Part shown: positions 1-41,346 of the stretch, one piece after another
Position numbering within the stretch: the stretch's first letter is position 1
Layout: every line of letters begins with the position of its first letter
Origin: a virus
Lineage: Duplodnaviria; Heunggongvirae; Uroviricota; Caudoviricetes
Strand: one strand, 5' to 3'
IMG/VR virus record: IMGVR_UViG_2690316296_000007
Location: 1 to 41,346 of that record
DNA length: 41,346 nucleotides
Notes under the pieces: generated by a model
The model's database searches: none
Told to the model about the DNA's origin: nothing
The model's input: the letters and a program-made list of their open reading frames with translations, nothing else
Translations under genes and position numbers: made by a program

Positions 1-301
1 CTATTGCTGGGTAAGATCATTACGACTTGCATAGCCAATGAAGATAAATGTGACGACAAACGGCGCAGCAGTCTTCTTTTCCTTCATACTTTCCCCACCC
101 AGCATGCATACCTTCTACCATAACTGTAGTGAATGTCTGTTATGAGCGAGAAGCGGAAGTTCGTAATTATTATCAGTACAGTGCACCACTAATTATTTTC
201 ACACTGAAAGCATTAAGGTGTGAAGAGGGTTTTTATGCTTGATTTAATTATAAAATTGCAGGAAAGTGACCTTGTATCAGCTGATGATGAGTGAGTAAAA
301 A

Positions 302-1681
302 ATGTGGGAAGATAAGTATATTTGTCATAAATGCGTGAACGATAAATATGTCATGCAGCATATAATAAAAACTGGAAATAATTTTCAGATTTGCTCTTAC
401 TGCAAAAGGAAGCGTAAAAACATCCACCTCAAATATATTCTCAAGATGATGAATGAGGTTTTTGAGTACTACTATGATATATATGAGGATATCTATGATT
501 CCGGGCGCGGTGATAGCGCGCAGGATGTCATCTACGGAGAACTGGGCGTCGAATGGGACGTAGCTGAAGATATTTATGAATTTCTTTGTGATGAATATAA
601 TCCGCATAACGATTATGACTACATCCGGTATAATGACGGGTTTCTTTATCGGCACATAAATCACTATAGCGGAGAGCTTGCGCATACCTGGAGTAAAGCC
701 ACTGACTCCCTTATGAAAGAAACACGATATTTTAACCGTGAAGTTAATGATTTCCTAGATTCACTTTTCAGTGATATCGATAAACTAAAAAACAGAGACA
801 GTAATTCACCGATAAAAACTCTGACTGATGAGGTTCATCTTTTTCGTGCAAGGGTTTTTGAGGACCAAGAGGAAGTAAAGCAAGCCTTGGAGCATCCCGA
901 GAAAAATTTTGGACCTCCCCCAACAACTTTGGCTCGCTCGGGCCGTATGAACGCACAGGGGATTTCAGTATTTTACGGTGCAACCTCAGTGAATTTGGCA
1001 ATTGCTGAAGTAAGGCCGCCCGTCGGCAGTATTGTAGTAACGGCCTGTTTTGTACCGTTACGCGAGCTAAAAGTGCTGGACATTTCTGCCCTTGACTCGA
1101 TTAGTTTCGGCTCAGGTAGTAAATTTGATCCTCAGACTCGCAAAACCAGTGAGCGCGCGATTTTTTTCAGTACGCTTTCCCGTAAGTTGACGCTTCCTAC
1201 TTTTGGAAAAAGGCAGGACAGTGATTACCTCATCACCCAAGTGGTTGCCGATTACCTAGGTGACCGAAATAAATTTAAGCTTGATGGTGTCAGCTTTAAA
1301 TCTACCCAGGTAGATGCCAACGGTGAGGATGCTGAGACAGGATATAATGTCGTTCTGTTTAATAAGTCTTCCGGCGTCAGGCATGCCGCAGATAAATCTC
1401 GCCGATATAATGTTGAGATGTATGAACACATCGAAGATGACCAGTATGCTTTTGTTCCGGAAATTCAGTTGATAGTTGAGGAACAAATAAAACCGAGACA
1501 TATGGGTTCATTTTCATCCTCGCATGACAAAAATGATGCACTACTGTTGAAAACCAACAGTATGACTTATCATAAAATTACTGGTGTAAAATACCAAACA
1601 AGTGAGACGGAGATTCATCAGGGAGATAGCGTTCGAAAACAAGAGCCACCTCAGAAATTCGATGACCTGATTGACTTCTGA
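302..1681 (+). CDS. RES-domain protein with N-terminal zinc-ribbon-like extension (candidate NAD-targeting toxin/defence effector)
   Basis: 459-aa ORF; N-terminus has two CxxC pairs (CHKC ... CSYC); central segment HLFRARVF ... SGRMNAQGISVFYGATSVNLAIAEV fits the RES-domain pattern (conserved Arg, then GRxN...Y...A..E); AT-rich relative to the structural genes. Confidence 0.6.
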   Translation: MWEDKYICHKCVNDKYVMQHIIKTGNNFQICSYCKRKRKNIHLKYILKMMNEVFEYYYDIYEDIYDSGRGDSAQDVIYGELGVEWDVAEDIYEFLCDEYNPHNDYDYIRYNDGFLYRHINHYSGELAHTWSKATDSLMKETRYFNREVNDFLDSLFSDIDKLKNRDSNSPIKTLTDEVHLFRARVFEDQEEVKQALEHPEKNFGPPPTTLARSGRMNAQGISVFYGATSVNLAIAEVRPPVGSIVVTACFVPLRELKVLDISALDSISFGSGSKFDPQTRKTSERAIFFSTLSRKLTLPTFGKRQDSDYLITQVVADYLGDRNKFKLDGVSFKSTQVDANGEDAETGYNVVLFNKSSGVRHAADKSRRYNVEMYEHIEDDQYAFVPEIQLIVEEQIKPRHMGSFSSSHDKNDALLLKTNSMTYHKITGVKYQTSETEIHQGDSVRKQEPPQKFDDLIDF

Positions 1682-1905
1682 TCATCCGTTATATCAGGGT
1701 AAACTATTATTAAAGATGATGTGAGGGCAGTTAAGGAAGGAATTCACCCGGTATCGCGTTACTGGCGTCCCTTGATACCAAGCGGGCAGATTGCTGAACA
1801 GACACGTCTGTTTGAGCGAGGAGTTGGCTTTGTAGAATGCTTCAAGAGATAAAAACGCCTTATTTACGCAACTTGCTGCGAAAGGACCATGGCTTTGCTA
1901 GCTTC

Positions 1906-1945
1906 GGCACAGAGCGGACTGTCAGATTAGGCTTTACTCTGTGCC
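1906..1945. repeat. Hairpin motif copy 1 (GGCACAGAGCGGAC core; 9-bp inverted repeat ggcacagag/ctctgtgcc)
   Basis: Shares a 14-nt core with the copy at 3104..3127; sits in a GC-rich island between AT-rich cassettes. Confidence 0.4.
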
Positions 1946-2335
1946 ATAGATATGTAAGCTCACACCAGAGCTCATACAACTTCTTGCGGCATTTCCGGCC
2001 ATTCAGGATTTGCAGGATCCACACGACTGACCAGAACGCTGTAGCGTTCCCATGCCTCCAGTCGACTGCGCTCCTCATCTGTTGCCATATTCAGCCTGAC
2101 AGCGCGCTCCAGCGGCAAAATCACGGATTCAGCATCTGCTAGAAGTCTGGCTTTCCGATAGCCCATTTAAAGGATAACTTCCAAAGCAGTGGCAACTAAC
2201 ACTATTTATATCATGAGCAAGGCTTTTCCAGTTTTCATGCTCTCAGGGCATAAAAGTATCAACTATTTCTAATCCATGCCGATACTAACAAAAATACCAC
2301 CATAAAATATAATTAAGAAAATGTTAAGGATCTAC

Positions 2336-3010
2336 ATGAAAAGCTATTTAAAAGGTGTTTGGGAATACTTCGCGAGTCACATGTTGTTTATGTATCTCGG
2401 CTCAGTCTCTTTTGCATGGATTGATATCTGGTTTTTTAAAAAAATTGAACCATCAACAATTACTGCAACAGTTTCAACAATAACACTTGGACTAGCGATT
2501 TATGCATTAACAAGGGTAAATGAATGGATTAAAAACAAAAAATCAGAAAAGGCTTTCGAGAGAACTACATTGTTCATCGACAGCATGTTTCGATCAAAGG
2601 ACTTAAATCATCAATGTTATCAATCACTTATTTCTATACAGCCAAGAATAAAAAGTGAGAACCCCATACTCTACAAGCATCTCACTACAAGTGGGAGGGA
2701 GTTACTTTCTGAGTCAAAAGATTTACGATTCGAATTAGTTGCAATTCGGGATAGTTTTGGTTTGTGGAAAATCAAACCTAATCATTCAGACCTTCTAAAT
2801 AATCTCATCACCACCTACACTGCTCTTGTTGCACAATTTAATATCATTTATATTTTAATTGATGAATTAGAGCGTGGTGAAAGGGTAGTTTCTGAGTCAT
2901 CATGGGATAGTTATATCGGAATGATGGCAAGCGCTTATTCAAATTACCATGATCAGTTCGAAATATTCAAAGATTGTAGCTACAATGAACTTTTTAAAAT
3001 CATTAAATAA
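2336..3010 (+). CDS. Hypothetical membrane protein (two N-terminal TM helices)
   Basis: ORF 2321..3010; the ATG at 2336 is preceded by AAGGA; hydrophobic stretches SHMLFMYLGSVSFAWIDIWFF and TATVSTITLGLAIYAL; AT-rich. Confidence 0.45.
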   Translation: MKSYLKGVWEYFASHMLFMYLGSVSFAWIDIWFFKKIEPSTITATVSTITLGLAIYALTRVNEWIKNKKSEKAFERTTLFIDSMFRSKDLNHQCYQSLISIQPRIKSENPILYKHLTTSGRELLSESKDLRFELVAIRDSFGLWKIKPNHSDLLNNLITTYTALVAQFNIIYILIDELERGERVVSESSWDSYIGMMASAYSNYHDQFEIFKDCSYNELFKIIK

Positions 3011-3103
3011 TAATTGTCGTGTATTGCGATCATATCACCAGCGATACCCATGACATTATGGTGACCTGCTCTCCATTGATTAACACATTGTGATGTCAGT
3101 AAC

Positions 3104-3127
3104 GTCCGCTCCTGGCACAGAGCGGAC
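3104..3127. repeat. Hairpin motif copy 2 (gtccgctc-ctggcaca-gagcggac), between convergent cargo genes
   Basis: Perfect 8-bp stem; tccgctcctggcaca is shared with the copy at 4646..4668; may act as a bidirectional terminator. Confidence 0.45.
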
Positions 3128-3203
3128 GATATCACTGAGCTGAAGGTCCGCTGAGAGCGAGGAGCAGAAGTTATATTAAAAATTAATTAGCACGTTGATT
3201 TAA

Positions 3204-4502
3204 TCACCATGAAGGATAATTAGGTTTTTTTCCTCTTAAAAGAGATACTTTGTCAATTATCTCAACAGAAGCAGTTCTATAATCCTCCTGCTGAAGTAGG
3301 TGAACTGCATAATCTCTCAATTCTTGCAAAGTGGAAAAGCCGTTACTTTCGATGAGTATTATAATTATCTTAATATACTTAAAGATTTGTTCAGAGGATT
3401 CGTTCGCGTTGACGTTAAGTTCGTAAAAATCTTTACCATCATGAACAAGCTTGTTTCTTACGTCAGTATATAACTCGTCATAAACTTCTAGGTTTTTCTT
3501 AAATTTGATTAGTGAGTTATTACATGTAAGTGCTGCAATGTAGGTCCTTTGCTTCCATCCTTTCCAATTTGGGTCAATATTAGCAAGACCATCAAGTGCA
3601 AAGACTAGGTTTAGAAATTGTGATTCCGCGCCAATTGAATAAAAAGATTGCCTACATGCCCTAACTACGGAGCTAACTAATTTTGAAAGTTCATTTTCAA
3701 CGACTCCATCGTAGATAGAAGATAAATATTGCAACCCAGGGTAATACAAGCTGTCAACCTGAGGGCCTAGCCAATTATTACTCACAGCAAGGGGTCTTGA
3801 TATTCCACTTATCTTAATTGGTTTAAGATGAGTCCTCTCACGAGGAATGATTTCTACATCATAAAATCCGTCAGAGCGTTGACCTGCAGGATTAGGGGTA
3901 TATTCCATACGTGTAAATGAGCTGTGAGAAAATCTGACTAAATCAAGCGCATATTCAGCTATAGATAAACACATGTTTATAACATGGTTGTTATGATCAA
4001 TGCTTGAATTAAGTTTTAATAAATCAATATATGGTAGGTCACAGTTAAACTGTATATACGAACCATCTTGCTCTGATAATCGCTTATGTGACTCTTCATC
4101 AAATTGTCTTCCGCAATAAAAAATATACTTTCCGATCTCGATGGTTTCCTGAATGAAAATCTTCTCAATCGGCACAATAACTATGCACTCCATATTTTTG
4201 TTTTTACCCTCTAATTCAGCTAATTCTAGGTTAGAGCTTCTTGATTTAGCTAACTCTATTTCTACCCACTCAAAGCATATTGAGAAGTCTTCTAGAATTT
4301 CGATACTGCTTTTTTGATAACTATCCTTGGTATATTTAAATGTAATGCCATCTCCTTCAGGATAGGCACTGGCCCAATATCCCATATCTCTTAACTTTTT
4401 TAGAGATGTTGAGATATCGTCGACTTTATTAATAAAATCCTCTTTTCGCCATAAAACATTGCCAGTGTAGTTTTCGTACGGTGGTATTAAACGAGCTTTC
4501 AT
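3204..4502 (-). CDS. Hypothetical 432-aa cargo protein with Rx4H (HEPN-like) motif; candidate abortive-infection effector
   Basis: Long AT-rich ORF with AAGGAAG 6 nt upstream of the ATG; C-terminal region contains RNKLVHDG (R-x4-H); flanked by the repeated hairpin motif. Confidence 0.5.
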   Translation of the reverse strand: MKARLIPPYENYTGNVLWRKEDFINKVDDISTSLKKLRDMGYWASAYPEGDGITFKYTKDSYQKSSIEILEDFSICFEWVEIELAKSRSSNLELAELEGKNKNMECIVIVPIEKIFIQETIEIGKYIFYCGRQFDEESHKRLSEQDGSYIQFNCDLPYIDLLKLNSSIDHNNHVINMCLSIAEYALDLVRFSHSSFTRMEYTPNPAGQRSDGFYDVEIIPRERTHLKPIKISGISRPLAVSNNWLGPQVDSLYYPGLQYLSSIYDGVVENELSKLVSSVVRACRQSFYSIGAESQFLNLVFALDGLANIDPNWKGWKQRTYIAALTCNNSLIKFKKNLEVYDELYTDVRNKLVHDGKDFYELNVNANESSEQIFKYIKIIIILIESNGFSTLQELRDYAVHLLQQEDYRTASVEIIDKVSLLRGKKPNYPSW

Positions 4503-4645
4503 ATAACTTCCTTATTATCCAAGAGGATGTGACTGAAATTTTTATCAGACTTATCTACAATAATATAAATTGACATGAAAAATCTACTCAACAATTAACC
4601 GTTATGATTTGCTTGCGACGACTAAAACATGCCGATGGGTCGCAT

Positions 4646-4668
4646 CCGCTCCTGGCACATAGCAGTCC
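4646..4668. repeat. Hairpin motif copy 3 (ccgctcctggcacatagcagtcc), degenerate
   Basis: About 19 of 24 positions identical to copy 2; lies between the pin 3' end and the 3204..4502 gene. Confidence 0.4.
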
Positions 4669-4834
4669 GAGAGACAGTGGCGTAAAGTCATGGAGGATCG
4701 GTGGGAGGAGGCGCTAATCCTTTCATACAAAAAATATGTAAAATCAATAACGGCTGTAAATCATTCAATACTCGCACTATCGGAAGTTCACCAGCCAACC
4801 GCAGCACGTTCTTGCATACGACGAGCCTGCGGTT

Positions 4835-5389
4835 TCATTTATCTCCGACCGGAAACATCTTATACAGTGTCGATACACCAACATCATAGATGATCGCTAC
4901 CTTCTGGCGAGGAATTCCTGCTGCAATTAATCGTCCGGCCTGCTCCCATTGTTCTGGTGTAAGTTTGGGGCGACGTCCACCAATTCGTCCCTGTGCGCGA
5001 GCAGCTTCCAGTCCAGCTTTTGTTCGTTCAACAATCAGTTCACGCTCCATTTCAGCCAGGGCACCCATCACATGAAAGAAAAAGCGCCCCATTGGGGTAC
5101 TGGTATCAATTGAATCCGTCAGACTACGAAAGTTGATGCCTCGTTCGCGCAACTCCTCCACCAGCACGACAAGATGCCGCATACTGCGCCCCAGTCGGTC
5201 CAGTTTCCAGACCACCAGCGTGTCACCTGCCGATAATGTCCTGAGCAGCTTTTTCAGTCCTGGTCTGTCGGACTTTGTACCGCTTATCTTGTCTTCAAAA
5301 ATCAGCTCACATCCTGCACAGTTCAGCGCATTACGTTGTAGATCGGTATTCTGGTCATTTGTTGATACACGTACATAGCCAATAAGCAT
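4835..5389 (-). CDS. pin: Serine-recombinase DNA invertase (Pin/Gin/Hin/Cin family)
   Basis: N-terminus MLIGYVRVSTNDQNTDLQ with the catalytic Ser in the YVRVS context, resolvase-like core, C-terminal HTH; start moved to the ATG at 5389 (track ORF extends to 5425). Confidence 0.9.
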   Translation of the reverse strand: MLIGYVRVSTNDQNTDLQRNALNCAGCELIFEDKISGTKSDRPGLKKLLRTLSAGDTLVVWKLDRLGRSMRHLVVLVEELRERGINFRSLTDSIDTSTPMGRFFFHVMGALAEMERELIVERTKAGLEAARAQGRIGGRRPKLTPEQWEQAGRLIAAGIPRQKVAIIYDVGVSTLYKMFPVGDK

Positions 5390-5415
5390 GTTAAATCCCC
5401 CTGGTAAAAGCAGGA

Positions 5416-5952
5416 ATGATGCCATTTGCTTGTTATTTCTTCATTTTCATAAACGTTGGTTTGGGAGAAGGTTCGGCATTACCCGTTGGTGTGCCTGTTC
5501 CGTGGCCTTCAGCCACTCCGCCAACAGGCTGGCTGAAATGCAATGGTGCGCCTTTTTCTGCCGAAGAGTATCCGGAACTGGCAAAAGTTTATCCGACAAA
5601 TAAATTGCCAGATTTACGCGGTGAGTTTATTCGTGGCTGGGATGATGAACGTGGTGTGGATAGTGGGCGAACTCTGCTTTCAGCGCAAGGAGATGCTATT
5701 CGAAACATTACTGGCGGTTTTGGTCAGTTGCGCGTAAACAGCGAAATAAATGCAATTGTTGATGTTCAAAGTGTGAGTGGTGCTTTTTACGGAGGTACCT
5801 CAGTCCGGAATAACATCAACGTATCTATGACATACGCTAATGACCGAAAAATCCGACAAGATGTTCACTTCTCGGCGGCAAATGTTGTTCCAACAGCAAA
5901 TGAAAATCGTCCACGTAACATCGCCTTTAATTATATTGTGAGGGCCGCATGA
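5416..5952 (+). CDS. Alternative tail-fibre C-terminal cassette (Sv'-like), silent in the present orientation
   Basis: Encodes NVGLGEGSALPVGVPVPWPSATPPTGWLKCNGAPFSAEEYPELAKVYP, typical of the variable fibre tip in invertible segments; the crossover site lies just inside its 5' end; no independent expression expected. Confidence 0.7.
   Translation: MMPFACYFFIFINVGLGEGSALPVGVPVPWPSATPPTGWLKCNGAPFSAEEYPELAKVYPTNKLPDLRGEFIRGWDDERGVDSGRTLLSAQGDAIRNITGGFGQLRVNSEINAIVDVQSVSGAFYGGTSVRNNINVSMTYANDRKIRQDVHFSAANVVPTANENRPRNIAFNYIVRAA
5449..5474. repeat. Invertase crossover site 1 (gix/hix-like)
   Basis: ataaacgttggtttgggagaaggttc; its reverse complement matches the site at 7301..7325 in a ~20-nt core (ttctcccaaacca[a/c]cgttt). 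Confidence 0.7.
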
Positions 5953-6554
5953 TGAATAAAGCTGTATTAAATAGTGAACTCATTGCCATAAAAACGGGAG
6001 ACATTATCATTTATAATTATGATGGTGAAACGCGTGAATATATTTCTACATCAACTGAATATCTCGCTGTCGGCGTCGGTATCCCGGCATGTTCTTGTTT
6101 GGATGCACCAGGTACACATAAAGCTGGTTATGCAATCTGTCGCTCTGTAGATTTAAATTCATGGGAATATGTGCCAGATCATCGCGGTGAAATCGTCTAT
6201 AGCACCGAAACAGGAGAATCGAAAGAAATCACAGCTCCGGGTGATTATCCTGAAAATACAACCACTATCGCCCCGTTAACGCCATACGATGAATGGAATG
6301 GTGAGAAATGGGTGACAGATACCGAGGCACAGCACGGCGCAGCAGTAGATGCAGCAGAAGCACAGCGCCAGTCGCTGATTGATACTGCAATGGCCTCCAT
6401 CAGTCTGATTCAACTGAAATTACAGGCCGGACGGAAGCTGACGCAGGCAGAAACAACCCGCCTTAACGCTGTGCTGGATTACATTGACGCGGTGACGGCA
6501 ACAGATACCAGCACAGCGCCGGATGTCATCTGGCCTGAACTGCCGGAGGCGTAG
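5949..6554 (+). CDS. Tail fibre assembly protein (partner of the silent cassette)
   Basis: 201-aa ORF directly after the alternative fibre tip; conserved Tfa-type C-terminus (DYIDAVTATDTSTAPDVIWPELPEA). Confidence 0.8.
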   Translation: MMNKAVLNSELIAIKTGDIIIYNYDGETREYISTSTEYLAVGVGIPACSCLDAPGTHKAGYAICRSVDLNSWEYVPDHRGEIVYSTETGESKEITAPGDYPENTTTIAPLTPYDEWNGEKWVTDTEAQHGAAVDAAEAQRQSLIDTAMASISLIQLKLQAGRKLTQAETTRLNAVLDYIDAVTATDTSTAPDVIWPELPEA

Positions 6555-6963
6555 GCCATTCAATATCTGGCGCACCGGAAGTATCGATCAGCTCCAGTGC
6601 GTCCAGATAATCCAGCCACAAATTATATTGCGCCAGTTCATCACCTTTCAGACGACCAATAGCGGCTTTACCGGGCCATTGCTTACTGTTCATGTATTCG
6701 TTGGCCTGATTAAGCAATAATTGCCTTTCTGATTCTGCCTGCTGAATAAGTTCTTCATGTGATGGTGGAGGTATTAGTGCCCATGTGGGTAATCCATTTT
6801 TTCCTGCAACACGAATTTTGTCATCTGGAGGCGTATTGATTGCAAATTCATTATAAACATCATCACTGACAGCCAGAGCATCATCTGGCCATGAATTTGC
6901 ATTAATGTAATCATCCTTAAGTGCAGGATTCACAAAAATGTTTAAAGATGGACTATAAAACAT
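6526..6963 (-). CDS. Tail fibre assembly protein (partner of the expressed fibre tip)
   Basis: 145-aa ORF directly after the fibre gene; Tfa-type C-terminus (DYLDALELIDTSGAPDIEWPTPP). Confidence 0.8.
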   Translation of the reverse strand: MFYSPSLNIFVNPALKDDYINANSWPDDALAVSDDVYNEFAINTPPDDKIRVAGKNGLPTWALIPPPSHEELIQQAESERQLLLNQANEYMNSKQWPGKAAIGRLKGDELAQYNLWLDYLDALELIDTSGAPDIEWPTPPAVQAR

Positions 6964-6964
6964 A

Positions 6965-7603
6965 TTACACCCCTATAGCGATATAACGACCTAATACAGC
7001 GTTTGCAGCAGTCGCTATGCTTGAAAAACCGCGGAACTGATTTGATGTAATTGCAGAAGCCGACAGGATTCCTGCGCCTGAAGGTGTATGCCCCACATGA
7101 CTAACTATCATTCCATAACATGCTGACGGAAAGGCAAAAGGAAAATCGTTAAGATATCCGGCATCTTCACCACCAGACCCACCAAATCTCGCCTGCCCCC
7201 ACTGAATAATCAGTGTTCTCCGGGAACCTGAAATAATTAACGGGATCGTTACATACCCATTCAGGCCAATGACACCAGATGCAGTGCCAGCCAGAGATAA
7301 TTCTCCCAAACCAAGGTTTTCGAGAGCCGTTTTCACCGTGCCATCCGATTTGATATCGCCAAACGGATTTTTGCGGCTTAACAGCAGCGCACGAAGCGCG
7401 GTAAGCAACTGGTCGTGCCGCCCCTTCTCCAGGCTGGCACCGGATGCCTCCACCACGCTGCAGAGCTCTTCCTGCAACATGTCAAAGTAGTCATCATCCA
7501 GATCGGTGGCAGGCGTGCCGGTCTGGGGGTTACCACGGGTAAAACCGTTCTTACCCGCGCCGAACTTATCCTTCTGCGCGGTTTTCGTGTCTATACGATG
7601 CAT
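6965..7603 (-). CDS. Side tail fibre protein (constant N-terminal part fused to the currently expressed variable C-terminus)
   Basis: 212 aa; GGAGT Shine-Dalgarno; the crossover site encodes LENLGLGE at about residue 95, the fusion point; size and layout like e14 StfP. Confidence 0.8.
   Translation of the reverse strand: MHRIDTKTAQKDKFGAGKNGFTRGNPQTGTPATDLDDDYFDMLQEELCSVVEASGASLEKGRHDQLLTALRALLLSRKNPFGDIKSDGTVKTALENLGLGELSLAGTASGVIGLNGYVTIPLIISGSRRTLIIQWGQARFGGSGGEDAGYLNDFPFAFPSACYGMIVSHVGHTPSGAGILSASAITSNQFRGFSSIATAANAVLGRYIAIGV
7301..7325. repeat. Invertase crossover site 2, inside the tail fibre gene
   Basis: attctcccaaaccaaggttttcgag; inverted relative to site 1. Confidence 0.7.
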
Positions 7604-7606
7604 GGA

Positions 7607-8191
7607 TTACTCCGGATATTTAAAAATTACGTAGGTATGCGACGGGCAGAGTTTGTTAAGCACGCACTCGACAACGGTGTCCCCCCAGATACGCAGTGCG
7701 GAATCACAGGGATCGCCACATGTCATCCAGGTGGTGTTGGTGGCGGCTGGCATGTTGACCTGCCAGTAATACCGCCATTCCGGCGCATTCACAGCGTCAG
7801 TACAGGCCGATGAGCAGGTGAACGTGCTTTTGTCGTATCGCGTGATGGCGGCATCTGGTCTGCCCAGGGCAGCAAGCTGTGCAAGATAAAAATCCTCGTT
7901 GATGCCACCCGCCAGGTTAACCTTCGCATCCAGCCGTTGCTGACGCTGGCGAAGGGTCTGTGTCCCTGCGGGATTACATTCATCCGGCAGGCCGCACAGA
8001 CGCTCCCAGCGATTTATCAGTTCGGTGGTGGTGCGCGGATCCAGCTCCCGCATCAGGGCATCCGCACGCTGATGAACACGAGTTAATGACGGTGCCGCAC
8101 CGGCAATCGCCGGATCGCTGGCTGACCACGCCGGACCGGGCGGCAGCAGCGCCGACAACAGACGGATGTAATCATCGTTTGTCACGTCCAT
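7607..8191 (-). CDS. Tail/baseplate protein (YmfQ / Mu gp48-like)
   Basis: 194-aa ORF between the baseplate J-like gene and the fibre gene; family call by position and recalled sequence character. Confidence 0.7.
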
Positions 8192-9240
8192 GAAATCGTC
8201 CCCAGAACTGCCAGCTCATTTTTTGCAATGGAGATATTGTCCGCTGGTGCAAGCAACTGATGGCTGTATTCCCCGTTCGCACCGGAAATCGCTTCACTGA
8301 TACGCGACACCTTCAGTTCTCCCTGCGGATAACCATCACGCAGCAGGAACGAACGCAACTCGGCGGTGATGGCAGCCCGTATTTCGGGTGTGTCCGGCGT
8401 CACGCGGATATGAAAATCCACAGTATGCGCCACCGGCCTGAACACATACAAATCAGAGCCTGCCACCGGGGCCAGTGGCCCGATATGTTGTCTTGCCGCC
8501 GTTTCCGTTGATTCTTCCGGAATGGGATTAATCAGGTCACTGCCGGCAATCATCACACCGACAGTCCCCGTTCCCATCCAGTGACGGTATGTCCATGCGC
8601 GGGTAATGCCGGGCACTTCTTTAGCCCAGACGACATAGTCCCCGTCAGCCCCGCCCTGCGGCGTCCAGTAATACCGCTCAATGACGCGGGCGCGCCACGT
8701 TTCCAGATCTTCAGTATCGAATCCGCCAGTCAGGGTATCTGCCACACCGGAAGACGGCAGACCATTCACCGGCGTGACCAGGATTAATGCCGTACCGTCG
8801 TCAGCGTTACCGACCGCGCCTGCAGTTGAGCAGGCGATCGGCACGCGCAGGACTCCACCTGAGCTGGTTGCATCAGAAGTTGCCGTGTACTGAACCAGGT
8901 CATCGCGCTGAATAACACTCCCGGCGGTCACCTTCAGGCCATCGCTGACACCTTCCCAGCGCATATACCCGCTGGCAGACGTGGCCCCCTTGCGCGGACA
9001 CCGTTTCATCGCAGCATGTCGCGCCAGCCAGGACTCATCGCACAGGTCAGGCAGCATGTTCATTGCCAGATAATCGATGTAACCGTAAACCGTATGCAGC
9101 GCCGCCGCATACACCTTTGCCCGCACGTCTTCATCCATGCGCCGGAGCGTGTCGCTGACGTCCAGCCTGGCGAATAAATCGTTACGGAGCATACTGATAT
9201 TTTCTGCCAGCGTCGGGCGCTGAAATTCACTGTTCGCCAT
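8182..9240 (-). CDS. Baseplate J-like protein (Mu gp47-like)
   Basis: 352-aa ORF in the conserved baseplate gene order. Confidence 0.75.
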
Positions 9241-9655
9241 GCGTTATCGCACTCCACAGATCATCAAAAGAAATCATTACCGGTCCGTCACGACGCCAGA
9301 GAGTGATACTGTTACCCAGTTCATTAATCCCGGTGCGGCGGATATCCAGATCAATACGGGACACCACGCCGTCATCAGTCATCCATTGCAGGCATTCGCG
9401 GATATATCCCCTTACCGTCTGCACCAGCTGATTGGTCAGTTTGCTGCGCTGAAGCAGCCACAGTCGGGAGCCGTAACGGTCATTCTGTACCGCAGGCCAG
9501 GTATCCCCCCACCATCCCATCGGGACGTCGGCATTGTCATCAGGCTCCGCCCGCCGCCAGGTGAACAGGGAAATCACCACGGCGCGGGTCAGCGGATCCA
9601 GCGGTGCGCTGGCGCAGGTGCGTTTACCGTTCACCGTCAGCCACAGTTCCATCAT
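9227..9655 (-). CDS. Baseplate protein (Mu gp46-like)
   Basis: 142-aa ORF overlapping its neighbours; position in Mu-like order. Confidence 0.65.
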   Translation of the reverse strand: MMELWLTVNGKRTCASAPLDPLTRAVVISLFTWRRAEPDDNADVPMGWWGDTWPAVQNDRYGSRLWLLQRSKLTNQLVQTVRGYIRECLQWMTDDGVVSRIDLDIRRTGINELGNSITLWRRDGPVMISFDDLWSAITHGEQ

Positions 9656-10200
9656 GCCTCCATCGCTTTATCAGGTTTGTCGGTGTTACTACCCTGACCG
9701 TTCTCTCTGTGACGATGCCCGTTATAGGCAAGCCGCATCGCTGACATGGTGGTGCCGCCGGAGTCGCACAGGTCTTTCACCTGTCCGGTCACTTCCAGAT
9801 CCATTTCAAAACGTGCTTCAGGTGCATTGCGAAACGTGATCGTTTTCCCTGCACCGTCCACCACGATCCCCTCCCGGGTCAGCGTCACGGACTGCCCCTG
9901 ATCGTCATAGACAGCCACCTCCCCCGTCTGCAGCCCTTTCAGGCGGTAGCGCCGGTCCGACACCGTAACAACCACCGCATGAGAACGGTCGCCATCCGGA
10001 AACAACACCACCGCTTCCGCACCGCTGTTTGCCCTTGCGGTAAAACCGTAGGGTTCAAGATGTTCAACCCCGGCTTTGGGTTCACCGGCAATCAGGGACA
10101 CATCCACGGTCTGACATTTCGTGGCGGCACTGATGCTTTTCACCACTGCCCGCCCAATCAGGCCGAGAAGTTGTCGCTGCATGGCTTCAATCGTCCTCAT
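9652..10200 (-). CDS. Baseplate assembly/spike protein (Mu gp45 / gpV-like)
   Basis: 182-aa ORF; position in Mu-like order. Confidence 0.7.
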   Translation of the reverse strand: MRTIEAMQRQLLGLIGRAVVKSISAATKCQTVDVSLIAGEPKAGVEHLEPYGFTARANSGAEAVVLFPDGDRSHAVVVTVSDRRYRLKGLQTGEVAVYDDQGQSVTLTREGIVVDGAGKTITFRNAPEARFEMDLEVTGQVKDLCDSGGTTMSAMRLAYNGHRHRENGQGSNTDKPDKAMEA

Positions 10201-11279
10201 CAGAACGGGTCCTCCTGTACTCTGGCTTTTTTCTTTTTCCGCGCGCCGGGGGCTTCGGGTTCAGGCAGATAAGCATCAGGTGGGCCGACACGGATTTCCG
10301 TCAGGGTGCCATTCTGGTCCTGAGTAAACGTGACTTCCGAGACAAGCAGTTCGGTATTGTCGAAACCACAGACCGGATCGAAGACAATCACCCGCTGGTT
10401 GGGCTGCCACAGCGTACCGTTACCCTGTCGCCAGCCCTGCACCACATAGGTGGTTTCATCCGTCCGCGCCGCCCGTTGTCGGGCTTCAAAGTCAGCACGC
10501 GCAATACAGCCTGCCCCCGTAGCCTGCCCTGTCTGCCTGATATACATCGGACGGTAACGGGCAATAAATGCATCCTCTGTGCGGGCCCGCAGCGCGGTGG
10601 TGGTGGCCTCACCGAAATCATCGTCGTTTCCGGCACGCTGCCCCGCCACCTGGTAAACTGAAAACCGCTCCCGGATACTCTTCTCCGTATCACAGGAAAG
10701 GATGTTTTCCCCAAGTACCAGCGCGGTATGTGCCCGCGTTGAGCCAATACCACCAATCACCAGCCTGCCGTGCGGGTCGTCATAAGCCAGCGCCTGCTGC
10801 TGACCGAGTATTTTGTTGATCACCTCGATCACCGTTTCACCGTGATCAGGCTGGACATCCGGAATAACACCCGACGGCGCATCGCTGTTCACCACCTCAA
10901 TGCCGAAAGGCGCAGCAAGCGCCTGCGCAATCTGTACCAGCGATCGTCCGTTAAACTGTGTCGGTTCGGCTGCACAGTCAATCAGGTCAGCAGTCAGACT
11001 ACGTCCGGCAATACCGGTGCTGACCGAACGGGCATCGTAACGAACGGGGGTCGCCTCCACCCAGCCGGTGATCACCAGCTCATCACCAATCAGCACTTCC
11101 ACTTTTGAACCATTTTTAATGCGCGGCTGAAGCGTGGTGATACCCTCATCTCCCGGCCACTGGCGGGTGATCTCCACGCTGAAATCCCGCGCCAGCCGTT
11201 CAATACCGGCACCGATGCGCACCGATGTCCAGCCATTCCACTCTCGGCCATTTACCCGTAGCGTGACGTTATCGTTCAT
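10200..11279 (-). CDS. Baseplate hub / tail protein (Mu P / gpD-like)
   Basis: 359-aa ORF following the DNA circulation gene. Confidence 0.7.
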   Translation of the reverse strand: MNDNVTLRVNGREWNGWTSVRIGAGIERLARDFSVEITRQWPGDEGITTLQPRIKNGSKVEVLIGDELVITGWVEATPVRYDARSVSTGIAGRSLTADLIDCAAEPTQFNGRSLVQIAQALAAPFGIEVVNSDAPSGVIPDVQPDHGETVIEVINKILGQQQALAYDDPHGRLVIGGIGSTRAHTALVLGENILSCDTEKSIRERFSVYQVAGQRAGNDDDFGEATTTALRARTEDAFIARYRPMYIRQTGQATGAGCIARADFEARQRAARTDETTYVVQGWRQGNGTLWQPNQRVIVFDPVCGFDNTELLVSEVTFTQDQNGTLTEIRVGPPDAYLPEPEAPGARKKKKARVQEDPF

Positions 11280-12604
11280 TGCACTGGCACCTTCAGAGGG
11301 ATCACCGGCACAAAGCCGGGATGCGTAATGGCATTACGCCGGATAATGTCCGCGTCACGCGCCGCGTTATCAAACCAGGTCGCCGCCAGCACCAGCGCGG
11401 GTAAAACCTCATCCGGCGTGCGCTGAATGATCCGTGCAGACTGTTCAAGGCGCGTGTTGATATCCGCATTCAGATCTGCTTTCACCCGGCGCAGCGCCAG
11501 AAACAGCGCATCACTGGTTGTACGGGACAACTCCTTATCAGTTGCCGTATTCAGTGTGTCGCGAATGTCAGTCAGTTCTTCCCACGTCGGCAGGTCAACC
11601 GTGCTTTTCACCGCCGGAGCATTGTTCAGTGCCGGATGCGTGACGGAAGGCCAGCCAGTGCTCTGCGCGGGTGTTGTTGCCTGCCCCACTGCGGCATTCT
11701 GCATCACCGCGGAAGTTGTTGGCGCAGGCAATCGGGTGACGGCATACGCCGCTTCGCTGATTGCGGTCGTACGAAGGATGCTGGCAACCACGTTACGCTG
11801 CTGCGTCGCCGTGGCGGTGGTTTTACTGTCCGTTTTCCAGACGCCGCGCGGTTGCAGATCGCTGCCGAGGCTGACACCGGAAAGCGTTTTGATCATGGTG
11901 ACCAGGTCGCTGGCGTTACCATAAAGGCGTTTCCCGGTACGCCACATTTTCTGCACCTGCTCAACGAAATTTTTGCCTGACGATGGCGGCGGCAGAAGTA
12001 CCGAGATATCCCCCTGCAACAGCCTGGCGGCATCCGATACGGCAGAATCCACCACTTTCATCGCATCAGAAACATACCCCAGCATTGTGCCGGCATTACC
12101 GACGACGTCGTTCTGCACAAAATCCGCCACGCCATCGATACTGAAACCACTGAAGCTGTCACTGATGCAGTCATCCAGTGCAGAACAGGATGACATCAGC
12201 GTCTGCGCCGTCGCCGCACCTGAAGTGGGATAAGAGAGTTCTCCCGCTTCGACAAACTTCAGGTCAAAGCGGACAATACGCCCTTCACTCTTCGATGTGC
12301 TGACCCGAACTTCCCCGTCAACACAGACTTTCAGCTCACCGTAAGTCGGATGGACAAGCGTGCCGGGACCGGGTTTATTCAGCGCGTCAATCAGGCGATC
12401 GCGCTGGTCAAAGCAGTCATCTCCCACCACATAAGCCGTGATGGACGGGCGGAAAGTGACTTTTCCCAGATCTTCGGTATAGGGTTTGTCGCGGTTCGGA
12501 TATTCGTGTGTTTCCACACGACGGCCGGTTCCCGCACTTTCTTCTTCAACCTTAAACGGCACACCTCGAAATGACGCATCCTGAAGCCTGTCTTTCCACG
12601 TCAT
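11276..12604 (-). CDS. DNA circulation protein (Mu N-like)
   Basis: ORF 11276..12610; the ATG at 12604 is preceded by GGAGTG; lies between tape measure and baseplate hub as in Mu-like tails. Confidence 0.65.
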   Translation of the reverse strand: MTWKDRLQDASFRGVPFKVEEESAGTGRRVETHEYPNRDKPYTEDLGKVTFRPSITAYVVGDDCFDQRDRLIDALNKPGPGTLVHPTYGELKVCVDGEVRVSTSKSEGRIVRFDLKFVEAGELSYPTSGAATAQTLMSSCSALDDCISDSFSGFSIDGVADFVQNDVVGNAGTMLGYVSDAMKVVDSAVSDAARLLQGDISVLLPPPSSGKNFVEQVQKMWRTGKRLYGNASDLVTMIKTLSGVSLGSDLQPRGVWKTDSKTTATATQQRNVVASILRTTAISEAAYAVTRLPAPTTSAVMQNAAVGQATTPAQSTGWPSVTHPALNNAPAVKSTVDLPTWEELTDIRDTLNTATDKELSRTTSDALFLALRRVKADLNADINTRLEQSARIIQRTPDEVLPALVLAATWFDNAARDADIIRRNAITHPGFVPVIPLKVPVQ

Positions 12605-12614
12605 ATACACTCCG

Positions 12615-12645
12615 AAAATAAAAAAGCCACCTATTAGAAGGTGGC
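12615..12645 (-). terminator. Rho-independent terminator after the tail-operon moron
   Basis: 7-bp stem GCCACCT/AGGTGGC with a 6-nt loop, followed on the minus strand by TTTTTTATTTT. Confidence 0.55.
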
Positions 12646-12665
12646 CTTGTAATGAATTTTATTAA

Positions 12666-13196
12666 TTAGCGAGTCAGAAACAACGAATCTTTATACTTTT
12701 GCTGTTGTTCATTTAAATACTTAGCTGTTTCATCGCTGGCAAATGGAAATATTACCGTATTTTTAGGCATGGTAATTTCTTTTTTGTCCAGCGTCAGAGT
12801 AAACATAGGAACATACTGAGCAGAGTAACGCACCGCAGAAACGAGCTCTAGTTTAGACTCTTCAATAACACTTAAATTATCCAGGCTAACTTTCTCTTCA
12901 TCTTTTTTCTTTGACGCATTTAAAGTTTTTATTACTTTATTTAATTTCTCCTGAAAATCCTCCTTAAAGTTTTCAGGATTGCCGTCGACAACAAGAATCT
13001 GTTCGCCCTGATTATCTGGAAAAATAATCTTTGCACTTATCAATTTATTTTCTTTATAAACATCACCAAGTTTTATGGCTCCTCCAGATAACTGAATAAT
13101 ATGTTCATCTTTAAAGGAGATGTTGCCAGAGATTATGAGAGATGAAAAAATAGCCGCTGCTCCAAGAATTACACTTGCTGTGATATAGCCTTTCAT
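12666..13196 (-). CDS. Moron: predicted secreted/periplasmic protein, unknown function
   Basis: AT-rich 176-aa ORF between tape measure and DNA circulation genes; signal-peptide-like N-terminus MKGYITASVILGAAAIFSSLIISG; lysine-rich; own terminator. Confidence 0.55.
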   Translation of the reverse strand: MKGYITASVILGAAAIFSSLIISGNISFKDEHIIQLSGGAIKLGDVYKENKLISAKIIFPDNQGEQILVVDGNPENFKEDFQEKLNKVIKTLNASKKKDEEKVSLDNLSVIEESKLELVSAVRYSAQYVPMFTLTLDKKEITMPKNTVIFPFASDETAKYLNEQQQKYKDSLFLTR

Positions 13197-13287
13197 TTTT
13201 CGCCTATTAACATTTTTCTAAATGTGCATTAATTCTATCACTCTATTTATGACTTACAACCAGCAATACATGTGAGGGGAATCCTAG

Positions 13288-15120
13288 CTACCAAAATCGG
13301 GTATAGCCAACATCGTGATTTATATCAATGCCACTGGAGCGTGTTTCCGTAACCCGCATACCTGGTGGCATATTTATAAATGATACCTTGATCTCACCAT
13401 CAACTTTTGGCGCGGTAGCTTTATTAATCATGAAGGGATTCGAGCCTGTGGCATCGGAGGCGTTGTTTGACTGAGCCGGATCTACCGCCGGATAAGGTGT
13501 GTATCCCCGCGCCGGTATTCCCGTCCCATAAGCATCATAAGCACCCGCGCCCCACTGCGCAGAGTTAATGGCATCGACCGTGTCACCGGAACTGTCGGTA
13601 AACCACTCAATAATTGGCTTCAGCTTGTCCCACATATCCTGAAACCACTTAACAACCGGCCCCCAGTTATTGATCACCATCCCCAGCGGCGACCAGGCAA
13701 AAACTTTCTTAAGGAGTTCCCAGCCAGCCTCAAAATAAGGACTAATGGTTTCCCAGAGCTTCTTGAAATAAGGTCCGACAACATCCCAGTTGGTGATAAT
13801 TAATCCCGCAGCCAGGGCTATCGCCGTCGCAATCATGCCAATCGGCGTCATCGACATGATCCTGCTGACAATGCTGATGGCACTGCCCACGCCCATCAAT
13901 CCCAGTTTCAGAATCGCAAGACCGGCAGCAAGCCCGACGACGCCGCGAATAACCCGGGGATTTTCATCCGCAAACTTCGTGAATTTCTCCCCCAACTCCC
14001 CCAGCCACTGCGTGATGTTCTTAGCGTCACCAGAAAATGCGCCGCCAATAGCCGCAAGGCCGTTAGTTGCGGTCCCCGTCATTGCCTCCCACAGGTTGGA
14101 CAGCGTACCAAGCTGAGCCTGAACACGTTTATTCAGGCTGGCCTGTTTATTCATCTTCTGCTGGATCTGATCGTAGCCATCCTTTCCTTTATCGATCAGC
14201 GCATTGACCACCTGAAGGGTTTCGGCATCATCACCAAATATTGCCTTAAGTACACCGGTTCGCTTAACGTCGGTCAGTTTTCGCAGCTTTGCCAGTTGCC
14301 TGAACATGTTATCAAGACCACCAAAACTCCCTTTGCCATCAGTAAAATCGAGCTGTACCCCGAGTTTCTGGCGGGCCATGATTTTATTGACGTCCCTGAT
14401 TTTCTTAACGCTTAATCCGGACTGGATAACTTTTCGCAGGGCATTACCTGCCGACTCCCCGTTCATCCCCATCTGATCCATCATGACACTGATGGGGGCA
14501 AGACTCTGTGCAGCCTGAAGACCGTCCTTATTCACCATCTTCAGAACAGAGCTGGTTTTAGTGAAGAATGACAGCATGTTGGTGTCGTCAACGCCCAGAT
14601 AAAACGCCTTCTGAATTGTGTCGAACAGCCCCATCATGTCTTCTGAGGCCGTTCCGGTAGCATCCTGCATCTTTGCGGCAAACTCGGCAGCCGCTTCCGG
14701 TGTTTTTTTCAGTTGTACCGCAAGATAAGCTGTCGCTTTACCCACACCACCCAGAATGTTTTCTGCCGGGATCCCCTGACGCACCAGCATCTGCATCATG
14801 TTCTGGAAATCAGCCGTTGTACCGGGTAGCTGGTTACCCAGGCCAATAGCCAGTTTATTGATGTCCTGAAAGCTCTTTCCAACCTCGCCGTTCGCATCCA
14901 TCATGGCGACTTTCAGCCCGGTAGCGGCGTTTTCCTGATCGGCATAAGATTTCAGGGAAAGCGTCAGCCCCGCTGCCAGTCCGCCACCAAGCGCCAGCCC
15001 ACCCTGTGACGCTTCTTCCGCCTGGCGTTTAAATCCCCGGATTTTCTTTTGCATTTTCGACAGCGCGGGAGAAAGCCTGTCGACACCGGTGATCAACGCC
15101 TTAAGCTCAAATTCAGCCAT
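13288..15120 (-). CDS. Tail tape measure protein
   Basis: 610 aa, Ala/Gly-rich with hydrophobic segments, immediately after the chaperone pair. Confidence 0.85.
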   Translation of the reverse strand: MAEFELKALITGVDRLSPALSKMQKKIRGFKRQAEEASQGGLALGGGLAAGLTLSLKSYADQENAATGLKVAMMDANGEVGKSFQDINKLAIGLGNQLPGTTADFQNMMQMLVRQGIPAENILGGVGKATAYLAVQLKKTPEAAAEFAAKMQDATGTASEDMMGLFDTIQKAFYLGVDDTNMLSFFTKTSSVLKMVNKDGLQAAQSLAPISVMMDQMGMNGESAGNALRKVIQSGLSVKKIRDVNKIMARQKLGVQLDFTDGKGSFGGLDNMFRQLAKLRKLTDVKRTGVLKAIFGDDAETLQVVNALIDKGKDGYDQIQQKMNKQASLNKRVQAQLGTLSNLWEAMTGTATNGLAAIGGAFSGDAKNITQWLGELGEKFTKFADENPRVIRGVVGLAAGLAILKLGLMGVGSAISIVSRIMSMTPIGMIATAIALAAGLIITNWDVVGPYFKKLWETISPYFEAGWELLKKVFAWSPLGMVINNWGPVVKWFQDMWDKLKPIIEWFTDSSGDTVDAINSAQWGAGAYDAYGTGIPARGYTPYPAVDPAQSNNASDATGSNPFMINKATAPKVDGEIKVSFINMPPGMRVTETRSSGIDINHDVGYTRFW

Positions 15121-15531
15121 GTGTGCGTTTCTCCTGCTCTATCCTGTTTGCCTGACTGACCAGCAAGGGAATTTCACTGATCGGCATATTCAGCAATTCG
15201 AAGGGATTAATGCGCCAGTAGCTGGCGCAGTCAAAGAAGCGATCAGTGAGGTATTCAGCCGTCAGGCCTGGAGGAAAAAACCAGCCACAAGCCACGCCGC
15301 TGCATTCAGGTCTGCCGGAGACATCTGGTCGACAGAGCTTTGCGGCACTTTCGCCAGCCGCACAATGTATTTCGACACCACATGCGCCAGAAGTCTGACG
15401 GACTCATCCTGATTCATCTGGTAGGGATACCCCAGCTCGCGGACATCCTTCCCGGTGGGTTCATCAAACTCCAGTACGGAGAGTGTCTCACCATGAGCGA
15501 TAATCGGTTTCTTTAACTCAAGCTCTTTCAT
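15113..15531 (-). CDS. Tail assembly chaperone (G-like product 15262..15531) and -1 frameshift extension (GT-like, to 15113)
   Basis: Two overlapping ORFs in frames 0 and -1 between tube and tape measure; slippery heptamer T_TTT_TTC in the overlap. Confidence 0.6.
15274..15280 (-). promoter_or_regulatory. Programmed -1 frameshift slippery site (U UUU UUC)
   Basis: Heptamer in X_XXY_YYZ register at the end of the chaperone ORF; shifted frame continues ...GFFPPGLTAEYL... Confidence 0.5.
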
Positions 15532-15887
15532 TACTGGTAATCCCCTTCTTCACCGTGGAACTCAAGATCAACCGTGCCTTCTTCGGCATTATGGTTCGCT
15601 TCTCCGTGCAGCCAGGCGGACGACAATACATAGACCTGACCGTTCGCCAGCTCGGCAGTGATGGTCATCTCATCAGACGAGGTGATTTTGCTCACCGGAA
15701 AATTCTTCGGCACCTTGAAGGTCCCTTTGACATAAGGCGCACGGTGAGTTTCCTTGCGGTCCACTGAACCGTCCAGGCCGATGATGTCATCATTGACCGT
15801 CCTGTTCATGGGCACCTCAATGCCGCCGGTCAGCGATAGCTGCTGACCGTCAATTTTGAAATAACAGGTTCCCCCGATACGGGCCAT
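15531..15887 (-). CDS. Tail tube protein
   Basis: 118-aa ORF immediately after the sheath gene (TAATG overlap). Confidence 0.75.
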   Translation of the reverse strand: MARIGGTCYFKIDGQQLSLTGGIEVPMNRTVNDDIIGLDGSVDRKETHRAPYVKGTFKVPKNFPVSKITSSDEMTITAELANGQVYVLSSAWLHGEANHNAEEGTVDLEFHGEEGDYQ

Positions 15888-17383
15888 TATGCAGACTCCT
15901 CTGAATACTGAAGACGGAACTGGTTAACCACGGCAAAAACACGCAACTGGTTAACATAGTCAGGCGGGAACAGCGTGTTCAGGCGGTTCGGATCGCTGGC
16001 ATCACGCTCAACAACCAAGTACTGCTTAAACAGTTCGTAGTTTTCCACGATCCCCGCACACTCAAGCTGACGGTAGGTTGCCAGCAGTTCCCCTTTGATT
16101 ACCGCCGGGGTGACAATCGCCTGACCGGGACCAAAGCGGGTACCGTCGCTGGCAAGCTTGTGACGCCCGTACTTACTGGTAATGACGGATTTCAGTTTGC
16201 GCAGTACATACGCACTGGTATGCAGCGTCTCGCTGTCGAGGTAGCTGTTATCCGCAACCCCGTAAGCATTTTTCCTGTACGTGGTGACATCACGCTGAAT
16301 GCGCAGCCCCCCGCTTTCGACATACGCCGTTGCCACGCCATGAGACAGCAGGGTCTGCTGCTCGGTCATCGTGAACCGTTTCCCCTTCGGCGCAGGCAGC
16401 ATACCCACCAGCTCACCGGTCTGCGTGGGACGTGCCGGATCGTTGCGGATAAACACCGCTGCGCGGGCGGTACGGCTTGCCGCCAGCTCGTCGGCAGGCG
16501 TCTGGGTCTCTTTTTCGTACCCCGCTAGGGTGATGTGCTGCTGGTTAAACTGGTCACCTGCGTTCACCAGTTCTGACAGTGTGCCGGTCTTTGCCGTATA
16601 CACATGACCATACAGCTGACGCGCATAGCTCCAGCGACCGCTGGTATCGTTCATCTCGGTCACCAGCGTGTTAACGGAGGCCGTGTCGTTGAACGGCAGA
16701 CCGATATAATCAAACGGCTCATCCGCCATTGCAGCCACCGCGCCGGTGAGAACCGGAGCGCCCGTTCCGGCGGTCCCCGTCGCCACGGCAATCTGTACGC
16801 CCGCTGGCAGCACTTCACCCCCACCGAAGCCGTAGTAATTGAGGCTGACAGGAATTTCATTCCCGCAAAGCCCCTTATGACGCGCGGTCAGCGTGACAAC
16901 ACCAGCCGAAGATGAAGCTGTAAACGGCAGAGTCGGAACGGCATTGATGGCATCCTGGATACTGCTGGCAATCGTCGTGACGTTATCGCCGTTGGTCACC
17001 GGAGCCTGCACACGGGTACGTCCCACATAGACATTCACCGTGCCGCTTTCGGTTGCTTCCCCGGTCACCGTCAGCGTAACCGTTGCCGCCGCGCCTGTGG
17101 CTTCCGGAACGGCAATCACATACAGCTCGCCAAACGGGTCAGTCTGGCGATAAGCCTCGACCATACGCGCCAGCTGACTTCCCGCACCACAAATCTGGCG
17201 TGCATAGTCTGCCGACGGCATCAGCACCAGGCTGTTGGCAACAATCTCTGCACCGTTATTGGCATGACCAATCAGCAGCGATGCTCCGCTGTCCTGTGCA
17301 GTATTCGCCGCCGAGTTATCCATTTCCGCATAAAACAGCGGAACCAGCGTATTCGACGGAATGGTGTTAAAGCTTATCGTCAT
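15887..17383 (-). CDS. Contractile tail sheath protein
   Basis: 498-aa ORF with sheath-like character, upstream of tube. Confidence 0.85.
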   Translation of the reverse strand: MTISFNTIPSNTLVPLFYAEMDNSAANTAQDSGASLLIGHANNGAEIVANSLVLMPSADYARQICGAGSQLARMVEAYRQTDPFGELYVIAVPEATGAAATVTLTVTGEATESGTVNVYVGRTRVQAPVTNGDNVTTIASSIQDAINAVPTLPFTASSSAGVVTLTARHKGLCGNEIPVSLNYYGFGGGEVLPAGVQIAVATGTAGTGAPVLTGAVAAMADEPFDYIGLPFNDTASVNTLVTEMNDTSGRWSYARQLYGHVYTAKTGTLSELVNAGDQFNQQHITLAGYEKETQTPADELAASRTARAAVFIRNDPARPTQTGELVGMLPAPKGKRFTMTEQQTLLSHGVATAYVESGGLRIQRDVTTYRKNAYGVADNSYLDSETLHTSAYVLRKLKSVITSKYGRHKLASDGTRFGPGQAIVTPAVIKGELLATYRQLECAGIVENYELFKQYLVVERDASDPNRLNTLFPPDYVNQLRVFAVVNQFRLQYSEESA

Positions 17384-17537
17384 CGGTGTTCACCTTTTTA
17401 TTCACGCGCCGGATATCACCCGCGGCTTCACGGCGCAGCCAGTAGTTGTTCTCGTCAACATTTCGCCCTTCGGCGGGCAAAAGGTCGCCGCGGGCAGGGT
17501 CAGGCACTGACCGCCCTTTAACAGGTTTCACAAACAT
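17367..17537 (-). CDS. Small conserved tail-module protein (Mu-like DUF2635-type), 56 aa
   Basis: Hand-translated ORF MFVKPVKGRSVPDPARGDLLPAEGRNVDENNYWLRREAAGDI..., not in the supplied track; overlaps the sheath start; no clear Shine-Dalgarno. Confidence 0.4.
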   Translation of the reverse strand: MFVKPVKGRSVPDPARGDLLPAEGRNVDENNYWLRREAAGDIRRVNKKVNTDDDKL

Positions 17538-17545
17538 GATGATTC

Positions 17546-18106
17546 TCAGGAAGGAAGGGTTATTTCGGTGTGATGTTCGATATCGCCGTCAGGCCCGTTA
17601 CCGGGATCGAGATAATCAACATCAATCGCCAGCGTTCGCAGTTCATCTAGACTGTTCAGGTCATCCTGCTGGCGGGTATCGTCTTCAGTCAGCTCGCTGA
17701 TGACCGAAAAATCGAACTGATAAATCAGCTCATGACGATTCAGATCCAGCAGCGTACCGCCGTCATAGGTAATCGGGTTACCGCACGCTTCCGGGTTCCA
17801 GCCCAGCAGAGCCTTAAAGAGCATCTGCCGGACATCGTCCACCACATCATACGAGGCAAACTGACCGCGCTCATCACGCCCGTTACTCAGTATGACAACC
17901 ACGGAGAAGCCCTCTTTCAGCTCCTGCCAGTAGTCGGTCTGGCTTTTGTTTTCTCCCGGAGAGTCATCACCCGGTACCACATATGCCGCCGGGAGCTTCA
18001 GCTTTCCGACCTCCGGCAGATTTTTGAACTGGGCCGCGCCTGCAACCCGGTTTTCAAAATACGGACAGCGGGCACGCAGTGCAGCAATAACAGGCGTCAG
18101 TTTCAT
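17546..18106 (-). CDS. Tail-module virion protein (Mu gp37-like)
   Basis: 186-aa ORF between the head-completion genes and sheath. Confidence 0.6.
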   Translation of the reverse strand: MKLTPVIAALRARCPYFENRVAGAAQFKNLPEVGKLKLPAAYVVPGDDSPGENKSQTDYWQELKEGFSVVVILSNGRDERGQFASYDVVDDVRQMLFKALLGWNPEACGNPITYDGGTLLDLNRHELIYQFDFSVISELTEDDTRQQDDLNSLDELRTLAIDVDYLDPGNGPDGDIEHHTEITLPS

Positions 18107-18609
18107 CTGTGTCGTCGCTCCGGCTTCAGTGATTTACGCAATTCCCGCGCCAGAAAATAGCGTGTCCAGCTGCGGTTCTTTTCAAGAGTTTCCACCATGA
18201 AGTTATTACGTGGAGCCAGTCGCCAGCCGCTGCCACCGGATGCACCACGATGATGGCTGCGACGACGCTTTGCCCCTCGCCTCACGCCATAGAACAAAAA
18301 AGCCGGATAAAAATCACCGGTGATACGGCGGTTTCCCTCTCCATTACGCTGGTTAGGGGCTATACGTGCCATAAAACCAGGGCGATGTTTACTGGCTCTC
18401 GGCACCATGTAACCAATCGAACGAGCCAGGCGTCCGGTCTGATAACCGGGGTTTTCACCCGGTGCCGACCGCGCACGGCGCATCACCAGCCGACGGGCAT
18501 CACGCATATGACGCTGCCCAATCGTGATAAACGCCCGCCGGACACGGGCGCGGTTAAAGCGCATCTCCGCGGGCTGCTGAACATCAACGTGAAAAAAGGG
18601 AGTCGCCAT
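18103..18609 (-). CDS. Virion morphogenesis / tail completion protein
   Basis: 168-aa basic protein in the head-tail joining region. Confidence 0.55.
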   Translation of the reverse strand: MATPFFHVDVQQPAEMRFNRARVRRAFITIGQRHMRDARRLVMRRARSAPGENPGYQTGRLARSIGYMVPRASKHRPGFMARIAPNQRNGEGNRRITGDFYPAFLFYGVRRGAKRRRSHHRGASGGSGWRLAPRNNFMVETLEKNRSWTRYFLARELRKSLKPERRHR

Positions 18610-18994
18610 TGCTGCCTCCGTGACTCTGCGTAAATTCGCCCAGTTCCGTACACTCCAGCAGCAGAAAGCGCCGCGCCCCGTTCAGATCGCGCTGACGTTT
18701 CACCCGGTACACACTGTCACCGCAGACCACCTCATAATCAGCGGTGATCCCCCGGCGGTAGCGAATGGTGATGTAATGGGTGATGGCGTCCCCGGTCTGC
18801 GCGGTTTCCTGCCAGGTGGTGGCACTGGTCTGGATAACCTTCGCCCATGTCCGGAACGTAACCGGGTATTGAGACTCCACGCCAAAGTTACCCGCGGGCA
18901 TATCCACCCGCTGGCGGATCAGGACGCGTTTATTCAGTTCACCGGGGTCCGGCAGAATGTAGGTTGCGCTGGTCTGCGCCTGACGAATTTTCAT
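18584..18994 (-). CDS. Head-tail adaptor / head closure protein
   Basis: 136-aa ORF downstream of the connector gene. Confidence 0.55.
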   Translation of the reverse strand: MKIRQAQTSATYILPDPGELNKRVLIRQRVDMPAGNFGVESQYPVTFRTWAKVIQTSATTWQETAQTGDAITHYITIRYRRGITADYEVVCGDSVYRVKRQRDLNGARRFLLLECTELGEFTQSHGGSNGDSLFSR

Positions 18995-19314
18995 TGCGGA
19001 AAGTACCTGTACGGGCCGACAAGCCAGCCAAAACTCTGCGGCATGTCGAGTTTCTCCACCTCCGTAACCGACGAGCGGTTTTCGTAAAAATGGCTGATAA
19101 GCATCAGCATCCCCAGACGAATATCATCCGGCAGGTGCAGCCCGTCCGGATCGCTGTCCGGAATGGTTTCATCCGGTGCATAGAGCTTCCGGTTCAGATA
19201 CGTTTCCGTCCGCTTTTGTGCCGCACAGGCCAGCAGTTGCAGATGGCGGTCATCAGCATCGAAATCCTCATCCAGCCGGAGTTGGGCTTTAATCTCTTCC
19301 ATTGTCAGAAGCAT
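18991..19314 (-). CDS. Head-tail connector protein (gp6-like)
   Basis: 107-aa acidic ORF after the capsid gene. Confidence 0.6.
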   Translation of the reverse strand: MLLTMEEIKAQLRLDEDFDADDRHLQLLACAAQKRTETYLNRKLYAPDETIPDSDPDGLHLPDDIRLGMLMLISHFYENRSSVTEVEKLDMPQSFGWLVGPYRYFPQ

Positions 19315-19316
19315 AC

Positions 19317-19517
19317 TCAGCCCTCTTTACTGGTCGTGGCTTTCTTCTCTTTTGCCGCTTTACTGCTTTTTGCACTGATTCCGCGCTCTGCTAACCCGGC
19401 CTGAAGTGCAATCTCCTGCACCCGGGCAGGAAGCGCCCCGTCGTCATACTCACCGGCCCGAATGACCTCTACACGCATACCGTCCGGTGACCATTTCAGA
19501 TCTTGTTTCAGGATCAT
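19317..19517 (-). CDS. Small hypothetical head-module protein
   Basis: 66-aa ORF between capsid and connector genes. Confidence 0.4.
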   Translation of the reverse strand: MILKQDLKWSPDGMRVEVIRAGEYDDGALPARVQEIALQAGLAERGISAKSSKAAKEKKATTSKEG

Positions 19518-19566
19518 GATTCTTCACCCGTCAGAACAGGGGGCGCGGTTCCGCGCCCCTGAGTGA

Positions 19567-20772
19567 TTACGCCGCTGCAATCTTCAGCAGTTTGATGGCC
19601 TGCGAATCGACCAGCATCCCGCCGGTGCGCTTGGTGGTATAAAAACCGACAAACGGTTTATTGGTGTACGGGTCACGCAGAATGCGGGTGCCGATACGGT
19701 CAACGATGGTGTAACCCCGTTTGAAGTTACCAAATGCAATGGCTTTCGCATCAGCGGCGATATCCGGCATCTGTTCGTTTTCAGCGATACCGTAACCCGC
19801 CAGAGAGGACGGCTGCCCCAGTTCCAGCCCCGGACGCCACAGATAGTTACCCTCGCTGTCTTTAAGCAGACGGATGGCAAACAGGCTGTTGTTGTTCATC
19901 ATGAATTTCGCGCCAGTGCGGTGTGCCTTACGCAGCGTGTAAATCAGTTTGATAATGGCGTCTGCGGTCACCGCCGTCGCTTCGCCGGATACAATATGCT
20001 GAAGTTTGCCGAACGCCCGGACCTTATCGGTTTCATCAGTGGATTCATACGCCAGGAACCCTTTCGGCTTCTTGGTACCATCGCCGGTGGTAAAGGCAAT
20101 TTCTTCCTGTTCGGCAAATTCGGTTGCCAGCTCGCTGTTGATCCATGCTTCCACGTTGAAAAAGGCATCATCCAGCATTTTCTGGGTGGCCTGCGGGTTA
20201 CCGTAGATTTCCCCCATGAAAGGTTCAATCAGGCCCAGTTTTGAGGTGGCAGTCTGGGAGCGCGCGTCAGTCTCGCCAACCCATCCGGAAGCCGTGCCGC
20301 CCAGATTCACCAGTTTTTTGTAGTCGGAACCACCAACGGTGATCACCGTGGCTTCCTGGCGCATCACCACTTCATCTTTCAGCAGGGTGAGAATGTTGCG
20401 ATCCAGTGCTTCCGGCACGGCATAGCCGCCGTCTTCATCGGTGCCCACCTGTAATGCCTTGCGCTCCAGATCGCGCAGACCATCTTCACGGCCTTTACGC
20501 AGGAAGCCCACAAACGCTTCTTTATGCTCGGTGGCCAGTTTATTTTGCGCACCACCTGCCGGACGTTTCAGCTCAAGCAGCTCTTTTTCAAGATCGCTTT
20601 TGAGGTTTTCCAGCTCGCTGAGTTTCCCGTTCAGGGTTTCCACCTGCCCGGCAAGTTTGCCTTTTTCCTGCTCAATCGCATCCACGCGCTTGTCGTTCTT
20701 TGCTTTGAAGTCGTCAAACTTCTGCTGCAGCTCCTGCGCGACCTGTTCGACATCTTTAATATCAACCGCCAT
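19567..20772 (-). CDS. Major capsid protein (HK97 fold, with N-terminal delta/scaffold domain)
   Basis: 401 aa; N-terminal coiled coil (KFDDFKAKNDKRVDAIEQEKGKLAGQVETLNGKLSELENLK) followed by a capsid body. Confidence 0.9.
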   Translation of the reverse strand: MAVDIKDVEQVAQELQQKFDDFKAKNDKRVDAIEQEKGKLAGQVETLNGKLSELENLKSDLEKELLELKRPAGGAQNKLATEHKEAFVGFLRKGREDGLRDLERKALQVGTDEDGGYAVPEALDRNILTLLKDEVVMRQEATVITVGGSDYKKLVNLGGTASGWVGETDARSQTATSKLGLIEPFMGEIYGNPQATQKMLDDAFFNVEAWINSELATEFAEQEEIAFTTGDGTKKPKGFLAYESTDETDKVRAFGKLQHIVSGEATAVTADAIIKLIYTLRKAHRTGAKFMMNNNSLFAIRLLKDSEGNYLWRPGLELGQPSSLAGYGIAENEQMPDIAADAKAIAFGNFKRGYTIVDRIGTRILRDPYTNKPFVGFYTTKRTGGMLVDSQAIKLLKIAAA

Positions 20773-20786
20773 CGTATTTCTCCTGA

Positions 20787-21473
20787 TTAGAAGTTCAGAT
20801 TTTTCAGTGCATTCAGTGCAGAGCCCACATCCTCAGCGTCGCACAGGGACAGTGCGCCATAGCCCCCGGCCATGAATGCTTTGGCCTGGGTACGGGAGAG
20901 TCCGACATCACGCAGGACTCTTTCGATTTTTTTCTGTTCGGGGATTTCCCCGCGGGCCAGTGCGTTCTTGACGTCGCTGATCCGCGCCTCGTCGTTAGAC
21001 GGGAACGTCACCAGGCTGACTTCCCAGAGGTCGATTTCTTTCAGCAGAAAGGCTTCTTTGCTCCGGTCGTATTCCCAGTCTTTCAGGACGTACCCAATAG
21101 AAAGGCCGGTTAACGAACCGGCCTTCATGTGTGCATGTGCGCGTTTTGCGAGGGGATCATCATCAATAAGCAACCGTCCCCTGACGTAAAGCCCGACATC
21201 GTCTTCCTTCATTTCGGTGTAAACACCGATGGGCTCATCCATGCGGTGCTGCCAGAGCAGCGCAGGTAAAGCTTTTCTGTCACTCCACGCCCGCAGGGAA
21301 GCAGCAAATGCCCCGGACATCACCACATCATCGTGGCTGTCCTTTACACCAAAGACGGAGCCATATCCTTCAAACTCACCGGAGTCACTGACAGATTTCA
21401 GACTCAGCGGTACATCAAGACGTTGTTTCGTCTGCATTGGCGTTATCCTTCTGCTTACCGGCTTTACTGCCAT
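20787..21473 (-). CDS. Prohead protease (HK97 family)
   Basis: 228-aa ORF between portal and capsid; true start may be the internal Met at 21437. Confidence 0.8.
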   Translation of the reverse strand: MAVKPVSRRITPMQTKQRLDVPLSLKSVSDSGEFEGYGSVFGVKDSHDDVVMSGAFAASLRAWSDRKALPALLWQHRMDEPIGVYTEMKEDDVGLYVRGRLLIDDDPLAKRAHAHMKAGSLTGLSIGYVLKDWEYDRSKEAFLLKEIDLWEVSLVTFPSNDEARISDVKNALARGEIPEQKKIERVLRDVGLSRTQAKAFMAGGYGALSLCDAEDVGSALNALKNLNF

Positions 21474-22656
21474 CGGAGGGTTTCGTGGTCATATTCATCG
21501 GTGTGAGATAGACATCCCCACCGGGACGCGGATTCATATCTTCCAGGTCGCGGCAGTCATTGGGAGAGTAAATTCCCCAGTTGATCCCGGTGGCGTAGGC
21601 TTCAAAACGGGACTTCATATCCCCGCGCAATAACGCCCCGGCGTTAAATTTGGCGTAATAAACGCCCTGCTTACTTTTTCGAACCAGTCCGGTGTTGATC
21701 CGCTGCTCGATGCGGGTCAGATACGGCACCAGTGAATAGTTGATAAATCCCAGCCCCAGCTCTTCGATATTGTTGAAGGTGGCGCGATCGGTGTTCTGCA
21801 CCATGTGCAACGGCACCCGGAACAGACGACAGATTTCTTCAAGCTGAAACTTGCGGGTTTCCAGGAACTGGCTGTCCTCGGCGTTCAGCGCCATCGACTT
21901 CCAGTCCAGCCCCATCTCAAGGATCATCGGGCGGTGAGCATTGCCAAGCCCGGTGTGACGCTCCTCAAAATCTTTCTTCAGGCGCTCATAAGCCTGATCT
22001 GACAGCGTCTGCTCTGTACGCAACACACCCGACGTCACCGCGCCATTGCTGAACAGTCTGGCCCCGTGCTCTTCGGTCGCTGCCGCCAGCGATATTGCCT
22101 CGCGGGCATAGGCGATGGGATTCAGCCCCACCAGTCCGTCCAGCGTCAGCGTGCGCACATGCCAGATATCCTCCTGGCTCAGTACATCCGTGGAGCCATC
22201 CGGGAATGTGACCTGATAGACCGGCTCCCAGCTACTGTTAAGCTTCGGTACCACACAGCCGGGATCGACGGGCAGCAGTTCAGCCACTTCGCCAAATGCT
22301 TTCACTTTGTAGGCGTAAAAGTTTCCCCGCAGGCACAGACTGGTGACCACCAGCTCCCAGAACTCCTGCGGCGTCATATAGCCATTGGGATGCGTGGAGA
22401 TCAGCTTATGCAGACGTTCGCCAGTGGCTCTCTGCTTCAGGCTGCCGTTCAGGTGATACAGATTGCAGGGCAACATCCCGACCGACTCTGCCAGCACTCT
22501 GACGCAGGAAAAAACCGCCGTCAGTCGCATGGCCCGCTGACTGCTGATCTGCTTTCCGGTATAGGTGTCGTAGGACAACCCGATGGCATCCGCCAGCTCT
22601 GCTGGCGTGGTCACCGGTGCGTCACTTTTTCGTTGAAATAATCCCGAAAAGAACAC
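21415..22656 (-). CDS. Portal protein (HK97 family)
   Basis: 413-aa ORF following terminase large subunit. Confidence 0.9.
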   Translation of the reverse strand: MFFSGLFQRKSDAPVTTPAELADAIGLSYDTYTGKQISSQRAMRLTAVFSCVRVLAESVGMLPCNLYHLNGSLKQRATGERLHKLISTHPNGYMTPQEFWELVVTSLCLRGNFYAYKVKAFGEVAELLPVDPGCVVPKLNSSWEPVYQVTFPDGSTDVLSQEDIWHVRTLTLDGLVGLNPIAYAREAISLAAATEEHGARLFSNGAVTSGVLRTEQTLSDQAYERLKKDFEERHTGLGNAHRPMILEMGLDWKSMALNAEDSQFLETRKFQLEEICRLFRVPLHMVQNTDRATFNNIEELGLGFINYSLVPYLTRIEQRINTGLVRKSKQGVYYAKFNAGALLRGDMKSRFEAYATGINWGIYSPNDCRDLEDMNPRPGGDVYLTPMNMTTKPSDGSKAGKQKDNANADETTS

Positions 22657-22838
22657 TATTTACCTCCACCAACAGACGGCTGTGTACGGTCGAGATATCG
22701 CGCCACCAGCCACGACCAGAACAGGCACAACGCCCCGGCAACAACAAACCCCGCCGGGGGATAAATCAGCCAGGCACCATACGCCAGCAAAAGCGCCCCC
22801 AGCACGCCCACCAGAGGCGCGAGAATCAGCATGATCAT
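22656..22838 (-). CDS. Small hypothetical membrane protein
   Basis: 60-aa hydrophobic ORF between TerL and portal. Confidence 0.35.
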
Positions 22839-22849
22839 AATTACCTCAG

Positions 22850-24583
22850 TTAAAGCGAGCGGATCCCATAGGACTCAATGTGGTCAGACAGCGTGTCTTC
22901 TTTCTCGTACAGCATGGCTCTGCCAACCGCCATAATCAGCGCAACTGCACCGTCAATTTTGTTTTCCGCCTGCTCTTTGACGGGCTTCACCACATCATCG
23001 TTACCCGGAATGGTTTTGCCGACCACGTTGCCGATACACCAGGTCATGATGGGATTGCCATCATGATGAAAGCGCCCCGATTCAATTGCCGCTTCCAGCT
23101 CTTTCATCGGGTCGGACATGTTGGTGTAGTTCTGAATGATAGTGATGGGGTTCAGGTCTTCATCAGCAAGGTCATGTGACAACCCGGTCGCCCCGAAGGG
23201 GTCGATGGGTGACTCACTGACCGGGCTGATTTTGTTCGCTGCTTTGGCCTCTTCGAGGATGTAGCGATAATCCACCTCTGCACCATCGGTAACGGTCAGG
23301 ACGCCCATTTCCACCCATTTCTGAAAGCGTTCGGCTGTCCGGCGATCTTCATTTTTCTCGACGCTGTACACCGTGTCATACGGTACCCAGAAACGCGGGG
23401 CTACACTGTAGTAATGCGTTTTACCGTCAATCTCGCGGGTATAAAGTCGCGCCATGCTGTTCATATCCAGCTTACGCGCCAGGTCAAAGGCCAGAATGCA
23501 CGGCTGCCCCTCGAACTGCTCAAGGGTAAGTGATTTATCCTCGCAGCTCTGCCAGCTCACCAGGTTGAAATACGCCGAACGCGCCGACACCCAGATATTG
23601 AGGTGTTTTGTTTTAAAGACGTTTGCCAGACGGGCGTTATTTTTCGCACGCTGTTGCTGACTTAACAAAAACTCACGGTAAACCGACACCCCGATATTCG
23701 GGTTAGCTTTTTCCAGCACCTGTGGGTCGGTCCAGTCGTCACCTTCGTCAACGGTATAGATGATCCCGAACAGTTCATCGTTGGGTACCGACCCGTTGAG
23801 CATCTCGATAACTTCCCGCCGCTTGTCGTAGCACGGCCCCTCAATGTTGTACCCGGCAGTAGTAATGGCCCACATCAGTGGCTGACGTCGCGCCCCCATC
23901 CCGGTAAGCATCGTGGTGTAAAGCGCATCGGTGGCGTGCTCGTGATATTCATCCACCACCGCACAGTGGGGTGATGATCCATCACCGGGGTTACCGATCA
24001 GCGGTTCAAACCGCGCGCCATCCTCCGGACGGTTCATGTTTGAGGCGTTAACCTCAATCCCGAACGCTTCCGTCAGCATGGGTGTGCGTTTACACATCAG
24101 TCGCGCCGGGCGAAAGACTTCCCACGCCTGTTTCTCTGTCGTGGCACCGGAATACACTTCCGCGCCAAACTCGTTATCACAGGCAAAACAATACAGGGCG
24201 ACACCGGCAGAGATTGCCGATTTGCCGTTCTTACGGGGAATTTCGGTATACACCTCCCGGAAGCGGCGCAGCCGGGTACCTTTATTGACCCAGCCAAACG
24301 CACAGCAGATCACAAAGAGCTGCCACGGCTCCAGCGTGATGGGCATCCTCTTGAATGCCCACTCCCCCTTGGTGTGCGGCAACAGTTGAATAAATTTGGC
24401 GGCCCGTTCAGCCAGGTCCTTGTCGAAGCGGTAACGAAACGACTTACTTTTTTCCGCCATCAGGTCATCAAGATGGCGCTGGCAGGCCTGAATCACAAAC
24501 TGGCAGGCCACAATCTTTCCGCGCACGACATCACGGGCATACTGATTGGCAGCATTTACGTTGGGGTAAGATTTCCGGCTCAT
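22850..24583 (-). CDS. Terminase large subunit
   Basis: 577-aa ORF with ATPase and nuclease character, overlapping the TerS stop. Confidence 0.9.
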
Positions 24584-25074
24584 GACTCGATGATTTTCAG
24601 AAACGGGTTAGTGGCTTTCTTCTGCCCCGCCAGGCCAATCAGACGCTGGCGGCTGCTGGGGTCGAGTCCGAGCATTGCCCCCGTGCTGCTCATCTCGGAC
24701 TCCTGTTCTTTTTTGGCGGTCAGCTCCGGATTTTTGACCCTGCCGCCCATTGCACCGGTGATGGTGTTGCCCTGTATGGCAATATTTTTCACGGCACGTC
24801 GCCAGAACTCATAGGCCACGCACCACCGCTCAAGCACCGCGAGGTCAGTCACGCACAGCAGGCCCTGACCGCAGAGTTCTTTGGTTGTCAGTTGCCACAT
24901 GATCGTGGCGAGAGGGAGATCTTCTTCAGCGAACCACTCCGGTGGCTCAACACCTTTGATGGGCGTAAAAACAGGTTCATCTTTGTTCAGGGCTCGCTTG
25001 CCAGGGTTTCCGGCCAGCGCCTTGCGCGCCGTTGGCTTGGGGCGACGCCCGGAACGCCCCGCCGTTCCAGCCAT
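24580..25074 (-). CDS. Terminase small subunit (P27 family)
   Basis: N-terminus [30 protein letters not shown]; the ATG at 25074 is preferred over the track's GTG at 25083. Confidence 0.8.
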
Positions 25075-25083
25075 ATGCGGCAC

Positions 25084-25199
25084 TCCTGGTTAAATTTCAT
25101 TTTTCGCGGGTATAAAAAAACGATGGGGCGGGCAGTCCGGAAGACGTCAGGCTGCAGGGATTTGACCCGCCCCTCCCCTCAGACAGTTGAGAATTATTA
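25084..25199. promoter_or_regulatory. Candidate cos region / terminator between HNH and TerS
   Basis: GGGGCGGG ... CCCGCCCC inverted repeat (25125..25173) followed on the minus strand by a T7 run; HK97-type packaging places cos between the HNH and TerS genes. Confidence 0.3.
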
Positions 25200-25550
25200 T
25201 CACTTTAACCGTTCACGGGCCGTCTTCGCCTTATGACACGGCCAGCACAGACTCTGCAGATTACTGTCAGCATCAGTGCCGCCATGCGCTTTAGGGATGA
25301 TGTGGTCAACAGTTTTCGCCTCACGCACCACACCAGCACGCAGACATAACTGACACAGACCTTTGTCACGCTTCAGAACACGCGCGCGGATACTGTCCCA
25401 CTTCGAACCGTAGCCGCGCTGATGACGGGATTGTCCAGGTTTGTATTGCTTCCAGCCTTCGCTTTTGTGGCTTTCGCAGTAGCCTGACGGGTCAGTAGTG
25501 GTATGGCGGCAGCCGCGAACACGGCAGGCTTTTGGGGTTCGTAGGGGCAT
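25200..25550 (-). CDS. HNH endonuclease (terminase-associated)
   Basis: Cys-rich zinc-finger motifs plus DHIIPKAHGGTDADSNLQSLCWPCH; start at the ATG at 25550, preceded by AAGAGGA. Confidence 0.85.
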   Translation of the reverse strand: MPLRTPKACRVRGCRHTTTDPSGYCESHKSEGWKQYKPGQSRHQRGYGSKWDSIRARVLKRDKGLCQLCLRAGVVREAKTVDHIIPKAHGGTDADSNLQSLCWPCHKAKTARERLK

Positions 25551-25700
25551 TGCATAATCCTCTTGGATGGTTCGCGTACGATACGTGGCATCCTTCTCAG
25601 AATCGAATCGCACTCCATTCCGGTTTTGCCATAAACGATCTTTTATGCTTCGCTGGATGTAGTTGATAGTTGTTGAAACTCAATGAACAGGAGTTCACAA

Positions 25701-26036
25701 ATGAATAGTTATGAATGGGAATGGCTTTTGAACAAAGATGACACCCTATACTTTTTCCCCGTAGGCCATTCTGTAGAAGGTAATTACAAAATTCACTTTG
25801 AGTTGAGCGGTAGTTGTAACCTTAGAGTCTCTGATGCTGAATGGCATGGTAAACCTGTACTGCTGTTCGAATACTTCGATGAAGATGATGACCGCCCTGC
25901 AATAATCGAAATATTAGAAACAACCACTACAACTGTGGAGGCGATGATCGCACATCTGAATAGTATCGATAGTATTTACCATGAACCGATTTACAAAGCT
26001 GTTTACGAGTGGGCTGTAAAGTTTTTCTATCGATGA
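25701..26036 (+). CDS. Hypothetical acidic cargo protein
   Basis: AT-rich plus-strand ORF opposite to the late operon; CAGGAG before the ATG at 25701; acidic stretch FEYFDEDDDRPAIIEILE. Confidence 0.5.
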   Translation: MNSYEWEWLLNKDDTLYFFPVGHSVEGNYKIHFELSGSCNLRVSDAEWHGKPVLLFEYFDEDDDRPAIIEILETTTTTVEAMIAHLNSIDSIYHEPIYKAVYEWAVKFFYR

Positions 26037-26079
26037 TACTTCGTTATCTTTCTGGCATTCACAATACCTTTACATATTA

Positions 26080-26706
26080 ATGACATGCCAGCACAATACT
26101 GTCACTTACAACCGTTCGGATTACCTAGAGAAAAGTATGATTCAGGATTTACTGATCGAAGCAATTAGTCACGATAGGATGCATAAAAAGTTAAATGAAC
26201 TGAATGGCTACTTCTACAATCGCAAACATGAAACACAAATACGTGATGAGTTAGTTGTTATACTCAATCAAATCAGCACACTAACTGCTTTAAGTGAGCA
26301 TCCAAAACTCGGTATCGGCGCTGTTGACATATCACTTTATAACCAGTCGATATTAACGTCTGAACATAATGGCAATGTTGCAACCATCGAGATAAAACAC
26401 CATTACCCAAAGGATTTACTTTATCGGCAAGTTCAAGAAGACATCATTTCCGATATTTCAAGAGTAATAGTTTCACCAACTACACATTTTATCCATATAA
26501 TCCAGCAAAGAACCAGGATTAATACTCCTTCTTTTGGCCAAGTGAAATTCCTTGAACGTGATGCAAGTGATATCAGCACTTATGTGCAATACCTTGAAGA
26601 GCTAAGTTCATTTCCCAGTAATTTTCATAAAAAAAGTATATGTATTGAGGTACTTGGTGAAATTATGTCGACATATACCTTTAACGTATATTCATTTGAC
26701 AACTGA
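26080..26706 (+). CDS. Hypothetical cargo protein with possible PD-(D/E)xK nuclease signature
   Basis: AT-rich ORF (alternative start 26137); GAVDISLY ... TIEIKHH fits the D ... ExK spacing. Confidence 0.45.
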   Translation: MTCQHNTVTYNRSDYLEKSMIQDLLIEAISHDRMHKKLNELNGYFYNRKHETQIRDELVVILNQISTLTALSEHPKLGIGAVDISLYNQSILTSEHNGNVATIEIKHHYPKDLLYRQVQEDIISDISRVIVSPTTHFIHIIQQRTRINTPSFGQVKFLERDASDISTYVQYLEELSSFPSNFHKKSICIEVLGEIMSTYTFNVYSFDN

Positions 26707-26727
26707 TCAATTTGACAATTTTATTGC

Positions 26728-26985
26728 TTAATGGTTAGTTCTCTCTGCATCTATTTTACGAATATCAGCTTTATCCCGATTGCAGTTAGCCAGTGCAGAC
26801 AACAGGCTCACATTCAGCTCCAGGCTGGCACCATACGTCAGCGGATTGGGTATAAACGGTACAGGAGTATCAGAAGTCAGGCTGGCTGGCAGTGGTGCCA
26901 CCGGAGCGCTCACGTAAACCGTTCGCGAATTTCCGCAACCGGTCAGCAGCGGCAGCAGGCACAGGACGTGAAGCACAATCATCAT
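26728..26985 (-). CDS. Rz1-like outer-membrane lipoprotein (o-spanin)
   Basis: ORF in another frame overlapping the 3' end of Rz; lipobox LLTGC; Pro-rich. Confidence 0.6.
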   Translation of the reverse strand: MMIVLHVLCLLPLLTGCGNSRTVYVSAPVAPLPASLTSDTPVPFIPNPLTYGASLELNVSLLSALANCNRDKADIRKIDAERTNH

Positions 26986-27262
26986 CCGCAACAGCCACTT
27001 TGATATCTTCCTGGGTTCTCTGTGACTCCAGTGCGATCTGCTGTTTTGCATGCTGGTTAACCTCTATAACTGTATTGACGATTTGCAGTGATTGCAGGAC
27101 GTTACGGGTAATGGCTGTTGCAGATTCAACATTTTGTACAGCCTCATCAGCACGTTTCTTTTCGTGCTGATATTTGCTGTAGTAGTGGTTGGCAGACCAG
27201 ATGAAAGAACCGATGACAGTAAAGAAGAATGCAGCGATAACCAGCTTATAGCTCAACTTCAT
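26870..27262 (-). CDS. Rz-like i-spanin
   Basis: 130-aa ORF after the endolysin; N-terminal TM helix then a charged helical region. Confidence 0.7.
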   Translation of the reverse strand: MKLSYKLVIAAFFFTVIGSFIWSANHYYSKYQHEKKRADEAVQNVESATAITRNVLQSLQIVNTVIEVNQHAKQQIALESQRTQEDIKVAVADDDCASRPVPAAAADRLRKFANGLRERSGGTTASQPDF

Positions 27263-27722
27263 TTACCCCCCCACCAGCCTCTTTAAACCGGGAAATCAGG
27301 TCACCGATTTTATGTTCATACTGACCGTAACCTGCACCAGGTAACGACGCCCAGATATTGCTGCAACGATCGATAGCCTGACGGATATCACCGCGATCAA
27401 TCATCGGTAAAGCGCCACGCTCTTTAATCTGCTGCAATGCCACTGCGTCCTGGCTTTTGGGGGAGAAGTCTTTCAAACCAAGCTGTTTACGGTAAGCATC
27501 CCACCAGCGTGAAAGAAGCTGATAACGTCCGGCGGCTGTTGATTTGAGTTTGGGGTTTAACGTGACAAGTTTGCGAGGGTGATCAGAGTAATCAGTAAAC
27601 AGTTCGCCGCCAACAATAACATCATAACCGTGATTACGTGTCGGTTGTCGCCCGTTATCCGTTCCTTCTGACCAAGCCACCATATCAAGGAAAGCTTTAC
27701 GCTGGGGATTTAGCACCTGCAT
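27246..27722 (-). CDS. R: Endolysin (lambda R-like lytic transglycosylase)
   Basis: NPQRKAFLDMVAWSEGTDNGRQPTRNHGYDVIVGGELFTDYSDHPRKLVTLNPKLKSTAAGRYQLLSRWWDAYRKQLGL closely matches lambda R as recalled. Confidence 0.9.
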   Translation of the reverse strand: MQVLNPQRKAFLDMVAWSEGTDNGRQPTRNHGYDVIVGGELFTDYSDHPRKLVTLNPKLKSTAAGRYQLLSRWWDAYRKQLGLKDFSPKSQDAVALQQIKERGALPMIDRGDIRQAIDRCSNIWASLPGAGYGQYEHKIGDLISRFKEAGGGVNEVEL

Positions 27723-27725
27723 AAA

Positions 27726-28052
27726 TTACTCCTTAGAACCACCAAACTTATTACCGATTACTCTCATTGCAGCCCCACGAATAGCATCGACACCGATCAA
27801 CCCAACGCCACCACCAATGGCAACAGAAAGAGATTTAGGCCATCCGACATACTCAAGAGCGGATGCAAAAGTCAGCGTCAGAGCACCACAGAGCAAAATC
27901 TCGAGCGTTTTTCGTTTCCAGCCCCCACCACCGCCAAAATATGCAATGCGCAAGCCAGCCATAACAATCGACATAATCACTGCGCCCAGCGGTGTGTCTC
28001 CACGCCACCAGCTCTGGACCAACTCCAACCAAGTATTTGGGTTATGAGGCAT
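27726..28052 (-). CDS. Holin (three predicted TM segments)
   Basis: 108-aa ORF immediately upstream of the endolysin; hydrophobic segments with a charged C-terminus. Confidence 0.65.
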   Translation of the reverse strand: MPHNPNTWLELVQSWWRGDTPLGAVIMSIVMAGLRIAYFGGGGGWKRKTLEILLCGALTLTFASALEYVGWPKSLSVAIGGGVGLIGVDAIRGAAMRVIGNKFGGSKE

Positions 28053-28204
28053 TTGTAGTTATCTCTCACCTCGCTGATACAGCAGGTGCAAATTGAGGGA
28101 ACATCATGTACCGCAAATCAGAAGCGGAAACGTCAAAGAAGCCGAACCAATGGATAACTGCGGAATAGGCCAGAACCAACGAATCCCCAGCCCCAGAAAC
28201 GACA

Positions 28205-28225
28205 AAACCCGCTCGACGCGGGTTT
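28205..28225 (-). terminator. Terminator-like hairpin upstream of the holin (possible tR')
   Basis: AAACCCGC-TCGAC-GCGGGTTT, followed on the minus strand by a U-rich stretch. Confidence 0.3.
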
Positions 28226-28270
28226 AAGCTGTGTGGCGAAGTAACCACTCTTAACACGATACAATACTTT

Positions 28271-28299
28271 TTGCGTACGCGTTAGCATTTGATTAGAAT
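28271..28299 (+). promoter_or_regulatory. Sigma70-type promoter for the Q-S cargo cassette
   Basis: TTGCGT - 17 bp - TAGAAT, then AGGTGA Shine-Dalgarno before the ATG at 28332. Confidence 0.45.
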
Positions 28300-28331
28300 C
28301 CAATCATCAGAAAGCTAGGTGAAGGTTCAAA

Positions 28332-29153
28332 ATGAATTTTTCTTACACAAAACAGGATGGTCATACCAAACGCTGCCTTGTCAGAGCATTCAATGTTAAT
28401 ACAGCAACAACAGATATACTCTTCGACCAAATTTCAAATTCTGGTAAATTTATTGTTGACACTGTTTTTAAAATAAACAATGAACAACATTTAATACTGA
28501 AAGAGTTTTCTACAAATAATAAAAGTCATTACTTACACTTTGCATTATATAATCCAAAAGAACAAGTATCGATCACACCAAAAATAAAAACCGCAAGCGA
28601 TCTTCTTGATGTTGAAAACCTTGACAATTTGCACGCTTTTTTATATGTAAAAGAAAATAAAATTGCATCTCTAATGCAAATATCAACAAATTGGTGTGAA
28701 ATTAAAATCGCTAAAATATTCGAGCAATTTGGTATAAAAATAACACCATCAGCAATTTTGCAAAAAAATGTCATTCAACGAATTAAAGATGATAAACTTA
28801 GGGCTTTGCATCTTAATATTAGCGTTGATGCTTCTAATTTTGTGAAAACGCCCAGCTTTATAGACTCTATTTTTCAGAAAGAACCCAAACTTAAAGCTAG
28901 AGGTATTTCAGGACATTTAACTCTTGATGCAAAAGGAAATGCTGAACTAGCACAATCTATTGAAACCAACCCTAGTGGTTGGATAAATGATTTGGATTCT
29001 GATTTTTATATAGAAACAAAAAAAGGAGAGAAAATAACTAGTGACGACATTAAGTTAACAAAAGTTTATTATACAGTCCCTTATGGTTCAAAATCTATTA
29101 ATTCAAAATATGCGAAAGAAATTCTAGAGGACTTTGCTCAAAAAGAGCTATAA
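28332..29153 (+). CDS. Cargo protein A, 273 aa, soluble, unknown function
   Basis: AT-rich ORF with strong Shine-Dalgarno, antisense to the late operon; no recognisable motif. Confidence 0.55.
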   Translation: MNFSYTKQDGHTKRCLVRAFNVNTATTDILFDQISNSGKFIVDTVFKINNEQHLILKEFSTNNKSHYLHFALYNPKEQVSITPKIKTASDLLDVENLDNLHAFLYVKENKIASLMQISTNWCEIKIAKIFEQFGIKITPSAILQKNVIQRIKDDKLRALHLNISVDASNFVKTPSFIDSIFQKEPKLKARGISGHLTLDAKGNAELAQSIETNPSGWINDLDSDFYIETKKGEKITSDDIKLTKVYYTVPYGSKSINSKYAKEILEDFAQKEL

Positions 29154-29176
29154 TATACTAAAAAAAGGAGGCTAAC

Positions 29177-29662
29177 ATGTTAAAATCACTCAATTACTCA
29201 GGTATATCATTAACTTTGTTAAACATTTTAGCCTCAGTATTATTTTCAATTTTCCTCACACATACTTTAACGAACAATACTGACGCATTAAATTTGGTCG
29301 CCAATGTATTTTCTATCCTATCTGGTTTTCTTTTGTTGGTTATCACAATGTCTGGTGAAAACTCTACTCTGATGAACAACTTAAGCAAATTAGACGCTGC
29401 AAATCAAGAAATACGTTTCCTCATGCGTTTTAACAAATATTATGCTTTATTCTTGTTATATATTTTAACATTAGCTTTAATTTTTGTTTTTTATTTAATA
29501 TCCAAGGATAAAGAAAACACATCTCAATACTTCATTCTGTTTAAGAAGTCAATTGGTTACATTATCTCTTTTTTAACTTGTTTTTCTTTTATACAATCAA
29601 CATTCATCCCACTAAAAATAAAAGAATTATTTAAAGAGAAAAGACAACTTAATAAAAAATAG
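29177..29662 (+). CDS. Cargo protein B, 161 aa, four predicted TM helices
   Basis: AAGGAGG Shine-Dalgarno; four hydrophobic segments; ends at the terminator. Confidence 0.55.
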   Translation: MLKSLNYSGISLTLLNILASVLFSIFLTHTLTNNTDALNLVANVFSILSGFLLLVITMSGENSTLMNNLSKLDAANQEIRFLMRFNKYYALFLLYILTLALIFVFYLISKDKENTSQYFILFKKSIGYIISFLTCFSFIQSTFIPLKIKELFKEKRQLNKK

Positions 29663-29684
29663 GCCGCATAGCGGCCATTTTTTT
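29662..29684. terminator. Bidirectional rho-independent terminator
   Basis: GGCCGC-ATA-GCGGCC hairpin with T7 run on the plus strand and T6 run on the minus strand; overlaps the stops of cargo protein B and Q. Confidence 0.6.
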
Positions 29685-30046
29685 CATGTTAACAAAATAC
29701 TTAAACAGCCATCGATGAATCCCATTGCAGTCTGTAATTCTTTTCGGATGGTACCATCAGAACACTTCTGCTTCTTTGCGATAGTTCTTAATGAGATGCC
29801 GATAATAAAATGAGCAATAACCAACTCATACTCTTCGGGCTTATATTTACGCAATCGCGCAACACAGCTGTCAATCATGATTCCTTCATCATCATCGCAT
29901 TGTTGGCGTGTTTTCTTTCCATGAGGTAGTAAACCTTTAAACCCTGCAGCAACAGGCTGCCAGTCCACACCACTGTTATCTGCTGCAGCCCATGCTCCCC
30001 AGCGGTCCAAAACTTCATACATATCACGCATCAACTTTCTCCACAA
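29684..30046 (-). CDS. Late-gene antiterminator Q (QuuD/QuuQ-like)
   Basis: VLDRWGAWAA ... DWQPVAAGFKGLL ... CDDDEGIMIDSCVARL ... CSDGTIRKELQTAMGFIDG resembles E. coli prophage Q proteins as recalled. Confidence 0.8.
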   Translation of the reverse strand: MWRKLMRDMYEVLDRWGAWAAADNSGVDWQPVAAGFKGLLPHGKKTRQQCDDDEGIMIDSCVARLRKYKPEEYELVIAHFIIGISLRTIAKKQKCSDGTIRKELQTAMGFIDGCLSILLT

Positions 30047-30048
30047 AA

Positions 30049-31044
30049 TCAGGCCAGCACACCAATTGCCAGTGCACGATCGATAAAACGAAATATCAGC
30101 TCCAGCTGGGAGCCATACTTCTCTTCAAATGCCACGGTATCCGCATGCAGCTCGTCGTGATGCTTTCTGCACAAAGGCAACACAAAGAGGTCATGCGCTT
30201 TTGTACCCATTCCCCCCTGACCGTGGCCTATCAGGTGGTGGGGATCATCAGCAGGCTTTCCACAACATGCACACAGCTGCGTCTTAACCCAGCGCGTGTA
30301 CTTTTCATTAACCCAGCGGCGACGTTTTGGGCGTAACATAAAAGACTCCGGCGACTCCGGATCCACTTCCAGCGCCAGCACTTTTTTCGCTTTATCCTGG
30401 ATGATGCTGGTGGCAGGAACCGAAGGCACAAGGTCACTTTCCCGGGTAACAGACGGCACAACAGGCTTCGGTAATCTAAGTGCCTTACGGGCTGCACTTT
30501 CCGGTAAGGCATCCGCCAGGTCATTACGAATCAGCCACCAGCACAGTTCCGGCATTGTCACAACGTGACTGTCATCAAAACCGAGATCCCGACGCACAAC
30601 AGACAACACCCAGCGGACACAGTTATCCGTTGCCATTGATTCCAGCCGTTCCGTGAACTGATCGCGCAGCTGGTTATCGCAGTGCCAGCACAGACGGATT
30701 GCGCCCGGAGCGTGTCGCATTGTGGTCATGTTCTCGCTGTGCCAGTCGGAATGAGGCCACTGGCAGCCTTTTTCACGAAGTAACCAGCTTTCAAGACATT
30801 CCACGCCACCAGCACGACGGATCACTGCCTCATTGCGGAACACGGCCCGAACGGCAGGATCATCCGCCAGCGGTTGTGATGCCGCCGGAACGGCACCACT
30901 GGCGAAAGATGAATAACATTCCGGCTCAGGCTCCAGCAGGACACGCCCCTGCATAAACAGGGGCATCAGCTCTGAACCTGGCCTGAACAATACGATCCCC
31001 ATACGCGGGGCAATTTCAGGAGTCAGTAGTGCTCTCACGGTCAC
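30049..31044 (-). CDS. DUF968-family protein (YdfU-like)
   Basis: C-terminus CACCGKPADDPHHLIGHGQGGMGTKAHDLFVLPLCRKHHDELH; adjacent to Q as in Qin-type prophages. Confidence 0.65.
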   Translation of the reverse strand: MTVRALLTPEIAPRMGIVLFRPGSELMPLFMQGRVLLEPEPECYSSFASGAVPAASQPLADDPAVRAVFRNEAVIRRAGGVECLESWLLREKGCQWPHSDWHSENMTTMRHAPGAIRLCWHCDNQLRDQFTERLESMATDNCVRWVLSVVRRDLGFDDSHVVTMPELCWWLIRNDLADALPESAARKALRLPKPVVPSVTRESDLVPSVPATSIIQDKAKKVLALEVDPESPESFMLRPKRRRWVNEKYTRWVKTQLCACCGKPADDPHHLIGHGQGGMGTKAHDLFVLPLCRKHHDELHADTVAFEEKYGSQLELIFRFIDRALAIGVLA

Positions 31045-31045
31045 C

Positions 31046-31876
31046 TCAATGAACGGTATCGAGCAGCTTTAACAGCTCAGGGAATCGGGATTCGAAGAAA
31101 TGCGGCTGCGTCTCGCGCGGATTTGCGGGACTGGTGATGTTCTTGCCGAACATGCAGCCTTTCGCTGTCAGCGACCAGAATTTTTTGATGTTGTTAATCG
31201 CGGTACGGCTGTATCGTTCGCGCTGCTCGACGATCCCCAGCTTCACCATCTGGTGATATGCCTGATTAGCTGTCAGGCGGACACCATACTGCTTCAGCAG
31301 TGCACTCAGTGACAGCGTGGGGCGGCTTGAGCCATCAGGCGCGTCAGCAGGAGCATCAATGGCATAGCGCGGTGCCAGATTCGGTAAGCCAACAGCCTCC
31401 TGGAGTTTCTGACAGGCCCCAAGCACTGATGAGTTAGACAGATTTAACTCCCGGCGCATAAAGTCCAGCAGAATCACACCAGCCTGCATCTTGTCAGCAG
31501 CCTGCCCGGATAATTTTTCCGGTGCGCTGGTTACCATGTCGAAAGTGCGGATCACCTTCAGATGGAATGACGGGCTGATCCACATTGCATAGGCATACAC
31601 CAGTTCTTTGCAGACATACGTCCCCTGGTTATTTCCGCCACGAATAACGTTAACTGGCTCTATATTGACCGAGTTGCAAATCTGCAACTCGCTTATTAAA
31701 CGTTCAGTTTGCTCATTGCGGAGCCAGAATGCAGGCTTATGCTTATCCAGAGAACCGGCAGCCCTGTGCAGATCGTTCAGGCTGTAACGTCCATAAGCAT
31801 CACGACGAACTTCAATACCATCAATGACCATCAGATTATTCATACTTCGTTTCTCCTCTTGATCAGGCGGCTGCAC
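31046..31876 (-). CDS. KilA-N domain protein
   Basis: N-terminus MVIDGIEVRRDAYGRYSLNDLHRAAG. Confidence 0.7.
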   Translation of the reverse strand: MQPPDQEEKRSMNNLMVIDGIEVRRDAYGRYSLNDLHRAAGSLDKHKPAFWLRNEQTERLISELQICNSVNIEPVNVIRGGNNQGTYVCKELVYAYAMWISPSFHLKVIRTFDMVTSAPEKLSGQAADKMQAGVILLDFMRRELNLSNSSVLGACQKLQEAVGLPNLAPRYAIDAPADAPDGSSRPTLSLSALLKQYGVRLTANQAYHQMVKLGIVEQRERYSRTAINNIKKFWSLTAKGCMFGKNITSPANPRETQPHFFESRFPELLKLLDTVH

Positions 31877-32252
31877 CCGCCGTTTTCTCGTACTTACTGA
31901 TAGTGATCTCGACCTTCCCTTCCGGGATAACCGGTCCCCACTCCACCAGCATTCTTTTCACCTGGCTGTCGTCTTCCCACACACCCGCGTGGGTCAGGGC
32001 GTCAAACAGTGCCTTGTTATAGTTGTCCAGATCGCGGATCCGGTTATCCGGAGGAAACAACACGATCTCCACTGAAGCAGGTGCCGACGTTGGTTTTGTC
32101 AGACGACGTAACTGCTCAACTATTGCTGCACACGCCGCGCTCTGAAATTTTCGCCCCGCCGCGCTTATCAGGCTCTTACCAGCAAATGCCCCTTTGTTGG
32201 GGTGTCGCCAGTACGTGTTCACGCTGGGAGGGAAAGGAAGGATCAACTTCAT
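31863..32252 (-). CDS. rusA: Holliday-junction resolvase RusA
   Basis: 129 aa; LPFPPSVNTYWRH ... IRDLDNYNKALFDALTHAGVWEDDSQV. Confidence 0.85.
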   Translation of the reverse strand: MKLILPFPPSVNTYWRHPNKGAFAGKSLISAAGRKFQSAACAAIVEQLRRLTKPTSAPASVEIVLFPPDNRIRDLDNYNKALFDALTHAGVWEDDSQVKRMLVEWGPVIPEGKVEITISKYEKTAGAAA

Positions 32253-32575
32253 ACTTTCAGGCCCCTCTCATGTAACCAGTGGGCTGCACGCAGCCTGGCG
32301 TTTTCCTCACCGGCAAGCAGTGAGCGGATAATCCCGACCGCCTCGCTGTCGTCGTCCTTCACCGCGGTATGAAGCGTTATCCCCCGGGCCACGCCACGCT
32401 TTATCGTGATGACGCCTTTTTTCTCCAGTGCGCGAAGATGCTCCACCGCTGCATTCACCGAACGATATCCCAGCATGGTTGCCACCTCCTGATTGGTTGG
32501 CGGGAAGCCACGTTCTTTCTGGTAAGAAATCAGCATATCCAGCACCTGCTGCTGGCATTGAGTTAACGTCGTCAT
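32249..32575 (-). CDS. LexA N-terminal DNA-binding-domain homologue without the S24 protease domain
   Basis: LTQCQQQVLDMLISYQKERGFPPTNQEVATMLGYRSVNAAVEHLRALEKKGVITIKRGVARGITL aligns with the LexA winged-helix domain as recalled; only about 108 aa. Confidence 0.7.
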   Translation of the reverse strand: MTTLTQCQQQVLDMLISYQKERGFPPTNQEVATMLGYRSVNAAVEHLRALEKKGVITIKRGVARGITLHTAVKDDDSEAVGIIRSLLAGEENARLRAAHWLHERGLKV

Positions 32576-32826
32576 TACGCCCCCACGTAATTCCCTGACA
32601 GATACCACTCATCACTCGATACAGCGCGCTTGCTGCTTTTCCGTAAACACTGCTCACGACGCGCCAGAAAATTGTTTCGTTCTGGCTGGGAGTGGCTTTC
32701 ACGGAATGCCGCCATCCACACCGTTGCAGCACGACGGTATAAGCCCCTGGACTCCAGTTCTTCAGCCTGGCGGGTCAGGTACAAAATCTCCCGCGGGTCG
32801 TTAGTGCTGACATAGAAATTGCGCAC
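32575..32826 (-). CDS. Hypothetical early protein
   Basis: 83-aa ORF whose stop overlaps the start of the LexA-like gene (ATGA). Confidence 0.45.
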   Translation of the reverse strand: MRNFYVSTNDPREILYLTRQAEELESRGLYRRAATVWMAAFRESHSQPERNNFLARREQCLRKSSKRAVSSDEWYLSGNYVGA

Positions 32827-32859
32827 AGGTCTGGTTTCACGAACTGGTTGCGGTTCCGC

Positions 32860-33069
32860 CTACTGCGCTCTCTCAGTCAGGCGCGGGAAATGTCTGCGTG
32901 TATCCCCTTCACAACGGTGAGCCACACGCCCACTCTGACGTAACTTGCTTGCTGACTGCAGAACGCGCTGCCGTGAGTAACCTGCAAAAGCATCCGCAAT
33001 GTCTCCGGAAGTACACCCCGGATGGGCTTCAATGTATTTCTGAACTTCATTCAAAAGACTCATGATCAC
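32860..33069 (-). CDS. Hypothetical small early protein
   Basis: 69-aa ORF between the replication gene and 32575..32826. Confidence 0.4.
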   Translation of the reverse strand: MIMSLLNEVQKYIEAHPGCTSGDIADAFAGYSRQRVLQSASKLRQSGRVAHRCEGDTRRHFPRLTERAQ

Positions 33070-34007
33070 CCCCTGAATCCTGCCGGGATCTGGCTGTAGT
33101 CCACGTTGTCGTAACTGGCTTTGAAGTACGGGTCTTCGCGTTTTTCTGTGTACGTGCTGACGGACGGCGATAAGCGCAGGGAAAGCTCATCCCATTTTTC
33201 CCGCAGCTTCGACGGGCTGAGCACGTTACGGCACCAGAACGGATCGCGGCTGACGCGGCTGTACATCTCGCAGATTTGTTTGTGAGTACGACCATCCTGC
33301 ACACACATCAGGCGAATTTCGTTTGCCCAGGCTGTCCAGTTCGGTTCTTTGGGACGAACCACCTCGCCGTCACATTCGGCGGCCTGCTCGTACAGGGCGA
33401 TGATTTTTTTCCAGAGCCACTGTGCGCAGGTCAAATCATCCTGCGTTCCCCACTGGCGCTTTTTAGGGCTGAATACAACCGCATCAGGATGGCGAGTTAA
33501 AAACTCCTGTTCAGCCGTCTGCGTGTCCGGTTGCGAAGCGTCCGGACGAGAAGTTTTTTTATCTGACGGATCATGTTTTGATTTTACTGACGGATCCCCG
33601 CCAGATTCTGACGGGTGAAAACCCGCTTTTTTGCCAGATTTCGACGCATCAAATTTTGACGGGTCAGATTTTGATGCGTCAGATTTTGACGGGTCAGAAT
33701 CTGACAGTTGAGAAAATGCCGCTGCCTGAAGCTTCGCAACGTTAAGCTGATAAACATTCGACGCATTGCGGTTACCCTGGCGACGCGCCTTACGCGTTAA
33801 CCAGCCTTCTGCTTCCAGCCGTGCGATAGCCGTTCTGACGGTACTCATCCCCGCGCCAATCTGACGGGCAATGGTTTCAATTGATGGCCAGCACACACCT
33901 TCGTCATTACTGAAATCAGCCAGGCGGGCCATAATTGCCACGCTGGATAATTTCATGCCTGACGCAGCGCAACCATCCCATACATAGCCGGTTAATTTAG
34001 TGCTCAT
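33066..34007 (-). CDS. Replication initiation protein (O-like, N-terminal winged-helix domain)
   Basis: N-terminus SSVAIMARLADFSNDEGVCWPSIETIARQIGAGMSTVRTAIARLEAEGWL; mid-gene repetitive linker (SDSDPSKSDASKSDPSKFDASKS) coincides with DNA iterons. Confidence 0.7.
   Translation of the reverse strand: MSTKLTGYVWDGCAASGMKLSSVAIMARLADFSNDEGVCWPSIETIARQIGAGMSTVRTAIARLEAEGWLTRKARRQGNRNASNVYQLNVAKLQAAAFSQLSDSDPSKSDASKSDPSKFDASKSGKKAGFHPSESGGDPSVKSKHDPSDKKTSRPDASQPDTQTAEQEFLTRHPDAVVFSPKKRQWGTQDDLTCAQWLWKKIIALYEQAAECDGEVVRPKEPNWTAWANEIRLMCVQDGRTHKQICEMYSRVSRDPFWCRNVLSPSKLREKWDELSLRLSPSVSTYTEKREDPYFKASYDNVDYSQIPAGFRG
33570..33707. repeat. Iteron array (candidate phage origin) inside the replication gene
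   Basis: At least six copies of TCAGA(T/A)T(T/C)TGAC(G/A)-like units, e.g. tcagattttgacgg, tcagattttgatgc, tcagaatctgacag. Confidence 0.6.
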
Positions 34008-34016
34008 GACCGACCT

Positions 34017-34355
34017 CTATTTCCCTGAATTTACAACGAAACTGTTCGAGCGGGCTGAAGCACTCATGCTCATAGCCTTCACGGAGGTAGATAACCCGTT
34101 GTGTTTCCGGCTCCCAACGAATGACTCTGACGGGCACTCCGTAGTGATCTTTGAACCAGCGGTTAACTTGTCGCAAAGGACTGTCTCCTTCTGCCGGTTG
34201 AAATCACCCACAGCCCACTCTGCAAAGCTGTGGGTTACAATTTCCCTGTCACCTAGTACATTTACTGCATAGCAATACTCCACCTTCGCTTTTCCACCCG
34301 GTACAGGAAGCGCAATCAGTTGCGAGCGACGGTAGTGTGTTGTTAAACTGTTCAT
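34017..34355 (-). CDS. Hypothetical early protein (e14 YmfM-like by size and position)
   Basis: 112-aa ORF whose start overlaps the upstream stop (ATGA). Confidence 0.45.
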
Positions 34356-34915
34356 GCGTTAGTTTCTCCACAGTCACGACACGCCACGGCGCCCGGAGCT
34401 GCACACTCGCGGGCGTCACTACTTTCTGAAACGCAAAAGATTTTGTAGACCAGTGCTGCATGCTCCTGCAGCTTCGAAATTGAGAGGTACAGCTCATCGT
34501 TAATTGCTGTCTTCTCATGCGGTTCCACTACACCGTCTTCAATTGCTGAACGAATCTGTTTTGAATAACTGCCGATCTGTTCAATGACTTCCAGCAGGCG
34601 TTGGTTGATATCGGCGTTGTCCACATCCTCGACGTCAGGAAGAGACACAAAGACGCCATTTGCAGACTGCGCCACAGCATCAGCAATGAAGTGAGTGCCA
34701 CCAGCACGCTGTAAAACCATTGCCCATCCCAGCGGGAAAATCTGATCGCCATCTGCACGAAGGCGGTTGAATAAAGCGTTTTCTGTTACATCAAGCCAGT
34801 CAGCCGCTTCAGCGTAACCACCCGGCAACGCCGCGATAGTTTTTCTGACAGCTTTCACGTACCACTCAGGCTGTTTTTCTATTTTCCAGTGATGCTTACC
34901 CACGGTTAGCCTCAT
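34352..34915 (-). CDS. Early regulator-like protein (e14 YmfL / CII-position gene)
   Basis: 187-aa ORF directly after cro in the pR operon. Confidence 0.5.
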
Positions 34916-34946
34916 CGTTCTGTGGTTAAAAATTGAAAGTGTTCTG

Positions 34947-35147
34947 CTAATCTTTCGGATAGATATCCGGTCTTAAGTCAGATTTCGTAATTGCACCTGA
35001 CGTGCATTGCTCAAGTTTTTTAGCCAGCACAAAACTGGCTTTTTTATAGCCATTGAAAACCAGCCGTAAATAGCCAGGTGTTGAGCCAACTTTTCCGGCC
35101 AACTCGCCCTGCTGTTCTTTGGTTAAAGAGTCCCAATACGCTTTCAT
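34947..35147 (-). CDS. Cro-like repressor (YdaS-type HTH)
   Basis: 66 aa; GGAGGT Shine-Dalgarno; GELAGKVGSTPGYLRLVFNGYKK ... ELRPD-type HTH; divergent from cI. Confidence 0.7.
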   Translation of the reverse strand: MKAYWDSLTKEQQGELAGKVGSTPGYLRLVFNGYKKASFVLAKKLEQCTSGAITKSDLRPDIYPKD

Positions 35148-35150
35148 ACA

Positions 35151-35222
35151 ATATGTACCTCCAGTGTACATATTACATGATTGAAATGAACCTTCAAGAT
35201 ACTTGTACCTTAACGGTACAAG
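35151..35222. promoter_or_regulatory. OR-like operator region with pR/pRM
   Basis: Palindromes ATATGTACC-tccag-tGTACATAT (35151..35173) and CTTGTACC-ttaac-GGTACAAG (35202..35222). Confidence 0.6.
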
Positions 35223-35237
35223 GGTTTTAATTTCGTT

Positions 35238-35912
35238 ATGAAAACAATCCATGACATCCGGCGGTCTAACGCCAGAAAACTGAGAGATGGTGTTGGCGGG
35301 AATTCTTCCTTTGCCACTATGATTGATCGCGAGCCAACCCAGACCAGCAGGTTTATGGGAGATGGTGCTACTAAAAATATCGGTGACAGCATGGCACGAC
35401 ACATCGAAAAATGTTTCGACCTGCCTGTCGGATGGCTCGATCAAGAACACCAGACAACGAACATCACAAAAAAACCTGATGTTTCAATCACTAATAAACA
35501 AATCACATTAGTCCCTGTCATATCATGGGTACAGGCCGGAGCATGGAAAGAAGTTGGATATTCTGAGGTTGATTTGAGCACAGCAGAAACGTATCCCTGC
35601 CCTGTACCCTGTGGGGAAATGACTTATATCTTGCGGGTGATAGGTGATTCAATGATTGATGAGTACCGCCCGGGAGACATGATTTTTGTCGATCCTGAAG
35701 TACCTGCCTGCCACGGTGACGACGTTATTGCATTGATGCACGATACAGGCGAAACCACCTTCAAAAGGTTGATAGAAGATGGGACACAGCGTTATCTCAA
35801 AGCGTTAAACCCAAACTGGCCTGAGCCTTACATTAAGATCAACGGTAATTGCTCTATAATTGGTACAGTGATTTTCTCAGGAAAACCAAGAAGATACAAA
35901 ATCAAAGCCTAA
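35238..35912 (+). CDS. CI-like prophage repressor (HTH plus S24 LexA-like peptidase domain)
   Basis: 224 aa; C-terminal GDSM ... YRPGD motifs; e14 CohE-like size. Confidence 0.85.
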   Translation: MKTIHDIRRSNARKLRDGVGGNSSFATMIDREPTQTSRFMGDGATKNIGDSMARHIEKCFDLPVGWLDQEHQTTNITKKPDVSITNKQITLVPVISWVQAGAWKEVGYSEVDLSTAETYPCPVPCGEMTYILRVIGDSMIDEYRPGDMIFVDPEVPACHGDDVIALMHDTGETTFKRLIEDGTQRYLKALNPNWPEPYIKINGNCSIIGTVIFSGKPRRYKIKA

Positions 35913-35924
35913 TCAATGTTTATG

Positions 35925-35947
35925 AACCTGCTTCGGCAGGTTTTTTT
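35925..35947 (+). terminator. Rho-independent terminator after cI
   Basis: AACCTGC-TTCG-GCAGGTT followed by T7. Confidence 0.6.
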
Positions 35948-35951
35948 ATAC

Positions 35952-35990
35952 TTGACAATGTACCTTTGAGATACATAATGTACCCAAGCG
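35952..35990 (+). promoter_or_regulatory. pL-like promoter with OL-like operator half-sites
   Basis: TTGACA - 16 bp - CATAAT; ATGTACC occurs twice overlapping the promoter, the same half-site as in OR. Confidence 0.5.
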
Positions 35991-36146
35991 AAACAACGAA
36001 CAGGCAGGACGCCCACGAAGTAGCCGCCTGGGGCATATGAAGTCCAGGATGATTCGTTAGCAACAAAAAAGCGCCCTACAGGACGCTTAGCTCTTTAACA
36101 ATCTGGTCCCCATCAACAAGTAACTGATAACTTGAGGAGATGTGAA

Positions 36147-36353
36147 ATGCACAAAACAGAACCCAAAATCGTCGCGCCTGGCTACACAGATGAGGAAATT
36201 TATGAGTGGATGACAAAGAAGCTGGCAGCTATAAACCAGCTTCGTGAAGTGCTGTCTTATCGACAGGAAACAATAGACTCCTTAAAAAAACTGGATCAGG
36301 AAATCACGGTTTTATCACAGGATGTTACTTTAGATATTGTGCAGACAAATTAG
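36147..36353 (+). CDS. Small hypothetical protein, first gene after pL
   Basis: 68 aa from the ATG at 36147 with GAGGAG Shine-Dalgarno; helical, no Arg-rich N-like motif. Confidence 0.45.
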   Translation: MHKTEPKIVAPGYTDEEIYEWMTKKLAAINQLREVLSYRQETIDSLKKLDQEITVLSQDVTLDIVQTN

Positions 36354-36759
36354 GATCCCATTCATTTTCGTCAAAATCATCAAAGTGATGAATTTGTGAT
36401 CTCCAGTCTCGATAATCTAAAAATTTCTGGGCGGTTACGCTTATTTTATCAAGTGTGAGTTCATCCTGAATTGAAAGAAGAAGTTCATCAAATTTCATCT
36501 CATTAATCTGTTTTGGCATCCAGTGATGCTTCATCAGAATAAGGTGAACCAGAGCCTTTTTCCCATTCAACTGATTATAGGGAGTGCCGAATTTCTTCCG
36601 GTGCTCATGTAAGACAAGGTCCAAAAGAGTAAGTAATGTTGCCCTTGATTCAACTTTGCTTATTTCGACTGATGACACTACCCCACTGATTTCAATGCCC
36701 CGATACTTTCCAACATTTTCACAGTGGGATTTGTACAGCGTATAGATATTACCGGACAT
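36325..36759 (-). CDS. Hypothetical 144-aa protein antisense to the pL operon (candidate exclusion/accessory gene)
   Basis: AT-rich ORF convergent with 36147..36353 (29-nt overlap); direct repeats GTTGTTGGGGA(T/A)AAC just upstream at 36775..36823. Confidence 0.5.
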   Translation of the reverse strand: MSGNIYTLYKSHCENVGKYRGIEISGVVSSVEISKVESRATLLTLLDLVLHEHRKKFGTPYNQLNGKKALVHLILMKHHWMPKQINEMKFDELLLSIQDELTLDKISVTAQKFLDYRDWRSQIHHFDDFDENEWDPNLSAQYLK

Positions 36760-36779
36760 TTCTTTTCCTTTTGCGTTGT

Positions 36780-37210
36780 TGGGGATAACCAGATTAACCG
36801 AATCCTTGTTGTTGGGGAATAACTAGGTCCACCTCGCCTGATGTGGCTAAAAGCAGGCACATAACAGCTAAGTATTTTCAACCAGAGAGAATCCTTAGCG
36901 TTGTGGTGAATGCGGCTCAGCGCACGCGGGTTAAGGTTGAGGCTGACAGTCGACCTTCTGTGGATACCCACCCGCCTGGTGTGCAACCTTCGCTAGGCAC
37001 CGGGAGGCACCCGGCACCACAACTTTATGCTGTGTGTAGTCCTGGCGGTACCAGTTTGTACCCTTGCTTCCGGCTGGTACCGTCCTTTTTACAAAACAGA
37101 GAAGAGCATCACCGGACGACGGGCTCATAACCCAATCCATCCGGGCGGCTGCCACCGCAGGTGTTCTTCTCTGTTTTGTGGAGAAACTAACCGCCCCTAC
37201 GGGGGCATTT
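36780..37210. other. GC-rich structured non-coding island (candidate ncRNA or regulatory RNA element)
   Basis: No convincing ORF; 15-bp perfect stem ACAAAACAGAGAAGA/TCTTCTCTGTTTTGT (37091..37179), nested CGGTACCAG/CTGGTACCG repeat (37047..37082), GCCCC-TAC-GGGGC hairpin then ATTTAT (37193..37209). Confidence 0.3.
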
Positions 37211-37303
37211 ATGGAAATGTAATTGACTCAATAATCGCCGGACGGTGAGGGCTTCCTTTTACCCGAATTCAGCGCGGTGCAGCGCATATACGTGGAGAAC
37301 AAA

Positions 37304-37840
37304 ATGTCATTTATTAAAACTTTTTCCGGGAAGCATTTTTATTATGACAGGATAAATAAAGACGACATCGTTATTAACGATATCGCGGTTTCCCTTTCAA
37401 ATATCTGTCGCTTTGCAGGACATCTTTCACACTTCTACAGTGTCGCCCAACATGCGGTGCTTTGCAGCCAGCTGGTGCCGCAGGAATTTGCTTTTGAAGC
37501 TTTAATGCATGATGCAACAGAAGCATATTGCCAGGACATCCCCGCACCACTGAAACGACTTCTTCCTGACTATAAACGGATGGAAGAAAAAATAGACGCC
37601 GTAATCCGTGAGAAATACGGGTTACCTCCTGTTATGAGCACGCCAGTGAAATATGCCGATCTCATTATGCTGGCAACCGAACGCCGCGATCTCGGGCTTG
37701 ATGATGGCTCTTTCTGGCCTGTGCTGGAAGGTATCCCGGCAACAGAGATGTTCAACGTGATTCCACTGGCTCCAGGCCATGCCTACGGGATGTTTATGGA
37801 ACGCTTTAACGAATTATCGGAGTTACGCAAATGCGCATGA
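37304..37840 (+). CDS. HD-domain phosphohydrolase (YfbR-like)
   Basis: HLSHFYSVAQHAVLCSQL ... EALMHDATEAYCQDIP (H..H / HD motifs); GGAGAA Shine-Dalgarno before the ATG at 37304. Confidence 0.7.
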   Translation: MSFIKTFSGKHFYYDRINKDDIVINDIAVSLSNICRFAGHLSHFYSVAQHAVLCSQLVPQEFAFEALMHDATEAYCQDIPAPLKRLLPDYKRMEEKIDAVIREKYGLPPVMSTPVKYADLIMLATERRDLGLDDGSFWPVLEGIPATEMFNVIPLAPGHAYGMFMERFNELSELRKCA

Positions 37841-38193
37841 ATGTTTTCGAAATGGAAGGGTTTCTTCGTGGGAGATGTGTACCGCGAGATCTGAAAGTGA
37901 ATGAAACGGATGCTGAATACCTGGTGCGTAAATTCGATGCGCTTGAAGCTAAATGTGCAGCACAGGAAAACAAAGTAATACCAGTGTCAACTGAACTGCC
38001 ACCAGCAAATGAAAGTGTTTTGTTATTCGATGCTAACGGAGAAGGCTGGCTAATTGGCTGGCGTTCTCTCTGGTACACCTGGGGACAAAAAGAAACCGGA
38101 GAATGGCAGTGGACATTTCAGGTCGGGGACCTTGAAAACGTCAATATCACTCACTGGGCAGTAATGCCAAAAGCACCGGAGGCTGGAGCATAA
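37831..38193 (+). CDS. DUF551-like phage protein
   Basis: 120-aa ORF with W-rich C-terminus (WLIGWRSLWYTWGQ ... HWAVMPKAPE). Confidence 0.6.
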   Translation: MRMNVFEMEGFLRGRCVPRDLKVNETDAEYLVRKFDALEAKCAAQENKVIPVSTELPPANESVLLFDANGEGWLIGWRSLWYTWGQKETGEWQWTFQVGDLENVNITHWAVMPKAPEAGA

Positions 38194-38498
38194 TGACCAC
38201 TTTTACCGACAAAGAACTGATTAAAGAAATTAAAGAGCGTATCAGCAGCCTTGACGTGCGAGACGATATTGAGCGCCGTGCTTATGAAATCGCACTCCTA
38301 TCTCTGGAAGTAGAACCAGATGAACGCGAAGCTTATGAATTATTCATGGAAAAGCGTTTTGGTGACTTAGTAGATCGTCGGAGAGCAAAAAACGGCGATA
38401 ACGAATACATGGCATGGGATATGACTCTCGGTTGGATCGTCTGGCAGCAACGAGCTGGTATCCATTTCTCAACAATGTCACAGCAAGAGGTGAAATAA
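38193..38498 (+). CDS. Hypothetical early protein
   Basis: 101-aa ORF translationally coupled to its neighbours. Confidence 0.45.
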   Translation: MTTFTDKELIKEIKERISSLDVRDDIERRAYEIALLSLEVEPDEREAYELFMEKRFGDLVDRRRAKNGDNEYMAWDMTLGWIVWQQRAGIHFSTMSQQEVK

Positions 38499-38848
38499 TG
38501 GAGCCATACAGCCTCACACTCGATGAGGCCTGTCATTTTCTCAAGATATCCAGACCGACTGCCATTAACTGGATACGCACAGGGCGTCTTCAGGCAACAC
38601 GCAAAGATCCCACTAAGAATAAATCTCCTTACCTCACAACACGACAAGCCTGCATTGCGGCTCTTCAGTCTCCGCTGCATACTGTCCAGGTGAGCGCGGG
38701 TGATGGCATAACAGAGGAAAGAAAATGTCACTCTTCCGCAGAGGTGAAATATGGTACGCCAGTTTCACATTGCCGAACGGTAAAAGATTTAAACAGTCTC
38801 TTGGAACAAAGGACAAAAGGCAGGCGACAGAACTCCATGACAAGCTAA
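38498..38848 (+). CDS. Excisionase-like DNA-binding protein (AlpA/Xis type)
   Basis: [29 protein letters not shown]; ATG at 38498 preceded by AAGAGG; the 3' portion overlaps the integrase start, so the true stop is uncertain. Confidence 0.55.
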
Positions 38849-39888
38849 AGGCTGAAGCATGGCGGGTCAGCAAACTTGGTGAAATACCTGATATAACGTT
38901 CGAGGAAGCGTGTGTCAGGTGGCTTGAAGAGAAAGCACATAAAAAATCACTGGACGATGACAAAAGCCGGATCGGATTCTGGCTTCAACATTTCGCAGGA
39001 ATGCAACTAAGAGACATTACTGAATCAAAAATTTATTCAGCAATGCAGAAAATGACGAACCGGCGTCATGAGGAAAACTGGAAACTCAGGGCAGAAGCAT
39101 GCAGAAAAAAAGGGAAACCTGTTCCAGAATACACGCCAAAACCAGCGTCCGTTGCAACGAAGGCTACGCATCTTTCATTTATAAAGGCCCTACTAAGAGC
39201 CGCAGAGCGTGAATGGAAAATGCTGGATAAGGCACCAATTATTAAAGTGCCTCAACCAAAGAATAAACGGATCCGCTGGCTGGAGCCCCATGAAGCACAA
39301 AGGCTGATTGATGAATGTCCGGAGCCATTAAAGTCTGTTGTTGAATTTGCACTGGCAACAGGCTTAAGACGCTCGAACATCATCAACCTTGAATGGCAAC
39401 AAATAGATATGCAGCGCCGGGTGGCATGGATAAACCCGGAAGAGAGTAAATCAAACCGCGCAATTGGCGTTGCGCTGAATGATACTGCATGTCGCGTATT
39501 GAAAAAACAAATCGGGAATCATCACCGTTGGGTATTTGTGTACAAGGAAAGCTGTACCAAACCAGACGGAACGAAAGCGCCAACAGTAAGGAAGATGCGG
39601 TATGACGCAAACACAGCCTGGAAAGCGGCGCTGAGACGGGCTGGTATTGATGATTTCAGATTTCACGACTTGAGACACACCTGGGCAAGTTGGCTGGTTC
39701 AAGCCGGAGTCCCGTTGTCAGTGTTACAGGAAATGGGAGGCTGGGAGTCTATCGAAATGGTTCGTCGATATGCTCACCTTGCACCTAATCACCTTACCGA
39801 ACACGCACGGCAAATAGACTCGATCCTGAACCCATCGGTCCCAAATTTGTCCCAGTCAAAAAATAAGGAAGGTACTAATGATGTGTAA
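38725..39888 (+). CDS. Tyrosine integrase
   Basis: 387 aa; N-terminal arm-binding region ([22 protein letters not shown]); C-terminal [39 protein letters not shown] with catalytic Tyr. Confidence 0.9.
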
Positions 39889-39902
39889 CTTATTGATTTT
39901 AA

Positions 39903-39978
39903 TGGTGCCGATAATAGGAGTCGAACCTACGACCTTCGCATTACGAATGCGCTGCTCTACCAACTGAGCTATATCGGC
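39903..39978 (-). tRNA. thrW: tRNA-Thr (anticodon CGU)
   Basis: 76-nt cloverleaf GCCGATATAGCTCAGTTGGTAGAGCAGCGCATTCGTAATGCGAAGGTCGTAGGTTCGACTCCTATTATCGGCACCA; anticodon loop TT-CGT-AA; 3' CCA end faces the integrase. Confidence 0.9.
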
Positions 39979-40092
39979 CCTGAAAGGACATGTTCACGAA
40001 CGTGAATCACGGTGGACAAGGTTAAAACTAACCGGGCGATGCGTCAATGGCCTTGTGAATCAAATGGCTACTTTTGCATCACCCGGTTTTAT

Positions 40093-41346
40093 TTACGCAC
40101 GAATGGTGTAATCACCAATGCCGATCCACTTGTAAGTGGTCAGTGCTTCCAGCCCCATTGGGCCACGCGCGTGGAGTTTTTGTGTGCTTACCGCCACTTC
40201 CGCACCCAGACCAAACTGGCCGCCGTCGGTAAAACGCGTAGAGGCGTTAACGTAAACAGCGGACGAATCCACTTCGTTAACAAAACGCTGGGCGTTGCGC
40301 ATATCGCGGGTCAGGATCGCATCGGAGTGTTGTGTGCCGTGTTCACGAATATGGGCGATGGCATCGTCAAGATCGCTGACGATTTTGACGTTCAAATCTA
40401 ATGACAGAAACTCATCGTCATACTCTTCGGCTTTAACAGCAACCACCTTCGCAGGGCCTGCCTGCAACTGCGCCAGTGCAGCTGCATCTGCGTGTAATGT
40501 CACGCCGCTTTCCGCCATTTGTTTGCTTAATGCGGGCAGGAAGCTATCGGCGATGTTTTTATTCACCAGCAACGTTTCAACCGTATTACATGTGCTCGGA
40601 CGCTGAGTTTTCGCGTTGACGATCACTTTTAATGCTTCAGCGATCTCTACACTTTCATCAACGTAAATATGGCATACGCCTATACCACCTGTGATCACCG
40701 GGATTGTCGACTGTTCACGGCACAGTTTATGCAAACCAGCGCCACCACGCGGGATCAGCATGTCGATGTATTTATCCATACGCAGCATTTCACTGACCAG
40801 CGCACGGTCAGGATTATCAATCGCCTGCACGGCACCCGCCGGTAAGCCACAGGATTTCAGGGCGTCCTGAATCACCGCCACCGTTGCCGCGTTAGTGCGA
40901 CAGGTTTCTTTGCCACCACGCAGGATCACCGCATTACCGGTTTTCAGGCACAGCGAAGCGACATCAACCGTCACGTTCGGGCGCGCTTCATAAATCACGC
41001 CAATCACCCCCAGCGGCACGCGACGACGCTCAAGACGCAGGCCGCTGTCCAGTACGCTGCCATCGATTACCTGCCCCACCGGATCGGCGAGGTTACACAC
41101 CTGGCGCACATCATCGGCAATGCCTTTCAGCCGTGCGGGCGTCAGTGCCAGACGGTCAAGCATCGCTTCGCCAAGGCCATTGGCACGCGCGTCAGCAACA
41201 TCCTGGGCGTTAGCGTTGAGGATGATTTCGCTTTGTGCTTCCAGTTCATCGGCGATTTTTTCCAGCACGCGATTTTTTTCGCGGCTGGAGAGTTGCGCTA
41301 ATTTATACGAGGCTTGCTTCGCGGCAATGCCCATTTGTTCCAGCAT
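40093..41346 (-). CDS. proA: Gamma-glutamyl phosphate reductase
   Basis: 417-aa [45 protein letters not shown]... matching enterobacterial ProA as recalled; host gene flanking thrW. Confidence 0.95.

Follow-up and report, generated by a model that had tools for sequence, protein, structure and literature searches.

What does a RES domain, nowadays known as an NAD+ phosphorylase, do near the end of a prophage when it is embedded in a protein of 459 amino acids that is encoded on its own? The question is raised by a gene at positions 302..1681 (+ strand) of the viral record IMGVR_UViG_2690316296_000007, which was analysed over its full 41,346 nucleotides (hereafter the window). The original prediction was a single-protein NAD-depletion effector of phage defence with a sensing N-terminal domain. 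The features read from the sequence were all confirmed, and based on comparison with an experimentally characterised homologue, we conclude with high confidence that the gene encodes the antiphage RES-domain protein aRES, working as published.

Domain architecture and predicted structure

The open reading frame begins with an ATG that corresponds to the start used in the published expression construct (primer 660), and the assignment of 302..1681 as an aRES gene draws on the reading frame, its annotation and the comparison with E. coli UC5 aRES described below. RefSeq labels the product 'RES family NAD+ phosphorylase' (WP_021563595.1). The predicted RES domain was recovered by the profile search that had been proposed as a check, with Pfam RES PF08808 matching amino acids 205-361 (E=3.2e-14, 53.7 bits against a cutoff of 23.2). 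We place the complete catalytic domain, a member of the ART superfamily, at amino acids ~171-361 (812..1384, + strand); it contains the motif SGRMNAQGISVFYGATSVNLAIAEV (amino acids 213-237, nucleotides 938..1012) and was matched in 49 of 49 aligned homologues. Around the RES domain the protein carries additions of ~170 amino acids at the N-terminus and ~95 at the C-terminus.

The N-terminal double-CxxC extension noted at the outset is formed by cysteines C8, C11, C31 and C34 (CxxC-19-CxxC, reading CHKC...CSYC; 323..403, + strand). C31 and C34 do not vary among the 49 aligned homologues, where C8 and C11 are at least 90% conserved, a pattern consistent with a zinc ribbon that would bind metal. 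It leads into a named domain, HEPN/RES N-terminal domain 1 (HEPN_RES_NTD1, PF18870), at amino acids 29-147 (386..742, + strand). As a single sequence the window protein matched 122 of the 131 profile positions with E=7.8e-4 and 20.2 bits, which falls short of the curated Pfam cutoff of 27.4 bits, while 36 of the 49 full-length homologues matched the domain (best 4.6e-11). A beta-rich tail (amino acids 366-459; 1397..1678, + strand), which could be assigned to no family, completes the protein. No model in PADLOC, NCBIfam or PHROGs matched it, which probably reflects the dates of these libraries or the lack of an aRES model within them. Scans for a promoter upstream of the gene on the + strand and for a terminator downstream found none above shuffle expectation; expression from the prophage is assumed.

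An AlphaFold2 model of the window protein was built from the 49-sequence alignment, which comprises full-length homologues with identities down to 30%. The model has a mean pLDDT of 83.3 and a pTM of 0.71, with pLDDT values of 83-94 across the zinc-ribbon stretch (amino acids 1-40), and it places strands of the C-terminal tail at residues 369-378, 381-390 and 414-425. Fold comparison returned RES toxins at the top, with MbcT 11.0, NatT 9.2, ParT 8.6, VPA0770 8.1 and P. putida Res 7.7 in the first five places, followed by diphtheria-toxin-type ADP-ribosyltransferases, and Foldseek agreed weakly with a RES-toxin fold. A sequence profile search of the PDB gave nothing significant and retrieved none of the solved RES structures, such that the RES toxins were found by fold comparison only; the RES domain is therefore divergent in sequence. 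The model weakly suggests that the core of NTD1 is alpha/beta and winged-helix-like.

Conservation across the family, expressed as identity to the window protein for close, mid and far homologues, was highest for the RES core (amino acids 166-365; 84, 54 and 46%) and lowest for the NTD1 core (amino acids 39-120; 68, 36 and 21%) and the C-terminal tail (amino acids 366-459; 57, 31 and 20%).

The arrangement of zinc ribbon, NTD1 and RES domain, which the original prediction took to be unusual, has been catalogued for more than ten years. HEPN/RES-NTD1 was defined by Anantharaman, Makarova, Burroughs, Koonin and Aravind (2013, Biol Direct 8:15, PMC3710099, Table 2), whose class of ZnR + HEPN/RES-NTD1 + RES proteins matches the window protein in architecture. 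These authors placed NTD1-RES proteins among Abi-like architectures in which N-terminal domains are fused to toxin domains (PMC3710099). They predicted an RNase activity for RES and characterised NTD1 as mostly alpha-helical (PMC3710099), whereas the alpha/beta NTD1 core of our model is weak evidence for a different fold.

Correspondence with the aRES of E. coli UC5

The prototype aRES from E. coli UC5 was described by Osterman, ..., Sorek (bioRxiv 2026-01-28, doi 10.64898/2026.01.28.702374), who define aRES genes as stand-alone, with no operonic association, encoding 300-600 amino acids and carrying a RES Pfam domain (PF08808, which appears as 'PF00808' in the preprint Methods) together with PF18870 at an hhsearch probability >80% from an MSA; such genes were reported in ~4% of genomes. 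When UC5 aRES alone was placed in MG1655, diverse phages were blocked and growth arrested. Infection of these cells with T7 led to a drop in NAD+, ADPR-1''-phosphate increased in infected aRES cells only, and lysate of infected cells supplied with NAD+ yielded ADPR-1''-phosphate as the main product. Residues R182, R184, R215, Y225, E236 and S334 were mutated in UC5 aRES, and active-site mutations abolished defence. Phages were not rescued by NARP1; rescue was achieved with NARP2, with NARP1 plus a Macro-domain phosphatase, or with the small inhibitor aRad1 (all from doi 10.64898/2026.01.28.702374).

We rebuilt the UC5 sequence from the 400-amino-acid prefix printed in Table S4 and the printed end of the integration construct. 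The window protein has the same length (459 amino acids) and is identical to it at 449 of 459 positions (97.8%) with no gaps; with the tested proteins of Enterobacter and Klebsiella it shares 75% and 45% identity, respectively, over the first 400 amino acids. All six residues mutated in UC5 occupy identical positions in the window protein (+ strand: R182, 845-847; R184, 851-853; R215, 944-946; Y225, 974-976; E236, 1007-1009; S334, 1301-1303), and the alignment of 49 homologues shows each of them to be either invariant or conserved to at least 90%. With 459 amino acids the protein falls within the length range set for aRES, and PF08808 is found both in it and in every aligned homologue. PF18870 is assigned here from the Pfam matches and from the listing of UC5, the authors' own threshold being based on hhsearch; the UC5 gene, whose product is 97.8% identical to the window protein, is included in their final filtered list. 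The flanks of the gene hold no candidate partner and it is monocistronic in all six contexts examined, as expected for a stand-alone gene found in defence islands or on mobile elements, and the six active-site residues are all present. The UC5 and window proteins thus share both architecture and stand-alone arrangement; they differ in their carriers, the window allele lying at the end of an e14-like prophage at thrW and the UC5-type allele being flanked by hokD and lit within a lambdoid prophage.

The proposal of a single-protein NAD-depletion effector is accordingly supported through the tested UC5 homologue, with a correction to the chemistry, which is phosphorolysis to ADPR-1''-phosphate and not simple hydrolysis. 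It is also not new, as both the defence function of aRES and its architecture had already been described. The evidence for the mechanism (defence, growth arrest, NAD+ loss, ADPR-1''-phosphate and dependence on the six residues) comes from the UC5 protein and not from the window allele.

The ten substitutions from window to UC5 are E3K, F28V, Q29R, I60M, Y78C, L115V, H198Q, T208S, T346I and I457M, six of which lie within the N-terminal 115 amino acids. Because of these changes, the phage range or activity of the window allele could differ from that of UC5. The gene is rare, with 12 carriers among the 5,426 complete genomes of E. coli, and chromosomal in all 12; eight carry the window allele (99.6-100% identical) and four carry an allele at 98.8%. 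In PF9285, the one strain with the 98.8% allele that was translated, the product is identical to the UC5 reconstruction at 459/459 positions, and hence the tested allele also occurs in complete E. coli genomes, within a 1.77-kb cassette shared with the window.

One alternative is that the window allele has decayed or shifted, with its substitutions, or the degradation of the prophage end, leaving it inactive or altered in specificity. The 10 non-synonymous and 7 synonymous differences from UC5, the location of six of them in the N-terminal module and the presence next door of a pseudogene fragment (truncated tail-fibre-assembly) would be in keeping with such decay. Nevertheless, the full-length reading frame is intact, none of the substitutions affects an invariant or ≥90% conserved residue in the 49-sequence alignment, the allele is conserved at the level given above in eight E. 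coli isolates with complete genomes, whose sources were human, poultry, cattle and seawater, and the remaining prophage looks complete from integrase to tail. We consider decay or a shift in function unlikely, and an allele that works as aRES remains our favoured reading. Positive selection between the alleles was also considered and discarded: the 10 non-synonymous and 7 synonymous codon changes are too few, and assuming ~3 non-synonymous sites per synonymous site they give a rough dN/dS <1.

Carrier prophage and cassette mobility

The window consists almost wholly of a ~40-kb prophage integrated at a tRNA-Thr gene, thrW (CGT anticodon; 39903..39978, - strand, identified by ARAGORN), at a chromosomal site that we take to be the one occupied by CP4-6 in K-12. 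A 56-bp att repeat at thrW (39893..39948) marks the integrase-side end, with aRES at the opposite end. The repeat recurs unchanged in CP080080, a near-identical genome, 113-168 bp left of where the window begins (11814..11869 of the extracted locus L001), and the far end of the prophage borders a yagP-like truncated LysR-type gene and paoD. This genome, that of E. coli 19SZHZ886Rt, is the nearest complete one (99.8% across 19..4600 of the window), and in it aRES is annotated as "RES family NAD+ phosphorylase". Over its length the prophage of the window is 97-99.9% identical to that of CP080080 except at 5470..7301, 28079..29727 and 36058..36829; the first of these is the invertible tail-fibre region, part of which matches CP080080 in inverted orientation at 89%.

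Gene names and order follow those of e14 (ymfK, ymfT, ymfL, ymfR, ymfQ, tail fibre/assembly genes and pinE), and aRES lies beyond pinE (4835..5425, - strand) at the far end. The original prediction had likened this position, past the invertase, to that of mcrA in e14. The analogy is correct, since mcrA is the gene beyond pinE at the e14 end in K-12 (pinE-mcrA-attR), with the refinement that two unrelated reading frames and a tail-fibre-assembly fragment intervene: outward from pinE the order is a 432-amino-acid ORF, a 229-amino-acid ORF, the fragment and finally aRES, the last gene before att. This cargo block (143..4600) has a G+C content of 38.6% compared with 50.9% in the remaining window, and the aRES gene alone has 41.4%.

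The 432-amino-acid hypothetical protein (3204..4502, - strand) had no match in Pfam, PADLOC or PHROGs. Its family (171 matches in Enterobacteria, Pseudomonas, Vibrio, Shewanella and one cyanobacterium) contains an invariant R349-N350-x-L352-V353-H354, an RNxxxH motif of HEPN type, and several members are named 'Apea-like HEPN domain-containing protein' in UniRef, making the gene a candidate stand-alone HEPN RNase defence gene. The 229-amino-acid ORF (2321..3010, + strand) is hydrophobic towards its N-terminus, where by eye there may be two membrane helices, and had no match in any family library searched; because it is found in other E. coli genomes without the 432-amino-acid gene, it looks like an independent cargo gene. 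The C-terminal tail-fibre-assembly fragment (1972..2166, - strand; Caudo_TAP, E=5.5e-18), which the annotation of the near-identical genome treats as a pseudogene, suggests that the cargo was inserted into, or recombined beside, the remains of an invertible tail-fibre segment.

The aRES gene sits in a 1.77-kb segment (143..1907) that is 97.4% identical to a copy located between the hokD and lit genes of a lambdoid prophage. In PF9285 the UC5-type gene lies there between hokD and a Lit-family phage-exclusion gene (locus L002, 9357..12924). aRES thus travels as a single-gene cassette between the cargo sites of unrelated E. coli prophages, namely the distal end of an e14-type prophage (the mcrA position) and the lambdoid hokD-lit region. 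No terminal repeats were found flanking the cassette.

A further 772 more distant full-length homologues were found at E<=1e-3, and homologues were present on 782 plasmid records. A tblastn search of 50,697 phage records (INPHARED) gave no match; aRES is therefore seen in prophages and plasmids and not among the free phages of that collection. Neighbours in the six contexts examined were lit, hokD, an FRG-domain gene, a PLD-family nuclease and P2-like phage genes. The Aeromonas homologue lies in a P2-like prophage with ogr, portal and terminase genes nearby, those of Klebsiella and Burkholderia are on genomic islands, and the Rahnella locus encodes a TrwC/TraI-type relaxase and an integrase.

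Two side observations were made at these loci. In Rahnella (L004, 7443..10732), 84 bp separate the aRES homologue (51% identity) from a downstream gene for a 486-amino-acid FRG-domain protein, after which comes a gene for a 454-amino-acid protein without a domain match. FRG is another NAD+-related conflict domain of the ART superfamily, and the aRES and FRG genes might be linked, or the locus might be a defence island. In addition, three unrelated loci have umuDC-like genes no more than a few kb from their aRES homologue, with Peptidase_S24 and an IMS polymerase in Aeromonas and Klebsiella and the IMS polymerase alone in Rahnella (L008 4112..5808, L010 3645..5331 and L004 11096..12277); this proximity probably reflects shared mobile-element cargo and not a functional link.

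Proposed mode of action and relation to known systems

The most familiar RES domains are those of Xre-RES pairs (MbcTA, NatRT, ParST), whose toxins the window protein resembles in fold, and in the lambdoid context aRES adjoins hokD, a type I toxin. The window gene could on these grounds be a conventional or cryptic RES toxin serving addiction or persistence instead of defence, with its antitoxin a small ORF, an RNA or encoded elsewhere. The Xre-RES toxins MbcT (M. tuberculosis), NatT (P. aeruginosa), Res (P. putida) and ParT (Sphingobium) are, however, small single-domain proteins (about 150-250 amino acids; solved chains 144-250 amino acids) that are neutralised by a neighbouring Xre-family antitoxin, whereas the window protein shares the RES toxin fold but has 459 amino acids, carries N- and C-terminal additions of its own and has no antitoxin gene. 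No Xre/COG5642 antitoxin gene was found beside the window gene or beside the homologues examined, in line with the lack of an adjacent HTH antitoxin gene noted originally. A hidden antitoxin was sought by listing every stop-to-stop segment of at least 20 amino acids in the flanks (1..301 and 1682..1975); the six longest had no match to HTH or antitoxin families in Pfam, the one match obtained (E=0.022) being irrelevant. We regard the toxin-antitoxin explanation as very improbable. We give slightly less credence still to a ParT-like activity, in which the RES domain would ADP-ribosylate a protein of the host or the phage (for ParT this is Prs) instead of serving as a bulk NAD+ phosphorylase.

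Returning to aRES as the favoured identity, we propose that the window protein is a stand-alone, prophage-carried abortive-infection enzyme that is inactive while the cell is uninfected. Upon infection the RES domain would phosphorolyse NAD+ to nicotinamide and ADPR-1''-phosphate, and the resulting collapse of NAD+ would halt growth of the infected cell and block phage replication. NARP1, a common phage pathway for rebuilding NAD+, would be unable to use this product because it is phosphorylated. The prophage may keep aRES as a moron that shields its lysogen against other phages. The carrier itself appears to lack a counter-defence: the six-frame translation of the window was searched for aRad1, using an HMM built from its seven published members, and for the Adpp phosphatase, and neither was found (best E=0.15).

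The variable zinc ribbon and NTD1, possibly with the C-terminal tail, may hold the enzyme off and sense an infection cue. That the N-terminal module is a sensor or autoinhibitor is suggested by the architecture, by the conservation pattern and by analogy with Abi proteins. More tentatively, the zinc ribbon and a winged-helix-like NTD1 might bind a phage nucleic acid or protein and act as a covalently attached, antitoxin-like lock that keeps the RES site closed before a cue is sensed, with different alleles recognising different cues; we put this forward as a possibility less likely than its converse. The words 'trigger', 'zinc' and 'prophage' are absent from the main text of Osterman et al., where 'N-terminal' occurs once, for a purification tag. 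If the sensing model is correct, the two natural alleles are a ready pair with which to map the aRES trigger. Since the biology is already published, what the window adds is another natural allele alongside the prototype and little else that is new; the residual interest lies in this allele pair, in the movement of the cassette between prophages and in the trigger.

The logic proposed here, in which a toxic effector carries its own sensor region and becomes active upon infection, is shared by the SIR2 proteins DSR1/DSR2, by TIR/Thoeris and by ApeA, an analogue that joins an NTD to HEPN. With the NAD+-depleting abortive-infection defences aRES would share its outcome, the collapse of NAD+, while differing in catalytic fold and in its product, ADPR-1''-phosphate. 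Chemically, aRES is a third way in which anti-phage immunity depletes NAD+, one whose product defeats the commonest pathway of NAD+ repair in phages.

Follow-up and report, generated by a model that had tools for sequence, protein, structure and literature searches.

The closest described counterpart of the sites reported here is found in the Z region of phage P2. GenBank records AJ512676-AJ512685, from a study of that region in P2-like coliphages (Nilsson, Karlsson and Haggard-Ljungquist 2004, Mol Biol Evol 21:1), annotate sequences as left and right inverted repeats, and the annotated repeats of P2-EC46 (3-115 and 3166-3256) include the A and B cores described below; the recombination sites of the present motif thus form a family that is already known. 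Site-specific recombination at the P2 repeats has been proposed in earlier work, according to PMC8987985. In the literature searched, which Nilsson et al. 2004 lay outside, neither the motif nor accessions of the recombinase discussed below were found in print.

The DNA analysed here (the window, 41,346 nt in full) carries sites of the same sequence family as the P2 inserts. Copies 1 and 2 of the motif together rebuild the 'left inverted repeat' beside gene G, the B-type sites match the 'right inverted repeat', and in both cases low-GC, unrelated genes lie between the repeats. The location differs: the P2 inserts lie between G and FI, whereas the window sites are found next to pin in a lambda/e14-like E. 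coli prophage at thrW (tRNA-Thr(CGT), 39903-39978), and P2 is represented in the window by a 240-bp fragment only (1920-2158). A first-pass annotation, made from the sequence alone, had noted three copies of the motif and did not link them to the inverted repeat annotated in the P2 Z-region records.

Other systems are also built from modules between short sites. In the dif modules of Acinetobacter, accessory genes lie between pdif sites of the tyrosine-recombinase kind that alternate in inverted orientation, C and D modules alternate, and the backbones count as modules (PMC13141974, PMC6449649). The window arrays likewise consist of modules bounded by like arms (inner arms for cassettes, outer arms for linkers and backbones); however, dif is an XerC/XerD site of 11-6-11 layout, whereas the window sites have an 8-8-8 layout, a different sequence, and two centre variants, A and B. 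The core sequence shows no resemblance to dif. Further, dif modules use the host Xer proteins, whereas the candidate enzyme here is a dedicated recombinase of 200 aa, encoded within a single module, and the hosts here are Enterobacterales phages, plasmids and islands.

Integrons and CALINs resemble the present arrays in their promoter-poor cassettes, imperfectly palindromic composite sites, tyrosine recombinase at the platform, many arrays without recombinase, and defence genes as cargo. An integron cassette has a single attC in one orientation, whereas here two inverted site types belong to each cassette and the cassette genes can point either way; when all junctions were read directly, no RYYYAAC/GTTRRRY boxes appeared, nor do the sites show any sign of a folded single-stranded substrate. 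The 200-aa recombinase reaches 17-18 bits with the NCBIfam integron-integrase models (cut-offs 265 and 435) and is not an IntI. Engineered cassette exchange at heterospecific lox or FRT sites works with two sites of common arms and incompatible centres, which are inverted on either side of the cassette and yield replacement by double crossover at fixed polarity; the likeness lies in the coupling of centre positions 11 and 14 and in the count of zero inverted cassettes (both below), the incompatibility of A and B being a prediction here, and the exchange, if real, would be a natural one.

REP, BIME and REPIN elements have in common with the present sites that they are short, GC-rich, intergenic palindromes of alternating orientation with short conserved linkers, but they are high-copy in core extragenic DNA, whereas the window family is low-copy with breakpoints within the core; no REP-associated tyrosine transposase (RAYT) was among the recurrent ORF clusters neighbouring window-type sites. 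Lambdoid morons (Hendrix/Juhala) are likewise low-GC extra genes between backbone genes of temperate phages, but what defines them is a promoter and a terminator of their own rather than conserved recombination sites, and neither a terminator nor a consistent promoter was found at the window borders.

Site architecture and map of the array

The three copies are A-type sites of 24 bp (GTCCGCTYCTGGCACAKAGCRGAC), and they have B-type partners that are inverted relative to A (KTCCGCTYYTCGCTCAWAGCRGAC). Two inverted arms of 7-8 bp (GTCCGCTY / RAGCRGAC) surround an 8-bp centre; A sites have CTGGCACA as their centre, B sites CTCGCTCA, and the A core reads GTCCGCTY-CTGGCACA-RAGCRGAC (8-8-8). Within the centre, positions 11 and 14 show strict coupling, with GA at 169 sites, CT at 107 and no more than 5 hybrids. 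Each cassette is bounded by one B and one A site, and neighbouring cassettes are joined via an A site, a linker of about 18 nt, and a B site; the sites in the window make up a four-slot array with such junctions. For the complete A-linker-B junction the folding energy is -36 kcal/mol on both strands, with z values of -4.4 and -5.7. Linker families recur at junctions where both flanking cassettes differ, the linker travelling with neither neighbour. The features of the array and its borders are as follows.

19-134, outer flank of the terminal B site, lambda/phage 21-type backbone (matches lambda beside 27322-27345, and phage 21)
135-158, minus strand, terminal B-type site, left border of the cargo array, 39.0 bits (TTCCGCTTCTCGCTCATAACAGAC on the minus strand; Hamming scan)
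302-1681, plus strand, cargo of cassette 1, 459-aa RES-domain protein (Pfam RES, 53.7 bits)
1764-1828, plus strand, possible decayed A-linker-B junction (A'' 1764-1787, linker 1788-1804, reverse-complement B' 1805-1828)
1896-1919, plus strand, copy 1, A-type site, inner 10 nt degenerate, GGCACAGAGCGGAC conserved at 1906-1919
1920-2158, minus strand, P2-type backbone fragment with A-site outer flank TGTCAGATTAGGCTTTACTCTGTGCC and the 3' end of a tail-fibre-assembly gene
2159-3103, plus strand, cassette 3, 229-aa hypothetical protein (ORF 2321-3010), own B end lost
3104-3127, plus strand, copy 2, complete A-type site GTCCGCTCCTGGCACAGAGCGGAC, 38.4 bits
3128-3145, 18-nt inter-cassette linker gatatcactgagctgaag (linker family nnnnTnACTGAGCTGAAG)
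3146-3169, minus strand, internal B-type site, left border of cassette 4, 31.1 bits (TTCTGCTCCTCGCTCTCAGCGGAC on the minus strand)
3204-4502, minus strand, cargo of cassette 4, 432-aa hypothetical protein, GC 34-38% (ORF list)
4644-4667, plus strand, copy 3, terminal A-type site ATCCGCTCCTGGCACATAGCAGTC that closes the array on the right, 35.6 bits
4835-5425, minus strand, pin serine invertase, backbone adjoining the array (Pfam Resolvase and HTH_7)

The repeated motif is real and goes beyond chance. GGCACAGAGCGGAC matches exactly at 1906-1919 and 3114-3127 (about 0.07 such exact 14-mer pairs are expected inside 6 kb, as an estimate), and TCCGCTCCTGGCACAGAGC at 3105-3123 recurs at 4645-4663 with one mismatch (estimated expectation for such a 19-mer pair, about 0.004); a loose repeat test (up to three mismatches; 6 observed, 3.2 expected) is uninformative on its own. 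With a position weight matrix made from related loci, and 30 shuffles of the window as null, full sites scored 31-39 bits and the best of the shuffles 16 bits. Zero sites were found by the matrix in the remaining 36 kb of the window, and over the full lengths of the window, P2 and lambda, sites came up at cargo borders only.

The first-pass annotation had placed the copies at the boundaries of cargo genes, where indeed all three lie, and its span for copy 2 is retained (3104-3127), whereas the core of copy 3 runs from 4644 to 4667 rather than from 4646 to 4668. Copy 1 does share the core, of which the outer 14 of 24 bp are kept, but the hairpin that had been counted as part of it (GGCACAGAG...CTCTGTGCC) is a separate inverted repeat, one that belongs downstream of the tail-fibre-assembly gene in P2-type backbone DNA. 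An inverted repeat, present or former, had been assigned to every copy; this applies to copy 2, a perfect palindrome with an 8-bp stem, but copy 3 folds no better than shuffled sequence, with z between +1.1 and +1.6 for copy 3 and the terminal B site. Only the A-type sites had been noticed; their inverted B-type partners (135-158 and 3146-3169) and the decayed junction at 1764-1828 had been overlooked. The decayed junction is a weak call from sequence (about 14 of 24 A-core positions match); it aligns over its full length with five intact junctions and keeps GAGCGAGGAG and AAGCGG.

Homology to other genomes changes at the sites. A megablast match to a P2-like prophage begins at 135, the homology of the RES cassette with lambdoid prophages ends at 1907, i.e. 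at the core centre of copy 1, and 3127 is where the homology with the P2-like prophage and that with an island both stop; the flank at 4643-4700 matches lambda 24294-24348 and phage 21, and the backbone runs on to pin. The fragment 1920-2158 matches DNA located 3' of intact G-like genes of P2-like phages, and the remnant ORF in it (1972-2166; 'tail fiber assembly protein, incomplete' in RefSeq) covers positions 71-131 only of the 131 of Pfam Caudo_TAP. Its junction with cassette 3 (2158/2159) is not site-specific.

Several other assignments of the motif were rejected. Pin is ruled out as the enzyme for these sites, as P2 and lambda have sites without any invertase; the site layout is also unlike that of the hix or gix sites of invertases. 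A tRNA/att remnant is excluded, as the motif bears no relation to the 3' end of the tRNA, and so is a known RNA family, as Rfam reports nothing but tRNAs for the window and for 11 related loci. By eye, a sigma-54 promoter (TGGCAC-N5-TTGC) was dismissed for its missing -12 element, and a Shine-Dalgarno sequence (AGGAG, reverse strand) for the many copies without AGGAG.

Breakpoints and distribution of cassettes

Homology breakpoints lie inside the invariant core centre; the inner arm accompanies the cassette, and the outer arm remains part of the backbone. Positions 135-3127 of the window form a 3-kb two-cassette module that is 99.5% identical, from B core to A core, to the Z-region module of a P2-like prophage, and the B cores of the two modules differ in their outer halves only. 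Sites with the same outer flank and a different cassette vary at core positions 1, 4, 8 and 9 only, and where one cassette is found in different backbones, its sites vary at positions 17, 21, 23 and beyond (in only 6-7 site pairs). Two related loci (L112 and L115) have two junctions in common but enclose different cassettes; their B sites agree in the outer half and differ in the inner half, and the second junction is a 63-bp homology island. The crossover interval (positions 10-16) is invariant, hence the sharpness of the breakpoints cannot tell cleavage by an enzyme from recombination at short homology.

The site grammar, the breakpoint position and recent transfer between backbones are thus observed directly. 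The first-pass annotation had offered two interpretations, recombination at a conserved sequence that exchanges cassettes, or shared bidirectional terminators. The former is strongly supported by identical cassettes in unrelated backbones with homology stopping at the cores, by one backbone slot holding different cassettes, and by crossovers that map to the core centre; related prophages, where it had proposed to look, contain the motif with varying cargo between the copies. The latter is not supported, with no T-tract and no terminator call at any copy and two sites unfolded.

The same grammar was found in 120 viral contigs and in many Enterobacterales genera. In a sample of 1.17 Mb of viral contigs, 94 site pairs were of the cassette type, 34 of the junction type, and 23 of other types; the spacer of junction-type pairs was 15-27 nt in 26 of 34, and exactly 18 nt in 15. 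None of the 94 cassettes, which fall into 65 distinct clusters, had the opposite polarity relative to B->A. The same sites are located around fun/Z in P2, around ea31-ea59 in lambda, and in phage 21. The 86-nt P2-type element matches 104 phage records, including the AJ5126xx entries with their 'left inverted repeat' feature at that place, and in sister prophages (L007-L012) unrelated foreign genes, enclosed by inverted repeats, occupy one constant place in the backbone. Of 5426 E. coli genomes, 2026 (about 37%) contain the family, at 1-7 detectable places per genome and in accessory DNA only.

Candidate recombinase and rival explanations

A conserved gene for a 200-aa tyrosine recombinase takes the linker position of other arrays, in E. 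coli, Proteus, Pantoea, Idiomarina and on plasmids; it surfaced only among loci that were retrieved by means of the junction, and it is 603 bp long (for example L256, 3421-4023). Loci of E. coli, Phytobacter, Buttiauxella and Pantoea have it between A and reverse-complement B, 660 nt replacing 18, with conserved flanks, and in Proteus, Cycloclasticus, Idiomarina and two plasmids its stop codon is followed by a hairpin that is fused to an A site. The gene carries the outer half-sites of A and B in at least 14 loci of several orders; recombinase and sites are physically linked. The protein matches Pfam Phage_integrase (55.8 bits, cut-off 27.1) with little beyond the catalytic domain, and its H-x-x-R, H and Y residues align with H244, R247, H270 and Y279 of XerD.

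From these features, the 200-aa protein is likely the enzyme for the A/B sites, acting in trans. The window contains no gene for it, 848 of 5426 E. coli genomes carry one (84% do not), E. coli Nissle and ATCC 25922 being examples with both an array and the recombinase, and at >60% identity none was detected in 50,697 phage records, though the sites are common in phages; action in trans must therefore be assumed. Clustering of ORFs around 240 loci yielded backbone genes only, and no recombinase common to all backbones. The recombinase could also be just one more passenger module.

Site-specific cassette exchange at paired 24-bp A/B recombination sites is the best explanation of these sequence patterns, with a probability of about 0.6, and the sites probably let a small recombinase shift cargo genes among unrelated phages, plasmids and islands. 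Strand exchange would occur in the invariant core centre, such that the inner arm would be that of the cassette and the outer arm that of the backbone or linker. As the centres differ at two coupled positions, A would pair with A and B with B, and a cassette could thereby be swapped between two loci through double exchange, with polarity kept. Alternatively, excision or insertion of a cassette as a circle may proceed through a pair of A sites, or a pair of B sites, in direct repeat; given that the linker moves with neither cassette, the circle-insertion test leaves these models unseparated. The window carries sites only and would depend on a recombinase copy elsewhere in the cell. Catalysis by the 200-aa protein, the position of cleavage, and the incompatibility of A with B are what we infer.

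The cores might instead serve as short homology for general recombination (RecA, or annealing of the phage Red/RecT type) between co-resident phages, with no dedicated enzyme; they would then persist since loci that keep them go on gaining useful cargo. Breakpoints in the sole common sequence are equally expected from this process, most arrays and every sequenced phage are without the recombinase, and the junction islands of 46-66 bp fall within the range that annealing recombinases use in recombineering; the window junction at the tail-fibre-assembly remnant is clearly illegitimate or homologous. Recombination by homology alone leaves unexplained the dyad-symmetric 8-8-8 layout with two discrete centre types and almost no hybrids, the conservation of cores and linkers across genera despite different cassettes on either side, and the recurrent combination of the recombinase gene with outer half-sites. 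The very low general recombination of P2 also counts against it, and we regard this explanation as doubtful, if a serious one. Terminal inverted repeats of non-autonomous transposons (MITE-like or composite, and mobilised by a transposase) would account for the imperfect inverted repeats of 24-35 bp that flank each cassette. This explanation is largely refuted and has hardly any probability left: target-site duplications are lacking, the outside flanks are inverted rather than direct (e.g. TGTCAGATT on both sides in P2), the backbone position is always the same, and each repeat keeps its outer half as part of the backbone. No transposase recurred among the ORF clusters near the sites, and no empty P2-type site was found in IMG/VR in two scans, a weak search for exact patterns only.

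Two further explanations consider the sites as palindromes with a function, or a life, of their own. The A site, 18-nt linker and inverted B resemble a REPIN or BIME doublet with a strong fold, and near-identical direct palindromes, several per 8 kb, are present between housekeeping genes in Xanthobacteraceae, Nitrosomonadaceae and other metagenome-assembled genomes; selfish or structural palindromes, insulators or stabilisers of mRNA 3' ends of this kind would coincide with cassette borders as these are intergenic. We consider them improbable, in view of the low copy number in the accessory DNA of E. coli, the lack of sites in the other 36 kb of the window and elsewhere in P2 and lambda, and arm changes that are uncompensated; insertion of whole doublets would also not be expected to give terminal half-sites beside backbone or breakpoints within the core. 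For bidirectional intrinsic terminators, insulating cargo genes from phage transcription, speak the position at gene ends, the perfect stem of copy 2, and the stability of the junction on both strands. They are very improbable, however, with the T-tract lacking and with several sites upstream rather than downstream of the adjacent gene; the terminator scan made 3 calls in 5.6 kb (4.4 expected), none at the copies, and the terminator of the P2 V operon, according to the depositors, is about 300 bp away from the site, within the fun(Z) cassette. Arm positions 4 and 21 pair as C-G in 33 sites, C-A in 23 and T-A in 2, i.e. without compensatory change, which also rules out a selected RNA or DNA hairpin.

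More tentatively, and with somewhat less than an even chance, the A/B sites and the recombinase with little more than a catalytic domain may constitute an uncharacterised natural platform for cassette exchange, similar to integrons or dif modules but with two heterospecific sites, the phages borrowing the enzyme from plasmids and islands of the host. Such a platform would link the classical 'non-essential' slots of P2 (Z region), lambda (ea31-ea59 in the b region), phage 21 and e14-like prophages with plasmids and genomic islands across Gammaproteobacteria and probably Alphaproteobacteria.

Cargo and use of the sites

If true, cassette exchange at A/B sites would provide a concrete mechanism for a pattern noted long ago, in which temperate phages that are unrelated hold accessory and anti-phage genes, each able to replace another, at fixed hot spots; the textbook genomes of lambda and P2 both hold such slots. 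The two 24-bp matrices are a simple means to delimit cargo cassettes, and with 65 clusters among 94 cassettes, many of them of hypothetical genes, the sites could steer the search for defence or conversion genes. The analysis also names a small candidate enzyme with predicted site behaviour; together with its two natural heterospecific sites of 24 bp, a recombinase of 200 aa could serve as a compact tool for cassette exchange.

The 432-aa and the 229-aa proteins of the window gave no match in Pfam and PADLOC searches. The cassette of the latter is present at ≥98% identity in 9 of 5426 E. coli genomes, in three different backbones, and its B site is still present in a related locus (L003). The 459-aa protein is named 'RES family NAD+ phosphorylase' in RefSeq and has a weak additional match to HEPN_RES_NTD1; its cassette is also found in a lambdoid prophage, adjoining a Lit gene.

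Repeat sites bordering the cargo genes

The window corresponds to a prophage that has inserted at tRNA-Thr(CGT) (39903-39978) in E. coli; in six RefSeq genomes holding the same prophage, the pao operon lies on the other side of the element. Its baseplate genes, tail-fibre genes and pin invertase gene (4835-5425) are e14-like. The 4.5-kb stretch between the left prophage end and pin has a GC content of 34-45%, compared with 56-60% in the baseplate genes. None of the three cargo proteins (RES, 229-aa and 432-aa) matched a PADLOC model.

The first-pass annotation had described three copies of a hairpin motif in this stretch, and the motif is real: GGCACAGAGCGGAC occurs exactly at 1906-1919 and 3114-3127, and the 19-mer of 3105-3123 is found again at 4645-4663 with one mismatch. 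The copies are beyond chance, because only about 0.07 events (exact GGCACAGAGCGGAC pair) and about 0.004 events (one-mismatch 19-mer pair) are estimated for 6 kb. A weight matrix from related loci scored the window sites at 31-39 bits, whereas shuffles reached 16 bits at most; it detected no sites in the other 36 kb of the window. Scanning of both strands revealed another type of site, inverted relative to the first, which had been missed before. Read from the cassette outward, the A site is GTCCGCTYCT-GGCACA-KAGCRGAC and the B site KTCCGCTYYT-CGCTCA-WAGCRGAC; a cassette is the cargo DNA between a B and an A site, and a junction (A site, linker, B site) separates neighbouring cassettes. The cassette borders are marked by the motif, as had been noted.

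Features of the window
135-158, B site, left of the RES gene
302-1681, RES-domain gene, cargo stretch
1764-1828, decayed A-linker-B junction, after the RES gene
between the decayed junction and A', remnant slot of 68 nt
1896-1919, A' site, outer half only
between A' and the 229-aa gene, P2 backbone piece of 240 bp with the tail-fibre-assembly remnant
1972-2166, minus strand, 3' remnant of a tail-fibre-assembly gene
2321-3010, 229-aa ORF, cargo stretch
3104-3127, A site, after the 229-aa gene
between 3104-3127 and 3146-3169, linker of 18 nt
3146-3169, B site, before the 432-aa gene
3204-4502, minus strand, 432-aa ORF
4644-4667, A site, between the 432-aa gene and the backbone with pin
5416-5952 and 5949-6554, plus strand, tail-fibre/assembly ORF set
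6526-6963 and 6965-7603, minus strand, tail-fibre/assembly ORF set
38725-39888, integrase gene, with proA beyond

The further suggestion of shared bidirectional terminators did not hold, as no copy has a T-tract and a terminator scan called none; also, the annotated V-operon terminator of P2 sits inside the cassette, away from the site. Hairpin formation was borne out for the junction, which folds strongly (-36 kcal/mol; z -4.4 and -5.7), but not for the third copy (4644-4667); the terminal B site likewise does not fold. A selected hairpin was rejected, since changes in the arms are uncompensated (position 4/21: C-G 33 times, C-A 23 times, T-A twice). The arms are therefore conserved as sequence, as would be expected of protein-binding half-sites.

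Beside pin (5416-7603), tail-fibre C-terminal and assembly ORFs form two convergent sets, arranged as in a host-range segment that Pin can invert. Positions 1-134 are backbone in common with phage 21 and lambda (just right of 27345), and include a 29-codon ORF (1-90, minus strand) with no Pfam match.

Occurrence in P2, other phages and bacteria

A P2-like prophage (L002) carries the RES-remnant-229-aa module of window 135-3127 at 99.5% identity, with the tail sheath gene on one side and the tail-fibre-assembly gene on the other, which places it in the P2 Z-region. Downstream of its intact assembly gene, the second motif copy is fused to the first (GTCCGCTCCTGGCACAGAGCGGACTGTCAGATTAGGCTTTACTCTGTGCC), and this 86-nt fused element matches 104 phage records. 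For the 'P2-ECxx proviral Z-region' records AJ512676-AJ512685 (Nilsson et al. 2004), the match falls under the feature 'left inverted repeat', and the annotated 'right inverted repeat' of P2-EC46 includes a B core. The site family was already known, because these GenBank records annotate the repeats; the window is a multi-slot addition to it in a different phage backbone.

Window 1920-2166 is a 240-bp P2-type backbone fragment within a non-P2 prophage, with the tail-fibre-assembly 3' end and its downstream inverted repeat (GGCACAGAG...CTCTGTGCC). This fragment shows that the RES plus 229-aa module derives from a P2-like phage, and that the junction 2158/2159 was not made at a site.

P2 itself has an A site (15335-15358) and a B site (17432-17455) flanking fun(Z), with no further sites in the rest of its genome. 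In lambda (J02459), ea31-ea59 lie between a B site (27322-27345) and an A site that has lost one base (near 24322-24345); phage 21 and ev017 have another cassette between lambda-type flanks in the same slot. A lambdoid prophage carries RES, Lit and one more gene between B and A. The comparison of related prophages proposed with the first-pass annotation showed that sister prophages occupying the thrW or pao site have different cargo between the same flanks, including genes for a restriction endonuclease, a GTP pyrophosphokinase and a protein kinase, and other genes. In the interval from the terminal A site to pin, sister prophages (L007-L011) carry a gene for a LEM-3-like GIY-YIG nuclease and a short fragment of a 'capsid protein' pseudogene, both of which are absent from the window; a LEM-3 GIY-YIG gene is also found near an array in Proteus (L266).

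Among 5426 E. coli genomes, the 229-aa cassette is found in nine at 98% identity or more (three backbones), and a junction query matches 928 by BLAST at a coverage of at least 80%, in 1-7 places per genome. Genera that show the same site grammar in a scan of species representatives include Erwinia, Pantoea, Serratia, Hafnia, Kosakonia, Rahnella, Phytobacter, Klebsiella, Citrobacter and Enterobacter.

Ten loci (L136, L143, L158, L164, L178, L185, L193, L228, L239, L249) from metagenome-assembled genomes (Xanthobacteraceae/Pseudolabrys, Nitrosomonadaceae, a gammaproteobacterium, a Sericytochromatia bacterium) have several near-identical palindromes per 8 kb (GTCCGCTnnTGGCACAwAGCGGAC, direct orientation) between housekeeping genes, e.g. 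for a Na:Ala symporter, NadA and AspRS; in Pseudolabrys they form units of about 115 nt of three palindromes with common arms and differing centres. These palindromes look REP-like.

Array grammar and crossover position

The grammar was derived from 120 loci (1.17 Mb in total) that an IMG/VR scan yielded. Consecutive sites form 94 cassette-type pairs (319-4085 nt, median 1522), 34 junction-type pairs, 20 direct A-A pairs and three others; the junction spacer is 15-27 nt in 26 of the 34 (18 nt in 15, 16 nt in six). The 94 cassettes fall into 65 clusters, and within each cluster all members have the same polarity with respect to B-to-A. The bases at centre positions 11 and 14 are coupled: 169 sites have GA, 107 have CT and at most five are hybrids. 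Linker families, e.g. AAGCTnACTGAGCTGAAG, recur across genera, with different cassettes on both sides of the junctions in 18 of 19 pairs. Seven loci (L034, L045, L060, L085, L100, L107, L126) have a recurrent direct A-A pair spaced by about 3673 bp, in which no B was detectable; the pair may represent two cassettes whose junction has decayed, as at window 1764-1828.

Where different cassettes share an outer flank, variation is confined to core positions 1, 4, 8 and 9, and positions 10-24 are at least 91% identical; where a cassette is shared between different backbones (few sites), positions 1-16 are constant, and 17, 21, 23 and the flank change. Between the window B site (135-158) and its copy in the P2 context, positions 17 and 19 are the only differences. 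Two loci, L112 and L115, have two junctions in common and a different cassette between them; their B sites are identical in the outer half and not in the inner half, and homology at the second junction forms a 63-bp island. Because variation splits in this way, the crossover is placed in the invariant centre. The inner arm goes with the cassette and the outer arm with the backbone or linker.

Candidate recombinase and proposed exchange

We infer a system of a tyrosine recombinase and two heterospecific sites. Three junction-query loci and L007 each have a 603-bp gene that encodes a tyrosine recombinase of 200 aa. Nine copies (E. coli, Phytobacter, Buttiauxella, Pantoea and a viral contig; 84-98% amino-acid identity) take the place of the 18-nt linker, in the order cassette, GTCCGCTYCTGGCACA, hairpin GGGCTGCTGTTGCAGCCC, stop codon and gene, start codon, predicted RBS-sequestering hairpin, GGTTGTCCCTTATGAGCG, variable inner half. 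The hairpin and A site 3' of the stop codon are also found in Proteus, Cycloclasticus, Idiomarina, and E. coli and Klebsiella plasmids, the plasmid loci having metabolic genes in neighbouring cassettes. The recombinase scores above the cut-off for Pfam Phage_integrase and below that of every named NCBIfam family, and in an alignment with XerD its H-x-x-R, H and Y fall on the catalytic residues. It has thousands of homologs. The gene occurs in 848 of the 5426 E. coli genomes; 347 plasmid records also contain it, those of alphaproteobacterial plasmids at less than 60% identity. It was not found in the window or, at more than 60% identity, in sequenced phages.

A x A and B x B exchange by the candidate recombinase would swap a cassette between loci with fixed polarity. 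Within an array, direct A-A or direct B-B recombination would excise or insert a circle of one cassette and one junction, which would explain both the A-linker-B arrangement and the absence of empty sites. Exact-pattern scans of IMG/VR found no empty P2-type site. Arrays with no recombinase gene, such as the window, would need the enzyme in trans. Catalysis by the candidate, the cleavage positions and the incompatibility of A and B are putative parts of this mechanism. The main rival explanation is general recombination by short homology at conserved linker sequences. The array grammar, the slots of lambda and phage 21, and the linked small recombinase are not covered by the searchable papers and may or may not be new.

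Upstream of the recombinase start codon (L007:3283-3330, L256:4024-4062 and equivalents), an inverted repeat with a 13-bp stem is conserved (ACTCAAATCTCC...GGAGATTTGAGT). It would sequester the GGAG ribosome-binding site, which suggests translational control of the recombinase.

What the first reader, a model, noticed from the sequence alone, without database searches (positions are those of the whole stretch)
2336..3010. Orphan two-TM membrane protein between the RES gene and the HEPN-like gene
An AT-rich gene with its own ribosome-binding site, convergent with the 3204..4502 gene. Small membrane proteins at defence hot spots are often effectors or superinfection-exclusion factors. Function cannot be read from the sequence.
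Basis: inference. Interest (0 to 1): 0.4.

Follow-up and report, generated by a model that had tools for sequence, protein, structure and literature searches.

The report
Mobile membrane-protein cassette in defence hotspots
This is a real but rare gene for a small inner-membrane protein that moves as a self-contained 1-kb cassette between prophage and defence-island hotspots of enteric bacteria; it is most likely a single-gene anti-phage protein, but that has never been tested.

Summary
Bases 2336-3010 (+) hold a genuine 224-aa gene with 33.6% GC, its own promoter-like site and ribosome-binding site, convergent with 3204-4502. The protein has two N-terminal membrane helices. The second runs straight into a cytoplasmic four-helix bundle (AlphaFold pLDDT 89.8).

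It matches nothing in Pfam, NCBIfam, PHROGs or PADLOC and no solved structure beyond generic helix bundles. The family is tiny (36 clusters among 1.84 billion proteins) and, wherever a source organism is recorded, Enterobacterales.

The membrane part is under strong purifying selection (dN/dS 0.04-0.07). The bundle evolves much faster (0.31-0.35; 13.5% against 33% family-wide identity).

The gene travels alone as a ~0.97-kb cassette (2159-3127). The same ends appear in a P2-like fun(Z) hotspot, this pinE-adjacent prophage end (mcrA's slot in e14), a Citrobacter prophage end, and E. coli and Klebsiella islands. There it sits beside Septu, Shango, Gabija and Mokosh-like genes.

Best reading (confidence about 0.4): a stand-alone anti-phage membrane sensor-effector. 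No function has been tested, and several copies are broken.

In passing, I found a conserved junction element of about 75 nt that punctuates cassette arrays across Enterobacterales.

The parts
2159..3127 (+). Autonomous single-gene cassette: promoter, gene and 3' hairpin. It recurs with the same ends in unrelated contexts.
   Evidence: Megablast breakpoints are 2159/2155 to 3127/3118 in L002 (E. coli island), L003/L007/L009 (P2-like phages), L010 (Citrobacter prophage end) and L012 (Klebsiella island).
2285..2313 (+). Sigma-70-like promoter: -35 CTAACA, 17-nt spacer, -10 TATAAT (2308-2313).
   Evidence: Matches 10 of 12 positions. The TATAAT is conserved upstream of the P1-like homologues of 45% identity. 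Consensus match only; no transcript data.
2326..2330 (+). Ribosome-binding site AAGGA, 5 nt before ATG 2336.
   Evidence: Read from the sequence. TAAGGAT is kept in L004; L005 reads AAAGGGT at that position.
2336..3010 (+). Coding sequence: 224 aa plus the stop codon.
   Evidence: not chance; dN/dS 0.21; the exact protein is present in 15 E. coli contigs, always named 'hypothetical protein'.
2366..2437 (+). TM helix 1 (residues about 11-34), with invariant G22 and a polar residue at D30.
2453..2515 (+). TM helix 2 (residues about 40-60), rich in Ser/Thr/Ala/Gly, with one conserved face.
   Evidence: Conservation over residues 40-80 has a period of 105 degrees, permutation p about 0.01.
2516..2590 (+). 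Basic juxtamembrane segment (residues 61-85: V61, W64, K68, F74). It is continuous with TM2 and forms the start of bundle helix 1.
   Evidence: A single helix spans residues 39-99 in both AlphaFold models. W64 is invariant; V61, K68 and F74 are at least 90% conserved.
2591..2971 (+). Fast-evolving part of the cytoplasmic four-helix bundle (residues 86-212).
2972..3007 (+). C-terminal clasp (Y216, F220). It forms a short strand that pairs with the strand after W144.
   Evidence: DSSP assigns strands at 146-148 and 220-222. W144 and F220 are at least 90% conserved.
3100..3175 (.). Imperfect palindromic junction element of about 75 nt. Its right arm (3143-3172) carries the recurrent motif GGTCYGCTNTGAGCGARGAGCGGAAGTT. 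Its left arm is also an internal hairpin, CGTCCGCTC-N8-GAGCGGACG.
   Evidence: 28-nt arms, 79% complementary. DNA fold -16.6 kcal/mol, z = -3.35. Motif hits.
1972..2157 (-). Relic of a P2-type tail-fibre-assembly gene (3' part). Its truncated end abuts the left edge of the cassette.
   Evidence: RefSeq annotates this pseudogene in L001 and L003. The same 250 bp recurs intact downstream of the cassette in P2-like phages.
132..161 (+). Another copy of the junction motif, at the left edge of the neighbouring RES cassette. A degenerate copy lies at 1805-1831.
   Evidence: nhmmer E = 7e-5 and 0.02.

Best explanation
The gene encodes an inner-membrane protein with an N-in/C-in hairpin of two marginally hydrophobic helices. 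The second helix continues unbroken into the first helix of a cytoplasmic four-helix bundle. A small strand clasp (the W144 region paired with the C-terminal Y216/F220) closes the bundle. The gene appears to have its own constitutive-type promoter and behaves as a stand-alone cassette of about 0.97 kb.

I propose it is a single-gene anti-phage module of the abortive-infection or exclusion type. In this model the fast-evolving cytoplasmic bundle recognises a phage-made product. The change passes along the continuous TM2-bundle helix to the strongly conserved hairpin. The hairpin then self-associates through its conserved small-residue face and permeabilises or depolarises the inner membrane, stopping phage growth.

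Shown here: the gene is real and under selection; the predicted architecture; the split in evolutionary rate; stand-alone mobility; residence in validated defence hotspots and islands.

Inferred only: sensing, the trigger, oligomerisation, membrane damage, and any phage phenotype at all.
For: (1) Context. Every place recovered is a prophage variable slot or an island.
- In this window it lies next to pinE at the prophage end, where e14 carries mcrA.
- In P2-like phages it lies in the fun(Z) slot between the tail-fibre assembly gene G and the sheath gene FI. [quoted passage not shown] - It also lies at a Citrobacter lambdoid prophage end at icd, after the lambda P gene in Enterobacter, and at prophage ends in Pantoea, Enterobacter and a metagenome contig.
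- In a Klebsiella island it lies between Shango SngA/SngB plus Septu PtuA/PtuB and a Mokosh-like helicase. In an E. coli island it follows GajA, a TIR protein (PDC-S35) and a DUF4238 protein.

(2) It acts alone. The 2159-3127 cassette has the same ends everywhere and no constant neighbour. The RES cassette also occurs on its own (window 143-1907), and the pinE-proximal two-thirds of the 432-aa gene recurs with pinE in a genome that lacks this ORF.

(3) Modular evolution.
- dN/dS is 0.04-0.07 for codons 1-85 and 0.31-0.35 for codons 86-224.
- Family-wide identity is 33% for the membrane part and 13.5% for the bundle.
- Tandem paralogues in Pantoea share 52% identity over the first 98 residues and nothing detectable beyond.

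(5) Cassettes bounded by the same junction motif are often defence genes. Of 10 sampled, 2 are PD-T4-7, 1 is a full-length McrA-type enzyme, 1 is an HNH protein and 1 is a KAP/STAND NTPase.
Against: - There is no experiment, and no homology to any validated defence protein (PADLOC: 0 hits).
- The bundle's dN/dS is below 1, so faster evolution may reflect relaxed constraint rather than an arms race.
- Hydrophobicity of the two helices is marginal in this allele.
- The gene is rare: 9 of 5426 complete E. coli genomes. Several copies are broken: a nonsense codon in L001, an IS1 insertion in H29, a 1-nt deletion in the Klebsiella island copy, and a 146-aa truncated form on 30-37 contigs. This fits toxicity, but it fits dispensability equally well.
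- Prophage moron slots also carry non-defence cargo. Three of the 10 sampled motif-bounded cassettes look metabolic.
Confidence: 0.4

Rival explanations
1. It is a superinfection-exclusion protein that blocks phage DNA entry at the inner membrane, in the manner of T4 Imm, P22 SieA or HK97 gp15. The infected cell would survive rather than being killed.
For: It is a prophage-borne inner-membrane protein with its own promoter, found in temperate phages of four or more types. The conserved hairpin could bind a conserved host or phage membrane component.
Against: The periplasmic loop is only about 5 residues. The variable, presumably specificity-determining part is cytoplasmic, which is the wrong side for meeting an incoming tail or ejection proteins. 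The gene also sits in non-phage defence islands. No similarity to SieB was found (hhalign probability 0.6%).
Confidence: 0.17
2. It is a lysogenic-conversion or moron gene unrelated to phage defence. Examples would be a modulator of a host membrane process or stress response, or an anti-defence or inter-element competition factor.
For: The same slots carry non-defence cargo: 3 of 10 sampled motif-bounded cassettes look metabolic. There is no match to any defence model. The gene is rare and often broken.
Against: It lies immediately beside Septu, Shango, Gabija and Mokosh-like genes in two islands, and in the fun(Z) and mcrA slots. The modular pattern of a conserved effector-like part plus a variable part, and the tandem divergent paralogues, are typical of immune sensors.
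Confidence: 0.22
3. It is a functional partner (antitoxin, immunity protein or effector) of the neighbouring RES protein or of the 432-aa HEPN-like protein.
For: It lies between the two in this window. RES and the ORF travel together in P2-like phages (block 135-3127).
Against: The cassette occurs without RES and without the 432-aa gene in L002, L024, L010, L012, L025 and all distant homologues. RES occurs alone at window 143-1907. A tail-fibre-assembly relic separates RES from the ORF, which shows that two separate insertions were stacked.
Confidence: 0.05
4. It is a holin-like or lysis-timing membrane protein serving the prophage's own lysis.
For: It has an N-in/C-in hairpin of two marginally hydrophobic helices followed by a highly charged cytoplasmic segment, as in class II holins (textbook knowledge of holin classes).
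Against: The window's lysis cassette lies elsewhere (a small two-helix membrane protein at 27726-28052 that I read as a holin candidate, a lysozyme-like ORF at 27246-27722, and overlapping ORFs at 26728-27262 in the Rz/Rz1 arrangement; all three assigned by eye, with no family search run). The gene is about three times the size of such holins, it occurs in islands without phage genes, and it has no PHROG hit.
Confidence: 0.04

Closest known systems
Two-helix membrane effectors of signalling defence systems (SLATT/DUF4231 family; CBASS and Pycsar 2TM effectors)
   Same: A hairpin of two membrane helices is thought to kill or arrest the cell by damaging the membrane, and the genes lie in defence loci. 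These are the nearest functional analogues for the conserved N-terminal module.
   Different: Those effectors depend on a partner enzyme that makes a nucleotide signal, and they carry a ligand-binding domain. Here there is no such partner in any context, and the attached domain is a four-helix bundle. Sequence support is absent: DUF4231 hits have E = 0.13-0.18 in 2 of 32 members, below threshold. A SLATT protein in BFVD ranks only 38th, with probability 0.14.
Prophage exclusion membrane proteins (lambda RexB, lambda/P22 SieB, P22 SieA, T4 Imm)
   Same: They are encoded by temperate phages, expressed in the lysogen, sit in the inner membrane, and protect against other phages.
   Different: No sequence relationship was found (SieB hhalign probability 0.6%; no Pfam or PHROG hit). 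RexB has four helices and needs RexA. Imm is 83 aa. None has a C-terminal four-helix bundle (from my own knowledge of these proteins).
Four-helix-bundle ligand-binding domains of chemoreceptors and sensor kinases (Tar/Tsr, PcaY, TorS; Pfam 4HB_MCP)
   Different: Those domains are periplasmic, inserted between two membrane helices, dimeric, and coupled to HAMP or kinase-control modules. Here the bundle follows both helices, is predicted to be cytoplasmic and has no output domain. There is no Pfam match, and no Foldseek PDB hit reaches E = 1e-3. The fold is generic.
McrA of e14 and Fun(Z) of P2 (positional analogues)
   Same: They occupy the same variable slots: mcrA next to pinE at the e14 end, and fun(Z) between G and FI in P2. 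Both are single-gene anti-phage or anti-DNA functions. A full-length McrA-type gene was found between two copies of the same junction motif (L124).
   Different: The proteins are unrelated: McrA is an HNH nuclease of 277 aa, and Fun(Z) is a soluble protein of 528 aa.
Class II holins / pinholins
   Same: They share the N-in/C-in two-helix hairpin with weak hydrophobicity and a charged C-terminal tail.
   Different: This protein is about three times larger, lies outside the lysis cassette, and also occurs outside phages.

Membership tests
SieB (Pfam PF14163, superinfection exclusion protein B) | Sequence or profile similarity to SieB | tested here: not met
   No Pfam hit at E <= 1. hhalign of the 32-member family profile against lambda SieB gives probability 0.6%.
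SLATT / DUF4231 2TM effectors | Significant match to a SLATT-clan model | tested here: not met
   Only DUF4231, at E = 0.13-0.18 in 2 of 32 members (12.7-13.2 bits against a cut-off of 24.7). The window protein has no hit.
SLATT / DUF4231 2TM effectors | Genomic association with a SMODS, SLOG, cyclase or other signal-generating partner | tested here: not met
   No such gene is adjacent in any of the distinct contexts examined.
Known or candidate defence systems in PADLOC-DB v2.0.0 | HMM match to any component model | tested here: not met
   0 hits for the window protein at E <= 1. Among 32 members there are only scattered single hits. The strongest is LeoA at E = 7e-7 in one member; I did not identify that member or the matched region. 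The rest are at E >= 0.003.
Cargo of validated prophage or island defence hotspots (a location class, not a protein family) | Sits in a slot that holds proven defence genes in related elements, and beside recognised defence systems elsewhere | tested here: met
   The pinE-adjacent slot holds mcrA in e14. The P2 G-FI slot holds fun(Z) (PMC9519451; PMC13586616). Neighbours are confirmed as PtuA/PtuB, SngA/SngB, MkoC-like and GajA.
Anti-phage defence system (functional class) | Reduces phage infection when expressed | not testable with these tools
   This needs plaque and liquid-infection assays. No paper in the searched library mentions the protein accessions.
4HB_MCP-type sensor domain | Four-helix up-down bundle fold | tested here: met
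4HB_MCP-type sensor domain | Periplasmic location between two membrane helices, Pfam 4HB_MCP signature, downstream signalling module | tested here: not met
   The bundle follows both helices and is predicted to be cytoplasmic by the positive-inside rule. There is no Pfam hit, and the protein ends at residue 224 with no output domain.
Class II holin | Small protein (about 70-110 aa) encoded in the lysis cassette beside the endolysin | tested here: not met
   The protein is 224 aa. The window's lysozyme-like ORF and candidate holin lie at 27246-28052, assigned by eye. No PHROG hit.
RES-Xre type toxin-antitoxin pair | Obligate co-occurrence with the RES gene | tested here: not met
   The cassette is found without RES in six or more contexts, and RES is found without it.

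The most novel reading that the evidence does not exclude
The gene would found an unrecognised family of stand-alone anti-phage proteins, in which a conserved two-helix membrane effector is fused to a rapidly diversifying cytoplasmic four-helix-bundle sensor. It would also be one cargo of a cassette-exchange system not described in the library I searched. In that system, palindromic junction elements of about 75 nt (core GGTCYGCTNTGAGCGARGAGCGGAAGTT) punctuate same-orientation arrays of one-gene or one-operon cassettes. The elements would mediate shuffling of these cassettes among P2-, P1-, lambda- and Mu/e14-like prophages and genomic islands across Enterobacterales. That would be integron-like in layout but without an integron integrase.
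Probability: 0.18. Interest if true: 0.8.

Novelty: new variant of a known kind. Interest (0 to 1): 0.5.

Why it matters
If the cassette protects against phage, it adds a very compact (675-nt) single-gene system with a new architecture. Its split into a conserved membrane part and a variable bundle makes sensor-swap experiments straightforward. The tandem divergent paralogues offer natural specificity variants.

The junction element may matter more. It marks cassette boundaries in the P2 reference genome (upstream of fun(Z)), in this prophage, and in islands of many enterobacterial genera. It could therefore explain mechanistically the very fast 'swapping' of defence genes reported for P2 and other mobile elements (PMC13586616). 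It could also serve as a sequence tag for finding new defence cassettes.

If the cassette has no phage phenotype, the gene is one more hypothetical prophage moron.

Tried and rejected
- **Curated family libraries.** Pfam, NCBIfam, PHROGs and PADLOC give nothing for the protein itself. Scanning all 32 family members against Pfam and PADLOC gives only scattered sub-threshold hits.
- **Solved structures by sequence profile.** Only low-complexity, coiled-coil-type noise (best E = 0.016 to a designed protein).
- **SieB relationship.** Rejected.
- **P2 Fun(Z).** It is a different, 528-aa protein, so it is only a positional analogue.
- **Other sequence collections.** tblastn against INPHARED phages and PLSDB plasmids found no match. 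The GTDB representative scan with the protein alignment found no confirmed locus, and the wide alignment was too diverse for pattern design.
- **Rfam on 1-5500.** Nothing credible.
- **Intrinsic terminator scan.** None found after the gene, so the 3' hairpin is not a classical terminator.
- **Literature.** Searches for the protein accessions and for the junction-motif sequence found no paper.
- **Recent recombination as the cause of N-terminal conservation.** Rejected: the N-terminal 85 codons differ at 23-24 synonymous codons between clades (83% nucleotide identity), so this is purifying selection, not shared DNA.
- **Integron attC reading of the junction element.** The size and palindromic shape are similar, but the R''/R' consensus fits poorly and no integron integrase is nearby. 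I left this open and make no claim.
Full report

Yes. An ORF runs from ATG 2336 to the stop at 3008-3010 on the + strand (224 aa). A second in-frame ATG at 2321 would add five residues.

In DNA this AT-rich, an open frame of this length is not a chance event. The cassette's longest stop-free run is 234 codons. In 5000 shuffles the mean was 72 and the maximum 192. The probability of 224 open codons is about 6e-8.

The ORF has 33.6% GC, against 51% for the phage body (profile).

AAGGA (2326-2330) lies 5 nt before ATG 2336. A 10-of-12 sigma-70-like site has CTAACA starting at 2285, a 17-nt spacer and TATAAT at 2308-2313. That places the transcription start at about 2320, on top of the upstream ATG, so 2336 is the likely start. 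RefSeq annotates the same 675-nt gene in other strains. The TATAAT box and TAAGGAT are kept upstream of the L004 homologue, which is only 45% identical; L005 keeps TATAAT but reads AAAGGGT. The gene is convergent with 3204-4502.

**2. The protein**

The two most hydrophobic 19-residue windows lie at about residues 10-20 and 40-47 in nearly all 32 family members. They are only marginally hydrophobic in this allele, at +3.2 and +1.9 kcal/mol on the Hessa scale (Kyte-Doolittle). Eight Lys/Arg residues follow TM2, and the loop between the helices is about five residues. By the positive-inside rule this gives N-in/C-in with a cytoplasmic C-terminal domain (the rule is textbook knowledge, and the topology is an inference).

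- AlphaFold with 11 sequences gave pLDDT 77. With 32 family members it gave pLDDT 89.8 and pTM 0.74.
- The model has helix 2-34, a turn, and then one unbroken helix 39-99 that is both TM2 and the first helix of a four-helix bundle (other helices 110-142, 151-179 and 187-212).
- Two short strands (146-148 and 220-222) tie the C-terminus to the loop after helix 2.
- Invariant or nearly invariant residues are G22, V61, W64, K68, F74, W144 and F220.
- Conservation along residues 40-80 has helical periodicity (105 degrees, permutation p about 0.01). One face of TM2 and the juxtamembrane helix is therefore conserved.

**3. Is it a known family?**

No.

- Pfam, NCBIfam, PHROGs and PADLOC give no hit at E <= 1.
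- Scanning all 32 members gives only scattered sub-threshold matches. These include DUF4231 of the SLATT clan at E = 0.13-0.18 in two members.
- A profile search of PDB sequences gives noise.
- BFVD holds one full-length structural analogue, an uncharacterised 196-aa protein of a metagenomic myovirus.
- Lambda SieB is unrelated (hhalign probability 0.6%).

The family is very small. An exhaustive HMM search of 1.84 billion cluster representatives found 36 proteins at E <= 1e-3. All full-length ones are about 215-265 aa with the same layout. A word-indexed search of 5.8 billion clusters found 35. Wherever a source name exists, it is an Enterobacterales genus (Escherichia, Citrobacter, Enterobacter, Klebsiella, Pantoea), and every name is 'hypothetical protein'. 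In complete E. coli genomes the gene occurs in 9 of 5426. It is absent from the INPHARED phage and PLSDB plasmid collections.

**4. Evolutionary pattern**

Between the E. coli clade and the P1-like clade (45% identity overall), the first 85 residues are almost invariant. This is selection, not recent DNA exchange. Those 85 codons differ at 23-24 synonymous and 12 non-synonymous codons, with 83% nucleotide identity.

| Comparison | Codons 1-85 | Codons 86-224 |
|---|---|---|
| dN/dS, window vs Citrobacter | 0.07 | 0.31 |
| dN/dS, between two P1-like alleles | 0.04 | 0.35 |
| Family-wide mean pairwise identity (residues 11-85 vs 86-224) | 33% | 13.5% |

In Pantoea agglomerans two family members sit in tandem. 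They share 52% identity over the first 98 residues and nothing BLASTP can detect afterwards.

So the protein has a constrained membrane and juxtamembrane module joined to a fast-changing bundle. The bundle's dN/dS is still below 1, so positive selection is not demonstrated.

**5. Where it lives**

The window is an E. coli prophage with a Mu-type baseplate and tail module and an e14-type invertible tail-fibre segment with pinE. It abuts the chromosomal paoABCD genes and a LysR pseudogene. The AT-rich block 1-4500 is the terminal cargo region.

In e14 of K-12, the gene in that position next to pinE is mcrA. In related prophages the slot holds other cargo, including a restriction endonuclease and a GIY-YIG protein.

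Megablast shows that the block is made of independent pieces. The RES gene alone covers 143-1907, the ORF alone covers 2159-3127, RES plus ORF covers 135-3127, and the pinE-proximal two-thirds of the 432-aa gene plus pinE covers 3605-5472.

The ORF cassette keeps the same ends (2155/2159 to 3118/3127) in five unrelated settings:

- **(a)** P2-like phages, between the tail-fibre assembly gene and the sheath gene. This is the fun(Z) slot of P2. Vassallo et al. call it a second defence-enriched P2 locus (PMC9519451), and Moura de Sousa et al. report a tail-gene hotspot (PMC13586616).
- **(b)** This pinE-adjacent slot.
- **(c)** Two different islands of one E. coli strain. One copy is next to a DUF3800 protein (PDC-M04A). 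The other directly follows GajA with a UvrD-type helicase, a TIR protein (PDC-S35) and a DUF4238 protein.
- **(d)** The end of a Citrobacter lambdoid prophage at icd.
- **(e)** A Klebsiella island near smpB. There it lies between Shango SngA/SngB plus a helicase and Septu PtuA/PtuB on one side, and a Mokosh-like helicase on the other.

More distant members lie in P1-like phage-plasmids after a UmuC-like gene. Others lie after the lambda P gene of an Enterobacter prophage, at prophage ends in Pantoea, Enterobacter and a metagenome contig, and in a Pantoea element that carries a phage-type RNA polymerase. No neighbouring gene is constant, so the gene acts alone or with host or phage factors.

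In the window, the 186-bp relic of a tail-fibre assembly gene (1972-2157, -) ends exactly at the cassette's left edge. The same 250 bp follows the cassette intact in P2-like phages. The RES + relic + ORF block was therefore assembled in a P2-type fun(Z) hotspot and later moved here.

**6. Most likely function**

The evidence points in one direction:

- residence in slots that hold proven defence genes;
- direct adjacency to four recognised defence systems in islands;
- stand-alone mobility;
- its own promoter;
- a conserved membrane hairpin joined by a continuous helix to a diversifying cytoplasmic bundle;
- tandem paralogues that differ only in the bundle.

All of this fits a single-gene sensor-effector. 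In that model the bundle recognises a phage product in the cytoplasm. The hairpin, probably after self-association through its conserved face, then damages the inner membrane (abortive infection). I put this at about 0.4. Any anti-phage role, including entry exclusion, I put at about 0.55-0.6.

Steps shown: gene, architecture (predicted), selection pattern, context. Steps inferred: sensing, oligomerisation, membrane damage, phenotype.

Against it:

- There is no experiment, and no homology to a validated system.
- The bundle may simply be less constrained.
- Broken copies are frequent: an in-frame stop in L001, an IS1 insertion in H29, a 1-nt deletion in a T-run that scrambles TM1 in the Klebsiella island copy, and a 146-aa truncated form on 30-37 contigs. 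These fit a costly gene, but also a dispensable one.

Rivals are entry exclusion (0.17), a non-defence moron (0.22), partnership with RES or the 432-aa neighbour (0.05), and a holin-like role (0.04).

**7. A second observation: the junction element**

The cassette's right edge lies in an imperfect palindrome of about 75 nt (3100-3175). It has 28-nt arms that are 79% complementary, and a DNA fold z-score of -3.35. Its right arm carries a motif, GGTCYGCTNTGAGCGARGAGCGGAAGTT.

The motif recurs at these places:

- at the left edge of the RES cassette (132-161), and in degenerate form at 1805-1831;
- to the left of the ORF cassette in L002, L010, L012, L024 and L025, and to its right in L010;
- in the P2 reference genome, upstream of fun(Z) (P2 17429-17458).

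In L002 four copies alternate with four single-gene cassettes. In L012 the order is motif, Septu, motif, ORF.

About 1200 of 5426 E. coli genomes carry 1-4 copies, all in unannotated intergenic DNA of islands.

Most hits are in Enterobacterales. Sixteen are an identical 53-mer on contigs of unrelated taxa, most simply a shared contaminant.

Among 127 copies in 90 loci:

- 6% fall inside ORFs of at least 120 aa, against 67% of random positions;
- adjacent copies share orientation in 35 of 37 pairs;
- median spacing is about 1.3 kb.

Ten sampled cassettes include two PD-T4-7, one full-length McrA-type enzyme, one HNH protein and one KAP/STAND NTPase. Three look metabolic.

I found no paper containing the motif, and the 2026 study of P2/P4 hotspot turnover does not mention one. 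I cannot tell from sequence whether the element is a recombination site, a homology patch for exchange, or a regulatory or terminator structure.

**8. Verdict**

The gene is a new architecture within a known kind of thing (prophage- and island-borne membrane proteins that act against phages). It has moderate interest in itself. The interest rises if the cassette-junction element proves to be functional.

Noticed in passing
window 3100-3175, 132-161, 1805-1831; L002 4840-4869, 6446-6473, 6887-6914, 7940-7970; L012 7098-7127, 9770-9800; L020 (phage P2) 429-458: A conserved junction motif, GGTCYGCTNTGAGCGARGAGCGGAAGTT, forms the right arm of an imperfect palindrome of about 75 nt. It marks cassette boundaries in prophage hotspots and islands. 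It is intergenic (6% of copies inside ORFs, against 67% of random positions) and same-oriented (35 of 37 adjacent pairs). It forms arrays with a spacing of about 1.3 kb, is spread across Enterobacterales, and is present upstream of fun(Z) in P2. No paper in the searched library contains the sequence.
   Followed up: partly
window 1972-2157 (-) and repeats at 1906-1919 / 3114-3127: A relic of a P2-type tail-fibre-assembly gene ends exactly at the cassette's left edge. The 14-mer GGCACAGAGCGGAC is repeated at the ends of the RES and ORF cassettes. This shows that two cargo insertions from P2-type fun(Z) hotspots were stacked before the block moved into this prophage.
   Followed up: yes
L013 10001-10801 and 10842-11567 (Pantoea agglomerans): Two family members lie in tandem. 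They share 52% identity over the first 98 residues (membrane module) and have no detectable similarity in the C-terminal domain.
   Followed up: partly
L001 8288-8989; hit H29 (NZ_CP157152.1); L012 about 10070: Inactivated copies: an in-frame stop codon (E. coli VTB97420v), an IS1 insertion (E. coli UTAK-5), and a 1-nt deletion in a T-run that frameshifts TM1 (Klebsiella). A 146-aa truncated form is also found on 30-37 contigs.
   Followed up: partly
L002 8178-8852 and L024 5239-5913 (E. coli CU42ET-1): One strain carries two identical copies of the cassette (same protein accession) in two different genomic islands.
   Followed up: no
window 3204-4502 (-): The 'HEPN-like' neighbour has no Pfam, NCBIfam or PADLOC hit. 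Only an Rx4H motif (RNKLVH) supports the label. It too appears to be a separate cassette: its pinE-proximal part (3605-5472, with pinE) recurs in a genome that lacks the ORF, and the junction motif lies between it and the ORF.
   Followed up: partly
window 12666-13196 (-); 25683-26706 (+); 28332-29662 (+): These are further AT-rich inserts (GC 0.28-0.39) inside the prophage. One is a 176-aa protein with an N-terminal hydrophobic segment, between the tape-measure and DNA-circularisation genes. Another is a pair of 117 and 208 aa. The third is a 273-aa protein plus a 161-aa multi-pass membrane protein next to the lysis genes. All are candidate morons that I did not examine.
   Followed up: no
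L033, L037, L040, L044, L050, L051, L062, L067, L082, L088, L100, L105, L112, L117, L132, L136: Sixteen GTDB contigs from unrelated phyla, many under 1.5 kb, carry an identical 53-mer that closely resembles window 118-165. The simplest explanation is contamination of those assemblies by one shared enterobacterial or vector sequence.
   Followed up: no
window 302-1681 (+): The RES protein also matches HEPN/RES N-terminal domain 1 weakly (E = 7.8e-4, below the cut-off). It moves as its own cassette (143-1907), found alone in several E. coli genomes.
   Followed up: no

Follow-up and report, generated by a model that had tools for sequence, protein, structure and literature searches.

The question raised by this locus is what kind of protein is encoded by a gene carried at the end of an Escherichia coli prophage, beyond the DNA invertase gene pinE. 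The window, meaning the whole stretch of DNA analysed (41,346 nucleotides, positions 1 to 41,346 of the IMG/VR virus record IMGVR_UViG_2690316296_000007), is an E. coli prophage of the e14/SfV kind in which the tail and baseplate genes are Mu-type; its insertion adjoins paoABCD and yagU, and it shows 99.9% identity to strain 19SZHZ886Rt. The gene product, of 432 amino acids, is most likely a new kind of single-protein HEPN enzyme that would cut RNA. By analogy with known defence nucleases, a probability of roughly 0.6 is given to the fuller proposal that it acts as a standalone, infection-triggered and metal-independent RNase of the HEPN type, constituting a single-gene abortive-infection module.

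The gene and its position beyond pinE

An earlier, sequence-only reading of this DNA had described an AT-rich orphan gene with a strong ribosome-binding site, placed past pin in a position used for defence cargo, and each of these points stood up. The reading frame is open on the minus strand from an ATG start, and has a GC content of 35.3%, against 54.8% for the structural genes (7001-25000). Its start codon is closely preceded by a Shine-Dalgarno sequence and, at a greater distance, by a candidate promoter (Table 1); little weight can be placed on the latter, because sigma-70-like sites proved no commoner in the region, in a consensus scan, than in shuffles. The protein is WP_053897774.1 in the RefSeq annotation of strain 19SZHZ886Rt, and an exact-sequence look-up found it on 193 public contigs, in entries named only 'hypothetical protein'. 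No match was obtained in Pfam, NCBIfam, PADLOC or PHROGs, the sole hit being to PHROGs at E 0.08; nor did a tblastn search of the INPHARED phages yield a match to the gene, or a literature search by accession any paper on the protein family.

Relatives are nevertheless plentiful. A word-indexed search returned 171, nearly all of them 425-440 amino acids long, from Enterobacterales, Pseudomonas, Vibrio, Photobacterium, Shewanella, Idiomarina, Marinobacter, Methylomonas, betaproteobacteria and one cyanobacterium, and an exhaustive profile search gave 194 representatives at E up to 0.001. The 90% cluster has 207 members, all called hypothetical, from at least eight enterobacterial genera, its sources including Escherichia, Salmonella, Klebsiella, Serratia, Morganella, Citrobacter, Trabulsiella and E. 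albertii. Homologues are present on eight IMG/VR viral contigs. The gene itself is rare in E. coli, with 6-7 carriers among 5426 complete genomes, and this scarcity, together with the occurrence of copies at least 90% identical across so many genera, points to horizontal spread. Some UniRef entries for relatives bear the name 'Apea-like HEPN domain-containing protein', a naming that could not be reproduced with Pfam: when 39 close and 41 distant relatives were searched (limits E 10 and 0.1), no named Abi HEPN or HEPN_Apea family was matched, and weak matches to HEPN_RiboL-PSP were seen in three relatives, the best at E 0.0045. In E. coli JB2 (locus L002, 4873-6898) the 3' end of the HEPN gene has been cut by the IS5-family element ISKpn26, leaving an ORF of 314 amino acids.

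The location of pinE (Table 1) puts the gene just past pin. At exactly the same place other E. coli strains hold different cargo, namely DUF4365 or FRG-domain genes, which supports the view of this position as one for defence cargo. Small serine recombinases have been found to mark defence loci (PMC13552941), and the tail-fibre/invertase hot spot, together with such recombinases, has been tied to defence cargo (PMC13552941; bioRxiv 10.1101/2024.10.15.618418).

Several other features of the prophage were recorded. The segment of tail-fibre and assembly genes by pinE (5416-7603 in the window) is found in both orientations among otherwise near-identical prophages (L028 compared with L031, and L001 with L002), as expected for an active Pin-type invertible segment. 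Three more AT-rich islands, at about 12300-13500, 25300-27000 and 28000-30000, where GC falls to 0.29 against about 0.55-0.59 around them, are likely to be additional cargo or moron loci. A RES-domain protein of 459 amino acids is encoded at 302-1681 on the plus strand (Pfam RES, E = 3e-14) and is annotated as a RES family NAD+ phosphorylase; it also gives a weak match to HEPN/RES N-terminal domain 1, and an Xre-type antitoxin was not evident. The gene at 2321-3010 (plus strand) encodes a protein of 229 amino acids (224 in RefSeq) with no family match in any library. The RES gene, a tail-fibre-assembly remnant (1972-2157) and the 229-aa gene recur in the P2-like prophage of another strain, between tail-fibre and tail-sheath genes, so the RES module has moved between phage hot spots.

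Table 1. Positions in the window of the 432-aa gene, the parts of its product, the boundary repeats and pinE
Feature	Position	Strand	Basis or remark
CDS, 432-aa protein	3204..4502	-	ATG start; ORF list; RefSeq annotation of the 99.9% identical locus
Shine-Dalgarno AAGGAAG	4507..4513	-	5 nt ahead of the ATG; read directly from the sequence
Sigma-70-like promoter candidate (TTGAGT, 18 nt, TATATT)	4562..4591	-	9/12 consensus positions
N-terminal alpha/beta domain, residues 1-100	4203..4502	-	beta-beta-alpha-beta-beta-alpha-beta order
Beta-rich linker/middle region, residues 101-165	4008..4202	-	DSSP; distant relatives match from profile position about 100-150 on
C-terminal module, residues 166-432	3207..4007	-	HEPN-type helical bundle; beta-hairpin insertion at residues 214-234
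Codons R349-N-K-L-V-H354, predicted catalytic R-x4-H	3441..3458	-	End of helix 331-353; invariant down to 16% identity
Codon of D187, third invariant residue	3942..3944	-	Alignment A4; candidate conserved acidic residue of HEPN active sites
Complete boundary element	3095..3178	+	Arm A 3104-3127, 18-nt spacer, arm B 3146-3169; nhmmer E = 5e-26
Arm-A half-site	4644..4667	+	Pin-side cassette boundary; similarity to other pinE loci begins exactly here
Arm-B half-site	135..158	+	Outer cargo boundary, upstream of the RES gene; nhmmer match 121-163, E = 1.2e-4
Partial A arm	1906-1919		In the window
pinE, small serine DNA invertase	4835..5425	-	Pfam Resolvase + HTH_7; RefSeq annotation; landmark beside the cargo region

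Fold and invariant residues of the 432-aa protein

The sequence-only reading had pointed to an RNKLVHDG motif near the C-terminus, and had tentatively taken it for the R-x4-H signature of HEPN RNases. The motif is present, as residues 349-356. By itself a bare R-x4-H is weak evidence, since one or more appear in 27% of shuffled versions of the protein; another R-x4-H, at residues 396-401, is not conserved among relatives. The motif at 349-354 behaves quite differently. In a close alignment (A1) of 39 relatives at 44-86% identity there are 61 invariant columns, among them R349, N350, L352, V353 and H354. In a distant alignment (A4) of 41 proteins possessing the C-terminal module, with identities down to 16%, only D187, R349 and H354 remain invariant.

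The fold is in keeping with this. An AlphaFold2 model, run with the family alignment and assigned secondary structure by DSSP, has a pLDDT of 91.6 and a pTM of 0.86, and contains the four-helix up-and-down bundle that defines the HEPN superfamily. In the model helix 331-353 has the motif at its C-terminal end, with a loop after it; in HEPN proteins the R-x4-6-H motif is placed at the C-terminal end of helix 3, with a polar residue after the arginine (Anantharaman et al., PMC3710099). That polar residue (N, D or H) is N350 here, invariant among full-length relatives and replaced by threonine in a distant branch (RTxIVH). A conserved acidic residue ahead of the motif is also frequent in HEPN families (PMC3710099), usually in an E-x3-[KR] pattern in helix 2; the 432-aa protein has D-x2-R in helix 169-193, formed by D187 and the nearly invariant R190, and the spacing is therefore different. 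As modelled, N350 fits the polar role in HEPN proteins and D187 may take the acidic one, and the geometry of the predicted R349/H354 site would be that of a HEPN active site. The HEPN assignment has thus gained in strength, from the invariance of R349 and H354, the position of the motif at the end of a helix before a loop, and the asparagine after the arginine. The fold comparison named YutE, LAS1L, the HepT protein SO_3166, HI0074, ST0689 and TT1696; a Foldseek search of the PDB with the model gave a best E of 0.7, and a family-profile search of PDB sequences returned only chance hits, to Hsp90 and Dps.

It had also been said of this protein that no fold other than the motif was recognisable. 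This needs qualifying, for the N-terminus forms a distinct and mobile alpha/beta domain. Exhaustive profile searching resolved the protein into two modules: one from position 1 to about 85-128, seen by itself or joined to other partners, and one from about 100-150 to 429, seen with other N-termini, the beta-rich middle region being conserved jointly with the C-terminal module in distant relatives. The N-terminal domain, of about 85 residues and with the signature GNLxW ... GYWAS.FPEGDG.TF ... DF..F.W, is previously undescribed. It is also portable, for it is found fused to the divergent HEPN branch with RTxIVH, fused to other C-terminal regions, standing alone, and at the C-terminus of unrelated proteins. 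No functional lead was found for this domain, and we infer that it may be the regulatory or sensing part of the protein.

Cassette contexts and a two-arm repeat

The surroundings of the gene vary greatly from one genome to another. The most widely shared neighbour gene was present in four of 21 genomes, and on the side facing away from pin identical copies adjoin different genes (the 229-aa gene in the window, genes for 260 or 373 amino acids elsewhere), so the idea of a conserved partner gene was rejected. A nucleotidyltransferase antitoxin in particular is not conserved beside the gene across the 21 genomes, a weak NTP_transf_2 neighbour being seen at locus L006 only. Defence genes are frequent among the neighbours of homologues, being those of CBASS (E1-E2), Gabija (GajA), SngC, BrxH, HamB and type I methyltransferases, and many other neighbours in the 21 genomes are housekeeping genes; as a whole the genomic context is no more than suggestive of defence. 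In Trabulsiella odontotermitis the homologue stands second in a row of four single-gene modules, after a weak HEPN_RiboL-PSP-like protein and before an Mrr-type nuclease (Mrr_cat) and then AbiV.

The homologue in Vibrio parahaemolyticus, at 57% identity, is a cassette in a chromosomal integron (L059-L062). The array has 18 Vibrio-type attC repeats in 13.3 kb, and the gene, at 6001-7299, has one attC upstream (5836-5983) and another overlapping its stop codon (7291-7397); it is for this homologue only that the arrangement of an integron cassette, an ORF followed by attC in a co-oriented array, was found. ParE/Phd and acetyltransferase cassettes are carried in the same array. Defence systems are reportedly stored in integron arrays of the Vibrio type (bioRxiv 10.1101/2024.07.02.601686).

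In the window the gene is flanked by a repeat, which the sequence-only reading had described as a bracketing hairpin. The 19-nt repeat TCCGCTCCTGGCACAGAGC (3105-3123) is real and is present on both sides of the gene, with a one-mismatch copy at 4645-4663 (two matches, against 0.02 expected), but a hairpin fold is predicted only for the copy within 3100-3131 (z = -3.5 to -4.1), with z = +0.7 for the one on the pin side, and the repeat proved to belong to one arm, A, of a two-arm site. Each arm is 24 nt long and the whole site about 66 nt. Arm B is an imperfect inverted copy of arm A, the differences between the two being themselves conserved among copies, and a single strand of the element folds as a long imperfect hairpin. 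Explanation of the repeat as a simple terminator hairpin was rejected, since one copy alone folds, neither has a U-tract, and a terminator scan was silent. A search of 1600-5000 with Rfam found nothing relevant. The repeat also seems unlike the gix/hix-type consensus of Pin crossover sites, and the idea that it is such a site was dropped.

The complete element stands between the 229-aa gene and the 432-aa gene, and in all enterobacterial loci examined it lies 77 nt past the stop codon of the latter. From the four whole or partial copies in the window (Table 1), copies of the element, whole or half, are seen to mark the boundaries of cargo modules. The 229-aa gene is also found without the HEPN gene, in the P2-like prophage and in a dynamin/DUF3800 island, and each time ends at arm A. 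Further two-arm elements were located at L005, L006, L027, L036-L039 and L048-L058. When loci are compared, the gene side of the element is constant and everything past arm A differs, a pattern to be expected of exchange at the site. Copies were found in 997 of 5426 E. coli genomes, with one to four intergenic positions per genome, and on 12 viral contigs.

A candidate for the enzyme of such exchange is a tyrosine recombinase of 200 amino acids, comprising a catalytic domain only and present in 863 genomes. It was encoded within about 3 kb of the element in all four of the E. coli contexts sampled, in copies more than 90% identical to one another; none was found within the window. It scores 58 bits against a cut-off of 220, and lies far under the cut-offs of the Xer and integron-integrase models. 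The element was likewise not accepted as an integron attC, because the AAC and GTT boxes are inconsistent, these flanks being present in only about half of the complete elements, and there is no IntI. In an Idiomarina sp. metagenome-assembled genome (L012:1600-2236) a frameshifted copy of the recombinase, at 78-88% amino-acid identity, was observed with an arm-A-like site; it lies directly downstream of a HEPN homologue of 53% identity, which links the gene family to the recombinase in a distant genus. A remnant of the recombinase was also seen in the pin cargo of another E. coli strain.

It is tempting to suggest that the 432-aa gene is the cargo of an undescribed system of cassette exchange, made up of the two-arm site and the 200-aa recombinase, and that the HEPN protein founds a new defence family with a new sensor domain; as a combined proposal this is possible, with the odds somewhat against it. 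The recombinase and its site would shuffle single-gene defence modules (the HEPN protein, AbiV, the Mrr-type nuclease, the RES protein and others) between different prophage hot spots and chromosomal islands in the Enterobacterales, the hot spots including the position past pin, the P2 Z/fun locus and the lambdoid immunity regions. Such a system would be analogous to integrons and to the pdif modules of Acinetobacter, yet distinct from both. If active, the element and the small recombinase would account for the exchange of such defence modules from one phage hot spot to another, unrelated one. No description of the two-arm element was found in the literature searched, and an earlier one may exist; the element with its recombinase is the most novel lead from the analysis.

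Proposed action and comparison with known HEPN systems

The 432-aa protein is probably an anti-phage suicide switch, and for this role, its trigger and its RNA target a scheme can be put forward by analogy with the single-protein HEPN defence nucleases. Its C-terminal module is probably catalytic, with R349, H354 and probably also D187 at the predicted active site. The protein would be produced constitutively from its own promoter and held inactive; its non-catalytic N-terminal part would sense a cue of phage infection; the HEPN domains would pair to give a composite active site; and the paired enzyme would cut cellular RNA, so that translation would halt and the infection abort. Nucleases of this sort most often attack the anticodon loops of tRNAs. 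The gene would need no partner and moves as a single-gene cassette, in Vibrio as an integron cassette, and in the prophage hot spots of enterobacteria as a module with two-arm sites at its boundaries.

A rather unlikely alternative, and the best surviving one, is that the protein is an active HEPN toxin that serves to stabilise the cassette or prophage, by addiction or post-segregational killing, or to bring on dormancy under stress, instead of defending against phage. Integron arrays commonly contain toxin genes, those of HEPN type included, and a role in stress or dormancy has been proposed for them (PMC3710099); the ParE/Phd cassettes of the Vibrio array accord with this, as does the IS5-family truncation in one E. 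coli genome, such as might befall a costly toxin. Addiction modules, however, normally need an antitoxin, and no antitoxin-like partner is conserved beside the gene; the N-terminal region, long and non-catalytic, has the look of a sensor or regulator and not of a minimal toxin; and neighbouring cassettes include AbiV and restriction-type genes. It is distinctly improbable that the C-terminal bundle is non-catalytic, its arginine, histidine and aspartate serving for binding or structure, as they might in a protein that binds nucleic acid or a ligand, or that its likeness to HEPN is merely that of one helical bundle to another. Very improbable indeed is a function in the life cycle of the prophage itself, such as RNA processing in lytic growth or host takeover: the gene does lie in a prophage beside the tail-fibre and invertase module, and homologues do occur on IMG/VR viral contigs, but nearly all related prophages are without it (the pinE end of the query is matched in 3625 E. 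coli genomes, the gene in only 6-7), the INPHARED phages have no match, homologues occupy non-phage settings (the Vibrio integron and chromosomal islands), and the GC content of the gene is 20 points under that of the phage.

Under the preferred reading, that of an infection-triggered RNase, the 432-aa protein has to be set beside several kinds of HEPN protein. The minimal HEPN toxins of HepT/MNT systems (PDB 5yep, 7ae2) have about 130-140 amino acids and are paired with a nucleotidyltransferase antitoxin, whereas the 432-aa protein is without a conserved partner and has about 250 extra residues fused in cis. The integron-cassette HEPN family represented by PDB 3jrt, and the HEPN-type defence cassettes of Vibrio chromosomal integrons, are carried as single-gene integron cassettes, as is the V. 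parahaemolyticus homologue. The lactococcal-type Abi proteins with HEPN domains (AbiV, AbiJ, AbiD/F and the HEPN part of AbiA) differ in that their profiles do not match the 432-aa protein.

A closer likeness is to ApeA, reportedly one of the defence systems of Gao et al. 2020, which is also encoded by a single gene and has a C-terminal HEPN domain with R-x4-H behind a large non-catalytic N-terminal part. ApeA has been described as an abortive-infection tRNA anticodon nuclease with an N-terminal ligand pocket (bioRxiv 10.64898/2026.01.26.701840). It is larger, however, at about 580 amino acids, and mostly helical: its N domain is catenin-like, its Mid domain is PafA-like and its HEPN domain is split. 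In the 432-aa protein the N domain is alpha/beta and the middle region rich in beta structure. PADLOC, whose models extend to candidate as well as known defence systems, includes one for ApeA. The ApeA and HEPN_Apea models gave no match to the 432-aa protein (PADLOC at E up to 1; Pfam), and membership of ApeA was rejected on both profile and architecture. DARNA, too, is a single E. coli defence protein, of 456 amino acids, in which a HEPN domain is joined to a sensor domain without catalytic function, and is a HEPN tRNase activated by single-stranded DNA bound to phage SSB (bioRxiv 10.64898/2026.02.22.705581). Its domains stand in the reverse order, with HEPN at residues 1-159 and a Pds5-like helical sensor at the C-terminus; on account of that order, and as sequence similarity was not detected, membership of DARNA was rejected.

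The 432-aa protein is therefore a new architecture within a known kind of system, in a family that no profile library recognises. Because PADLOC does not see the family, such cargo of prophages and integrons is left out of counts. The standalone HEPN nucleases ApeA, DARNA, PrrC and RloC serve as models for the coupling, in one protein, of the sensing of infection to the destruction of RNA, and to our knowledge each of the known ones uses a different sensor. To these the 432-aa family adds an architecture that is widespread, in Enterobacterales, Pseudomonas, Vibrio, Shewanella, betaproteobacteria and a cyanobacterium, and its N-terminal domain, hitherto undescribed and shared with other proteins, may lead to a new trigger.

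What the first reader, a model, noticed from the sequence alone, without database searches (positions are those of the whole stretch)
4835..7603. Pin-type invertible tail-fibre switch with two alternative fibre tips and cognate assembly proteins
Crossover sites at about 5449..5474 and 7301..7325 are inverted copies of one sequence and fall at the fusion point (LENLGLGE / NVGLGEG) of the fibre gene. Inversion would swap the fibre C-terminus and assembly chaperone, changing host range. The layout matches Mu G and e14 P segments, here on an otherwise complete Mu-like tail.
Basis: partly seen in the sequence, partly recalled or inferred. Interest (0 to 1): 0.45.

Follow-up and report, generated by a model that had tools for sequence, protein, structure and literature searches.

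The report
e14-type Pin invertible tail-fibre switch

Summary
Two 26-bp sites (5444-5469 and 7301-7326) are inverted copies. They are base-for-base identical to the e14 P-segment sites of E. coli K-12. They lie at the LGLGE fusion point of a 212-aa tail-fibre gene.

Next to them is a 184-aa serine invertase. It is 96.7% identical to K-12 PinE and 80% identical to Mu Gin, and its catalytic serine is intact. The roughly 1.85-kb segment holds two convergent cassettes, each a fibre tip plus a tail-fibre assembly protein. An in-silico flip gives an in-frame 267-aa fibre.

Public E. coli genomes carry the same locus in both orientations: 10 native and 15 flipped at 80% cover or more. Strain A29 has the same alleles (99-100%) flipped. 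Two sibling isolates are identical over 9.5 kb except for an exact inversion bounded by these sites.

The prophage has a complete set of Mu-type tail genes and HK97-type head genes and sits at thrW/proA of E. coli. The effect on host range is inferred, not shown. Interest is low.

The parts
4835..5389 (-). pin (pinE orthologue), a 184-aa Fis/enhancer-type serine DNA invertase lying outside the invertible segment. The mechanical ORF runs on to an upstream in-frame ATG at 5425 (196 aa).
   Evidence: Pfam Resolvase E=1.6e-51 and HTH_7 E=1.5e-14. 178/184 identical to K-12 PinE. 80.1% identical to Mu Gin over 181 aa. Best solved structures are Gin 3uj3 and 4m6f, E about 1e-94, and the catalytic Ser9 in VRVSTNDQ is present.
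5305..5368 (-). Probable recombinational enhancer inside the 5' coding part of pin. It holds two 15-mers of the form G-N13-C: GTATCAACAAATGAC (5354-5368) and GTGCAGGATGTGAGC (5305-5319). Their centres are 49 bp apart. The nearer one is about 96 bp from the centre of the left crossover site.
   Evidence: The block is nearly invariant between the window, K-12 pinE, two other E. coli pin genes and Mu gin, while the surrounding DNA is only 68% identical to gin. This position matches the native Hin arrangement, about 100 bp from hixL to the proximal Fis site (PMC3798978). Fis binding itself was not tested.
5444..5469 (-). Left (pin-proximal) 26-bp crossover site, TTCTCCCAAACC-AA-CGTTTATGAAAA when read on the - strand. 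The central dinucleotide is at 5456-5457.
   Evidence: Identical to the pinE-side site of K-12 e14. Aligns with the gin-proximal gix site of Mu, TTCCTGTAAACCGAGGTTTTGGATAA.
5470..5952 (+). Silent alternative fibre tip Sv' (160 aa after the site, StfE-like), with a Phage Tail Collar domain. An incidental ATG at 5416 opens a 178-aa ORF, as in K-12 stfE.
   Evidence: Pfam Collar E=2e-15. 63% identical to the K-12 StfE fragment and 99.4% to the expressed fibre of strain A29. In-frame fusion after the in-silico flip.
5949..6554 (+). Tail-fibre assembly gene for the silent tip (TfaE-like, 201 aa). Its start overlaps the stop of Sv' (ATGA).
   Evidence: Pfam Caudo_TAP E=3.5e-32. 90.5% identical to K-12 TfaE and 99.5% to A29 TfaE.
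6526..6963 (-). Tail-fibre assembly gene for the currently expressed tip (TfaP-like, 145 aa). It converges on the other tfa gene and overlaps it by 29 bp.
   Evidence: Pfam Caudo_TAP E=1.2e-32. 57% identical to K-12 TfaP over 101 aa and 100% to its A29 counterpart.
6965..7300 (-). Currently expressed variable fibre tip Sv (residues 102-212 of the fibre plus the stop codon), with a gp53-like C-terminal domain.
   Evidence: Pfam Gp53-like_C E=4e-12. 99.1% identical to the silent gp53-like fragment next to pin in strain A29.
7301..7326 (+). Right 26-bp crossover site, TTCTCCCAAACC-AA-GGTTTTCGAGAG, inside the fibre ORF where it encodes ALENLGLGE. The central dinucleotide is at 7313-7314.
   Evidence: Identical to the stfP-side site of K-12 e14.
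7301..7603 (-). Constant N-terminal part of the fibre, Sc (residues 1-101), outside the segment apart from the site itself.
   Evidence: The first 101 aa differ from K-12 StfP at one position (sequences printed) and match the first 101 aa of the A29 fibre at 100/101. About 96% DNA identity to Shigella phages SfV, SfI and SfII over 7301-8200, which covers Sc and ymfQ.
7607..8191 (-). ymfQ, the Mu gp48-like baseplate gene directly upstream of the fibre gene (context: the end of the tail operon that drives the fibre).
   Evidence: Pfam Phage_Mu_Gp48 E=1.8e-26. 97.4% identical to K-12 YmfQ.

Best explanation
The region is an intact copy of the e14-type Pin / P-segment switch. Pin is a Fis/enhancer-dependent serine DNA invertase encoded just outside the segment. 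It binds as dimers to the two inverted 26-bp sites. With a Fis-bound enhancer located in the 5' part of its own gene, it cuts both sites at the central AA/TT dinucleotide and inverts the roughly 1.85 kb between them (5457-7313).

The tail operon reads leftward through ymfQ into the constant 101 codons of the fibre gene.
- In the orientation sequenced, these codons continue into a gp53-like tip (a 212-aa fibre), followed by its 145-aa assembly protein.
- After a flip they continue in frame into a collar-domain tip (a 267-aa fibre), followed by its 201-aa assembly protein.

A lysogen population would therefore release virions with either of two receptor-binding tips. That is bet-hedging on host range.

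Shown here: the anatomy, the reading frames, identity with the experimentally studied e14 system, and natural occurrence of both orientations. Inferred: Fis dependence, flipping in this particular strain, and the host-range consequence.
For: - The sites are real and unique in the window. They are identical to the K-12 e14 sites, whose inversion by PinE was shown by PCR, qPCR and sequencing (PMC4272514; PMC12529663).
- Pin is 96.7% identical to PinE and 80% identical to Gin. Ser9 is present, as is the Q-x-x-R-L motif (EQAGRL) that aligns with Gin. That motif is reported as specific to Fis-dependent invertases (PMC3798978).
- An enhancer-like block in the pin 5' region is conserved with Mu gin.
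- The in-silico flip yields an uninterrupted 267-aa fibre whose stop overlaps the start of the next tfa gene.
- The native-orientation query finds 10 E. coli genomes at 80% cover or more. The flipped query finds 15, and its best hit, A29, is 97.3% identical over 97% of the query in one piece.
- The A29 alleles are 99-100% identical to those of the window but in the opposite orientation.
- Sibling isolates MEI1-1023 and MEI2B-1023 have the same genome length. They are identical over a 9.5-kb locus except for an exact reverse-complement interval of 1878 bp ending inside these sites. The one base that distinguishes the outer half-sites stays in place.
- The tail and head modules are complete by Pfam.
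- The isolated phage SKA5 carries the same cassette with an invertase.
Against: - Only one orientation is present in the window itself, so flipping in this strain is not observed.
- The two enhancer-like 15-mers are 49 bp apart by my placement, against the 48 bp I recall for Hin. Fis binding is untested.
- No promoter or terminator signal above chance was found in 4600-7800: 6 promoter-like sites against 4.6 expected, and 5 terminator-like against 3.2. Transcription from the tail operon is therefore assumed from gene order.
- No receptor is known for either tip, so the change in host range rests on analogy with Mu G and P1 C.
Confidence: 0.9

Rival explanations
1. The switch mainly serves the host as an anti-phage device rather than serving the phage. 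Inversion would place the gp53-like tip behind the short leader ORF that starts at 5416 next to pin. This would create a small StfE2-like chimeric protein that blocks adsorption of other phages, as reported for e14 in K-12.
For: Kirigo et al. 2025 (PMC12529663) report that inversion of the e14 P segment yields the chimera StfE2, which blocks T2 adsorption. The window has the same leader, MMPFACYFFIFINVGLGE, from an ATG at 5416. After the flip it is in frame with the Sv tip (flipped sequence printed).
Against: This prophage is structurally complete, unlike the defective e14, so the ordinary phage function is available. The Sv tip here is only about 30% identical to the K-12 StfP tip: 131/206 overall, of which 100 identities lie in the shared first 101 aa. 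The K-12 phenotype therefore cannot be transferred. No promoter-like site precedes 5416. The two roles are not mutually exclusive.
Confidence: 0.08
2. The switch is a frozen relic. The parts look intact but the segment no longer flips in this strain, for example through poor pin expression.
For: Only one orientation is seen in the window. The window Pin differs from K-12 PinE at 6 of 184 positions, and their effects are untested.
Against: There is no frameshift or stop in pin, and the catalytic serine is present. Both sites are identical to functional K-12 sites. The enhancer block is conserved. Near-identical cassettes occur in both orientations, including between sibling isolates.
Confidence: 0.05
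3. The inverted repeat is a chance match or merely reflects shared coding sequence (LGLGE) of two paralogous fibre genes, with no recombination function.
For: Both arms lie in coding sequence for a similar peptide.
Against: 0.01 matches are expected by chance. The match aligns with Mu gix along its length (about 18 of 26 positions) and lies beside a Gin/Pin-type invertase. Exact inversions end in these sites in sibling genomes.
Confidence: 0.01

Closest known systems
P segment and pinE of the defective prophage e14 of E. coli K-12 (Plasterk and van de Putte 1985; Mehta et al. 2004; Goldberg et al. 2014, PMC4272514; Kirigo et al. 2025, PMC12529663)
   Same: Same gene order, ymfQ-stfP-tfaP-tfaE-stfE-pinE. 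Both 26-bp sites are identical. Pin is 96.7%, YmfQ 97.4% and TfaE 90.5% identical, and the constant fibre part differs at one of 101 positions (sequences). The two tfa genes overlap by 29 bp at their 3' ends in the same way.
   Different: The tips have diverged. The StfE-like tip is 63% identical, the gp53-like tip about 30%, and TfaP 57% over 101 aa. e14 is a 15-kb remnant in icd with mcrA beyond pinE. This copy sits in a prophage with full head and tail modules at thrW/proA, with a RES-domain gene and unknown ORFs beyond pin.
G segment and Gin of phage Mu (also C segment and Cin of P1)
   Same: Same logic: the invertase lies outside the segment, the crossover is inside the fibre ORF, and two convergent tip-plus-assembly-gene cassettes alternate. 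Pin is 80% identical to Gin. The sites align with gix, and the enhancer-like block in the 5' end of the recombinase gene is conserved. The baseplate genes are Mu gp44-gp48 homologues.
   Different: The segment is about 1.85 kb against about 3 kb. The constant part is 101 aa against about 170, and the fibres are 212 or 267 aa against 504. BLASTP finds no similarity between these fibre tips and Mu S or S'. The only assembly-protein match is Tfa145 to U' at 29% over 73 aa. The head and regulatory modules are HK97-like and lambdoid, not Mu.
SfV-like serotype-converting Shigella phages (SfV, SfI, SfII, SfIV) and Escherichia phage SKA5
   Same: About 96% DNA identity across ymfQ and the constant fibre part. 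The head and tail architecture and the thrW-type integration site are the same. SKA5 carries the full invertase-plus-two-cassette module.
   Different: SfV, SfI and SfII match only 7301-8200, that is ymfQ and the constant part of the fibre. SfIV keeps part of the cassette with an IS next to it, and no invertase gene is annotated in the stretch examined.

Membership tests
Fis/enhancer-dependent DNA invertases (Hin, Gin, Cin, Pin) | Small serine recombinase (about 185-195 aa) with an N-terminal resolvase catalytic domain and a C-terminal HTH | tested here: met
   184 aa. PF00239 E=1.6e-51 and PF02796 E=1.5e-14.
Fis/enhancer-dependent DNA invertases (Hin, Gin, Cin, Pin) | Catalytic serine near position 9-10 and close sequence relationship to Gin and PinE | tested here: met
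   VRVSTNDQ aligns with Gin Ser9. 3uj3 and 4m6f at E about 1e-94. 96.7% identical to PinE and 80.1% to Gin.
Fis/enhancer-dependent DNA invertases (Hin, Gin, Cin, Pin) | Two 26-bp imperfectly palindromic crossover sites in inverted orientation with the same central dinucleotide | tested here: met
   5444-5469 and 7301-7326. The central dinucleotide is AA/TT in both. The sites are unique in the window and align with gix.
Fis/enhancer-dependent DNA invertases (Hin, Gin, Cin, Pin) | Cis-acting enhancer with two Fis sites, located in the 5' part of the invertase gene about 100 bp from a crossover site | tested here: inconclusive
   A conserved block at 5305-5368 holds two G-N13-C 15-mers, 49 bp centre to centre and about 96 bp from the site centre. 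It is shared with Mu gin. Fis binding and enhancer activity cannot be tested with these tools.
Fis/enhancer-dependent DNA invertases (Hin, Gin, Cin, Pin) | Fis-contact residues of DBD helix 1 (Hin Gln151, Arg154, Leu155), conserved in invertases but not resolvases (PMC3798978) | tested here: met
   Pin EQAGRLI aligns with Gin EQAGRLL, so Q, R and L are conserved. The gamma-delta resolvase alignment lacks them.
Fis/enhancer-dependent DNA invertases (Hin, Gin, Cin, Pin) | The segment is actually found in both orientations | tested here: met
   Met for the family and for the same alleles in other strains: 10 native against 15 flipped genomes, A29 and the MEI sibling pair. Not testable for this particular strain from a single sequence.
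Invertible phage tail-fibre cassettes (Mu G, P1 C, e14 P, p15B Min) | A constant N-terminal fibre part outside the segment, with the crossover inside the ORF so that both orientations stay in frame | tested here: met
   212-aa ORF in the native orientation and 267-aa ORF after the in-silico flip.
Invertible phage tail-fibre cassettes (Mu G, P1 C, e14 P, p15B Min) | Two convergent cassettes, each a fibre tip followed by its own assembly-protein gene | tested here: met
   Gp53-like_C tip with Caudo_TAP (145 aa) on the - strand, and Collar tip with Caudo_TAP (201 aa) on the + strand.
Invertible phage tail-fibre cassettes (Mu G, P1 C, e14 P, p15B Min) | Inversion changes adsorption specificity or host range | not testable with these tools
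   Needs adsorption and plating assays with orientation-locked phage.
e14 P-segment orthologue | Synteny ymfQ-stfP-tfaP-tfaE-stfE-pinE and crossover sites identical to those of K-12 | tested here: met
   The inverted repeat TTGGTTTGGGAGAAGG published for e14 (PMC12529663) occurs exactly at 5456-5471.

The most novel reading that the evidence does not exclude
In a fully competent SfV-like prophage the same flip could do two jobs. It would switch the virion's receptor-binding tip. It would also switch which small pin-proximal chimeric tip protein (leader from 5416 plus the silent tip) the lysogen makes. That would give the lysogen orientation-dependent exclusion of other phages, as claimed for StfE2 of e14.
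Probability: 0.08. Interest if true: 0.4.

Novelty: already known. Interest (0 to 1): 0.1.

Why it matters
It matters little beyond correct annotation. The e14 P segment has been known since 1985, and parts of the queried region match 4583 of 5426 complete E. coli genomes. PGAP already names the gene pinE.

The modest value is this. The window shows the switch in its presumably original setting, a complete SfV-like prophage rather than the e14 remnant. It carries tip alleles that differ from K-12, so the strain would be a convenient system for testing what the two tips bind.

Tried and rejected
- I looked for further crossover sites that would indicate a multi-inversion (Min or shufflon-like) system. 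With up to 3 mismatches only the two sites exist in the window.
- Promoter and terminator scans over 4600-7800 were not above shuffled expectation and gave no usable signal for the pin promoter or for the 5416 ORF.
- PADLOC found nothing for Pin or for the three cargo ORFs beyond it.
- I searched for an att repeat of thrW within 1-6000 and found no exact repeat of 13 nt or more. Comparison with strain 19SZHZ886Rt suggests the prophage end lies at or just outside the window start.
- The Johnson 2015 review, wanted for the published enhancer sequences, was not held under the PMC id I recalled. The enhancer assignment therefore rests on conservation with gin and on my recollection of the Hin and Gin literature.
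- BLASTP of the fibre tips against Mu S and S' gave no hit, so 'Mu-like' applies to the baseplate and the invertase, not to the fibre itself.
Full report
**1. The observation**

ORF listing and repeat finding show the following, from left to right.
- A 184-aa recombinase gene on the minus strand at 4835-5389. The mechanical ORF extends to an upstream in-frame ATG at 5425.
- A promoterless fibre-tip ORF ending at 5952 (+).
- A 201-aa ORF at 5949-6554 (+).
- A 145-aa ORF at 6526-6963 (-).
- A 212-aa fibre ORF at 6965-7603 (-).

The longest inverted repeat in 3500-9500 joins 5451-5469 to 7301-7319 (19 nt, 95% complementary). Read at full length, the sites are 26 bp:
- 5444-5469: TTTTCATAAACGTTGGTTTGGGAGAA
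- reverse complement of 7301-7326: CTCTCGAAAACCTTGGTTTGGGAGAA

The inner half-sites and the central dinucleotide are identical. A search of the whole window with up to three mismatches finds only these two copies, against 0.01 expected from shuffles. So the repeat is not chance, and there are no additional sites that would make a multi-inversion system.

The right site encodes ALENLGLGE, residues 95-101 of the fibre.

**2. What the parts are**

Pfam results:
- Recombinase: Resolvase plus HTH_7.
- Both middle ORFs: Caudovirales tail-fibre assembly proteins (Caudo_TAP, E about 1e-32).
- Expressed tip: Gp53-like C-terminal domain.
- Silent tip: Phage Tail Collar domain.
- Gene upstream of the fibre: Mu gp48 (YmfQ), then Baseplate J.

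Upstream of the fibre lies a complete set of Mu-type tail genes: gp46, gp45, gp44, a DNA-circulation protein, tape measure, tube, sheath and tail terminator. Beyond them are an HK97-type capsid, prohead protease, portal and terminase, an S24 repressor-like protein and a tyrosine integrase.

A tRNA-Thr(CGT) gene sits at 39903-39978 next to the integrase. The flank beyond it is proA, 100% identical to E. coli. The window is therefore an SfV-like prophage at thrW of E. coli. The ymfQ and constant-fibre region is about 96% identical in DNA to Shigella phages SfV, SfI and SfII.

**3. Identity with e14**

The K-12 e14 region has the same order, ymfQ-stfP-tfaP-tfaE-stfE(fragment)-pinE. Both 26-bp sites of the window are identical to those of K-12 (and the alignment). 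The published e14 repeat TTGGTTTGGGAGAAGG (PMC12529663) occurs exactly at 5456-5471.

| Window protein | K-12 counterpart | Identity |
|---|---|---|
| Pin | PinE | 178/184 |
| YmfQ | YmfQ | 189/194 |
| Fibre residues 1-101 | StfP residues 1-101 | differ at one position |
| 201-aa assembly protein | TfaE | 90.5% |
| Silent tip | StfE fragment | 63% |
| Expressed tip | StfP tip | about 30% (by subtraction) |
| 145-aa assembly protein | TfaP | 57% over 101 aa |

The backbone of the switch is conserved and the receptor-binding cassettes have been exchanged. This is the known pattern for these systems. Consistent with that, DNA homology to the side-tail-fibre and tfa genes of HK97 and HK106 (91-93%) starts at window position 5448, inside the left crossover site, and runs to about 6606.

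**4. Is it likely to work?**

- Pin has no frameshift or stop.
- It aligns end to end with the solved Gin structures (E about 1e-94). The catalytic serine is in place, and so is the Q-x-x-R-L motif of DNA-binding-domain helix 1. McLean et al. (PMC3798978) describe that motif as specific to Fis-dependent invertases.
- Pin is 80% identical to Gin.
- The first 90 bases of coding sequence contain a block, 5305-5368, that is almost invariant between this pin, K-12 pinE, two other E. coli pin genes and Mu gin. Overall DNA identity to gin is only 68%.
- The block holds two 15-mers of the form G-N13-C, with centres 49 bp apart. The nearer one is about 96 bp from the site centre.
- This is where the Hin and Gin enhancers lie. 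The figure of about 100 bp from hixL to the proximal Fis site comes from PMC3798978. The 48-bp Fis-site spacing is from my own memory of Johnson et al. 1987.
- I treat the enhancer as probable but not demonstrated.

An in-silico inversion between the central dinucleotides produces an uninterrupted 267-aa fibre: 101 constant residues plus 166 collar-tip residues. Its stop overlaps the ATG of the 201-aa assembly gene.

**5. Evidence for real inversion from public genomes**

I searched complete E. coli genomes with 4700-8200 as sequenced and again with the segment flipped in silico.
- The native form is covered at 80% or more in 10 genomes.
- The flipped form is covered at 80% or more in 15 genomes. 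Its best hit, strain A29, matches in one piece at 97.3% identity over 97% of the query.
- A29 carries the same alleles as the window (99-100% for both tips, both assembly proteins, Sc and YmfQ) but in the opposite orientation.

The sibling isolates are more telling. Soil isolates MEI1-1023 and MEI2B-1023 have chromosomes of identical length. They are identical across a 9.5-kb locus except for an interval of 1878 bp that is an exact reverse complement and ends inside the two sites. The single base that distinguishes the two outer half-sites stays where it was, as expected for exchange at the central dinucleotide.

The literature agrees. Both e14 orientations coexist in clonal K-12 cultures (PMC4272514). 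PinE, PinQ and PinR invert the segment, and a third of 562 surveyed E. coli genomes had it inverted (PMC12529663).

**6. Mechanism**

Shown:
- the anatomy and the reading frames;
- orthology to an experimentally verified switch;
- natural bistability of the same cassette.

Inferred:
- Pin dimers on the two sites plus a Fis-bound enhancer assemble an invertasome, exchange strands at AA/TT and flip 5457-7313.
- Transcription comes from the tail operon through ymfQ, so only the cassette co-oriented with Sc is expressed.
- The two tips bind different receptors, so a lysogen population yields two host-range types.

Promoter and terminator pattern scans were at background and add nothing.

**7. Rivals**

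- A host-defence role through a small chimeric ORF next to pin (StfE2 of Kirigo et al.) cannot be excluded. The same leader ORF starts at 5416 and remains in frame after the flip. However, the tip differs strongly from K-12's and the prophage is complete.
- A frozen relic is unlikely, given intact parts.
- A chance repeat is excluded.

**8. Verdict**

It is nevertheless the already known e14/PinE P-segment switch, widely present and already annotated as pinE in RefSeq genomes. Interest is low.

Noticed in passing
window 1972-2166 (-): A 64-aa ORF is the C-terminal third of a tail-fibre assembly protein (Caudo_TAP E=5.5e-18, profile positions 71-131). It lies 2.7 kb beyond pin among low-GC cargo. 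RefSeq annotates it as an incomplete tfa in strain 19SZHZ886Rt. It looks like a relic of an older fibre cassette.
   Followed up: partly
window 302-1681 (+): A 459-aa RES-domain protein with a HEPN/RES N-terminal domain (Pfam), named 'RES family NAD+ phosphorylase' in RefSeq. No Xre-type partner gene was noticed in the ORF list, and there is no PADLOC hit. The region is low in GC (0.37-0.44).
   Followed up: partly
window 2321-3010 (+) and 3204-4502 (-): Two ORFs of 229 and 432 aa have no Pfam or PADLOC match. The cargo block that contains them (19-4834) is 99.0-99.8% identical in six E. coli genomes at the same position next to pinE. Function unknown.
   Followed up: partly
window 1-4834, compared with L001, L002 and L004: The slot beyond pin carries different cargo in each relative. 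e14 has mcrA. A29 has a GIY-YIG protein, a type II restriction enzyme and a cytosine methyltransferase. The MEI strains have an FRG-domain protein, an AAA ATPase and an HNH endonuclease. This looks like a variable defence-gene hot spot at the prophage end.
   Followed up: partly
window 28000-30000: A low-GC island (0.33-0.36) lies inside the prophage. Its plus-strand ORFs 28332-29153 and 29177-29662 have no Pfam match above threshold. It may be a moron.
   Followed up: no
window 6526-6554: The two convergent assembly genes overlap by 29 bp at their 3' ends, so the same DNA encodes both C-termini on opposite strands. K-12 tfaP and tfaE overlap by the same amount.
   Followed up: no
window 5448-6606: Homology to the side-tail-fibre C-terminus plus tfa of the lambdoid phages HK97 and HK106 (91-93% DNA identity), and similar matches to P2-like phages, begin inside the left crossover site. 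The site may mark a cassette-exchange boundary.
   Followed up: no
L008 (E. coli 19SZHZ886Rt) 10817-13638: This strain has the same cargo block at 99.8% identity and a pinE gene, but with a P segment lying in the flipped orientation. It did not appear among the listed best matches to the window's cassette, which suggests different tip alleles; the alleles were not compared directly.
   Followed up: partly

What the first reader, a model, noticed from the sequence alone, without database searches (positions are those of the whole stretch)
12615..13196. Secreted-protein moron with its own terminator inserted inside the tail operon
A lysine-rich, AT-rich ORF with a signal-peptide-like N-terminus sits between the tape-measure and DNA-circulation genes and is followed by a clean intrinsic terminator. 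Morons at this position usually encode lysogenic-conversion functions such as periplasmic or surface proteins affecting host fitness or phage resistance.
Basis: partly seen in the sequence, partly recalled or inferred. Interest (0 to 1): 0.45.

Follow-up and report, generated by a model that had tools for sequence, protein, structure and literature searches.

The report
Membrane-anchored moron gene in prophage tail operon
A small AT-rich gene for an uncharacterised protein, probably anchored in the inner membrane and facing the periplasm, sits as an optional add-on ("moron") between two tail genes of an E. coli prophage, in a slot where related prophages carry other envelope-protein genes or nothing; this is a classic kind of phage accessory gene and its function is untested.

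Summary
A 176-aa ORF lies on the minus strand at 12666-13196. Its GC is 0.345 against about 0.55 in the flanks. It sits between the tape-measure gene and the DNA-circularisation gene of an SfV/e14-like E. coli prophage and is followed by a strong hairpin plus T-run.

The moron reading is supported:
- SfV and about 84% of E. coli genomes with this tail backbone lack the gene.
- The same slot is elsewhere empty or holds four unrelated low-GC cargos: a signal-peptide protein, a lipoprotein, a TM-anchored OB-fold protein and a bPH protein.

Three corrections:
- The protein is probably not secreted. It has no cysteine, so it is not a lipoprotein. Its N-terminal hydrophobic helix is about 20 residues long and better conserved than the rest, which suggests a retained membrane anchor with a periplasmic α/β domain.
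- Even the empty slot has a terminator-like hairpin.
- The own promoter is only a weak consensus match.

The family (PHROG 5485, 79 clusters) has no Pfam, NCBIfam, PADLOC or PDB relative. It recurs in the same slot down to 30% identity, and also in another tail type and outside phages.

Its function is inferred, not shown. The most likely role is envelope-level protection against phage entry. This is an ordinary kind of element carrying an uncharacterised cargo.

The parts
13232..13259 (-). Promoter-like site: TTGTAA, 16-nt spacer, TAGAAT, with TG before the -10 hexamer. It lies in the 91-bp spacer after the tape-measure stop codon.
   Evidence: One search gives 9 of 12 matches plus the extended -10. 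The region yields 3 such sites against 2.7 expected by chance, so this is weak evidence. No equivalent site was found upstream of the homologues.
13203..13205 (-). Weak ribosome-binding site (AGG), with 6 nt between it and the ATG at 13196.
   Evidence: Read from the sequence. A similar A(T/A)AGGCGAA..ATG context occurs in the 30%-identical homologue locus L011.
12666..13196 (-). Moron ORF of 176 aa (identical to WP_000679479.1), stop codon included. It belongs to an uncharacterised family, PHROG 5485.
   Evidence: GC is 0.345.
13128..13190 (-). Codons for residues 3-23, the N-terminal hydrophobic helix (predicted signal-anchor / transmembrane segment).
   Evidence: The AlphaFold model has a helix at 3-23. 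The family median for the uncharged stretch is 20 residues. Column entropy is 2.36 here against 2.75 for residues 51-176. Small residues dominate at positions 7, 8, 12, 14, 18, 19 and 23.
12669..13103 (-). Codons for residues 32-176, the predicted periplasmic α/β domain. It has strands 32-36, 39-44, 46-59, 66-72, 114-126 and 132-143 and helices 74-93 and 149-171. It includes the most conserved motif, N-[IV]-[IL]-x4-G-x-V-x-L-G-x-V-Y-x-E (residues 32-49).
   Evidence: Model m33a19be8191d has mean pLDDT 90.4.
12613..12648 (-). Intrinsic-terminator-like hairpin (stem 12648..12623) plus its T-rich tail. It ends directly in front of the GGAG ribosome-binding site of the DNA-circularisation gene.
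   Evidence: -15.6 kcal/mol, z = -4.7. Hairpins occupy the same place in every slot variant examined except the opposite-strand OB-fold cargo (L008), and so also in the empty slot.
13288..15120 (-). Upstream flank: the tail tape-measure gene. Sequence homology with cargo-free relatives fades within its last few codons.
   Evidence: Pfam PF10145.
11276..12604 (-). Downstream flank: the Mu N-like DNA-circularisation gene. The likely start is the ATG at 12604, with GGAG at 12613..12610.
   Evidence: Pfam PF07157.
29684..30046 (-). Q-type late antiterminator of the same prophage. It is the inferred reason a terminator inside the late operon is tolerated.
   Evidence: Pfam PF06530, E = 1.9e-46. The read-through itself is inferred from lambdoid Q biology and was not tested.

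Best explanation
SHOWN:
- The segment from about 12613 to 13290 is an optional cassette. It sits in a variable cargo slot between the tape-measure gene and the DNA-circularisation gene of an SfV/e14-like E. coli prophage.
- The cassette consists of a 91-bp AT-rich spacer, a 176-aa ORF and a strong hairpin terminator.
- The ORF belongs to an uncharacterised family of about 175 aa that is under purifying selection. The family travels as low-GC cargo. It is most often found in this same slot of Mu-type tail modules, even at 30% identity. It also occurs in an unrelated E217-type tail cluster and outside phages.

INFERRED, fairly confident:
- The protein is a bitopic inner-membrane protein with its N-terminus inside, a retained TM helix at about residues 3-23, and a roughly 145-residue α/β domain in the periplasm.
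- It is not a lipoprotein and probably not a released secreted protein.
- During lytic growth, Q-antiterminated late transcription reads through the terminator, so the tail operon is not interrupted.

INFERRED, speculative:
- The gene is expressed in the lysogen from its own weak promoter.
- The protein acts at the inner membrane or periplasm to block entry of incoming phage DNA or tail-tip proteins. This would be superinfection exclusion, as shown for the tail-operon moron gp15 of HK97 and for the membrane-anchored Ltp, which targets a tape-measure protein.

Sub-confidences: moron cassette about 0.9; membrane-anchored periplasmic protein about 0.7; phage-entry blocking about 0.35.
For: Optional and inserted:
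- SfV has 45 bp at this junction, and E. coli 22AR0750 likewise has the empty slot.
- The backbone is in 1096 of 5426 complete E. coli genomes and the cargo in 173-175 of them.

Slot polymorphism:
- Four unrelated alternative cargos occupy the same slot, all low GC (0.31-0.42). They are a 164-aa signal-peptide protein, a 225-aa lipoprotein (lipobox LLGGC), a TM-anchored tRNA_anti-like OB-fold protein on the opposite strand, and a bPH_1 protein.
- They are found in 84, 54, 70 and 24 genomes respectively.
- Including this one, 4 of the 5 cargos are envelope-targeted.

Foreign composition: GC 0.345 and GC3 0.31 against about 0.6.

Terminator.

Family and context:
- 79 clusters.
- The gene is in the same slot in Leclercia (53% identity, L001-L004), in L011 (30%), in L021 (34%), and in 82 of 82 further IMG/VR and genome loci.
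- It is in an E217/PhiTE-type baseplate cluster in L012-L014.
- It lies beside a resolvase or in non-phage DNA in L015-L018.

Topology:
- No cysteine.
- TM conservation and a face of small residues.
- AlphaFold model with pLDDT 90.4 and a helix at 3-23.
- A structural relative annotated as a phage lipoprotein, another envelope-anchored version of the fold: BFVD A0A2H4P829, E = 1.3e-6.

Late read-through: a Q antiterminator is present.

Precedent: HK97 gp15 is a tail-operon moron encoding an inner-membrane superinfection-exclusion protein (PMC3594210).
Against: - The promoter is one consensus match at chance density and was not found upstream of homologues. In L011 only 34 bp separate the tape-measure stop from the gene. 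Expression may therefore be late and co-transcribed rather than from the prophage.
- Carriers are not depleted in a second SfV-like tail module. 11 of 60 carriers have at least 2 copies of the backbone, against about 12% overall. This gives no sign of exclusion of closely related phages, though the test is weak and confounded.
- Divergence of the cargo is not coupled to divergence of the tape-measure protein. This argues against tight co-evolution with its own tape-measure protein.
- Signal-peptide cleavage could not be tested. An AAA motif at residues 13-15 could in principle be a cleavage site.
Confidence: 0.4

Rival explanations
1. It is a lysogenic-conversion factor that benefits the host for reasons unrelated to phages. 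Examples would be envelope-stress tolerance, resistance to serum, bile, colicins or tailocins, or colonisation. The protein would act as a periplasmic or inner-membrane binding protein.
For: The architecture is the same envelope-targeted moron. The carriers come from many hosts and include the pathogen ETEC H10407. Known morons such as lambda Lom and Bor act this way (PMC3594210). Some family members lie outside prophages, in chromosomal or islet contexts, which suggests a function not tied to phage biology.
Against: No similarity to any known virulence, immunity or stress protein. The strong, deep association with one slot next to the tape-measure gene of contractile tails is not explained by a generic host-fitness role.
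Confidence: 0.2
2. It is a late, lytic-cycle accessory protein, co-transcribed with the tail operon under Q antitermination rather than expressed from the prophage. From the membrane or periplasm it would, for example, stop secondary infection of the already infected cell or keep progeny from being inactivated on cell debris. This is a T5 Llp-like logic.
For: The gene has the same orientation as the late operon. The promoter evidence is at chance level and absent upstream of homologues. Only 34 bp separate the tape-measure stop from the gene in L011. A Q antiterminator is present. The slot association persists to 30% identity.
Against: The gene is dispensable: it is absent from SfV and from most relatives. 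The low GC and separate terminator are typical of autonomously expressed morons. One cargo in the same slot (the OB-fold protein) is on the opposite strand and so cannot be part of the late transcript.
Confidence: 0.15
3. It is a released, soluble periplasmic (secreted) protein with a cleaved Sec signal peptide. This is a rival about localisation only.
For: The N-terminus has an MK n-region and a hydrophobic core. An AAA motif at residues 13-15 could serve as an AXA cleavage site. One source names a homologue 'Secreted protein'.
Against: Cleavage after A15 would leave only a 9-residue h-region. The uncharged stretch has a median of 20 residues across 61 members. It is more conserved than the mature domain and shows a periodic face of small residues, which is unusual for a disposable signal peptide. 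The AAA motif is not conserved in the family.
Confidence: 0.2
4. It is a conserved structural or assembly component of this tail type.
For: It recurs in the same slot between the tape-measure and DNA-circularisation genes in relatives as distant as 30% identity.
Against: It is absent from SfV, a viable phage, and from about 84% of E. coli backbones. Unrelated genes replace it in the same slot. It has a membrane-targeting N-terminus, whereas tails assemble in the cytoplasm. It is also found outside phage tail clusters. It has no match in 50,697 deposited phage genomes.
Confidence: 0.03

Closest known systems
HK97 gene 15 moron (gp15, YebO-like superinfection-exclusion protein)
   Same: Both are optional, compositionally foreign cassettes inside the tail operon next to the tape-measure gene of a temperate enterobacterial phage. 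Both encode a small protein with a single N-terminal membrane segment. gp15 is expressed from the prophage and blocks DNA entry without touching the outer-membrane receptor (PMC3594210).
   Different: There is no sequence relationship: no Pfam or YebO hit. From my own recollection (not checked here), gp15 is far smaller, with almost no periplasmic domain. This protein has a 145-residue folded periplasmic domain. The slots differ too: chaperone|tape-measure in HK97, tape-measure|DNA-circularisation here. The function here is untested.
Ltp-type superinfection-exclusion lipoproteins (Streptococcus phage TP-J34)
   Same: Both are prophage-encoded, membrane-anchored and extracytoplasmic. From my own knowledge, Ltp blocks injection by binding the incoming tape-measure protein. 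The family is introduced in PMC3952083 (listed).
PHROG 5485 / WP_000679479.1 family of hypothetical proteins
   Same: Full-length match, E = 3.8e-108 over 1-176 of 176. The protein is identical in many E. coli genomes, including ETEC H10407.
   Different: The family has no assigned function, no Pfam or NCBIfam model and no literature under its accession. Naming it therefore adds no mechanism.
Lipoprotein of Pseudomonas phage ventosus (BFVD A0A2H4P829)
   Same: It is the only significant fold match: Foldseek E = 1.3e-6, probability 1.00, TM-score 0.53/0.63. It is also a phage-encoded, envelope-anchored protein of similar size.
   Different: Sequence identity is 15%. It is anchored by a lipid rather than a TM helix, and it is itself uncharacterised.
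i-spanin (Rz-type) lysis proteins
   Same: Same predicted topology and size: N-in, one TM helix, and a periplasmic domain of about 150 aa.
   Different: From my own knowledge, i-spanins are coiled-coil proteins, lie in the lysis cassette and pair with an o-spanin. This protein is rich in β-strands and sits in the tail operon. The prophage already has a DUF2570 protein at 26870..27262 beside its holin. In the near-identical relative L1PEag1, RefSeq places an Rz1-like LysC gene overlapping the equivalent DUF2570 gene.

Membership tests
Moron (as described for HK97/HK022-type phages in PMC3594210) | Present in some genomes and absent from close relatives, lying between two genes that are adjacent in those relatives | tested here: met
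   SfV and E. coli 22AR0750 have only a 45-bp gap between the two genes. 173 of 1096 backbone-carrying genomes have the cargo.
Moron (as described for HK97/HK022-type phages in PMC3594210) | Base composition distinct from the surrounding genes | tested here: met
   GC 0.345 against about 0.55; GC3 0.31 against 0.58-0.61. Homologues also have GC 0.34-0.41 inside loci of 0.53-0.55.
Moron (as described for HK97/HK022-type phages in PMC3594210) | Own transcription terminator | tested here: met
   10-bp stem plus T-run, -15.6 kcal/mol, z = -4.7. Caveat: the empty slot also has a hairpin at this place.
Moron (as described for HK97/HK022-type phages in PMC3594210) | Own promoter | tested here: inconclusive
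   One 9/12 match with an extended -10 at 13259..13232. The region has 3 hits against 2.7 expected by chance. None was found upstream of homologues or of the other cargos.
Moron (as described for HK97/HK022-type phages in PMC3594210) | Expressed from the repressed prophage | not testable with these tools
   This needs RNA-seq, 5' RACE or a reporter in a lysogen. ETEC H10407 carries the identical gene.
Secreted protein with a cleaved Sec signal peptide | Positively charged n-region plus a hydrophobic h-region | tested here: met
   MK followed by an uncharged hydrophobic stretch.
Secreted protein with a cleaved Sec signal peptide | Short (7-15 residue) h-region followed by a conserved small-x-small cleavage site, with the signal region poorly conserved | tested here: inconclusive
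   The median uncharged stretch is 20 residues. The segment is more conserved than the mature part (entropy 2.36 against 2.75). The AAA at 13-15 is not conserved. No dedicated predictor (SignalP, DeepTMHMM) was available.
Bacterial lipoprotein | Lipobox ending in an invariant cysteine | tested here: not met
   The protein has no cysteine at all.
HK97 gp15 / YebO family | Sequence membership in the YebO family | tested here: not met
   No Pfam family at E <= 0.01 for the protein. None of the families reported for the 61 members at E <= 0.1 is YebO.
Known anti-phage defence systems (PADLOC-DB v2) | Match to a defence-protein model | tested here: not met
   0 families at E <= 1. The alternative cargos also have none.
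Structural tail component of Mu/SfV-type tails | Present in all functional relatives | tested here: not met
   Absent from SfV, absent from most E. coli backbones, and no match in 50,697 phage records.

The most novel reading that the evidence does not exclude
The tape-measure|DNA-circularisation junction of SfV/e14-like prophages, present in about 20% of complete E. coli genomes, is a dedicated exchange slot for envelope-acting anti-superinfection genes. The 176-aa family would be a new class of inner-membrane-anchored periplasmic exclusion protein with a fold that has no solved relative. It would intercept the tail-tip or tape-measure proteins of incoming contractile-tailed phages. The constant hairpin at the slot may serve as the recombination or cassette boundary.
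Probability: 0.25. Interest if true: 0.6.

Novelty: new member of a known kind. Interest (0 to 1): 0.35.

Why it matters
Morons are a main route by which prophages change their hosts, and few tail-operon morons have a known function. This cassette is common: about 3% of complete E. coli genomes carry it, including ETEC H10407. It sits in a slot that offers at least five interchangeable, mostly envelope-targeted cargos on a nearly constant backbone. That makes it a compact natural test set for finding new superinfection-exclusion or envelope-modifying proteins.

If the 176-aa family blocks phage entry, it would add a new fold and mechanism to a poorly understood defence layer, and it would matter for phage-therapy host range. 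If it does nothing of the kind, it remains one more hypothetical accessory gene.

Tried and rejected
- Sequence annotation. Pfam, NCBIfam and PADLOC gave nothing for the protein, and Pfam gave nothing consistent for the 61 family members. PHROGs gave only an 'unknown function' family.
- Solved-structure relatives. A profile search of PDB sequences found nothing below E = 0.6.
- Relatedness of the alternative cargos to this family was rejected: hhalign probability was below 1%.
- Transposon-type insertion was rejected: no flanking direct or inverted repeats.
- RNA elements: only sub-threshold leader-like hits caused by the terminator hairpin.
- Deposited phage genomes: tblastn found no match.
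- Literature: nothing under the accession, and no paper on this slot. The ST64B sseK3 paper gave no positional information.
- Co-evolution with the tape-measure protein was considered and not supported.
- Depletion of second related prophages in carriers was tested crudely and not seen.
- The search for related loci with the broad alignments failed for lack of a conserved stretch.

Full report
**What is there**

The finding's span contains a 176-aa ORF on the minus strand (12666..13196, ATG start). It lies in a sharp GC trough: 0.32-0.36 against 0.55-0.59 on either side. The ORF's GC is 0.345 and its GC3 is 0.31, against GC3 of 0.58 and 0.61 for the two neighbouring genes.

The upstream gene (13288..15120, minus strand) is a tape-measure protein (PF10145). 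The downstream gene (11276..12604/12610, minus strand) carries the Mu N-type DNA_circ_N domain (PF07157). Sheath, tube, chaperone and Mu P/45/46/47-type baseplate genes surround them.

Seventeen bases after the stop codon lies a hairpin with a 10-bp stem and a 6-nt loop, followed by a T-run (12648..12623). Its folding energy is -15.6 kcal/mol, z = -4.7, and none of 200 shuffles folds as well.

The protein has 11.9% lysine against 2-7.5% in the neighbouring tail proteins, but it is net acidic (pI 5.95).

**Whose genome it is, and whether the gene is optional**

The region is 99-100% identical to many E. coli chromosomes. The tail module is that of phage SfV and of the e14-type elements: ymfQ, ymfR, pinE and tfaE are annotated in the best-matching record.

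The window also holds a Q antiterminator (29684..30046), a holin, a terminase, a CI-like repressor and an integrase. It is therefore a lambdoid-regulated prophage with a Mu-type contractile tail.

In SfV itself the tape-measure and DNA-circularisation genes are 45 bp apart. Of 5426 complete E. coli genomes, 1096 contain the flanking backbone at about 95-98% identity, and only 173-175 contain this cargo.

On this near-constant backbone the slot takes several forms:
- empty;
- a 164-aa protein with a classical signal peptide;
- a 225-aa lipoprotein (lipobox LLGGC);
- a 148-aa TM-anchored tRNA_anti-like OB-fold protein, encoded on the opposite strand;
- a 125-aa bPH_1 protein.

All four alternative cargos are low in GC (0.31-0.42). 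They occur in 84, 54, 70 and 24 genomes respectively. They are unrelated to the 176-aa family.

There are no flanking repeats. The cargos therefore appear to be exchanged by recombination between the last codons of the tape-measure gene and the ribosome-binding site of the next gene.

**Two caveats on the moron anatomy**

First, a terminator-like hairpin sits directly in front of the GGAG..ATG of the DNA-circularisation gene in every slot variant examined except the opposite-strand OB-fold cargo (L008). That includes the empty slot of SfV and of E. coli 22AR0750 and the distant homologue loci. The hairpin sequences differ between cargos, so each cassette seems to bring its own. Still, a hairpin here is a property of the slot and not only of this gene. 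It is tolerated presumably because late transcription is Q-antiterminated. That is an inference from the Q gene and from lambdoid biology.

Second, the promoter evidence is thin. There is one 9/12 match with an extended -10 at 13259..13232, in a region where chance gives 2.7 such matches. The scan found nothing upstream of homologues or of the other cargos. In L011 only 34 bp separate the tape-measure stop from the gene. Expression from the repressed prophage is therefore an assumption.

**The protein**

There is no Pfam, NCBIfam or PADLOC match. The only hit is PHROG 5485, 'unknown function'.

A word-indexed search found E. coli copies and 52-59%-identical full-length relatives, of which the named ones are from Leclercia and Lelliottia. 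An exhaustive profile search of 1.8 billion representatives found 79 clusters. Sixty-one full-length members align over about 175 residues. G39, G44 and Y124 are invariant, and the strongest motif, N-[IV]-[IL]-x4-G-x-V-x-L-G-x-V-Y-x-E, lies right after the hydrophobic segment.

With this alignment AlphaFold gives a confident model (pLDDT 90.4, pTM 0.75). It has a helix at residues 3-23, a short linker, and then a six-stranded antiparallel sheet packed by two long helices at 74-93 and 149-171.

**Secreted or anchored?**

The protein has no cysteine, so it is not a lipoprotein. Across the family the uncharged N-terminal stretch has a median length of 20 residues. It is more conserved than the periplasmic bulk (mean column entropy 2.36 against 2.75 bits).

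Small residues (75-97% G/A/S/C) occupy positions 7, 8, 12, 14, 18, 19 and 23. By my arithmetic at 100° per residue, these fall on one half of a helix. This pattern suggests a retained transmembrane helix that packs against another helix, not a disposable signal peptide.

With one lysine before the segment and an acidic stretch after it, the expected topology is N-in and C-out. I could not run a signal-peptide predictor, so cleavage (for example after AAA at 13-15) is not excluded. I rate 'anchored' at about 0.7.

**Where the family lives**

- It is in the same slot between the tape-measure and DNA-circularisation genes in Leclercia prophages (53% identity), in two metagenomic prophages at 30% and 34% identity, in Citrobacter and Edwardsiella, and in all 82 additional loci examined.
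- It is also in an unrelated E217/PhiTE-type myovirus baseplate cluster.
- It lies next to a resolvase or among ordinary chromosomal genes in other contigs.
- It is low in GC (0.34-0.41) everywhere, and in every locus with GC-richer (0.53-0.55) surroundings it stands out from them.
- It is absent from 50,697 deposited phage genomes.

Its divergence does not track that of the tape-measure protein. Moron alleles at 55-59% identity occur with tape-measure proteins at 74-77% identity, while a 53% allele occurs with a 36% tape-measure protein. It is thus a mobile cargo gene with a marked preference for this slot, and not a structural gene.

**What it most likely does**

Nothing here demonstrates a function. 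The best-supported guess rests on context and precedent:
- an optional, envelope-located protein;
- encoded beside the tape-measure gene of a temperate enterobacterial phage;
- in a slot where 4 of 5 cargos are envelope-targeted.

The closest worked example is HK97 gp15, a tail-operon moron. Its inner-membrane product blocks DNA entry of incoming phages in a way that depends on the tail of the incoming phage (PMC3594210). From my own knowledge, Ltp of TP-J34 is a membrane-anchored exclusion protein that binds a tape-measure protein.

I therefore propose a prophage-expressed, inner-membrane-anchored periplasmic protein that interferes with phage genome entry, at roughly 0.35 probability.

Against this:
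- there is no homology to any exclusion protein;
- the promoter is weak;
- there is no co-variation with the tape-measure protein;
- carriers are not depleted in a second SfV-like module (11 of 60 carriers have at least two, against about 12% overall), although that test is crude.

The rivals are a phage-unrelated host-fitness factor (0.2), a late-expressed lytic accessory protein (0.15) and a structural role (0.03).

**Verdict**

'Secreted' is probably wrong in detail, the terminator is not unique to the cargo, and the functional claim remains a prior.

The element is a new member of a known kind, carrying an uncharacterised protein family whose fold has no solved relative. Interest is modest at 0.35. 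It would rise if the slot proves to be a dedicated exchange site for entry-blocking proteins.

Noticed in passing
window 12613-13290; loci L006 (996-1490), L007 (969-1346), L008 (1016-1462), L009 (959-1636), L010 (empty): The junction between the tape-measure and DNA-circularisation genes is a polymorphic cargo slot in E. coli SfV/e14-like prophages. It has at least five alternative low-GC cargos, four of them envelope-targeted, plus an empty state. None of the four cargos scanned (this protein and the L006, L008 and L009 cargos; the bPH protein was not scanned) matches a PADLOC model.
   Followed up: partly
L005 (SfV) 4060-4100; L010 924-945: The 'empty' 45-bp slot still contains a terminator-like hairpin plus T-run immediately before the ribosome-binding site of the DNA-circularisation gene. 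Hence there is a terminator in mid tail operon even without cargo. Its role is unknown: attenuator, mRNA-end stabiliser, remnant of a lost cassette, or recombination boundary.
   Followed up: partly
window 1-4600: A low-GC region (0.33-0.42) lies beyond the Pin-type invertase and tail-fibre genes. It holds a 459-aa RES-domain protein with a weak HEPN/RES N-terminal domain match (302..1681 +) and two ORFs without any Pfam or PADLOC match (2321..3010 +, 3204..4502 -). This may be defence or toxin cargo at the prophage end.
   Followed up: partly
window 28332-29662: Two plus-strand ORFs (273 and 161 aa, GC about 0.30) lie between the Q antiterminator and the holin, opposite in direction to the late operon. 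The second has a sub-threshold DUF4064 match. This is the slot called a moron in phage SfIV (PMC3851460).
   Followed up: partly
window 25683-26706: Two plus-strand ORFs (117 and 208 aa, GC 0.37-0.39) without Pfam or PADLOC matches lie between the lysis genes and the terminase region. This is another likely moron.
   Followed up: partly
L001-L004, about 10013-11810 in L001: The Leclercia relatives carry two extra genes without Pfam matches (503-520 aa and 94 aa) between the DNA-circularisation gene and the gpP hub gene. The window lacks them, so this is a second variable slot in the same tail module.
   Followed up: no
L078 5560-6250; hit H118 (NZ_CP101274.1): In one IMG/VR prophage an IS200/IS605-type TnpA (169 aa) is inserted right after the moron's terminator hairpin. 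Another E. coli genome has an IS5 in the same interval.
   Followed up: partly
L105 (NC_017633.1 325809..326339, ETEC_RS01640): The reference enterotoxigenic strain H10407 carries the identical protein (WP_000679479.1). Existing transcriptome and proteome data for that strain could settle whether it is expressed in the lysogen.
   Followed up: no
window 12666-13196; L001, L011, L012, L015: The family keeps a GC of 0.34-0.41 in hosts and phages of 0.53-0.55 GC, even between members only 30% identical. The low GC has not drifted towards the surrounding composition, which suggests either selection for AT-richness (for example H-NS-type silencing) or repeated replacement from an AT-rich pool.
   Followed up: no

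What the first reader, a model, noticed from the sequence alone, without database searches (positions are those of the whole stretch)
25614..26727. Plus-strand two-gene cargo cassette between the packaging and lysis modules; second protein has a PD-(D/E)xK-like signature
Two AT-rich genes (an acidic 111-aa protein and a 208-aa protein) are inserted antisense between HNH and Rz1. The larger protein contains VDISL ... IEIKH spaced like the catalytic D ... ExK of restriction-type nucleases, and the small acidic partner could be a regulator or inhibitor. This may be a nuclease-based defence or toxin-immunity pair.
Basis: inference. Interest (0 to 1): 0.6.

Follow-up and report, generated by a model that had tools for sequence, protein, structure and literature searches.

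The report
Two separate prophage add-on genes, one nuclease
Two unrelated accessory genes sit side by side in a highly variable slot of an E. coli prophage. The larger one encodes a small, unclassified restriction-enzyme-like nuclease that occurs on its own in other bacteria, so it is probably a stand-alone (likely anti-phage) nuclease, not half of a toxin–antidote pair.

Summary
Two AT-rich plus-strand genes lie antisense between the HNH gene and Rz1 of an SfV-like E. coli prophage. They fill a 1.2-kb segment (25551-26758) that is only 72 bp in phage SfV.

ORF-A (25701-26036) is 111 aa and acidic. ORF-B most likely starts at 26137 (189 aa), not 26080 (208 aa).

The toxin–immunity reading is not supported. 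Outside the E. coli cassette the two genes never co-occur: ORF-B was alone in 15 loci and ORF-A alone in 8, mostly at this same lysis–terminase slot. No methyltransferase is linked to ORF-B.

The slot is a cargo hotspot, with gaps of about 180-1540 bp among near-identical phages.

Best reading: two independent morons. ORF-B is a new, rare, single-gene PD-(D/E)xK endonuclease family, plausibly used for defence. That function is inferred, not shown.

The parts
25551..26758 (.). Variable (cargo) segment of the lysis-to-terminase hotspot. It is bounded by the start of the HNH gene and the last ~10 codons of Rz1.
   Evidence: blastn against phage SfV, vB_EcoM-689R6 and 118970_sal3: homology ends at 25547-25564 and resumes at 26757-26762. 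SfV has 72 bp here. GC is 0.24-0.40 against 0.49-0.55 in the flanks.
25701..26036 (+). ORF-A: a 111-aa acidic cytoplasmic protein (phrog_14397, WP_053897783-like). It is an independent moron of unknown function.
26037..26136 (+). Spacer between the two genes, with a promoter-like site TTTACA-17-CACAAT at 26069-26097.
   Evidence: Consensus scan. The scan found no more sites than in shuffles, so this is only a candidate. ORF-B-only loci in Enterobacter, Yersinia and Citrobacter carry a conserved TATAAT block here that is missing (9-nt gap) in the window.
26137..26706 (+). ORF-B: a 189-aa PD-(D/E)xK-fold putative Mg2+-dependent endonuclease (phrog_12494, WP_053897784-like). The alternative upstream ATG at 26080 gives 208 aa.
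   Evidence: The start at 26137 is shared by homologues of other genera.
26224..26232 (+). Codons K30-H31-E32 (invariant K and E on the first core helix).
   Evidence: Invariant in 39 divergent relatives. They lie in helix 29-46 of the model.
26326..26328 (+). Codon D64 (the 'D' of the PD motif, at the start of core strand 2).
   Evidence: Invariant. Strand 65-68 in the model.
26389..26397 (+). Codons E85-I86-K87 (the ExK motif on core strand 3).
   Evidence: E and K are invariant. Strand 80-89 in the model.
25200..25550 (-). Left flank: HNH endonuclease gene of the packaging module (116 aa).
   Evidence: PGAP annotation of sister prophages. 92% identical to SfV orf53.
26728..27051 (-). Right flank: Rz1/LysC o-spanin gene, convergent with ORF-B (21 bp between the stop codons).
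   Evidence: No terminator-like hairpin was found between the convergent genes.

Best explanation
The 1.2-kb segment holds two independent accessory genes ('morons') stacked in the variable slot between the lysis cassette and the packaging genes of an SfV-like prophage. This is the position that bor occupies in phage lambda. Both genes are read antisense to the late operon, so they are probably expressed from the repressed prophage.

ORF-B is the founding E. coli member of a small, uncharacterised family of single-gene PD-(D/E)xK endonucleases. D64, E85 and K87 on strands 2 and 3 form the metal-binding catalytic site. E32 and K30 on the preceding helix complete it, as E45 does in EcoRV (my knowledge of EcoRV, not tested here). 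An N-terminal helical pair and a C-terminal helix plus beta-hairpin are available for dimerisation or DNA contact.

ORF-B has no partner methyltransferase and no conserved neighbour. I therefore infer that it is harmless to the host chromosome, either because of what it recognises or because it needs a trigger. Candidate substrates are DNA lacking the host's methylation, DNA carrying phage-type modifications, or a DNA structure. I also infer that its benefit is cutting incoming phage or foreign DNA.

ORF-A is a separate acidic 13-kDa cytoplasmic protein of unknown role. It happens to be adjacent in the E. coli version.

Shown: the gene structure, the insertion, separability of the two genes, the invariant catalytic residues, the predicted fold, and the variability of the slot. 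Inferred: nuclease activity, expression in the lysogen, the defence role, and how self-DNA is spared.
For: Insertion and composition.

Moron criteria come from the literature. GC differs from neighbours and morons have their own expression signals (PMC3594210). Genes antisense to lytic genes are characteristic of accessory loci, and lambda lom and bor are expressed in lysogens (PMC7067206).

Separability: ORF-B alone in 15 loci, ORF-A alone in 8, together only in the E. coli cassette (with contexts). There is no conserved same-strand neighbour of ORF-B.

Active site and fold:
- Only K30, E32, D64, E85 and K87 are invariant in 39 relatives at 19-65% identity.
- The AF2 model has pLDDT 85.4 and pTM 0.85, with element order H29-46, E50-53, E65-68, E80-89, H91-107, E117-127.
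- Single remote members weakly hit HSDR_N (1.4e-4), PDDEXK_4 (1.2e-3), the Shedu SduA nuclease (1e-5) and REase_II (4e-3).

Autonomous module: a conserved TATAAT-containing upstream block travels with ORF-B in four ORF-B-only loci: Enterobacter, two Yersinia and Citrobacter.

Hotspot:
- Among 62 IMG/VR phages with 96-99% identical HNH, the Rz-HNH gap ranges from about 180 to 1540 bp, with many different gene sets. One is the PADLOC defence candidate PDC-S45 at 9e-45.
- The neighbouring Q-holin slot of a sister prophage carries TIR and caspase-like genes.
- Remote ORF-B relatives sit next to STAND-like AAA_16, WYL and WapI genes.
Against: - No experiment or transcript data exist for these genes.
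- There is no PADLOC, Pfam or NCBIfam hit for ORF-B itself.
- Foldseek against the PDB found nothing (best E 0.13).
- Family profiles find no PDB sequence.
- The profile-profile comparison with the EcoRV family failed (E 0.4).
- The promoter scan gave no more sites than shuffles, and no terminator was found.
- Most other cargo in the hotspot is not recognisably defensive. The commonest is a GrlR-like protein in 17 loci.
- A solitary nuclease with no known way of sparing host DNA is an unexplained point, not evidence for the model.
Confidence: 0.45

Rival explanations
1. ORF-B is a toxic nuclease, and the acidic ORF-A is its cognate inhibitor, immunity protein or regulator. Together they form a two-gene toxin-immunity or defence pair.
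For: - The two genes are adjacent, on the same strand, 100 bp apart, and always together in the E. coli version. 73 of the 80 E. coli genomes with a match (of 5426 searched) carry at least 80% of the cassette. So do 4 IMG/VR phages.
- ORF-A is small and acidic (pI 4.56), as many nuclease inhibitors are.
- The window's ORF-B lacks the TATAAT block seen upstream of solitary ORF-B genes. It could therefore be co-transcribed with ORF-A.
Against: - Each gene occurs without the other: 15 ORF-B-only and 8 ORF-A-only loci by tblastn with 5-6 kb flanks.
- Yersinia, Citrobacter, Proteus and chromosomal ORF-B loci have no plausible upstream partner at all.
- The Enterobacter upstream ORF (77 aa) is unrelated to ORF-A.
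Confidence: 0.07
2. ORF-B is a selfish, free-standing homing-type endonuclease gene. It spreads between co-infecting or resident lambdoid phages by cutting genomes that lack it near the lysis-terminase junction.
For: - Sporadic presence at the same relative position in otherwise near-identical phages.
- The same slot is used in phages with unrelated terminases: P27-type plus HNH, Terminase_2, and lambda GpA.
- PD-(D/E)xK homing endonucleases are known (my knowledge, not tested).
Against: - The flanking sequences differ completely between carriers, so there is no conserved target site.
- The gene is antisense and AT-rich, like lysogen-expressed morons, not co-transcribed with phage lytic genes.
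- It also occurs in non-phage chromosomal and island contexts.
- Many unrelated cargos use the same slot.
Confidence: 0.1
3. ORF-B is an active PD-(D/E)xK enzyme with a role other than defence. Examples: a structure-specific DNA repair or recombination nuclease, an RNA-cleaving enzyme, or a lysogenic-conversion factor that benefits host physiology.
For: - One relative (44-47% identity) lies between tusA/recJ and an acetyltransferase gene, with uracil-DNA glycosylase and DNA ligase genes 0.7-4 kb away.
- Much of the cargo in this slot is not recognisably defensive, such as the GrlR-like protein.
Against: - The prophage already encodes a RusA resolvase.
- The family is extremely rare and patchy: 48 clusters in 1.84 billion representatives, 4 of 185,579 species genomes, and 1.5% of E. 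coli. That pattern fits accessory conflict genes better than housekeeping functions.
- The best structural matches are sequence-specific restriction enzymes.
Confidence: 0.18
4. ORF-B is an orphan type II restriction endonuclease. Its 'cognate' protection comes from a methyltransferase encoded elsewhere, such as host Dam or Dcm. It would cut only DNA that enters unmethylated.
For: - Its size and fold are typical of homodimeric type IIP enzymes, and the best hits (SwaI, BglI, EcoRV) are of that kind.
- No methyltransferase is linked in any locus.
- All named carriers are Enterobacterales, which are Dam-positive (Dam status is from my knowledge).
Against: This is pure inference with no specificity data. 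The narrow host range may only reflect the range of lambdoid phages. The hosts of the remote relatives are unknown. This reading is a special case of the best explanation, not truly exclusive of it.
Confidence: 0.1

Closest known systems
Type IIP restriction endonucleases of the EcoRV-like structural class (R.SwaI, BglI, EcoRV)
   Same: - Small single-domain PD-(D/E)xK core with a helix glutamate, D on strand 2 and (D/E)xK on strand 3.
- One pairwise hhalign against the EcoRV sequence aligned E54-x-P-K...D64...E85-x-K87 in register with EcoRV E65-P-K...D74...D90-x-K92. The support is weak: E 0.02, probability 2%.
   Different: - No cognate methyltransferase anywhere near.
- No sequence-profile relationship: hhalign against a 37-member EcoRV family alignment gave E 0.4, out of register.
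- No hit to PF09233 or any PDB sequence.
- It sits in a prophage late region, not in an R-M operon.
Lambda bor and other lambdoid 'morons'
   Same: - Same slot, between Rz/Rz1 and the terminase genes.
- Antisense to the late operon, deviant GC, absent from close relatives.
- Moron criteria and lysogen expression of bor are from PMC3594210 and PMC7067206. The map position of bor is from my own knowledge.
   Different: Bor is an outer-membrane lipoprotein. ORF-A and ORF-B are cytoplasmic, and ORF-B is a nuclease-fold protein. No promoter or terminator could be demonstrated here.
Single-gene nuclease defences such as Shedu (SduA, DUF4263 PD-(D/E)xK nuclease)
   Same: A solitary PD-(D/E)xK nuclease gene with no methyltransferase, found on mobile elements. 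One remote ORF-B relative hits the PADLOC SduA model at 1e-5.
   Different: ORF-B itself and its close relatives do not match SduA. From my own knowledge, ORF-B is also much shorter than SduA and has no large N-terminal sensor domain like SduA's. No defence phenotype is known.
P2/P4 prophage defence hotspots (Rousset et al. 2022, PMC9122126)
   Same: A fixed intergenic slot in a conserved phage backbone that carries many alternative cargo cassettes. Gaps run from about 180 to 1540 bp in phages with 96-99% identical flanking HNH. At least one recognised defence candidate, PDC-S45, is among the cargo.
   Different: A different phage lineage and a different slot. Here most cargo is unannotated, so the defence content of the slot is not established.

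Membership tests
PD-(D/E)xK (restriction endonuclease-like) superfamily | Alpha-beta-beta-beta-alpha-beta core fold | tested here: met
PD-(D/E)xK (restriction endonuclease-like) superfamily | Conserved catalytic D on strand 2 and (D/E)-x-K on strand 3 | tested here: met
   D64, E85 and K87, plus K30 and E32, are the only invariant columns among 39 relatives at 19-65% identity. They fall at the predicted strand and helix positions.
PD-(D/E)xK (restriction endonuclease-like) superfamily | Significant match to a curated PD-(D/E)xK sequence family | tested here: inconclusive
   ORF-B has no hit in Pfam, NCBIfam or PADLOC. Only single remote relatives give weak hits: HSDR_N 1.4e-4, PDDEXK_4 1.2e-3, SduA 1e-5, REase_II 4e-3. 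I did not check which residues those hits cover.
PD-(D/E)xK (restriction endonuclease-like) superfamily | Divalent-metal-dependent phosphodiester cleavage | not testable with these tools
   Needs purified protein and D64A/E85A/K87A controls.
EcoRV family (Pfam PF09233) | Profile-level sequence homology to EcoRV-family proteins | tested here: not met
   hhalign of A3 or A1 against a 37-sequence EcoRV family alignment gave E 0.4, probability 0.1%, out of register. A single-sequence comparison gave E 0.02 in register, which the profile did not confirm.
Type II restriction-modification system | Adjacent cognate DNA methyltransferase | tested here: not met
   No methyltransferase lies next to ORF-B in the window's sister annotations or in the Enterobacter, Providencia, chromosomal or remote loci. 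The only one seen is a D12-class gene 3.3 kb away in another slot of one Yersinia prophage.
Toxin-antitoxin / toxin-immunity pair | Conserved co-occurrence and adjacency of the two genes across lineages | tested here: not met
   tblastn of both proteins on 26 loci: together only in the E. coli cassette, ORF-B alone in 15, ORF-A alone in 8. No alternative conserved neighbour.
Known anti-phage defence systems (PADLOC-DB 2.0) | HMM match to a catalogued defence protein | tested here: not met
   No hit for ORF-A or ORF-B at E up to 1. Of 39 family members, one hits SduA and one hits REase_II weakly.
Phage moron | Extra DNA relative to close relatives, with deviant base composition | tested here: met
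   1208 bp against 72 bp in SfV. GC 0.35-0.40 against 0.49-0.55 in the flanks. Present in 80 of 5426 E. coli genomes.
Phage moron | Own promoter and terminator; expression from the repressed prophage | tested here: inconclusive
   One promoter-like site lies before ORF-B (26069-26097), none before ORF-A, and no terminator was found. The counts do not exceed shuffles. A conserved TATAAT block lies upstream of ORF-B in other genera. No transcript data are available.
Free-standing homing endonuclease | Conserved target or insertion site in genomes that lack the gene | tested here: not met
   Carriers have unrelated flanking genes: three different terminase types, various lysis genes, and chromosomal sites.
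Type IV (modification-dependent) restriction enzyme | A domain that reads modified bases, and cleavage only of modified DNA | not testable with these tools
   No recognisable reader domain was found. The 189-aa protein has only a short N-terminal helical pair and a C-terminal helix plus hairpin besides the core. Substrate preference needs biochemistry.

The most novel reading that the evidence does not exclude
ORF-B founds a new family of methylase-independent, single-gene anti-phage endonucleases carried by lambdoid prophages. It would spare the host chromosome by an unconventional rule, such as dependence on host Dam/Dcm methylation, on phage-specific DNA modification, or on a DNA structure made during infection. 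The Rz1-to-terminase slot (the lambda 'bor' position) would be a general defence hotspot of lambdoid phages, comparable to the P2/P4 hotspots. ORF-A and the many other unannotated cargos there would then be candidate defence or counter-defence genes.
Probability: 0.3. Interest if true: 0.55.

Novelty: new member of a known kind. Interest (0 to 1): 0.35.

Why it matters
If ORF-B is an active solitary restriction-type nuclease, it raises a concrete question. How does a 22-kDa endonuclease with no methyltransferase and no partner avoid cutting its own host? It would also add a compact single-gene candidate to the list of prophage-borne defences.

More broadly, the survey shows that the slot between the spanin genes and the packaging genes is a rapidly exchanging cargo site in SfV-like and other lambdoid prophages. 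Most of its contents are unannotated. That makes it a cheap place to look for new lysogen-expressed functions.

The finding remains a sequence- and model-based assignment to a very well known enzyme superfamily. It corrects the proposed two-gene mechanism; it does not reveal a new one.

Tried and rejected
1. Foldseek of the ORF-B model against the PDB gave no hit better than E 0.13. The afdb50 library was not available.
2. phmmer and hmmsearch of ORF-B and of family profiles A1 and A3 against PDB sequences found nothing meaningful.
3. Pfam, NCBIfam and PADLOC on ORF-A and ORF-B gave only noise.
4. EcoRV lead. By eye, 'SEHPK-x7-D-ISLY ... IEIKHHY' resembles EcoRV 'EEPK-x6-D-FTLY ... IDIKTTY'.
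   - I validated my recalled EcoRV sequence against 1eo3.
   - A weak in-register pairwise alignment followed (E 0.02).
   - The comparison with an EcoRV family profile failed.
   - Membership in the EcoRV family is therefore rejected.
With A1 it found only 4 species genomes.
7. A literature search for the four RefSeq accessions returned nothing. General searches on prophage defence found no paper on this family.
8. The repeat search found no flanking direct repeats and only two short imperfect inverted pairs, probably chance. Rfam found only the tRNA at the attachment site.
Cluster look-ups gave no organism names for remote relatives.

Full report
**What the window is.** The window is an SfV-like, Mu-tailed lambdoid prophage of E. 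coli, integrated at a tRNA gene next to proA. PGAP annotates that tRNA as tRNA-Thr in a sister prophage. Its late operon runs on the minus strand:
- Q
- holin (27726-28052)
- endolysin (27246-27722)
- Rz (26870-27262) and Rz1 (26728-27051)
- HNH (25200-25550)
- small terminase (24580-25083)
- large terminase (22850-24583)

**The observation.** Two plus-strand ORFs lie between HNH and Rz1.
- ORF-A is 25701-26036, 111 aa. It has an AGGAG ribosome-binding site 7 nt upstream, and PGAP annotates the same form. It is acidic, with pI 4.56.
- ORF-B can be read from 26080 (208 aa). However, PHROG 12494, PGAP and all homologues from other genera start at M20, 'MIQ...', at 26137. That gives 189 aa.
- GC is 0.40 for ORF-A and 0.35 for ORF-B, against 0.55 and 0.49 in the flanks.
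- Homology to phage SfV ends at 25550 and resumes at 26759. SfV has 72 bp where the window has 1208 bp. The segment is therefore a genuine insertion or replacement.
- The cassette is present in 80 of 5426 complete E. coli genomes at 95-99.9% identity.

**Is the D...ExK motif more than chance?** Not by itself. A loose D-x(10-30)-[DE]-x-K pattern occurs in half of the shuffles of ORF-B and in 23 of 37 long ORFs of the window. The version flanked by hydrophobic residues occurs in 1.3% of shuffles. The weight comes from conservation.
- ORF-B has only 31 relatives in a 5.8-billion-protein search, all from Enterobacterales where the source is named.
- An exhaustive profile search of 1.84 billion cluster representatives found just 48 clusters.
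- In an alignment of 39 of these, at 19-65% identity to ORF-B, the only invariant columns are K30, E32, D64, E85 and K87.

**Fold.**
- AlphaFold2 with the family alignment gave pLDDT 85.4 and pTM 0.85.
- The order of elements is helix 29-46 (carrying K30 and E32), strand 50-53, strand 65-68 (D64 at its start), strand 80-89 (E85, K87), helices 91-107, and strand 117-127.
- That is the alpha-beta-beta-beta-alpha-beta core of restriction-endonuclease-like enzymes. An N-terminal helical pair and a C-terminal helix plus hairpin are added to it.
- BglI (6.8), EcoRV (5.7), MspI, BamHI, SfiI, NgoMIV, NlaIV, PaqCI and Hjc (5.3-5.6) also appear. They are interleaved with Rossmann methyltransferases and IF3-C/Alba folds at similar scores.

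Several other tests were negative or weak.
- Foldseek found nothing.
- No curated family matches ORF-B.
- Single remote relatives give weak hits to four different PD-(D/E)xK models: HSDR_N, PDDEXK_4, SduA and REase_II.
- A local resemblance to the EcoRV catalytic segment aligned in register in one pairwise hhalign (E 0.02). It was not confirmed against an EcoRV family profile (E 0.4).

I therefore place ORF-B in the superfamily at about 0.8 confidence, but in no known family.

**Are the two genes a pair?** No.
- I looked up contigs encoding homologues of each protein, then ran tblastn of both proteins on all 26 loci held at that point.
- They co-occur only in the E. coli cassette.
- ORF-B is alone in 15 loci: Enterobacter prophages of several types, two Yersinia, Citrobacter, Providencia, two Proteus, and a chromosomal site between tusA/recJ and an acetyltransferase gene.
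- ORF-A is alone in 8 loci.
- No other conserved same-strand neighbour of ORF-B exists. The 77-aa ORF upstream of the Enterobacter gene is unrelated to ORF-A.
- In four ORF-B-only loci, the 50 bp upstream of the start share a conserved block containing TATAAT. ORF-B therefore travels with its own upstream region. That block is missing in the window, where a weaker TTTACA-17-CACAAT site lies at 26069-26097.
- No methyltransferase is linked in any context.

A constitutively toxic nuclease could not persist alone. The toxin-immunity reading is rejected, at a residual 0.07.

**The slot.** In nearly all prophage contexts, both genes sit between the lysis cassette and the small terminase gene. They are antisense there, whatever the terminase type. 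Among 80 IMG/VR contigs whose HNH protein is 96-99% identical to the window's, 62 also had an Rz hit.
- The Rz-to-HNH gap ranges from about 180 bp (empty) to about 1540 bp, spread over about 20 length classes (20-bp bins).
- Only 4 of the 62 carry ORF-A plus ORF-B.
- Other cargo includes a GrlR-like protein (17 loci), several membrane proteins, Rha/KilA-N-type proteins (judged by eye from the sequences, not scanned), a ClpP-like protein with a 182-aa partner, and a trypsin-like protein matching the PADLOC defence candidate PDC-S45 at 9e-45.

This is a cargo hotspot at the position that bor occupies in lambda (my knowledge). It fits the literature definition of morons (PMC3594210; PMC7067206).

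**Most likely mechanism.** ORF-B is a solitary, probably homodimeric, metal-dependent endonuclease expressed from the lysogen. Its rarity, patchiness, mobile context and restriction-enzyme-like fold point to a conflict function, namely cutting incoming DNA.
- Host DNA would be spared through substrate choice (unmethylated, phage-modified or structured DNA) or through a need for activation.
- Remote relatives lie beside STAND-like, WYL and WapI genes. The adjacent Q-holin slot of a sister prophage carries TIR and caspase-like genes. Both are mild support.
- All of this is inference. Activity, expression and phenotype are untested.
- ORF-A remains of unknown function. Its model is poor (pLDDT 66) and the fold search was uninformative.

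**Verdict.** The nuclease-fold inference is supported. The pair model is refuted by comparative genomics. The result is a new, small family within a very well known superfamily, sitting in a newly documented lambdoid cargo slot. It is useful but not surprising.

Noticed in passing
window 28332-29662 (+): A second, even more AT-rich (GC 0.29) antisense two-gene cassette lies between the holin gene and Q. It encodes a 273-aa protein (phrog_23561, no Pfam hit) and a 161-aa multi-pass membrane protein, with faint SLATT_4 and '4TM effector' hits only. The same slot holds TIR plus caspase-family genes in strain T2, two other hypothetical genes in strain muskdeer13-4, and a DNA methyltransferase in SfV. 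This is a second cargo hotspot and a possible sensor plus membrane-effector defence pair.
   Followed up: partly
window 302-1681 (+), 2321-3010 (+), 3204-4502 (-): The low-GC (0.34-0.45) left end of the prophage, beyond the tail-fibre/pin invertase region, carries a 459-aa 'RES family NAD+ phosphorylase' (PGAP name in a 99.9% identical sister) and two hypothetical genes. This is another likely accessory or toxin-type cargo region.
   Followed up: no
window 12666-13196 (-): An AT-rich (GC about 0.38) 176-aa hypothetical gene sits between the DNA circularization protein gene and the tape-measure gene, co-oriented with the tail operon. It is a moron-like insertion in the tail module.
   Followed up: no
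window 25200-25613 (-): The longest HNH ORF starts at a GTG at 25613 (137 aa). PGAP and homology to SfV both support the ATG at 25550 (116 aa). The upstream region of ORF-A is therefore about 150 bp of non-coding DNA, not an overlap with HNH.
   Followed up: yes
L080/L100 (gap 1538), L069 (gap 1360), L038 and 16 others (gap 665): Alternative cargos of the same Rz-HNH slot in near-identical IMG/VR phages:
- an antisense ClpP-like protease (Pfam 2e-12) with a 182-aa partner
- a 300-aa trypsin-like protein matching PADLOC candidate PDC-S45 (9e-45)
- a 106-aa GrlR-like protein (borderline Pfam hit), the commonest occupant
   Followed up: partly
window 26100-26136 vs L004 5950-6000, L010, L023, L024: ORF-B-only loci in Enterobacter, Yersinia and Citrobacter share a conserved upstream block '...GTCATG(T/C)ATAATCCTTA...' with a perfect or near-perfect -10 hexamer. 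The E. coli cassette has a 9-nt gap exactly there. ORF-B expression in E. coli may therefore depend on a different promoter or on read-through from ORF-A.
   Followed up: partly
window 25692-25707 and 26689-26704: A 16-nt, 88% complementary inverted pair brackets the cassette, from the ORF-A start to the ORF-B stop. There are no direct repeats or other transposon hallmarks. It is probably chance.
   Followed up: no
L010 8281-10816 (Yersinia enterocolitica prophage): In the Q-holin slot of this ORF-B-carrying prophage there is a plus-strand 501-aa unannotated protein followed by a D12-class adenine methyltransferase. It may be a separate restriction-modification-like cargo, and it is not adjacent to ORF-B.
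   Followed up: no
window 39906-39978 (-): A tRNA gene (Rfam score 71.8 bits) lies next to the integrase and proA. It marks the attachment site and right end of the prophage.
   Followed up: no
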